Source of the DNA: Pseudogymnoascus verrucosus
Taxonomy: Eukaryota
Length of the DNA: 32,305 nt
Reading direction: 5' to 3' (one strand)
Assembly: GCA_001662655.1 (NCBI GenBank)
Contig: KV460241.1
Shown: positions 1-32,305 of the stretch, in pieces
Layout: every line of letters begins with the position of its first letter
Position numbering within the stretch: the first letter of the stretch is position 1
Translations under genes and position numbers: made by a program
Notes under the pieces: generated by a model
The model's database searches: none
The model's input: the letters and a program-made list of their open reading frames with translations, nothing else
Told to the model about the DNA's origin: nothing

Positions 1-1
1 G

Positions 2-1147
2 GATAAGGCCAAGTGGGGTGTCAACGTCCAGTGCCTCAGTGGTAGCCCTGCCAACCTCCAGGTCTACCAGGCCATCATGAGGCCCCATGAGAGACTCATG
101 GGTCTTGATCTCCCCCACGGAGGCCATCTGTCCCACGGTTACCAGACCGCGCAGCGCAAGATCTCCGCTGTCTCCACCTACTTCGAGACCTTCCCTTACC
201 GTGTCAACATTGAGACCGGCATCATCGACTACGAGCAGCTCGAGCAGAATGCCCTCATGTACAGACCCAAGGTCCTCGTTGCCGGTACCTCCGCCTACTG
301 CCGTCTGATCGACTACAAGCGCATGCGCGAGATCGCTGACAAGGTCGGTGCCTACCTTGTCGTCGACATGGCCCACATCTCCGGCCTCATCGCCGCCGGT
401 GTCATCCCCTCCCCCTTCGAGTACGCCGACATCGTCACCACCACCACCCACAAGTCCCTCCGCGGACCCCGTGGCGCCATGATCTTCTTCCGCAGAGGCG
501 TCCGCTCTACCGACGCCAAGACCGGAAAGGACATCCTCTACGACCTCGAGAACCCCATCAACTTCTCCGTCTTCCCAGGTCACCAGGGTGGACCCCACAA
601 CCACACCATCACTGCCCTCGCCGTGGCCCTCAAGCAGGCCAACACCCCCGAGTTCAAGCAGTACCAGGAGCAGGTCGTCAAGAACGCCAAGGCCATCGAG
701 GTCGAGCTGAAGCGTCTCGGCTACAAGCTCGTCGCCGACGGAACCGACTCCCACATGGTTCTCATGGATCTCCGCGCACAGTCCCTGGACGGTGCCCGCG
801 TCGAGGCCGTCCTCGAGCAGATCAACATCGCCTGCAACAAGAACGCCATCCCCGGCGACAAGTCCGCCCTCAGCCCCTGCGGTATCCGCATCGGTACCCC
901 CGCCATGACATCCCGTGGATTCGGCGAGGACGACTTCAAGAGAGTCGCCAGCTACATTGACCAGACCATCCAGATCTGCAAGGAGGTCCAGGCCGCGCTC
1001 CCCAAGCCGGATAACAAGCTCAAGGACTTCAGGGCTAAGGTTGCCGGTGGCGAGATCGAGAAGATCAACGCTCTCCGCAAGGAGATCGCCAGCTGGGCTT
1101 CCAGCTTCCCCCTCCCTGTTGAGGGATGGAGAGCCGAGAAGGCTTAA
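2..1147 (+). CDS. SHM2: Serine hydroxymethyltransferase, probably the cytosolic form; 5'-truncated by the window
   Basis: The frame is open from position 2 ([22 protein letters not shown]). It contains GGHLSHG, the PLP-lysine motif [13 protein letters not shown] and [11 protein letters not shown]. Codon usage is strongly biased and the stop is TAA at 1145-1147. Confidence 0.95.
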
Positions 1148-1519
1148 GTGTTGTTTGCTTTTTATGGGTGTTTTGGTGTGGAAAGGGTTAGGGAAAGCTC
1201 ATCGCATTTTCCGGCTGGGTTGTTTATCGTTGCAGAGCCTGCTTCAACGCAGTTGATATAGAATTGGAATTACTTAAAACCATTGTGAATCAAAAGATCA
1301 CTTGACTTGTTTGATTTGAAGTGCCGTGTGCGTGTGCCTGTAGTTGTGGTGGTTTATATTGGCTGTAGTACTCGCATTCGTGGTCTCAAAAAGCATATAT
1401 AGCGTATATATACCGAAATATAACTTCACTCTGAAAGTAAGGATAGCCAAGAGAATTGAACCCAGAAATACTCCGTAAAAATAAATTCTCACTCCGTACT
1501 GAAAGCCTCATCCACTACT

Positions 1520-1620
1520 AAAAAGTTCACTGGTCGGGTGGTGAAGACGCTAGTATACATTAGGTTTAGCGCCACAGAAATGCTAGCGGGCTGCAAATCG
1601 CACTGCACGAAAAAAGTTCA
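1520..1620 (+). promoter_or_regulatory. Duplicated AAAAAGTTCA motif upstream of NOP56, a possible ribosome-biogenesis cis-element
   Basis: An identical 10-mer occurs at 1520-1529 and 1611-1620, about 145-245 bp upstream of the NOP56 ATG. It only loosely resembles RRPE. Confidence 0.25.
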
Positions 1621-1764
1621 AGCTGCGAAGCTGTGATTGAGGTTTTCCACTATCGACCAACTATCACCGACAACCATTGGACCGCAACTCTCAAGAATAA
1701 ATCTTGTGAGTTTGATAAGGTCTACGACACCAATTACGGTAGACGCCGAAGACGTTTGCCCACC

Positions 1765-3408
1765 ATGTCCGCCATCGATTACCTGCTCCACGAGAGCTCA
1801 GTGGGATATGCGATCTTCCAGGTCGTCCACCAGCCAGAGACTATTGGCAGCAGATTGAAGGAGGTTGAGGCTGCTTCCCAGGATGTCGCCAAGTTCGGAA
1901 AGATGGTCAAGCTGGTCAACTTTGCGCCTTACAGGTACAATTGAAACGGAATCAATTCTTCTAAGACGAGATTGCTAATTCTGATTACAGAGGTGCGGCC
2001 GAGGCCCTTGAGAACGTCAACCTCATCTCTGAGGGTGTCCTGTCCGAATACCTCCGCTCCGTCCTTGAGCTGAGTCTCCCAAAAGTCAGCAAGAAGAAGA
2101 AGACCGTTCTCGGTGTTCAGGACAAGGCCCTGGCCGGTAGCATCAAGGCCAACTTCTCCTCCGTCGAGTGCGAGACCGGTGACACCTCCGAGGTTGTCGC
2201 CGACCTTCTCAGAGGCCTGCGTACGCACGCTGGAAAGCTGCTGAAGGGTCTCCACGAGGGAGATGTCGAGAGAGCCCAGCTCGGTCTCGGCCACGCCTAC
2301 TCTCGCGCAAAGGTCAAGTTCTCCGTCCAGAAGAACGACAACCACATCATCCAGGCCATTGCCACCCTTGATCACCTCGACAAGGCCGTCAACACATTCT
2401 CCATGCGCGTGCGCGAGTGGTACTCGTGGCACTTCCCCGAGCTGATCAAGATCGTCTCGGACAACCACACCTACGCCAAGCTGGCCCTCGCCATCGGCGA
2501 CAAGAAGTCCCTCAGCGACGACCGTCTCCACGACATCGCCGCGCTCGTCAACGACGACGCCGACATCGCCCAGGCCATCATCGACGCCGGCAAGGTGTCC
2601 ATGGGCCAGGACATCTCCGAGGAGGACATGAAGAACGTCTCTGCGTTCGCTAACCGCGTCGTCAAGCTCGCCGAATACCGCCGCTCCCTCTTCCAATACC
2701 TCACCGACAAGATGGCCATCGTCGCGCCCAACCTGGCCTCGCTGATCGGCGAGGTCGTCGCCGCGCGCCTCATCTCCCACGCGGGCTCTCTCACCAACCT
2801 CTCCAAGTACCCCGCCTCCACCGTCCAGATTCTCGGTGCTGAGAAGGCGCTGTTCCGCGCGCTGAAGACCAAGGGAAACACCCCCAAGTACGGTCTTATT
2901 TACCACTCTAGCTTCATTGGTCGCGCTGGCGCCAAGAACAAGGGCCGCATTTCCAGATTCTTGGCCAACAAGTGCTCCATTGCGTCGAGGATTGATAACT
3001 TCTCCGAGACCCCGTCGACGAAGTTCGGTGAGGCTCTCAAGGCTCAGGTCGAGGAGAGACTTGAGTTCTACGCCACCGGAAAGGCACCAACCAGGAACGA
3101 GGAGGCTATGGTACGTTATCCGTTTACATTTCCCTAAAAAAATAAAAAAACAGATTTGCTAACACACCCCGCAGAAGGGAGCCATGGATGCCGTCCTCGG
3201 CGAGATCCAGATCGACCCCGAGATGGCCGATATCGTCCCCCCCAGCGCCACCAAGAAGGATAAGAAGGAGAAGAAAGATAAGAAGGAGAAGAAGAGCAAG
3301 TCCGGCGGCGACGACGAGAAGAAGGACAAGAAGCGCCGGCGCAGCGAGGCTGCCGACGAGGAGCCCCCGAAGAAGGAGAAGAAGAAGAGCAAGAAGGTCG
3401 CTGCCTAG
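1765..3408 (+). CDS. NOP56: Nucleolar protein 56 (box C/D snoRNP); exons 1765-1934, 1991-3110, 3175-3408; ~507 aa
   Basis: N-terminus [18 protein letters not shown], then [28 protein letters not shown] and [23 protein letters not shown], ending in a KKE/D-rich tail. Both introns are GT-AG with CTAA(T/C) branch sites and splice in frame. Confidence 0.95.
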
Positions 3409-3845
3409 ATGTGCCCTAGCGGCGCTTCTCCCTTTTGCTACGACTCTTGTACTTCTCTCTTGTGTTTTTTTCATAACTCGGCGCGGTCATGAAGGTGTGG
3501 GTGCGCATACAGTTCTAGTTTGTGCATGTTTGGCGTTTGCGGCTCTGTGTAGGCTGGCATCTTTAGGATCTTAGGTGCTTCGAATAAATAACATGTGAAA
3601 AGAAATATGGGGTGCTTGCTGCCGTGAATACTGTGACTGTTGTGGCTATAACTGTATGTTCTGTGGGCATAACATATACTCAATAATTCTGTATAATTTT
3701 CTATATCCCCTCCTCATCTCTGTATACCCTCCTATAAACAAATGCTCCCACCCCTTCCCCAAACGCCGCGCTTCAATGTCCAACCCCATCCTAACCAAGC
3801 TATCTGCGCACATCCAGACAACTCCTCCTTCCCCACAACAAACGT

Positions 3846-5292
3846 CTACGCGCCCTCACTACCGAATTCGGCGGTCCACTCTTCGCTGCGCTTGATATCC
3901 TCCTGCGACACTGTTGGTCGCGAGCTCTTGACTGCTTTGATGAAGTCCTTGAGTAGGAGAGGGGGCTCGAGGAGAGCGTCGCTGTCGACTTCTGTCCAGG
4001 ACATCTCGATTGCGCCTTGGTCGCCAGGGGAGCAGGGAGTAAGTTTTTCGGCGCCATCGACATCGACCTGCTATTGTTAGAACCTACATAACACCCCATA
4101 ATATTCCACTCCAGGATTCAAGGGAGGATTAAAGGAGAGGGAAATCGGAACGCACCTTCTTATAATGCGTAGACATCTGAATCTTCCTCACCGGCTGCAT
4201 CAGCGCATCCTGCACCGCCACACTAATATCACTCCCCGAATACCCCTCACTCAGCTCCCCCAGCTTCCTAAAATCCGCTGGCGTAAGATCACACGGCGTC
4301 GTCCCCACCGCCAGCTCAAACATCTTCGTCCGTGCCGGCAAATCGGGCAGAGAGATATGGACACGCCTCTGAAAGCGGCGTCGAATCGCATTATCCAGCT
4401 GCCACGGGATGTTCGTCGCGCCGAGGACGAGGACGCCCCGAGAATCTTGCCCGACGCCGTCCATCTGAACTAGCATCTCGGTTTTGATGCGGCGAGAGGC
4501 TTCGGATTGGCCTTCGTCGCGGGAGCCGCAGAGCGCGTCGACCTCGTCGATGAAGATGATCGAGGGCTTGTTTTCGCGGGCCATAGCGAAGAGTTGCTTC
4601 ACCAACCTAGTCTTGAATTAGCATCTTGCAACCAACCATTCTGGCACTTGGGAAAACACATACCTCTCACTCTCTCCCATCCACTTACTCACCAAATCCG
4701 AGCTACTAACACTAAAAAACGTACTATTCGCCTCCGTAGCCACCGCCTTTGCCAAAAACGACTTCCCCGTCCCCGGCGGCCCATACATCAGAATCCCCTT
4801 CCACGGCTGCCTCTTCCCCACAAACAGATGCGGGAACTTAATCGGCAGAATCACCGCCTCCTTCAGCGCCTCCTTCGCACCCTCCAGCCCCGCAACATCC
4901 TCCCATTTGATATTCGGCTTATCCTGCAAGATCGCCCCGGCCAGCGCATTGCGTAGTTTTTTGTTATCCGCGTCGCCCTCGTCCTCGTCCTTGGCCTTGC
5001 CGTTGCCCCCGCGCGAGGACCCGTCAGCGCCCATCATGGAGGGTTTCTTATGCTTCCCCTCCGCGTCGGCGAGGTGCTGTTTTAGCTTCTCGGCGCGCTC
5101 CATGTACTCCGATGCTTTGGCGCGGATCATCTCCTTGGAGCGGGCGTTCTTCTCCCATTTCAGGGCGAGCATGAAGAGTTCCAGCGACTGGTAGTAGAGT
5201 TGGTACGCTTTGTCGTAGTCGCCGTTCGTGTCGCTCTCGATGGCTTTTTTGACGACGTCGATGGCGCGGCCGAGGAAGTCGGTGTTGGACAT
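3846..5292 (-). CDS. VPS4: AAA ATPase Vps4; exons 5292-4664, 4606-4156, 4067-3846; ~433 aa
   Basis: MIT domain starting [12 protein letters not shown], Walker A GPPGTGKS, Walker B IIFIDEVD, and the Vps4 C-terminus LTPCSPGD...[10 protein letters not shown]. Two in-frame GT-AG introns. Confidence 0.96.
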
Positions 5293-5802
5293 CTTGGAGA
5301 GGGGTGGGAGGTGAATTGCTCGAGTGGCGAGGAGTGTGGAATTCGAGTTTGGAGGTTGGCGTAGAGGCCTAGATGAGGGGTTTGGTGGGATAGAAGTGGT
5401 GTTGCCTAGACGACCTCGCAAACGCTGACGAATACCTCGAGACTTCAGCACGTAGCCCTCACAACGCTTATAGCACGCAATGCAGCAAGTAATCGATATG
5501 ACAGGTGGAGAAAGAAGCCAAGGGCGGTTTCGAATGTCGCCGTGGTGGTGTTAAACGGCTTGTTGTCAGTCGCCGCTCGCTCCAGTGACGCAAGGCCAGC
5601 CGCCCGCTTCGCTTGACGCGGACCCCACCAAGAAACGTGCCTCAAATCGGTCCAGGGGTGCAAGCACCACAGCAAAAAGAGCCTCCTCCGCAAAATCACA
5701 GGAACTCCGAACGCACGACATTATAGCTGTGCATAGTAACCGCAGCAAGCTGGTATACGAATAGTTAAATCTCCGTCTGAATATACGCACTTCACAGCAA
5801 AT
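5293..5802. promoter_or_regulatory. Shared divergent promoter region of VPS4 and prefoldin 6
   Basis: 510 bp between head-to-head start codons. Confidence 0.55.
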
Positions 5803-6560
5803 ATGGCAGAAGCACAACAGCGCGCTCAAGTCCTAACGGATGAATACCAGAAGCTCCAAGCTGGTACCCCCCCCTCCCTCTCCCCCCGTTCATCCTCTCG
5901 CAGACCCCCTCTAACACCCCACCAGAGCTCCAAACCATCGTCTCCGCGCGCCAAAAGCTCGAGAGCCAGCAGCAAGAGAACAAGGGCGTGAAGCGGGTTC
6001 GTCTTTCCTTTCCTTTCCCAGTCCACTCCTCCTCGGGGCCTACTCCGACAATTGAGGGGGAATATGGGGAACATGTGTGCTAATCTAACTTCTGATTACA
6101 GGAATTCGACTCCCTCGCCGAGGAAGCGAATATCTATAAACTCGTTGGACCGGTGCTGTTGAAGCAGGAGAAGACGGAGGCGGTTATGGCTGTGGACGGA
6201 CGGTTGGAGTTTATTGATAATGAGATGTATGTCCCCCTTCTTCCCGTCCGGCTGGCACGCTGTTCTACCCCATCCGCTATACCCCTAAGAATATCGCGGA
6301 AGCTAACAAAAAGCACAGAAAACGCACCGAAAAGCAAATCGCAGATATCCAAGCCTCCAGCGACGCAAAGCGGTCTGAAGTACGTCTCCCCATACCTCCT
6401 CTCCTCCCTCCCCCTTTCCCCCCGCCTTTCCCCTCCGGCCCCTCCCCATCATTCGCACCCTTCGTCCTTCTCTCCTTACCAACCCAAAGAGCCAGCCCAA
6501 ACTAACCCTCCCAAGATAATCAACCTCCAACAATCCCAAGCCCCCCAACAAACCGCCTGA
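5803..6560 (+). CDS. YKE2: Prefoldin subunit 6; exons 5803-5863, 5926-5996, 6102-6226, 6319-6379, 6516-6560; ~120 aa
   Basis: The spliced product reads MAEAQQRAQVLTDEYQKLQAELQTIVSARQKLESQQQENKGVKREFDSLAEEANIYKLVGPVLLKQEKTEAVMAVDGRLEFIDNEIKRTEKQ. YKLVGPVLLKQ is the beta-prefoldin signature. All four introns have CTAAC branch sites. Confidence 0.9.
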
Positions 6561-9500
6561 TACCCCCCCGGCTCACCGACGCCGCTCCAAGACTGAGCGA
6601 GTGAGAGCGGTGTACACGGGATGTCGCAGATGGCAGGAGGCGGGGTGCATGTCACCTAGGGGATACTGCGGATCGCTTGCCTGCGTGTATGTTGGGTATA
6701 GATGCATACTGTCTCTCTGTCTCGGGATCCACGGAAACTTACGGACCCTCCTCCCATCTGGCGCGGGGAACTTCGGAGTGTGGTGCCTGCCTACATACAC
6801 ACATGACGGATCAGTCGGGATTCTACAGTTCCCACACACCTTATGCACCTACTTGGGGGGTGAGGGAAGAACCGGCAGGCTGCAGCTGTCACCACGCATT
6901 GTACCTGCCTCCCATCACTTCTCATCTGCAGGATCTCTGCATAGTCCCGACAATCCGGCTGGCTGGCTACCTCCATACATCCGTCTCCTGCAGCAGCGCG
7001 GGAGGATGCGGGGGATGTGCCGCGGCTGTTCGATGCAGGCCTCTCTCTTTTGTAGGGAGGGAGGGGAGGGTGGACACGCGTGGCTGTTGATGCCCTACCT
7101 AGCTACCTACCTACCTGGTGCTAAATTTTATCATATTCCTTCCCGTATACTACCGTCTACCTTGCTTGCAGATGGTGTGTGTGATGTGTGTGTGTGTGGA
7201 TATGTGTGTGTGGATGTTTATAGCGCATATAACTGTTTATACCTCGGCTTGTTGGATTATCTCGAGGAGTGTTTCGATTCTCATGTATTTCCTAATTAGG
7301 TGACTTCGGCGAGCTGTATTTCTACCTCTCTACCAGCCTACCAACCCACCTCCTCCACCTCACCTCATCCCCCTACTCCCTCCACCTCCTTCCTCACCCA
7401 TCCACCAACTATGAAACACGCACCACACACACACACCACAAACCACACCAACACCACCCAACCGGCAAAACTCGGATAAAACGGTAGAAACGCGGACATG
7501 AGGGAAGAGAAGAGAAGAGAAGAGAAGTGGGTGTGTAAGACGGGATAACCACGTACCTTCAAACGCGTTTCCATTTTACCCCTCCCTCCTAGCTCCCTCC
7601 CTCCCGAGAAACGGCAGAGGCTTACGGGCCGAGGCGATACCCCAATCCCATCCCACACCCGTCTCACAGTACGGCTGAGTGAGCGCGTGGTATACAGGGA
7701 AAGGAAAGGAACGTCCCGGGAGGACCGGGGGTGTCGGGGGATGATGATGACCCGAAGGATCATGTCACTGGCACTTCCCTTCCCTTCCCATCCATCCACG
7801 ATGTCCTCGTGGTCATCCGCGTATCCGTCCCTGTCTTCCTCCCTCCCGTCCCGTATAGTATCCGTAATACCATAGCTGCCCAACCCAGCGGGATTTCCAA
7901 ACCCCGCTCTGTACAGTAAGACTCACCGTCTGTCTGTCTGTCTGTCTGTCCATCTATCTGATATACATCACACGTGGCATACCGGCCCAACCCCTTGGTC
8001 TCTCCATATTGTACCCCACTGAAATCCAATCTCCCTCAACGGCTTTTCTCCCGGCGGCTGCCCAGAGATAATTCTCCGCTGCACAAGAAACCCTAAGACC
8101 GGTTAATCCTCCCCATCGCTTGCTGCTTGCTGCACAACCGTTGCACTTGCTCGTGCGCACGCTGCGCACGCTTTGACCGCGTCTCGTGGTGGATCGACAG
8201 TGCGGTATTAGGCGTAGGGGAGGGTTGTAGGGGTATAGTAGGGGTGTAGACCCATGTGTACCCCTGCAGTCCCCTGGACAAATCCCACGTAACCCCTGGT
8301 CAACGCGGCCTTCGAGAAGGATTGATAGTGCTTCTACCGCGGTGCCATGTGGAGAGGTGGTGGAGGGAAGGGGTGGGATTGGGGGTACACTCGGGATGGG
8401 GGGGAGGGGAGGGGAGTATTGTGCTGCATTGCATTGCATTTGGGAGTTTGGATAGATGGGTGAGGGAGGGACAGAGAGGCGGATAATGGGGAGGTGGGAG
8501 GACACGTTACTCCTCCTTCCTCGTTGCGTATCCATATCCAGCCGCGAGTTTGTACACCTCACCTCACCACAGCGTACACAACCCCAAACCCAGCCCATCT
8601 CAACGGCTCCATCCTCTCCACGCTACACATGCATGCAGAACTCCCTCCATTTCCACACTCCTCGGCGCGTCTTTCCCCCCATCGTCTCACCACCGCAAAA
8701 CACCTCCGACTAACCACCGCGCGATTAAACACACATACCCATACTCGCCCCTTCCACCTATACCACTCATCACCACCCATCACCAGCGACCGAGCAACCA
8801 ACCGACCGGCGCAACTCTATCCGCCCATCTGCCTGTCTGCCGTCTTTCTGCGACAACCCACCCACGCACCCAAGCACACATCCACATACCACGCCGACGC
8901 GCGTGGACCCGTAGTGCCGTAGGGCCGAATCGAATGGCACCTGTCTGTCAGCGGTCTAGCAGCGGCCGGGCGGGGTGTGTAATTTCGGCCCCTTCCTTCC
9001 TTTTTGCCCTACCCTTCGCTTCGCTTGCCTCGCGACGAGGTGATGTATTGTATTGTATTGTATCTCTCATGCTCTCTGACTGTCAAGTCAAGTCACCCGC
9101 TCCAACACAACAGTGTCGTAGGTTGGTTGGGTGATATAATGTGAAATCCCGCACTCCCGATAGGTGGACTTACCCTTACCACCCCCCCTCCCGATCTTTT
9201 CTGCTTATACTCTCGGACTACCCTTCCAAGCCATCCGGATGCGATGGTGGTGGTGGTGATGCTGATGCTGGTGCTGATCAACCCTCCCCCCAGCGGAGCC
9301 CTCGGACCGACCTATCCCGTCTCCATCTCGTTGTCCATCTCGTTGCCCGATCCCAGCTGCCCGCGCGTGCGAGTGTGTGTCGGTACTCTTCGGCGCTTTG
9401 AGGGGAGTGGTTTGGGGGATTGCTAATGTTGGTCTGTGTGGTCTGTGGAATGTGGTATGTAGTTGGTACGAGTACGAGTACTTACCGAGACATCCCCCCA

Positions 9501-12500
9501 TCCCCCCATCCCCCCATTCCCCCCTGTCTGCACCACACTCCCCTCCCCTTCCCTCCCTTCCTCCCTTACTTCCCTCCCCCTCCCCTCCGCCGCCCTCATA
9601 CCCTGGTTCACACATGGCGGCGCATCCACCCCCTGTCTTTCTGTCTGGACTAGGATCCTGGGCTGGATGGGTTGGTTTGGGTGTATTCCGCTCCGAGATG
9701 GGTGGGGGCTGTCTGTTGGCTAGCTGCTTGCGTTGATTTGATTTAACTCGGCGCCTTCTGATTTGAGTTGATTGCGTGGAGAGTAGGGGAGAGGCGGTGA
9801 GTGAGGGAGTGGAGTGGTGGGGAGATGGGGGAGTGGAGGAGGAGGGTCGAGGGGGTCGAGGAGGATGAAGGAGTGGATGAGGAGAATGAAGAAGAGCTGG
9901 AAGGGAAGGAGGGAGGGGCAGAAGGAGTGGAGGAAGTTAGAAGGGAAGGTGGTTCCTGGCTGGCTGGCTGACAGCTGACAGCGGCGGCGGCGGTGGTGGT
10001 GACAGTTTGACAGGTGATAGCTGATAGAGTGGAGGAAGGAAGGAGCGACGACGAGGTGGATGAGATGGATGCGGTGGATGAGGTCGATGAGCTGGATATC
10101 GACGGCGTGGATGCGGCTGTGGCTGTGGTAATCGTCGTATTCATTCATTCCCTGGTAACCCATCATCGTCAGTAATCAATCAATCATCATCATCGTCGTC
10201 GGGTCGGGTTCTCTGGTAACAGCCCAGCCCAGCCCAGTCTACTGGTAGTATACTATACCACCTGCATCGTGTAATCAATCAATCGACCAGCCCTCCTCAT
10301 GGTAACCGTCGCTACTCAACCACCCTCCCTCCCTCATGGTAACCGTCGATATCCTGTGCTGTGCTGCTGTGGTATGTGTGTATACAGCAGGGTAGCCGGG
10401 GACGACGACGAGGGTGTGCGTGTGGTGTATAGCCGCGGATAATTGGGAGATGGGTAGAGGCTGTCGATGTAGTCGTCGATGGAGTCGTCGATGCCGGTAT
10501 GGATATCTACATCTACATCTACAATCTTGCATGTGTATGCGCATTCGTATGGGTATGTCTGATCTCTGCCGCCCATGACGACAATCATTTTTATGCCTCC
10601 GTATACTTTCTCTCCTCTATAGCCGATACTATACCCATACTACTATAGTTCATAAGCAGCCTCATCCCAATTCATCCATCCCCATCCGCCATCCGCCATC
10701 CGCCCTCCGCATCTCCATTCCCATACATGCCGCATCCGTCCCCTCCAATCTCTCTCTCTCTCTCTGCTCCCCGCCCCCCGGCCCTTCATAACTTCACATT
10801 TCACACTTCACAACGTCACTCTCCACCTTCATACTTCATACTTCATACTTCACCCTCCTCCACTTTCATACTTCACCCCCACCCATCACCCTCACCCTTC
10901 ATCTCCCTCCAATTGGCAAAAAAACTGCATACTACATAACCCAAACTCTATACGCAACTACCTACCAGCTGCCACCCGTCAAAAAGAGATGAGACGACAG
11001 CTCGACACGAGACGATCTGCGCTGCATCAGCTCTCCATTGCGAATCTTCCTGTGCACCTCCCTGCCCATCCTACTCTGCATCTCACTATACATCCTCTTG
11101 TGCGCACTACTATATAGCCGTGCATCCTGTGCATCCTGTGCACCCTGGGCAGCCTATACAGAACTACCGTCCGAAGTATATTCCTCGAAGACGATCCGAT
11201 CATCATCCTACTCTATTCTCCGCTGCTCATCTTGTCCGTCTTTGGCCATCTTGCAGGTATTCCAATTCCAGCCCCACCATCCCAGGATATATCCCAGGAC
11301 AGACAGGCATCATCGACAGTGCAGGTACTCTTTTTTTTACCACTCTTTTACCACTCTACATACTCTACAATACTTGACATCCACTCCGACAATCAACAAG
11401 GTATACCCTACCAGTCTATACCAGTCTATACCACTCTCTACTACTCTCGACCACTCCCTACCAGTCTATTTATTCCCGTCATCAATATACATCACCCTAC
11501 AGGGCAGGCACGCGGGATACCACGGTCGATCCCTCCCAGCCGATCACTCGCGACAGCGACAGGCCCTGGCGATACTTTAGCAGCCCTGGGAAATACTTCC
11601 AGCCCACTTACCACTCGGACACTTCCACTGTTCCGCTGGGAATACTTACAACCAACCCACTCCACTCCACTCAAAGCCAACCCACAACTCTCTCCAGCCC
11701 ACTCTGCAGCCCAACTGCATGAAGTGACGCCCCTTCCCTACCTTCCCTACCTTCCCGACACTCAAAACGTCCAAGTCCAAGCCTTACAGAGCAAGCACAT
11801 GCAGTAAATACTGCAACTGCACATATACACATATAACCACCGAAATAAGACGCCAGTGCAGTAGTCAGTACCATACATTACCACGCACGCCGTCCCGTCC
11901 GTCTGTCTAGACCCAGCCCGCCCGCGCCTCTTATCAACTACTTGCGCCCGCCGCTCTTTCCCAGAAACTCGAAATTCTTCCGTCAGTCAGTCTTCACACC
12001 AACAGCTCGACTCTCTCCCTTCAACGAAACATCACTTCCGAACTTCACATTCGCCTCCCCCGCCTCGCGTCCAATTCACCTTCACCATCGAATACGATCA
12101 CCCCTCTCGACTTCCTCCATCTGCCGACGCCGCGCCGGCCAAGTTCCGTAGGATCGAAACCCGCCAGATCGCCGGGTCAGGAAAGTGGATAAGCCCAGCC
12201 GCGGCACTACTCGGTCCAGGCCCCGCCCACGAAACCAACCCTCTTCGTCACCCGGCCCTGCCCAGTCCATCATCCGTAAGCCTGGGGCAAAAGAAATCAC
12301 GCTGACGATATACAACACTATTCACACCCACCACCGTTCTCCGCCCTCCGTCTCTCTGTCTGTCGCCCGCCACCATCCACCACCACCCGTCCACCACACC
12401 ACCGCGATCTACATAATAAGGTGCTGAGAGGGCGCCCGCCGCAACCTTCACACGACGGTGCGATAGCGACTGTACGAGTACTGTGCTGTCCGTACTGTAC

Positions 12501-12682
12501 TGTATACACTCGACACACATACGATACGATACGCACGAGACAACAACGAGAATACCACTCCCTCACACCCGCTGGCTGGCCTTAGCGACGACGAGTGAGA
12601 CAGGTGTGCACACCCAAACCAGGACTCGACGCTCTGCCTGAGCAGCAGACAACAACACATACACACACAACGAGCAGCAGTC
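6561..12682. repeat. Long low-complexity intergenic tract rich in microsatellites and purine/pyrimidine runs
   Basis: Includes (TG)n at ~7175-7210, (GAGAA)n at ~7505-7525, (TCTG)n at ~7929-7950, (TATTG)n at ~9046-9062 and (CCATCCG)n at ~10682-10703. The ORFs here have no recognisable domains. Confidence 0.7.
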
Positions 12683-14070
12683 ATGACTTCCATAGTAAGC
12701 CAGCCCATACCGTCTCCCTTTCCCTGCATATCCAGCCCGCCTTCACTTTTGCGATCTTCAACCCCCACATCCACATACCCCCGTACCTCTCCCTCACTCA
12801 ACCCTCCCCCTTTACAAATTCCAAACCACAGCCAGACCTCAGCCAGATCTCAACTAACCCTCTCTCTCTCCAGCTCTGCCTTGCGCACTACTGCGACACC
12901 CACGGCCCAACCCCCCTAATGGTGACCGAAGAGCTCCCCGTCCCCTGCACAACCTGCCTCGACCCCCCCACCTACCCCGACACCCCCCTCCCCTCCGCCT
13001 CTCTCTCCCGCAACCCCTCCGGCTCCTTCAGCTCCCCAACAACATCCATCCAGCTCTCGCGCCCTCACCCCCCCTCACCCACCCCCTCCACCCCGCCCGC
13101 CTCCCCCCGCATGGCACCACGCATCCACCGCCGCGACTCCTCCTTCCGAAAAACCTACGACGAAGCAGATCGCAAGCGCGCTATCCCCTGCGAAAACTGC
13201 GCCCTCACCCTCCCCCGCAAAGTCTCCCCCTCACCCTCAGCATCCGCCTCGAATTCCCCCTCCATACCCCCACCCCCCGCAGACGACTCCACCTCCCCCA
13301 TCCTCCGAACTCGCAAACCCTTCGCACTCATCTCCTCCGCCTCCTCAACACCAAAACACTCCCCCTCCGACTCCGACGAACCGGACGCCCCCCCCGGCCC
13401 TGCGCTCTCGCGCCGCAGACGGTCCATTCCGCGCTCGGTGGCATCAGCGGGTGATTCTCAGAAACATACGCATTACCTCGACTACACATCCTCTCACGAC
13501 CCGTCTTCCGCGACGACATTCTCCCTCCTCCGCGCTGCGTGCCTGCGCACCTTATCCTGCGAGACGCTCCCGCCTTCCTCGCCTACCCCACAACCCGCCG
13601 GTGGCCCACTATTCTTCGGCGACCCCCTAGCCGGGTATACAACCGCCTTCCTCTTTCGCATACCAGATCCCTGGGCGAGGGGTCGGAGACGCGTGTATGC
13701 GTTTTTATGTCTCAGCGTCCTAAGCGAGCGCAAAGCCATGCGTGTCTTCGGCTTCCTCGCCGGCGCATTCAGGGAGTTAGCAGGATGGATACAAGGCCTC
13801 GCCGAGGCGGGGAACTCGGAGAGTGGTATCGCTGAGGGGATTGATGAGGAAGGCGGTGGTGGTGGTGGTGCTGGTAACAGAGGAAGAGAGGGAGAGCCGA
13901 GGATACGGAGTAGTTTCCTCGGGAGTAGGGGGGATGAGAGGGGGAGGGGGGTGAGGGCAAGGGGGTTGGCGGAGGTTGTGGGGAAGCCGGACTTTTTTAT
14001 CGAGTTGCATGTTAGGTTTGTGGCGTTGGCGGCGCAGTTGAGGTTTTTGGTTGAGGGGGGGCAGGGGTGA
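12683..14070 (+). CDS. LST7: Folliculin/Lst7-like protein; exons 12683-12694, 12874-14070; ~402 aa
   Basis: The spliced N-terminus MTSILCLAHYCDTHGPTPLMVTE matches the folliculin N-terminal motif. Also present are CENC, LRAACLRTLSCE, GGPLFFGD, DPWARGRRRVYA and ARGLAEVVGKPDFFIELH. The intron has a GTAAGC donor, a CTAAC branch site and a CAG acceptor. Confidence 0.85.
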
Positions 14071-14830
14071 GAGGTGCCTGCCCACCTACCGATACCGATA
14101 CGGACTGCTGTGATCTGCTTCTACGAGAGATGAGATGGCTGAGGTGGATGAGGATGAGGGAAGAGATGGAAGAGATGAGAAGAGACGACACGACCTCAAC
14201 GCATCAACGAGCGATTAGATTCTCCCGTTCGAATCGGGACGGAAGAGAGTGAGAGAAAGAGAGAAAGTGTGTATTTTTATATGTACGGAAACCGGAAACC
14301 GGAAAACGGGCAGCATGGGGAACTGAGATGGACTGAAATGATCTGAGCTGGGGGGAATATTATAGACACAAGGCCATTGCTCCGCCTTCGGTATGGGTTT
14401 TTTTGTTTGGCATTTGGGATTTGTTTGGTTTTTGGCGCGCGGGGGAGCGAGAGCGGGTGTTGTTTTAAAAGGGGGGGGGGGTGATACCTGGGGGTTGGGG
14501 GTGGGATGGGATAGGATGGGATGGGATGATTAGATGTGGAGTGGAGTGGACGTGTATTATATGTGTTTATGGGTTATGGTGATGAGTGTTTATATATGGA
14601 ATCGAAGGTTTTACAGGTCAAGCTTTTTTTGACTAGTCTGCTCTCCTCTGCTTGTCTATGCTTGCTTGCTTTCTTGTGCACACTCATGAACAGCAGCTAT
14701 GGTTGGTAGAGGAAATGGGAAATGTATATTTGTTCACTCTCTGCTTTATCTGCTCGCGTGTTTGGTAGGTTGGTAGGGGATGGGATATGAGCTGTGATGT
14801 GAGAAAGCAAAAAAATAAATAAAAATAAAA

Positions 14831-14907
14831 ACATAGAACAGTAGGTATTCACTGGTAGTAACCCACCCAACTACTAATCCACCGATCTCAAGTTTGTGTA
14901 TGGCAGA
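14831..14907 (-). rRNA. 5S rRNA: 5S rRNA gene fragment: 3' ~77 nt only, 5' ~42 nt missing, degenerate
   Basis: The minus strand reads TCTGCCATACACAAACTTGAGATCGGTGGATTAGTAGTTGGGTGGGTTACTACCAGTGAATACCTACTGTTCTATGT followed by T-runs, as for a Pol III terminator. By eye this matches the 3' part of Pezizomycotina 5S (..TAGTAGTTGGG..GGTGAC.ACCAGCGAATCCC...TGTTGTATGT). The expected 5' part (ACATACGACCAT...ATCCCGTCCGC) is replaced by unrelated sequence. Confidence 0.85.
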
Positions 14908-15029
14908 CCTACAAGCAACCACTTGCTTTTTACTTCGGTCGGTGACATAGTGCGGGAGCGTCGCCGCCTTAAGTTTTTGATGCTCTCACGATAATCCAGT
15001 TATCACCCTCAGTTCCGTGATAGCGACTA

Positions 15030-15241
15030 CGTTAACAACATAAGATGTAGGTCCCTTATTAAGACGCGATGGACGTAACGCACTGCGACTTTAGATAGCT
15101 ATAGAGAGTTTGGGTGATCTAGGTGAGCGGGGTGAGCAGGGTGATTAAGGGTAAGTAAGGGTGAGCGCAGGTGAGGCTTGAAAGTAGTATAAAGACAGAC
15201 TCCCTATTACCTTTACTTTTTATAGTCTGCTATCTATAACA
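15030..15241 (+). mobile_element. Probable RIP-mutated solo LTR; left boundary uncertain
   Basis: About six GGTGAG-like short repeats at 15112-15176, then TATAAAG at ~15188 and a terminal ATAACA at 15236-15241. The region is TpA-rich. No target-site duplication was found. Confidence 0.4.
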
Positions 15242-15636
15242 TTCTCAACTCCTTTATAAGGACCTACTTCCTGCTATAATAGGACAGACGGTAATGTCTA
15301 GACAGGATTATCTTAATCTAGTAAAGAAGCAAGGGCTTTTTATGCAGTGCTTACCTAATGAACAGAAAGTGAAGAACTAGGTTAAATAGCGTTGTCTTAG
15401 CAATGCTGCTAAAAACAAGCATAAGGAAGTAGCAAATTTTGACTTAACCAAAGAGTGTAACCTTGACATATTATATTGTTCCTAATGGATATGCAAGGAA
15501 ACAAGCTGTTAATAGGATTTAGAGATATAAGGACCTGCTTCATCTAATCTAGAGTTGAATCCATCCGCTCACTATAGTCTTTAAATGAGCCCTAATTGTC
15601 TTCTGGTTTATTGTCAACACCTGCCCTTATAGCACA

Positions 15637-17527
15637 CTATCTTATTTTCCTAAACAACACATTCTTCGTTGGATCAGCCACTACATTAACCTCAAAGAGA
15701 ATGTTCTTCGGCCTCCCCACCGCTCCTTCCTCAAACTTAATTTCATAGTGTCTGAGTATATAGACAAGTATAATCTTGATCTGGTTACTAGCAAAAAACC
15801 TCCCTGGACAGGCATCATTTCCAAGCCCAAACTGCATAGAATCAAACGACGGGCTCGCAAACTGGTATTTATTAGTATCCTCAGGTTTACTACGCAACTT
15901 GTAGAAGCGGAATCCATCAAAGGAAAGTGGATCACCCCAAGAGGGGGGCGATTCCTCGAGGATGTTGGTGTTACATTGGACGATTGTGCCGCTAGGGATA
16001 TGAAAGCCGTTAGAGAGTTTCACAGGTACGAGAGCTTTTCGCTGGAAAGTAGCTACACAACGCGAAACAAGAAGGTCAGTTAAATAACCTCTCGTGGGGT
16101 CTATAGATCCTTATTGAAACTCACCGATCGATGGCGGATTATGCCTCTGACTTTCTTTCATGAAACTATCCAGCCGCCTCAACTGCGTCAAACACTGTTT
16201 TGTGAAGGTCCCGCCACTCATTTTCAATACATTTTCGATTTCTTCTCTCAAAGGCTCGACATATTCCGGCCTTGCCGCCAGATCATAAATCGCATGAATG
16301 ACGGCCATCCTAGTCGTGTGAATCGCAGCTGTTGCCGCCAACATCTGCAAGTTCGCCTGCTCCTTCGTATCCACAGTCTTGTCTCCTGATTTCCTTGCGC
16401 GGTCCTGAATCCACTGGATCATATCATTCGGCTTGACATACTTGTCTCCTTGACGCGATTCTTCTTCCGCTCGAGATTTGAGGACGGGAAGCAGAAGAGT
16501 GTGTGCAAAGGCATGGTCAGATCGTATGCGGCGGACCTCAGGGATGAAGTATTGGGCCACAGGTCGCAAGATTGGTTTCCAGGTCTTGAGTTTCTCTCCG
16601 CCAATCATAACGTCAGCTGCGAAGGTGGTTGTACAGTTAAGCCATTCCTTGTTTCGGTTGAGTGCTGGACCAACAAAAATTAGAGCGGAGGCTTGGGCGA
16701 CGATGTGAGGAAGCTTGTCGTTAAGGTTGATGGGTGTCCAATCTGTTCCCCAGTTAGCTATGGACCAAAGATTGAATTATGCATAATGTTGGTTGGCATG
16801 CCTTCGCAGTCTGGGAATTGGGTCTGGAAGCAATATTTTACCTCGTCTGCAACGTCCACAACGAATGTGCCTAGAAGTTGGCACTGTATTAGTTAATTCC
16901 TAGCAAGAACCATATCTTGGGAAGAGCCAGAGAGTGTTGCTAATGGTATAGGTAGTGTAAAAACACAACTTCACAAACCTAGATGTCGATTGAGATCAAT
17001 TTTGATCGAGTTCAGTCCTGTTTGGCTTTCGTGGTCTATCGTTGTGTATTCACCTAAAAGCCGCTACGAATACAACACTCAAGTCAGCCATAAGATCTAA
17101 AAATGGCCCTCATGTGAAGAACATAAATTGGGCTCTAACATCTGTAGTTGCCTTCATTCCACTCATTTCATGTCGTGGATAGCCCTTGAGCTCATTTGCA
17201 AAGCTTCGGGGAAGGAATAAACGCGGTCCATCTGGTGTCATGACTTGAAAAATTGATGCTGGGAACTAAGAAAACGAAATGTGAGCTGCAATCCACATTT
17301 GTTAGAGAATCATCGAAAACCTTATCATAGCCCTCTCGAAGGAGCGTATCGGCTTCGTGGACGTATTTTGCTTTCATCTTACTCATGTCTCTATCCTCCA
17401 CGCCCACGAATGGCACATTAAATGATTTGGTGGGTCTTAAAATCATCGATAGCAGAGCGACCAAGATGAGGAGCCCGCCAGTAGCTAATGGCGCTGGCGC
17501 AAAGAGAGCATCAAAATATGACCCCAT
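15637..17527 (-). CDS. Cytochrome P450 of the terpenoid-tailoring, ent-kaurene-oxidase-like type; exons 17527-17321, 17265-17140, 17063-16979, 16870-16802, 16742-16125, 16052-15637; ~506 aa
   Basis: N-terminal TM anchor, I-helix AAIHTT, ExxR (KESQR), FDGFRF and heme motif FGLGNDACPG. The six exons splice in frame, with intron 4 being GC-AG. Confidence 0.9.
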
Positions 17528-18329
17528 CTCTGGAGCCTTTGAGCGTCAATTTCTGAAGTACTGCAACTTGCAAATTATTGTCTATTCAAGTAAAGTAGAA
17601 TTTCAAACAGCTGCGCAGATATTTTCAATACAAGTATGTCATTAACATAAAGGCAAGCAAATTTATCAACTTTCAAAAGAATTGTTATTGAAGAGATCAA
17701 ACCCTATGCATACACTAGTATCACGCGCATTTTCTCGAGAGAGTTAGCACCTTCCCTAAGTAAGCATCGAAATTCTAAAACCCTTGCTAGGACAATTAAA
17801 TCGGTAACGTGACATTTCATGGTGACATACCTTGTGGATCATTCACATCATAGCGACGGTAGGTATTAGCCACAGCAACATAATACGAGGCTTAATGTCC
17901 AAATAAATGTAACTATCGTATCTTTATCGCGCGATCGTTAACAATGCTACCTTGTCATGTCACCATATAACCTCATTCTGTCAGTAATGCCCCTGTCAAA
18001 ATAAACTTCGGGCTTTTGTAACCTAATAGGTCTGATACGTTCCTTTGTTGACTCGAGAGTTCCCCCTGAAGATGGTAGCCAAGAGGGGTAGACGCCATTT
18101 CTCCGGTGGCACAGCGTCTTCTCCTTATTGCTCTGACTGAGTAGGGTTTCAATCCTACGATGGTCAGATTTGGTGAAAGTTTGGAGATGATGGGTTTTGT
18201 ATAAAGTATAGAATAAGATAATTTTCTTTATTTTCTTCCTTCCAGTTCGCCAGCAAATTCTCTGTTACAATCTAAATCCACTCCAACTCCTGTCACGAAA
18301 TTTTCGAAGTCCCATTCCCACTGCCCAAT
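17528..18329. promoter_or_regulatory. Divergent promoter region of the P450 and the terpene cyclase
   Basis: About 800 bp between head-to-head ATGs. TATAAAG at ~18200 is followed by a pyrimidine tract upstream of the cyclase. Confidence 0.5.
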
Positions 18330-19897
<1,568 letters not shown>

Positions 19898-20470
19898 GTT
19901 TGATAAACCAACTTTAGATGTTAGATATAAATTGCAGTCTTTCCTTCCGATGCTCATTGTATCTGCCGTATTGCCTTCGGCATGGCAAACTTAAAGATCA
20001 AATATAAATTTAATATAGCTACGATACATGATTCAAATTTCTTTTGGCATTTTAAATTGCTCTTTTCTTACGACTTTAGTTCGCAATCTGTGGCCGAGAT
20101 GCCTCTCGTCACCGCGTTCATCGATATAATCGAATATGGACTAAGCATCGTCAACTAAGGCACAAAGAACTGCATCTGTTGATATTTTGTCTAATAGGTG
20201 GAATTATCTGGCTATAAGTCAATGAATGCATCAACATTTCAAAATTAGACTTGGATTATTTCTTGCCTTTTATAGTGATCTGATCATACGGTTTAGATCT
20301 CAACGACGAGCTATCACTTTGCCTGCTTTATCATTTACTTGCCATTTATTACTTTGATTTTGATAAGAATGTCTGCAAAATGGATAGTTCCATGAGGCAA
20401 ATATGAATGAAAGACTCTTTATGTAATGTATAAATCAAGGTGTATTTCACCGTGAAAAGTGTCCTATCTA

Positions 20471-21769
20471 CTAAGCTGGTACCTCTAACACTCCTACATG
20501 AAGCACCTCCTCAATCGTAGGAGCAGCTTGGAGAGGCTCAAGAACACGAGTTTGATCAAGATGAACACTTCCATACCTAAGGTAGGCAGCAAAAGTTCCA
20601 GGTTCATTATCGGCGTGATGGTTCTTTGGGTCGTCCCATAAGTCAGCCAAAAAGGAGCTTAACGCACCAGGCGGCCCATGAGACAGCTTCATGGTGGAAG
20701 TATTCGCCAGCATATCATCCACAAATTTCTCCGCCTCGAGATATTTTTCATCATGCACACCATCACGCCTCGTGGCAAGGAGATCAAATTGCTTGATGCC
20801 ATTCCAGCCAGTCATCATCTGGAAATAGTATGTCTCCTGCATAGCCGGCACAAGAAACATGTTCTCTCGGTAGTATTTTGGGCCATCGAAACCATCAGCA
20901 GGGTCAACCAGTTTGCGAAGTCTCTCAAAGCAAAGGAAATGCGCCAAGTAGTCACTAAAGGCTTCCATTAATACCCCAAGATCTGGGCAATTTAGCTTGT
21001 CTACCGGAGGCGATAGGAGAGGTAAGTGGCGGAGTAGCGGATGAGCATGAAACCCTTTGCTTTCCGTGACACCTTCCCAGAGGGCAACATAAATATCATG
21101 CCACCGTTTTATGAAACCGTTTCCTCGCTTAGCAGCAATGAAGCCATTCAACATCGCGTCAACACCGGGTCGGATCTCGATGACAAAACCGGCCATTTGA
21201 TATGGCGTGTTTGTATCCTCAATTGTTTTCCAGCAGATATCGTCGATGTGTCTGAAGAGGAAAGTGCCGGCGTCCATCCAGACTCCTCCATAGAGATAAA
21301 GAAGAGGGAGGCGGATCAAGTCTGCTGAGTGGGGACCGACGTGAGGACCACTCATAGTGTGCTCATTGAAAGCAGCTGGAAAGAAGGAAGAATCGATGAT
21401 GTGGGAAATGTTGGTAGCAGATCCGGGGACACGATCGAGAATGTGGACAGTCCATTCAGGTCCGAGTCGACGCACCCAGTTGATCACATTTCGCTGGACC
21501 CAGGGAGACATTTGCGAGAAGCCTGAATGCCAAAATGCCCACACATTTTTGTCAGAGGTGATTGGATGAGGTGTTTGAAGCCATGCAGTAATCTCTTGGT
21601 CGGATCGTATATCGAGCCTTGAAGAAGGTACCAGAACTAGATCTGAGCTTTTAAGTGATTGGGGTGTTAACGGTGTTGATGTTGTTGATGTTGTCGATGA
21701 CTCTAGCTCGCTTGTTGATACCATGTCGGGATTGGTAAGGTCCCCAGTCAATTCCTGTGTACGAGGCAT
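20471..21769 (-). CDS. Glycosyltransferase of the capsule-polysaccharide-synthesis/GT32-like family; 432 aa, single exon
   Basis: KNVWAFWHSG...NVINWVRRLGPEWTVHILD and ADLIRLPLLYLYGGVWMDAG, the latter matching the GT32-like D..R...L...GG.W.D signature. Confidence 0.85.
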   Translation of the reverse strand: MPRTQELTGDLTNPDMVSTSELESSTTSTTSTPLTPQSLKSSDLVLVPSSRLDIRSDQEITAWLQTPHPITSDKNVWAFWHSGFSQMSPWVQRNVINWVRRLGPEWTVHILDRVPGSATNISHIIDSSFFPAAFNEHTMSGPHVGPHSADLIRLPLLYLYGGVWMDAGTFLFRHIDDICWKTIEDTNTPYQMAGFVIEIRPGVDAMLNGFIAAKRGNGFIKRWHDIYVALWEGVTESKGFHAHPLLRHLPLLSPPVDKLNCPDLGVLMEAFSDYLAHFLCFERLRKLVDPADGFDGPKYYRENMFLVPAMQETYYFQMMTGWNGIKQFDLLATRRDGVHDEKYLEAEKFVDDMLANTSTMKLSHGPPGALSSFLADLWDDPKNHHADNEPGTFAAYLRYGSVHLDQTRVLEPLQAAPTIEEVLHVGVLEVPA

Positions 21770-23514
21770 CTTAGATAAAATTTGGTATAGGATAGAAAGC
21801 AGACGATATTTGCTCCAAAAATAGTTATCGTATATATTTCCGTGACTTTTCTATGATACTGCGTATTAACTTTATATCCTAACTATAGGCGCAGTCACCT
21901 TCAAGTACCACAAGGCATGTTTTAGTACGGATTAGGATTTGTAGTGCTTCTATGATGAATTGTTTGTGGACTAGTTGGCGAAGGAGACGTTTCTATTCAT
22001 GGGGTTAAGGTGTCTCCTTGTACGGACTAGATGATGTAACGTTATCTAAACTTGTGATGCATGAATTCTCAATTTATCATCGTCTACGACCCTTCAGGGG
22101 AACTGCGTGCTAGTGCACCTAGGAGCTATGACAGTGGATACCCTAATATACTATGAAGTGTCCGTTCGTATTGGCTCAGGCTTGGGTCGTGGTAAGTACC
22201 TATATGCAGCCACTGAATTCTATCACAGCTGAAGCTGAGGGATTTCGGTTCGTCAAGGTTTTCTGAGGAAACCCCCCGAGCTCTATAATTAGTATACGTA
22301 GCCCCCTTAGGTAGTGTGGTAATTCAATTTTATCTTATATACTGTAATGTTGAGCTTTCTGACCGCTACGCCAAAAACCAGAAGTTCCGGTCACTAGAGA
22401 CGCCCTACAATTTGTCTGCGTCCTCATATTCTGGTACTTCAACAAATCGGTTGCATGTCGTTTTGTACCTCTCTGTTGATAAACGAACTCGTTTCGATTG
22501 ATTCGGTCATGACGTCAACTCTGACTTTCGGTTTGCCTTCATAAGAAATGAGAGTGAGGGGCGAAGAAAGGGAGGCCAAGGTGTTAAGGGAACCTTTGTT
22601 TTCTCAAGGAAAGAGGGGATACAGGAAACGTGTGATGCACGGATGCACGAATACATTGGCACGTGGTATACACACGTGGTTTACATGTAGGACAGCGTGA
22701 TTTCCGACTGCGCGAACCAAACGTAGAATTAATGGGACTACGGCCTTTACCTATGCCGTGGTGTTTTATGTGTGTTATGTGTGCGTGTTGCTCCTCAATA
22801 GGACGGTAATAAACGATGATGCCGATGAGCACGAGGGGGTATGCACACGTATCATCGTTCCTAACGCTCATGGGCCATTCACACTGTTCATGCCAGTTTA
22901 GGCAGCAGTTTTCACTTGAGCTTGAAAATGAGACAATCCTCGTGCAAACCCAAATAACACGGGATGACGCTTTACCCAGCACTGTATCACACACCATATG
23001 TAGAAGTATAGGCGCTGTCCCTAGACTTTACTATATTGTTCACAGCTTCAAATTCGACTATGATGAAGCACATGTTTAGTTTAAATTTGCATGTCTGGCG
23101 TTTGGATGCTTGCGCGACCTGTAAGGTAGTGAAATTTAAATAAGTTAGGTATGTGATCTTGGGATCCAGGTGCGCACGAACTAACCATGGATAAGGTATA
23201 TGTACAGTACAGCAAAACAGCGACTCACGAAACACCTAGAAAAGTGCAAGGTATTGAGCGACAAATTCTATGCGACAAACTCAGATAAGCTTAGCATAGT
23301 GAGGTCAATCCATCCTGCAAGTATTTAAATGTTCTTGGACCCCCTCCCTAGACAAAGTGTGCAATGCCACCTTTTGCTCTCGTATTTACTGGGCTCCGCT
23401 AGTCCACTATCTAAGCTCATTCGACAACGCTGTCCGGCGCTTATTTAAGACCGCTAAAATTAACCTGCGACTTTTTAACCTTCATACTCAAATACCAAAA
23501 ATACTCAAAAGTCA

Positions 23515-24210
23515 ATGGCGACTTTCCATCCCTTCCCCCGCCTTACCCTCGAACTACGCATCCAGATCTGGGGATTCGCGACGGAGGATCGAGTTCTTAG
23601 AGTCAGAAAAACATGGAATCACAACCAAGGTTATTGGTCTCCCACTGCAGTACCAGCTGTAACCAGAGCATGTTCGGAATCCCGCGAACATTGCAGCTAC
23701 CGAAAAGCCTTTATCATTAACTCGTCTCCACGCTACATTTGGGCGAACTTTGATTGCGACGTTATACAGATGAGAAGCAGACTACTAGCAGACAAAAATA
23801 TCCTGGAAAGAGATGAGGTTAGGCATTTAAGGATTGAGTTAGTGAATGAACAGGGGTTGGATGAGTCAGAATTTTTCTACCACAACCACGTTCACAAACT
23901 CCCCGATTTCCCTAAGCTAGAGAGCTTTAATCTCTTAGTGAGTGATGGGTTGTGGCCGCAGTGGACAGACTTTATTAAAGAGACGTACTGGGGAGCGTGT
24001 CCAAGGAGGAATGTTCGGATTGTGGATAGGAGGACAGGGGAGTGGATTGATGAGGAGACGAGCGGGGCGTACCATGACTACCGTGATAGTAATGGGGGGA
24101 AAAACGATAATTATACGAGGGTGGTGGATGATGAGGAAGAGGAGGAGGGGAGGATGGAAGCGATGAAACGGCTTCAGATACCCCTGCCGCGGATTGATTT
24201 GGATTATTGA
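23515..24210 (+). CDS. 2EXR-domain protein, 231 aa
   Basis: The N-terminus MATFHPFPRLTLELRIQIW and ...PAVTRACSESRE...IWANFDCD fit the 2EXR family pattern F.LFP.LP.ELR..IW...C.ESR...F..D. Confidence 0.8.
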   Translation: MATFHPFPRLTLELRIQIWGFATEDRVLRVRKTWNHNQGYWSPTAVPAVTRACSESREHCSYRKAFIINSSPRYIWANFDCDVIQMRSRLLADKNILERDEVRHLRIELVNEQGLDESEFFYHNHVHKLPDFPKLESFNLLVSDGLWPQWTDFIKETYWGACPRRNVRIVDRRTGEWIDEETSGAYHDYRDSNGGKNDNYTRVVDDEEEEEGRMEAMKRLQIPLPRIDLDY

Positions 24211-24239
24211 TAGTACCGATACTATCACTGTAACGATCA

Positions 24240-25240
24240 TTCAATAGCACTGTAACTCTAGTGGCAATATCAAGTGGGCGATATCGACCAAGTTGAGTTG
24301 CTTCTCGAAAGTGTCGTGTTTCTGCTTCGGCAGTGGCTTTGTGAAGCCGTCTGCTATCATCTGGGAGGTCGAGACCCAGCTGATCTTGATATTTCCTAGC
24401 TGGACCTGTTCCCGTAGCCAATGTCCATGAATATAAAACGTGGCGTAGCTTTGTAAGCAGCTTGATCGATGATTGATTCATGAGCCGGACTGTCTGTAGG
24501 TTGTCGCAGCTGATTGTAGAGTCCTCGTTTAGTTCTAGTTCAACCTGCTTGAATAGTCTCTTCCACTATATCAGCTGTGTAGCTGCGTCTGAAGCTGCCA
24601 GAAGCTCTGATTCTGCATTGGTTCTAAACTTATTTGATTTCCAGTCCACTGATCCTCGGAATAACTTGAACAGGAAGCCTTGAGTGCTTTTCCTATCTGG
24701 ATGGTCTGCGAAGGAAGCGTCTGTAGCTGTCTCAAGTAATTTCTGTGTTCCTCGTACTATTCTGAGACCTGGTCCTGGGTCTTTTCCTGATTCTGGTCTG
24801 ATACCAGGCGGCTCCACCCCCTTAGGAAGTACGATGCTCTCTCCAGAATAGGGGTCTTCCTGATACGTCTGCCAGTGAGGATATTGCCTTCATCGACATC
24901 TAATCCAATCTCTCTCTGTACATGAATAGGGTTATCCTGGCTGTCTGTCTGGGTTTCGTGAATCGTCATCCCTAACGTTGGGTCAGGTGTAGCTATAGGG
25001 GTCGGAAACTGATTCTCATTTGGAAGTTCATATTCTGCTTCAATGTCCACCCCCTTAGCTAAGGCAGTAGCTGAGTCCGCTGGCCTAGCTGAGCCCGCTG
25101 TTTGTAGCTGCACTAGACGAGGGGCAAACACAATTGTGTCACCAATTTCGCTGTCGATGTCCACCCCATCAGCAAAGACAGCGGCTAAGTCCGCTGCTTG
25201 CAGCTGCTCTGAGCGAGGCATGCACACATAGCCCACTCCA
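24240..25240 (-). mobile_element. Ty1/copia retrotransposon pol remnant: integrase-RT linker joined to RNase H, frameshifted
   Basis: RNase H motifs DASFADHPDRKSTQGFLFKLF..SVDWKS, ESELLA, CDNLQT, TKLRHV and HWLREQV...QMIADGFTKPL are spread across frameshifts. Upstream lies the linker-like DVDEGNILTGRRIR. Confidence 0.85.
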
Positions 25241-25330
25241 TGACCTGCTCTCGATTTACATTTCCCATGTTTGATTTGGCACAGCTGGCCCCGATTCGGC
25301 CTGTATCATTCTTTGCAGTGACTTCTACAA

Positions 25331-25628
25331 TTATAGCACAATTAAGTTGGCGCATCTAATCCGCCACCTTCGGGTCTTTCTGCGCTTCCTAAAAATTTCC
25401 TTCATCCGAGAGTAGAGGTGCCTATCTTCTTCTTTCCATTTTCCACCGCCGGGGAAAACGACCCTCCGTAATCTGTTGACCCAGGGGATCAACCGTTCAT
25501 GATATGGCGTGAAGTATATTCTGTTGCCCTCTGACGAAATATCTCTTCGTCTGCCACAGTGCCTAATTTCAACTTTGCCAGTTCTTCCATATGCACATAG
25601 TTCCAATTATCAAACTGTGGAACAACAA
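25331..25628 (-). pseudogene. C-terminal remnant of a FunK1 (Sgk2-like) fungal protein kinase
   Basis: VVPQFDNWNYVHMEELAKLKLGTVADEEIF, a frameshift at ~25515, then FTPYHERLIPWVNRLRRVVFPGGGKWKEEDRHLYSRMKEIF. I recognise this from memory as the FunK1 C-terminus. The 5' part is cut off at a transposon TIR. Confidence 0.6.
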
Positions 25629-25632
25629 GCTT

Positions 25633-25664
25633 ATTTAGGTAGCTAACTCGCTTATAAAATACGT
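25633..25664. repeat. Orphan terminal inverted repeat of the same pogo family
   Basis: TTTAGGTAGCTAACTCGCTTATAAAATACGT+TA is nearly identical to the right terminus at 27501-27533. Confidence 0.8.
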
Positions 25665-25692
25665 TACTAGAATATCTAAAACTTAATAGTTA

Positions 25693-27531
25693 ACGTATTT
25701 TATAAGCAAGTTAGCTACCTAAACTAGTTAGCTACTAAAACACTAAATTTAACTATTACTACCTACTTCTATACTACTACCCTATATAATGACCCTTATT
25801 TAATTATAATTAAATCCTTATGCCTCTTATATATATAGGAGTTATAGCCTATAATACTATATAAGCTATAGTTCTTCTATTAGCCCTTAGAGCCTACCTA
25901 CTAACTACTCTTACTTACTACCTCTATATAGACTTAAGCTTTAACTTTAGCACTTTAAACAATATCCTCTCCCTCTTATATAGAGAGACTACTCCCTTAC
26001 ATTATATACCTCTTACGCTTCCTTTCCCTCCTCTTTTTCTATTTATTTGCTACTTATAGAGCCTTAACTTCTACCTTAAGTAGAATAGTAGAATGTATTA
26101 TAACTTATACCCCCTTAATAAGGTAGCTAATAGCATTATTAATTAAGGTAGGAGAGCTATTCTAATGTTATATAACATAGTTCTTAATATGCTCTATTTA
26201 AAAATTAAGCTCCCTTATAGTTTAAGGAGTCTTTAAAGTCTAATTATTACTCTTAACTATAGAAGGGGTTAAAGTCCTTAAGTGTAGATTTAAGTAAGAG
26301 AGGACACTCTATAGCTTCTATAGAACTAGCCCTATTACTTAGAATCTACTCTTAATGTTCTACTCTATAAATGTAGCTTTAAATGCTTCTTTAAATGTAG
26401 AGAGAAACTTAAGTTTTATAATATAGTTTAGCCTATTCTATATAAAGGTTTTAATCTAACGTCTATATAAAAGCTTTAATAGAGTAAAGTAACTTACGTT
26501 AAGTAGCTAAAGAATGTATAAGGAGTATAGTAGTATATAGAGGGTAATTATCTCCTATTCTATATAGTAGTGCTAAAATTAAGCTAAGAGGTAGCTCTTA
26601 TATCTATTAAGAATAAGAAGGTAATAGGTTCTAATTAAACGACTGTTTATATGTTAATTAAAGTGTTAAATCTACTTATACCTAATTAAATTTAAAGTCT
26701 ACCTATTCTTACTTAGCATAATCACCTAATTGTCTAATAATCCTAAGTCCTTATACTAAGTAGAGAGGTGATTCTATGCCTTAAAAATAATAAACAGTAG
26801 GAGTGCCTATCTATATAAATTAACACCTTAGATAATTAACACCTATTCCCTATTTCTTAGCTATATAGTCTTTAGACAACTCTTTACTTCTAAGCTTATA
26901 ACTACCTTTATAGTAGCAATAACTCCTATTATAAAACCTACTTTATTAAAGTTATAGATATCCTACTCTAAGATGCTATACTTTATAACTATGTTTTGTA
27001 TAAGAGAGAACTACTCTTAAATTATCTTAAGATCTTTACATTTTGCTCGTTTATAATTATACTTCTAGCTAAACTTTACTTTGATTTCTATACAACGCTT
27101 TATAAAGTTAGTAGTCTAATTCTTCTTAATAGGGCTCTTGCCTTGTTTAGAGAGTAGAAGATCTACCATTTCTTATACACCCTATAGCTAGGGTAGAAAT
27201 CTATGTAAATCTAGGTTAAGGATATACTAAATAAGAGCTAACTCTTTATATAGAGTTAACTTCTATATGTTAGGGGTAGAGTTGCGTTAAGAGGTCATTC
27301 TATTTATTCTATTAGTAAGGGTGCTATGTAACACGTTATATAATAATGTAGTAGCTTAGACACTCTTAAATTAATGTTCCTTTAGTGCTTAAATAGCTAA
27401 TAGTATTCTACCCTCTTAATTAGAGGATTAGGCTTATGTTAGTTGTAGCATATTAACTTTTGTTAAGTTAACGCGTTTTAGTGTTTTAGTAGCTAACTCG
27501 TTTAGGTAGCTAACTCACTTATGAAATACGT
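25693..27531 (-). mobile_element. Full-length Fot1/pogo-type (Tc1/mariner) DNA transposon inactivated by RIP
   Basis: 1839 bp with ~55 bp TIRs beginning ACGTATTT and TA on both flanks. The transposase motifs are recognisable through C>T/G>A changes: IYNFNKVGF for NFDE.GF at ~26960-26935, and LLILNRYKSY for LLILDGHESH at ~26620-26591. TpA is in strong excess and stops are frequent. Confidence 0.92.
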
Positions 27532-29001
27532 TATAGGTAATAGAGTATATTAATGTATTATTATTTCTCTTTTAATGAAGTTATTTAGAATGTTTATTAT
27601 TATTTATATGTACTTCTATGTTAGTAATAGCATAGTAATTATTACAATTTATTGACCATTTGTACTTTTACATATAATTTACTATGTAAAGATACCTGCA
27701 AATTTAGCCCTGGTTGCGCGCACTTGCTTCTAGTGCGCGCACTTGCTTCCACCCACGGTTATATTCAGACATAGATATACAGGGTACTGTTTCGCTATCC
27801 GTGTCCTACTCCCAGCCATATTGTTGGGTTGGAGGCCGGGCATGATACCAGCATTAGGCTAGTAGTGTTTAACTTCTAAACTTGATCTACTTCAGCTCGC
27901 AAGCATTGGGCAGCTTGTTGGCGTTTCACTTGTTGTACGCATGCATTTGGGATTGGGCATGATTTGACACTCGCCTAAGTTGACACGGGGAGCTTCGGGC
28001 TTCCCGCGTCGCGGGGGAATAAGCTCTCTAGAGCGCATCCTACTCTACTGAGTCGGGATCCCGATGGAATGGGATGCGTTCTAAAACGGTACTTTATTGA
28101 GTATGAAGAAACATTATGAAACAACCACGGTCTTCATCGCTGGGGATTGATGATGGGAGGCTGACGTGTGGTAGAGTCCTTGCTCATTTCGCTTCCTGGT
28201 TGTTGGGGCCAAGTCTTTGTAGGGAGAAAGCTGGGATTCCAGTAATCTACACCCAAAACGTGTGTTATTCTCACGGCTCCCAAAAGTGCAAGCGGCGCCG
28301 ACTGGTATCACAACGGTCAAAACAGAAAAATAGTATATAGATCAATTAAATTAATTAACTATCTAATGGTTCTACTTGGCTACTTATGGGATTTCTGGGG
28401 CACGGCCAAGACCCTGAGTTCTGACAGCTTTTCTCATCAACTGAGCCAATGTCTCACACGGCGCGCCCGCAGGGACACCCAAGCACGGGCGTATTTCCCG
28501 GAATCCCCGACAAATCCCCAAATCCCAACTGTGTTTGCAAGGGCTCGTATGCAGTATGCACTGTTCTGGCTGTTATTTACGCGCTGTGCGACCCCGTCCC
28601 TTTATTAGTCGTCTGATATTCTGTACAAGGCTGCAGGTAATGCTGTGAGAAGGGACGGCGATGTCGCTGAATCCAGAACTTGCTCCTCTAGCGTGACTTC
28701 GGGGGGATCTTTCATGTGCCCCTGATGTACGCGCAGGGTATGGAATGTTTGAAGTTGTAATCCAAGGATAAGGTCTGGAATGGTATAAGACGATGCCAGC
28801 GTGTCTATTTCTATTGTCCTTTTTCTATCAAGACGCCTCGTCAAGACGATTTAGCTCATACCTCTATTATTTTCTCAAAAACTCTCTGTTCCTATACGAC
28901 TAGTGAATCAAGACTCGACTTCCTTCAGACGGCATTTTGCACCTATCAGTTTTCCATTTTTGGTCCTATAATCTGAAACATTGGATAATCATTATATCGC
29001 C

Positions 29002-31577
29002 ATGGGAGATTCCAGCCGTTCGAATACAATGTACTTTGACGCGATTCCCCAGATGGAACCAATCGATGGAATGCATTCCCAGCTCTCGGACCAAGATCTC
29101 TTGCCAAAAATCGACAGGCTTCGAGAATTAGGAGTCCATGCCGAGCTCTCCGACAAAGATCTCTTGCAAAAAATTGACAAGCTTCGAGAATTAGGAGTTC
29201 ATGAGTTTGTATCACTTCCTCAGCTTGTTGTGGTTGGCGACCAATCGAGCGGCAAGAGCTCTGTGCTAGAAGCAGTGATGGAATTGCCGCTTCCTCGAAG
29301 TGGCACACTTTGCACTAGGTTTGCTACTAATATTACCTTTCAAAGTGCCTCAAAACCAAGAATTACCGTTTCAATCATCCCTGGTCCGTCAAGGTCCGAT
29401 GAGGAAAAGGAGCAATTGCAGGATTTTAAGAGAGAGTTGACTGTCCTTGATGGCGGTAACTTCTTATCAATTTTGAACGAAGTTAGTGTCTAGAACTCCT
29501 GCATACAGATATATTCATAACGTTTTCTAGGCCTGTGACGCTATGGGTGTTCCTAAACCAGAAGAGCTGTTTGATGTCGATGGTAGTAAGAGCAAGCCTA
29601 CTTTCAGTGAAGACGTCTTCAAGGTAGAGCTTTGCGGTCCAGGCCGTGACAACCTGAGCATTATCGATATTCCAGGGATCTTCAGAACTGAGACGAAAGG
29701 GACTACTACGTCCAAAGACATGGCAATGGTGAAGGAAATGGTCAACTATTGGATCAAGGATGAGAGAACAATTATCCTAGCAGTCATTGGTATAAATAAT
29801 GACGTCGCTACCCAGGAAATACTTTCAGTAAGCAAGGCGAAGGTGTTATGTCTTTGAAATTCAACTATGCTAACACTATATTAGATAGCTAAAAAAGCGG
29901 ATCCTAAAGGTCTTCGGACATTAGGCATGTAAGTAATGGTTTACTAAAATCATGGAACATCTTTAACAATATTTACTAGCTTAACAAAGCCTGATATAGT
30001 CGGTGATGGCGAAGAAGGGAGAGTGTTTGATCTCATAAATGGGAAGCAGCACAAGCTTACACATGGATACCATGTGCTTCGGAATCTTTCACAGAAAGAC
30101 TTGGATGCTCAGAAAGGCTTGAATGGGCGGAACGACTCCCTCTCTCGTAGAACTAAGGAGCAAGAATTCTTCAACAAGAAGCTTTGGTCAGCACTTCCAA
30201 AGAGTCGGGTTGGAGTTGACGAACTGAAAAAACGACTAACAGTTCTGTTGACCGACATGGTCAAAAAAGAGTTCCCTAAGATCAAAAGTCAACTTGCGCA
30301 AGACCTGATCCTGGCAAAGAAACAGCTAGCCATGATTGGCACAGAGCGAGCGACACCTCAGCAACAGAGAGTTTACCTTGAGGAAATTGCAGCGAAGTTT
30401 AAAGATCTATCCAAGCTCGCACTGGACGCCGATTATCGAGATGAAATCTTTCAAAACGACAAATGTCTCCGATTGCCAACGCTAATAGTGAATCGATACG
30501 ATCTATTTGAGAAAGAGATTAGAACGAAGGGGCACACTTACAAGTTCGACAACGACGAGGGCAATGGCAGTGGCAATGATGAGGATGAGGATGCGGATGA
30601 AGCAATAAGTATCGCCTCTGAAAATGAAAGTGCGACAGACGAAAATGAAAGTGGCAAGGGATATGAAGTTGAACGTTTGAACTCCTTACAACAATTATTT
30701 AGAGAAACTACTAATATCAAATATAGCAACACCGAAACCCATAGGTCGGGTTTTCCCTGAACTTGACAATGTTCTTAGCCAAAGCTTCAACATATTAGAC
30801 GCAGACAAAACCAACATTCTCGACTGGATTAGACGTCAGTACCTGGAATCGAGAGGTTACGGCCTACCAGCGATAGATCTCAGAATCCTGCCTGTGCTTT
30901 GGCAAAAACAATCGAGCAATTGGGGTGGTATCACGTTATCCTTCATAAACGATATCATTGTGTACGTACACGATTTTATCTGTCGTCTCTTAAGCATTGT
31001 CTGCCCAGAGAGCAAGGTGCGAAACGCGCTACTCTCATTTTTTATGGACGACCTCGTTGCAAAGTACAGCTCCGCCATTAAACACGTCGAGTACATCCTC
31101 AAGGTCGAGCACCGCGGCACTCTCCTCACCAAGAACGAGAGCTACAGCACCGCGCTGAACGAGATGCGATATGCCCGCCTAGTCAAAGCCACCAACAATT
31201 CAGCAATTCCGACTACAAAATCGAAAGGAGGGGATTATATACCCGTTAAAGCCATCGAGGTCTCCGCCGCTGCCCTCGCAATGTCAAACAGCAACGAAGA
31301 GAATGTAGTTCAGGATCACCACGACGTCCTGCACGCATACTACAAGGTTGCAATGAGGCGGTTCGTGGACACTGTGATTGCGCAAGGTATGGACGATTAT
31401 CTCCTTACGGGAGAGAATAGCCCGATTAAGGTCATCAAGCTATCGTTCACCTCAAAGATGAATGATGACCAGATAAATGATATTGCGGGCGAGGATGCGT
31501 TTACGAAGGGGGAGCGACTGGCGTTAGAGCAGAAGATTAAGGCGCTAGAGGAGGGTAAGGAGGAGTTGAATTCCTAA
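29002..31577 (+). CDS. Mx-like dynamin-family GTPase; exons 29002-29481, 29531-29827, 29885-29928, 29980-30674, 30727-31577; ~788 aa
   Basis: G1 LPQLVVVGDQSSGKSS, CTRF, G3 DIPG and G4 TKPD, then the middle-domain WIRRQYLESRG and GED-like LHAYYKVAMRRFVD. Four GT-AG introns join the separate ORFs in frame. Confidence 0.9.
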
Positions 31578-31663
31578 GGATATGTCTTGAATTGTTAAGT
31601 AACTTGGTCTTTTTATTATTATTAATTCTGTTAAATATACACTATTTAATGGCTATTATGCTA

Positions 31664-31898
31664 TATTACACACCCCTTAAGGGAAGGGAACAACTAATAA
31701 TCTAAACAGTCTTTATAGTAAGAACTATTAGGACTTACTAGGGGACTAGATAAGTAATGTTAGGCCTAGTATAATTATTATAAATGAAGTAAAGATTCTA
31801 TTATATAGTTAGGATAAGGTATATAAGAAGTACTATCTATAGGTTTAAAACTAGTAGAAAGGTTACTAGAGGGCCTAGTAAGTATAGTACTATATAAT
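31664..31898. mobile_element. RIP-mutated repeat remnant, possibly an older LTR interrupted by the next element
   Basis: Very TpA/TAG-rich. It begins TATTACA, consistent with a RIP-mutated TGTTACA. Confidence 0.4.
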
Positions 31899-32305
31899 TG
31901 TAACGCTGGGTCTTAAACTATAAGACTCACAGAGGTTTCGTTGCGTTGGTTTACTTAACAGAGGAGGCAGGGGATCAGACACAAAGGCTTTCGTAAAACA
32001 CGTTACAGTATATAACAGAATACTATATTGAGTTGAGCACGAAGCTCCTATCTAAGAACTATCTATCTACTTATATAGTGGCGTCGTGCTAAAGGGAATA
32101 GTTGGAATAGCAGACTCTCTAACTATTCTCACTATTCCTACTAATCCAATCACGTGTGCGTCCTGTAAGAGGTGCCACACTTATTGCAGGTACCGATTCC
32201 CATAGGTGCCCTTCTAAGGAGGCACCTTGCTCTACACAGGTGCCTTTCCTAACAGGCACCTTTCTTTTGTCGGGTACCTTCTAAGAAAGGTACCTTTTCC
32301 CAAAG
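31899..32305 (-). mobile_element. LTR of a retrotransposon, with its 3' end at 31899 and running beyond the window
   Basis: The sequence changes sharply at TGTAACG (minus strand ...CGTTACA). A minus-strand TATATAAG lies at ~32077-32070, with a U3-like short-repeat array further upstream. Confidence 0.6.

Follow-up and report, generated by a model that had tools for sequence, protein, structure and literature searches.

Does a 5S rRNA gene that stops short mark the end of a mobile element, and if so, which end of the element is it and which of the neighboring genes arrived with it? These questions are raised by a locus of Pseudogymnoascus verrucosus, analyzed here as a 32,305-nt stretch of contig KV460241.1 (the window), in which a 5S rRNA gene breaks off at position 14907. 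An initial annotation took the break for the edge of a Starship-like element inserted into the 5S gene. Starships are recognized by a DUF3435 captain at the 5′ end that reads inward, flanking direct repeats, terminal inverted repeats that are frequent but not universal, and presence/absence polymorphism (PMC9156397). At least five internal sites of 5S rDNA serve as their targets, the captain lies at the element's 5′ end, and both degraded Starships and Starships that carry biosynthetic gene clusters (BGCs) are known (PMC11162782, PMC9156397, 10.1101/2024.06.28.601215).

Results

A truncated 5S rRNA gene, with intact copies in relatives

The features at the break are as follows.

14809..14830, minus strand: T-rich run resembling a Pol III terminator, directly 3′ of the 5S piece (read from sequence)
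14831..14907, minus strand: 5′-truncated 5S rRNA pseudogene, gene nt 43-119 (cmscan, loose ends of the relatives' contigs, alignment of 5S loci)
14908..15278, plus strand: non-coding end region of a Starship-type element on its captain-proximal side, RIP-like (blastn, local score against shuffles, RIP indices)
15113..15176, plus strand: sub-terminal array of the heptamer GGTGAGC at 9-10 nt spacing, 3 exact and 4 decayed copies (motif count)
15279..15476, plus strand: stub of a captain gene (DUF3435 tyrosine recombinase), covering its first ~65 codons (in-frame BLOSUM62 local score)

Counted on an intact copy (L014), the break falls between nt 42 and 43 of the gene and leaves 77 nt; intact metagenome copies likewise finish in T-runs. 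In all four related genomes, contigs matching the 5S piece (three to six per run) diverge from the window exactly at 14907. The relatives' 5S-matching contigs share one common continuation past that point, and intact 5S copies are present in every one of the four. The relatives, the metagenome loci and the nucleotide count therefore agree with the initial annotation that the gene retains its 3′ 77 nt and terminator and ends at 14907. Compared with the majority consensus drawn from the metagenome 5S copies, the piece carries five substitutions in 32 nt (G>T, three C>T and G>C).

The Infernal search with Rfam RF00001 that had been proposed for this locus returned no match at E≤1 in the whole window. 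A scan confined to 14700-15100 did recover the piece over model positions 67-109 with 16.9 bits (E 0.68), where the gathering score is 38, and the intact fungal control L014 reached 70.9 bits across model positions 1-120. Falling below the RF00001 gathering threshold (38 bits, full model), 14831-14907 is a 5S fragment rather than a gene.

Sixty metagenome loci containing a 20-mer derived from the window were scored against a consensus for the first 42 nt of the gene. These nucleotides were present at 80% ungapped identity or better in 47 of the 60, and four loci were clipped by contig ends. Six scored lower, namely L026 at 0.79 and five at 0.40-0.43 that by eye are full-length copies put out of register by an indel. 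The 5′ part is missing in the window (0.31) and in L036, L048 and L054 (0.29-0.33). We considered 14908-14950 as a heavily mutated 5′ half and rejected it, as its identity of 0.31 to the consensus is the same as that of these three loci. The missing 5′ ~42 nt had been placed downstream in the initial annotation; a 16-mer and a 30-mer of the 5′ continuation found no match above chance in the window, which contains no 5′ half of the gene. A repeat search likewise returned nothing touching the 14907/14908 junction.

DNA right of the break is homologous to captain-upstream DNA

About 620 nt to the right of 14907 (14908-15525) are homologous to the DNA that adjoins the 5′-truncated 5S genes of L036 and L048. 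With standard blastn, L036 aligned to window 14827-15245 at 69.6% over 450 nt (E 1e-41), and with relaxed scoring to 14827-15525 at 63% over 734 nt (E 7e-58). The 5S-adjacent DNA of the window was also matched by L048 under both settings. Matches extending past the 5S piece were confined to these 2 of 65 loci, which are 67% identical to each other over 3145 nt. Low complexity was considered as the sole source of the similarity and rejected: the terminal region reached a local score of 117 (shuffle mean 11.4, maximum 15), and columns identical in the window, L036 and L048 flank the GGTGAGC array on both sides. The array itself is kept with eight exact copies in each of L036 and L048, and GGTGAGC clusters were found in only 2 of the 65 loci, both captain-bearing. 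The 371 nt of conserved terminal DNA also contain a TATA-like box.

Both loci encode DUF3435 ORFs (E 3.9e-17 and 4.3e-14 in L036; 5.9e-08, 5.3e-06 and 6.3e-04 in L048) that point away from the truncated 5S gene. Their captain ATG lies ~370-390 nt from the 5S piece by eye, and the equivalent position in the window lies 371 nt from 14908. Since L036 and L048 are short contigs ending at the 5S piece, they demonstrate a captain beside a split 5S gene and not complete cargo-carrying elements. The window thus shares homologous terminal DNA, a truncated 5S gene and the GGTGAGC array with this 5S-targeting lineage, and the breakpoint differs, at gene nt ~54-57 in L036 and L048 versus nt 42/43 in the window. 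The two loci hold ~15 nt less of the 5S gene than the window and also lack 8 further nt.

Because the DNA beside the 5S piece in L036 and L048 leads into the captain after ~370-390 nt, and because the captain start in the window adjoins this end and reads rightwards into the element, the sequence comparison supports 14908 as the boundary of a Starship-type element at its captain-proximal (5′) end. The opposite orientation, with 14908 as the captain-distal end, had been assumed in the initial annotation and is largely refuted by a captain start 371 nt inside the boundary. No second boundary or direct repeat was visible within the window. A search to the right of 15 kb for a terminal inverted repeat, using the reverse complement of the first 50 nt, gave a best score of 12 against null maxima of 11-15.

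The captain survives as a decayed stub

The predicted captain begins with ATA in place of ATG, has in-frame TAG codons at 15378 and 15387, and loses detectable homology by ~15530. Its in-frame BLOSUM62 local scores were 54 against L036 and 49 against L048 (shuffles 21.6±4.0 and 19.7±3.4), corresponding to z of 8.1 over 65 codons of the L036 captain and 8.6 over 51 codons of the L048 captain, and the other two frames gave z of ~0. At the nucleotide level alone the stub was not significant (z 1.4-1.9); the assignment relies on the protein-level score in frame, together with the collinearity of the stub with the homologous DNA upstream of it. By these measures, captain-derived sequence lies at the place and in the orientation expected beside a Starship boundary.

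The decay of this end is RIP-like. C>T accounts for 27 and G>A for 23 of the 107 changes specific to the window, and CpA/TpG is the context of 25 of these 50; L036 and L048 display no such bias. The RIP indices of 14908-15530 are 1.52 and 0.86, positive in this interval and negative in the cluster genes.

Searches for captain sequence elsewhere were negative. PF11917 (DUF3435) matched none of the 79 stop-to-stop ORFs of at least 60 aa right of 14900 and none of the 39 left-flank ORFs scanned (37 of at least 120 aa and two shorter). A tblastn search of the window with 11 pieces of the L036 and L048 captain ORFs gave nothing below E 0.09. An intact, inward-reading DUF3435 captain is therefore absent from the 5′ end in the window, and the expectation of a captain further right gives way to a dead 65-codon stub that is cut off before the next gene, a cytochrome P450. 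Additionally, the ORFs scanned in the window had no Pfam match to DUF3723, ferric reductase, patatin or NLR genes. Boundary, homology, orientation and decay are demonstrated for this end. What survives of the element is its first ~600 bases and a ruined captain stub, and the locus represents a known kind of element in a decayed state.

Genes on either side of the boundary

The genes and the repeat element considered further are listed below.

12586..14067, plus strand: folliculin-domain gene (LST7 in the initial annotation), last core gene before the junction, GC3 0.69 (PF11704, E 6.9e-42)
15640..16776, minus strand: cytochrome P450, seen as two exons separated by a GTGAGT...TAG intron (PF00067, E 1.7e-18 and 1.7e-13)
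19055..19743, plus strand: terpene synthase exons, gene start probably near 18.3 kb (PF19086, E 6.5e-06 and 0.0015)
20474..21850, minus strand: glycosyltransferase, one 459-aa ORF (PF05704, E 5.8e-15; PF04488, E 6.9e-06)
23479..24207, plus strand: 2EXR-domain gene (PF20150, E 1.3e-15)
25691..27533, no strand assigned: small, strongly RIP-like element whose inverted arms measure 57 nt (93%) (repeat search, RIP indices, relatives)
28972..31574, plus strand: dynamin-family gene, several exons (PF00350, PF01031)

Pfam matches confirm that the left flank is core housekeeping DNA, with SHMT, a Nop-domain protein, a MIT+AAA ATPase, prefoldin and the folliculin-domain gene. To the left of 14 kb the GC content ranges from 0.51 to 0.64, apart from a single bin at 0.47, and on the other side it is 0.41-0.48. 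The left genes have a GC3 of 0.69-0.84 and every right gene one of 0.40-0.58, with the cluster genes at 0.45-0.54. Both measures bear out the description of the DNA from the junction onwards as AT-richer. The 2EXR block, which is syntenic in two of the related genomes (organisms D and E), is also low in GC3, and thus composition does not single out the cluster.

Most of the content described earlier for the right half was recovered, including the terpene synthase cluster, the 2EXR gene, the dynamin gene and transposon debris; the 1.8-kb element at 25691-27533 is high-copy in the relatives. A reported FunK1 remnant was not, as four ORFs at 23978-25606 gave no FunK1 Pfam match at E≤10, and the glycosyltransferase had gone unnamed. 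The N-terminal exon or exons of the P450 lie further right of 16776, beyond the part delimited here.

The cluster and the element end vary together in related genomes

Four related genomes were aligned to the window, namely organisms B (run X2), C (run X3), D and E (runs X5 and X6). Uncovered stretches were not counted as absence (28.3-31.6 kb in X3, X5 and X6; 24312-24978 in X2 and X3). One segment is replaced in D and E:

14603..23063, no strand assigned: segment swapped for 2552 other letters in D and E (joint 14602 to 23064, one contig each in X5 and X6)

This segment comprises the 5S piece, the captain stub, the P450, the terpene synthase and the glycosyltransferase, all of which are missing together in D and E, where the 2EXR block (23064-25632) adjoins the left flank with the 2552 letters between them. 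The site is not a clean empty one, as the alignment already ends at 14602, which is 229 nt short of the 5S piece on its left side. Organism C carries the same 5S/element junction at ~96% identity (an X3 contig over 14844-15189) together with the 14603-23063 segment, which is also largely present in B. In organism B, 23466 is joined straight to 27737, placing the cluster directly beside the dynamin block. With the joints in D and E and in B, the view that the 17 kb right of the break form one element is not supported.

Similarity to 15160-15437, at ~82-84%, also occurs on other contigs of D and E, a sign that the genus has further copies of this element end. An 8.6-kb contig of X5 that aligns with 15160-15351 may be one of the more complete copies. 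A metagenome scan with the folliculin-domain protein for an orthologous empty site yielded 594 pattern stretches, none of which was confirmed. Separately, joints from 14892/14894 to 15113 were seen in X2 and X5 with 24-29 letters on the short side and were kept out of the evidence; they may come from other copies that break where L036 does, or may match the GGTGAGC repeat by chance.

Discussion

Based on these results, we consider the locus to be, quite probably, a dead Starship-type element inserted into a 5S gene, with its captain-proximal end at 14908 and its captain lost. Of the initial annotation, the central idea stands, in that the break is a Starship-type boundary homologous to L036 and L048; its orientation, captain and extent are not supported. 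In the history that we propose, a DUF3435 captain-driven giant transposon of the Starship type would have entered one of the dispersed 5S genes, the copy that follows the folliculin-domain gene, and cut it between nt 42 and 43. The repeated element end would then have undergone RIP-like C>T/G>A mutation, with loss of the start codon and creation of the two stops, and a deletion would have taken the captain sequence after ~65 codons. The P450-terpene synthase-glycosyltransferase cluster (15.6-22 kb) would be cargo fixed in place by the loss of the captain, and the far element end and the 5′ half of the 5S gene would have been deleted or would lie outside the window.

The fate of the cluster is the less certain part of this history. 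Since D and E lack the 5S piece, the stub and the cluster and have the left flank joined to the 2EXR block, the three-gene terpenoid cluster abutting the stub may be surviving cargo, a proposition that we regard as evenly balanced. A fuller version, in which the cluster came as Starship cargo, possibly by horizontal transfer, and was locked in by RIP and deletion, and in which the array is perhaps an arm-type site, is offered as a tentative idea and, taken as a whole, is rather unlikely. Horizontal transfer is suggested by the GC3 of the cluster (0.45-0.54) against that of the core genes (0.69-0.84). If true, the locus would record a datable domestication of cargo across at least five related genomes.

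The main alternative accepts the element end as real and denies that the terpene cluster ever travelled as cargo: what entered the 5S gene, at the edge of an already accessory, low-GC region, would have been a small captain-only element, mini-Starship or Crypton-like, and a later deletion would have moved resident genes up to the stub. We see this as a credible possibility, somewhat short of an even chance. It accounts for the low GC3 common to all right genes, including the 2EXR block that adjoins the left flank in D and E, for the mosaic nature of the region (as in B, where 23466 meets 27737), and for the lack of every conserved Starship accessory gene among the ORFs scanned; moreover, the D/E replacement begins at 14602 and not at the element boundary. 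Against it, the cluster occupies the cargo position downstream of the captain, cluster and stub are jointly absent in D and E and jointly present in C, and Starships carrying BGCs, a terpene BGC among them, are on record (10.1101/2024.06.28.601215).

The remaining explanations fare far worse. A live or largely intact Starship running from 14908 to beyond 32305, with the captain and the 5′ 5S half further right, would agree with a composition shift that starts at the junction and persists to the window end, and the sequence past 32305 lies outside the window. Such an element is nevertheless very unlikely, as a truncated captain with its upstream region sits at this end and reads inward, no DUF3435 was found across 17 kb, and in the D and E contigs the 2EXR block follows the left flank with no 5S piece, stub or cluster in between. 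Least probable of all, and hardly credible, is an ordinary decayed or truncated 5S pseudogene whose junction is a random deletion or rearrangement scar. The Rfam score far under threshold is in keeping with a plain pseudogene, and captain-less 5′-truncated copies do exist: L054 has no captain within 3 kb, and DUF3435 is absent from L054 as well as from L024 and L021, the other odd 5S copies. What such a scar leaves unexplained is the 620 nt past the break that match the captain-upstream DNA of L036 and L048, with both the repeat array and an in-frame captain start.

The favored reading, a dead Starship-type element in a 5S gene, can be set beside known systems as described in the available portions of the literature. 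Starships that target 5S genes include Voyager of Macrophomina phaseolina, members of the families Enterprise, Arwing and Voyager, and Osiris navis of Aspergillus fumigatus; the available part of the Tangerine preprint (10.1101/2025.11.25.690456) makes no mention of 5S targeting. The window resembles the 5S-targeting Starships in its inward captain at the 5′ end and in a boundary inside a fragmented, dispersed 5S gene. In contrast to them, its captain is reduced to a dead stub of 65 codons, neither a direct repeat nor a terminal inverted repeat nor a second boundary was seen, and its break at 5S nt 42/43 differs from that of Voyager, reported 20 bp from the 5′ start. Similarly, loss of the captain, persistence of the neighbors and variability among relatives recall degraded Starships such as 'Derelict' and captain-less Starship-like regions (PMC9156397). 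The working definition of a degraded Starship calls for at least three matches to DUF3723, FRE, PLP or NLR genes without DUF3435 (PMC9156397), whereas the window has none and the relic is known by its terminal DNA and stub.

Among the BGC-carrying Starships of A. fumigatus, Gnosis h2 contains the terpene BGC for fumihopaside and Osiris h4 contains an NR-PKS BGC (10.1101/2024.06.28.601215). The likeness lies in a metabolite cluster just inside a Starship boundary whose presence or absence tracks the element; unlike theirs, the cluster in the window is candidate cargo, without two boundaries, a second insertion site or a clean empty site. The 5S piece itself, a partial copy with substitutions and a sub-threshold Rfam score, looks like an ordinary dispersed fungal 5S pseudogene and differs from one in that its truncation is a mobile-element boundary beside conserved element DNA. 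Should the cluster be surviving cargo, the locus would be an example of giant transposons seeding fixed biosynthetic clusters at the edges of core regions.

The GGTGAGC array, with its helical-turn spacing, may be an arm-type binding site of the captain, and it offers a concrete candidate cis-acting site for one 5S-targeting lineage; no arm-type site for a captain is described in the portions of the Starship literature available. Furthermore, neither captain-based tools nor Infernal at Rfam thresholds would pick up the 5S piece, with its 16.9 bits, or the captain at this locus. A Starship relic with neither a detectable captain domain nor the usual marker genes is nonetheless recognizable by the conserved DNA running from the 5S piece to the captain and by a short in-frame stub.

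Results

The 5S rRNA gene in the window is broken at 14907, between housekeeping DNA on the left and AT-richer DNA on the right.

Features around the junction
12586-14067: folliculin-domain gene, LST7 in the initial annotation (Pfam)
14809-14830: T-rich run after the 3' end of the 5S piece (sequence reading)
14831-14907, minus strand: 3' part of a 5S rRNA gene (sequence reading)
15640-16776, minus strand: P450 gene with a normal GTGAGT...TAG intron (Pfam)
19055-19743: terpene synthase exons (Pfam)
20474-21850, minus strand: glycosyltransferase gene, 459 aa (Pfam)
23479-24207: 2EXR gene (Pfam)
28972-31574: dynamin gene (Pfam)

The 5S piece is barely detectable by Rfam alone. A scan of the whole window gave no match at E<=1, and a scan of 14700-15100 placed 5S_rRNA at 14840-14883 (16.9 bits, E 0.68, model positions 67-109; gathering score 38); an intact fungal 5S gene used as a control (metagenome locus L014) scored 70.9 bits over model positions 1-120. 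Evidence independent of Rfam establishes that the truncation is real. A 20-mer from the 5S piece identified 65 metagenome loci, 60 of which also held a slightly shifted 20-mer. The 5' 42 nt of the gene had at least 80% ungapped identity to the consensus in 47 of these 60, and contig ends cut the comparison in four. Six loci fell below 80%: L026 at 0.79 and five at 0.40-0.43 that were, by eye, full-length copies displaced by an indel. The 5' part was missing in three loci, L036, L048 and L054 (0.29-0.33), and likewise in the window (0.31). Numbered from an intact copy, the break separates gene nt 42 from 43, leaving 77 nt of the gene, the same count as in the initial annotation. Downstream of the 20-mer, five of the 32 nt compared depart in the window from the majority locus consensus (one G>T, three C>T and one G>C).

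Contigs of four related genomes (X2, X3, X5 and X6, from organisms B, C, D and E, respectively) were aligned on window 12306-32305. In all four, the 5S-matching contigs (3-6 per run) diverged from the window exactly at 14907 and shared one continuation. The bin with the 5S piece had a depth of 15-30x single-copy in the relatives, in keeping with a dispersed multi-copy gene.

Two further metagenome copies, L021 and L047, are aberrant in that their first ~6 nt are replaced. The truncated gene in L054, at about 3000, is flanked by genes for an acetyl-CoA hydrolase and a FAD monooxygenase and lacks a captain (the DUF3435 tyrosine-recombinase gene of Starship transposons).

In two of the 65 loci, L036 and L048, the DNA upstream of the truncated 5S gene was homologous to the window right of 14907. 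In blastn, window 14827-15245 matched L036 at 69.6% over 450 nt (E 1e-41), and relaxed scoring extended the match to 14827-15525 (63% over 734 nt, E 7e-58). Past the 5S piece, none of the other loci gave a blastn match. The segment 14908-15282 alone gave a local score of 117 against L036 (dinucleotide shuffles: mean 11.4, maximum 15) and 36 against L048 (shuffles: 11.2); L036 and L048 share 67% identity over 3145 nt. Both loci carry DUF3435 (PF11917) ORFs directed away from the 5S piece (E 3.9e-17 and 4.3e-14 in L036; 5.9e-08, 5.3e-06 and 6.3e-04 in L048), with captain start codons ~370-390 nt from it, as judged by eye on the alignment.

Collinearity of the window with L036 and L048 continues through the captain start, where the window reads ATA in the equivalent position (15279, which is 371 nt from 14908). 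In frame, 15279-15476 gave a BLOSUM62 local score of 54 against the first 65 codons of the L036 captain (200 shuffles: 21.6+-4.0, maximum 42) and of 49 over 51 codons against the L048 captain (shuffles: 19.7+-3.4); the other two frames gave z ~0. At the nucleotide level alone this stub was not significant (z 1.4-1.9), so the claim is carried by the in-frame score together with the upstream collinearity. TAG stops interrupt the frame at 15378 and 15387. Past ~15530, identity of the window to L036 and L048 drops to 40-43%, compared with 68% between those two, and the next feature is the P450 3' end at 15640; thus, a deletion has removed the remainder of the captain. A tblastn search of the window with all 11 captain ORF pieces gave nothing below E 0.09.

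Between the boundary and the captain start is an array of GGTGAGC heptamers, spaced 9-10 nt apart, at 205-270 nt from the former and ~100 nt upstream of the latter. Among the 65 loci, such clusters occurred only in the two captain-bearing ones, L036 and L048. The array may serve as a promoter element or bind a recombinase.

GGTGAGC arrays
Window, 15113-15176: 3 exact and 4 decayed copies
L036 (reverse complement), 296-371: 8 exact copies
L048, 255-340: 8 exact copies

Decay was counted over 14908-15530 at the 107 positions with a base shared by L036 and L048 but not by the window. Of the changes, 27 were C>T and 23 G>A, whereas T>C and A>G numbered 8 each; 25 of the 50 C>T or G>A changes fell in CpA/TpG context. 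Counted in the same way, L036 and L048 showed no C>T/G>A bias. RIP indices for the segment were 1.52 (TpA/ApT) and 0.86 ((CpA+TpG)/(ApC+GpT)), and the cluster genes at 16-22 kb were not RIP-like (composite index -0.33 to -0.93). Other X5 and X6 contigs matched 15160-15437 at ~82-84%, indicating more copies of the element end in the genus. The pattern is consistent with RIP on a repeated element end that spared its single-copy neighbours.

Discussion

The arrangement in L036 and L048 corresponds to the Starship 5' end as described in the excerpts consulted of PMC9156397 and PMC11162782, in which a leading captain points inward and, in several families, the boundary lies within a 5S gene. The initial annotation, which placed the captain-distal end of a candidate Starship at 14908, was thus right about the kind of element and mistaken about its polarity: 14908 is the captain-proximal end, and the captain that it expected further right is instead the dead stub at this end. 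Neither the complementary 5' half of the 5S gene nor an inverted repeat of the element terminus was found within the window. L054 argues against over-reading truncated 5S genes in themselves, since it is 5'-truncated yet has no DUF3435 within 3 kb.

The relatives bear on how far the relic extends. Organism C has the same junction, with one contig spanning 14844-15189 (14 differences and 8 gaps) and the next covering 15170 to 22687. In organism B, 14553-14890 is present with zero differences, and one contig covers 15109-22675 and 22838-23466 and then runs unbroken to 27737-31898. Thus 23467-27736 is missing there, and with it the 2EXR gene, the minus-strand ORFs and a RIP-like inverted-repeat element. 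Organisms D and E each have a single contig that connects 13251/13271-14602 with 23064-23759/25632 across 2552 other letters. Both therefore lack the 5S piece and the stub along with the three-gene cluster (P450, terpene synthase and glycosyltransferase), and in both the 2EXR block keeps synteny with the left flank. These two genomes do not offer a clean empty site, as their break is 229 nt to the left of the 5S piece. Across the relatives the region is a mosaic, arranged differently in each. The relic certainly extends from 14908 to ~15530. Since D and E lack these features jointly, it plausibly reaches 23063 at most; it could be longer, should D and E have undergone a secondary deletion.

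We put the chances that the terpene cluster is surviving cargo at about even.

As a separate observation, the glycosyltransferase matches PF04488 (Gly_transf_sug) beside PF05704, and PF04488 is presumably the Pfam family of OCH1. In the portion consulted of PMC9156397, OCH1 is named among the cargo genes conserved in Voyager/Derelict.

Starships that target 5S rDNA (Voyager; Enterprise-, Arwing- and Voyager-family elements; Osiris), degraded captain-less Starships and BGC-carrying Starships, one with a terpene BGC, are all in print, so that, as far as the consulted parts of these reports go, the locus is of an already known kind. It differs in detail. An intact captain is absent, recognition is via the terminal DNA only, and the locus falls short of the at least three marker genes in the working definition of a degraded Starship, as worded in the excerpt. 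The Voyager breakpoint, in the part of the report consulted, lies 20 bp from the 5' start of 5S, and that of L036 and L048 at ~nt 54-57 (by eye), compared with nt 42/43 in the window. Published Starship insertions use five sites within 5S, and nt 42/43 may be one of these. Among the window ORFs scanned, Pfam gave no match to DUF3435, DUF3723, ferric reductase, patatin or NLR.

The left flank is housekeeping by Pfam (SHMT, a Nop-domain protein, an MIT+AAA ATPase, prefoldin and the folliculin-domain gene). GC3 is 0.69-0.84 in these genes and 0.40-0.58 right of the junction, where GC drops to 0.41-0.48; the shift starts at the junction and continues to the window end. A FunK1 remnant reported in the initial annotation was not reproduced: four ORFs (91-196 aa) at 23978-25606 on the minus strand, syntenic in organisms D and E, had no credible Pfam family at E<=10 (one chance-level match, E 0.094). 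Two strongly repeated sequences lie further right, both RIP-like, at tens to hundreds x single-copy depth in the relatives. One is a 1.8-kb element at 25691-27533, strongly RIP-like, with 57-nt inverted arms (93%) and an extra partial arm at 25634-25666; the window ends within the other (31649-32305). The first dynamin exon region contains a 63-nt tandem duplication (86% identity) at 29068-29193.
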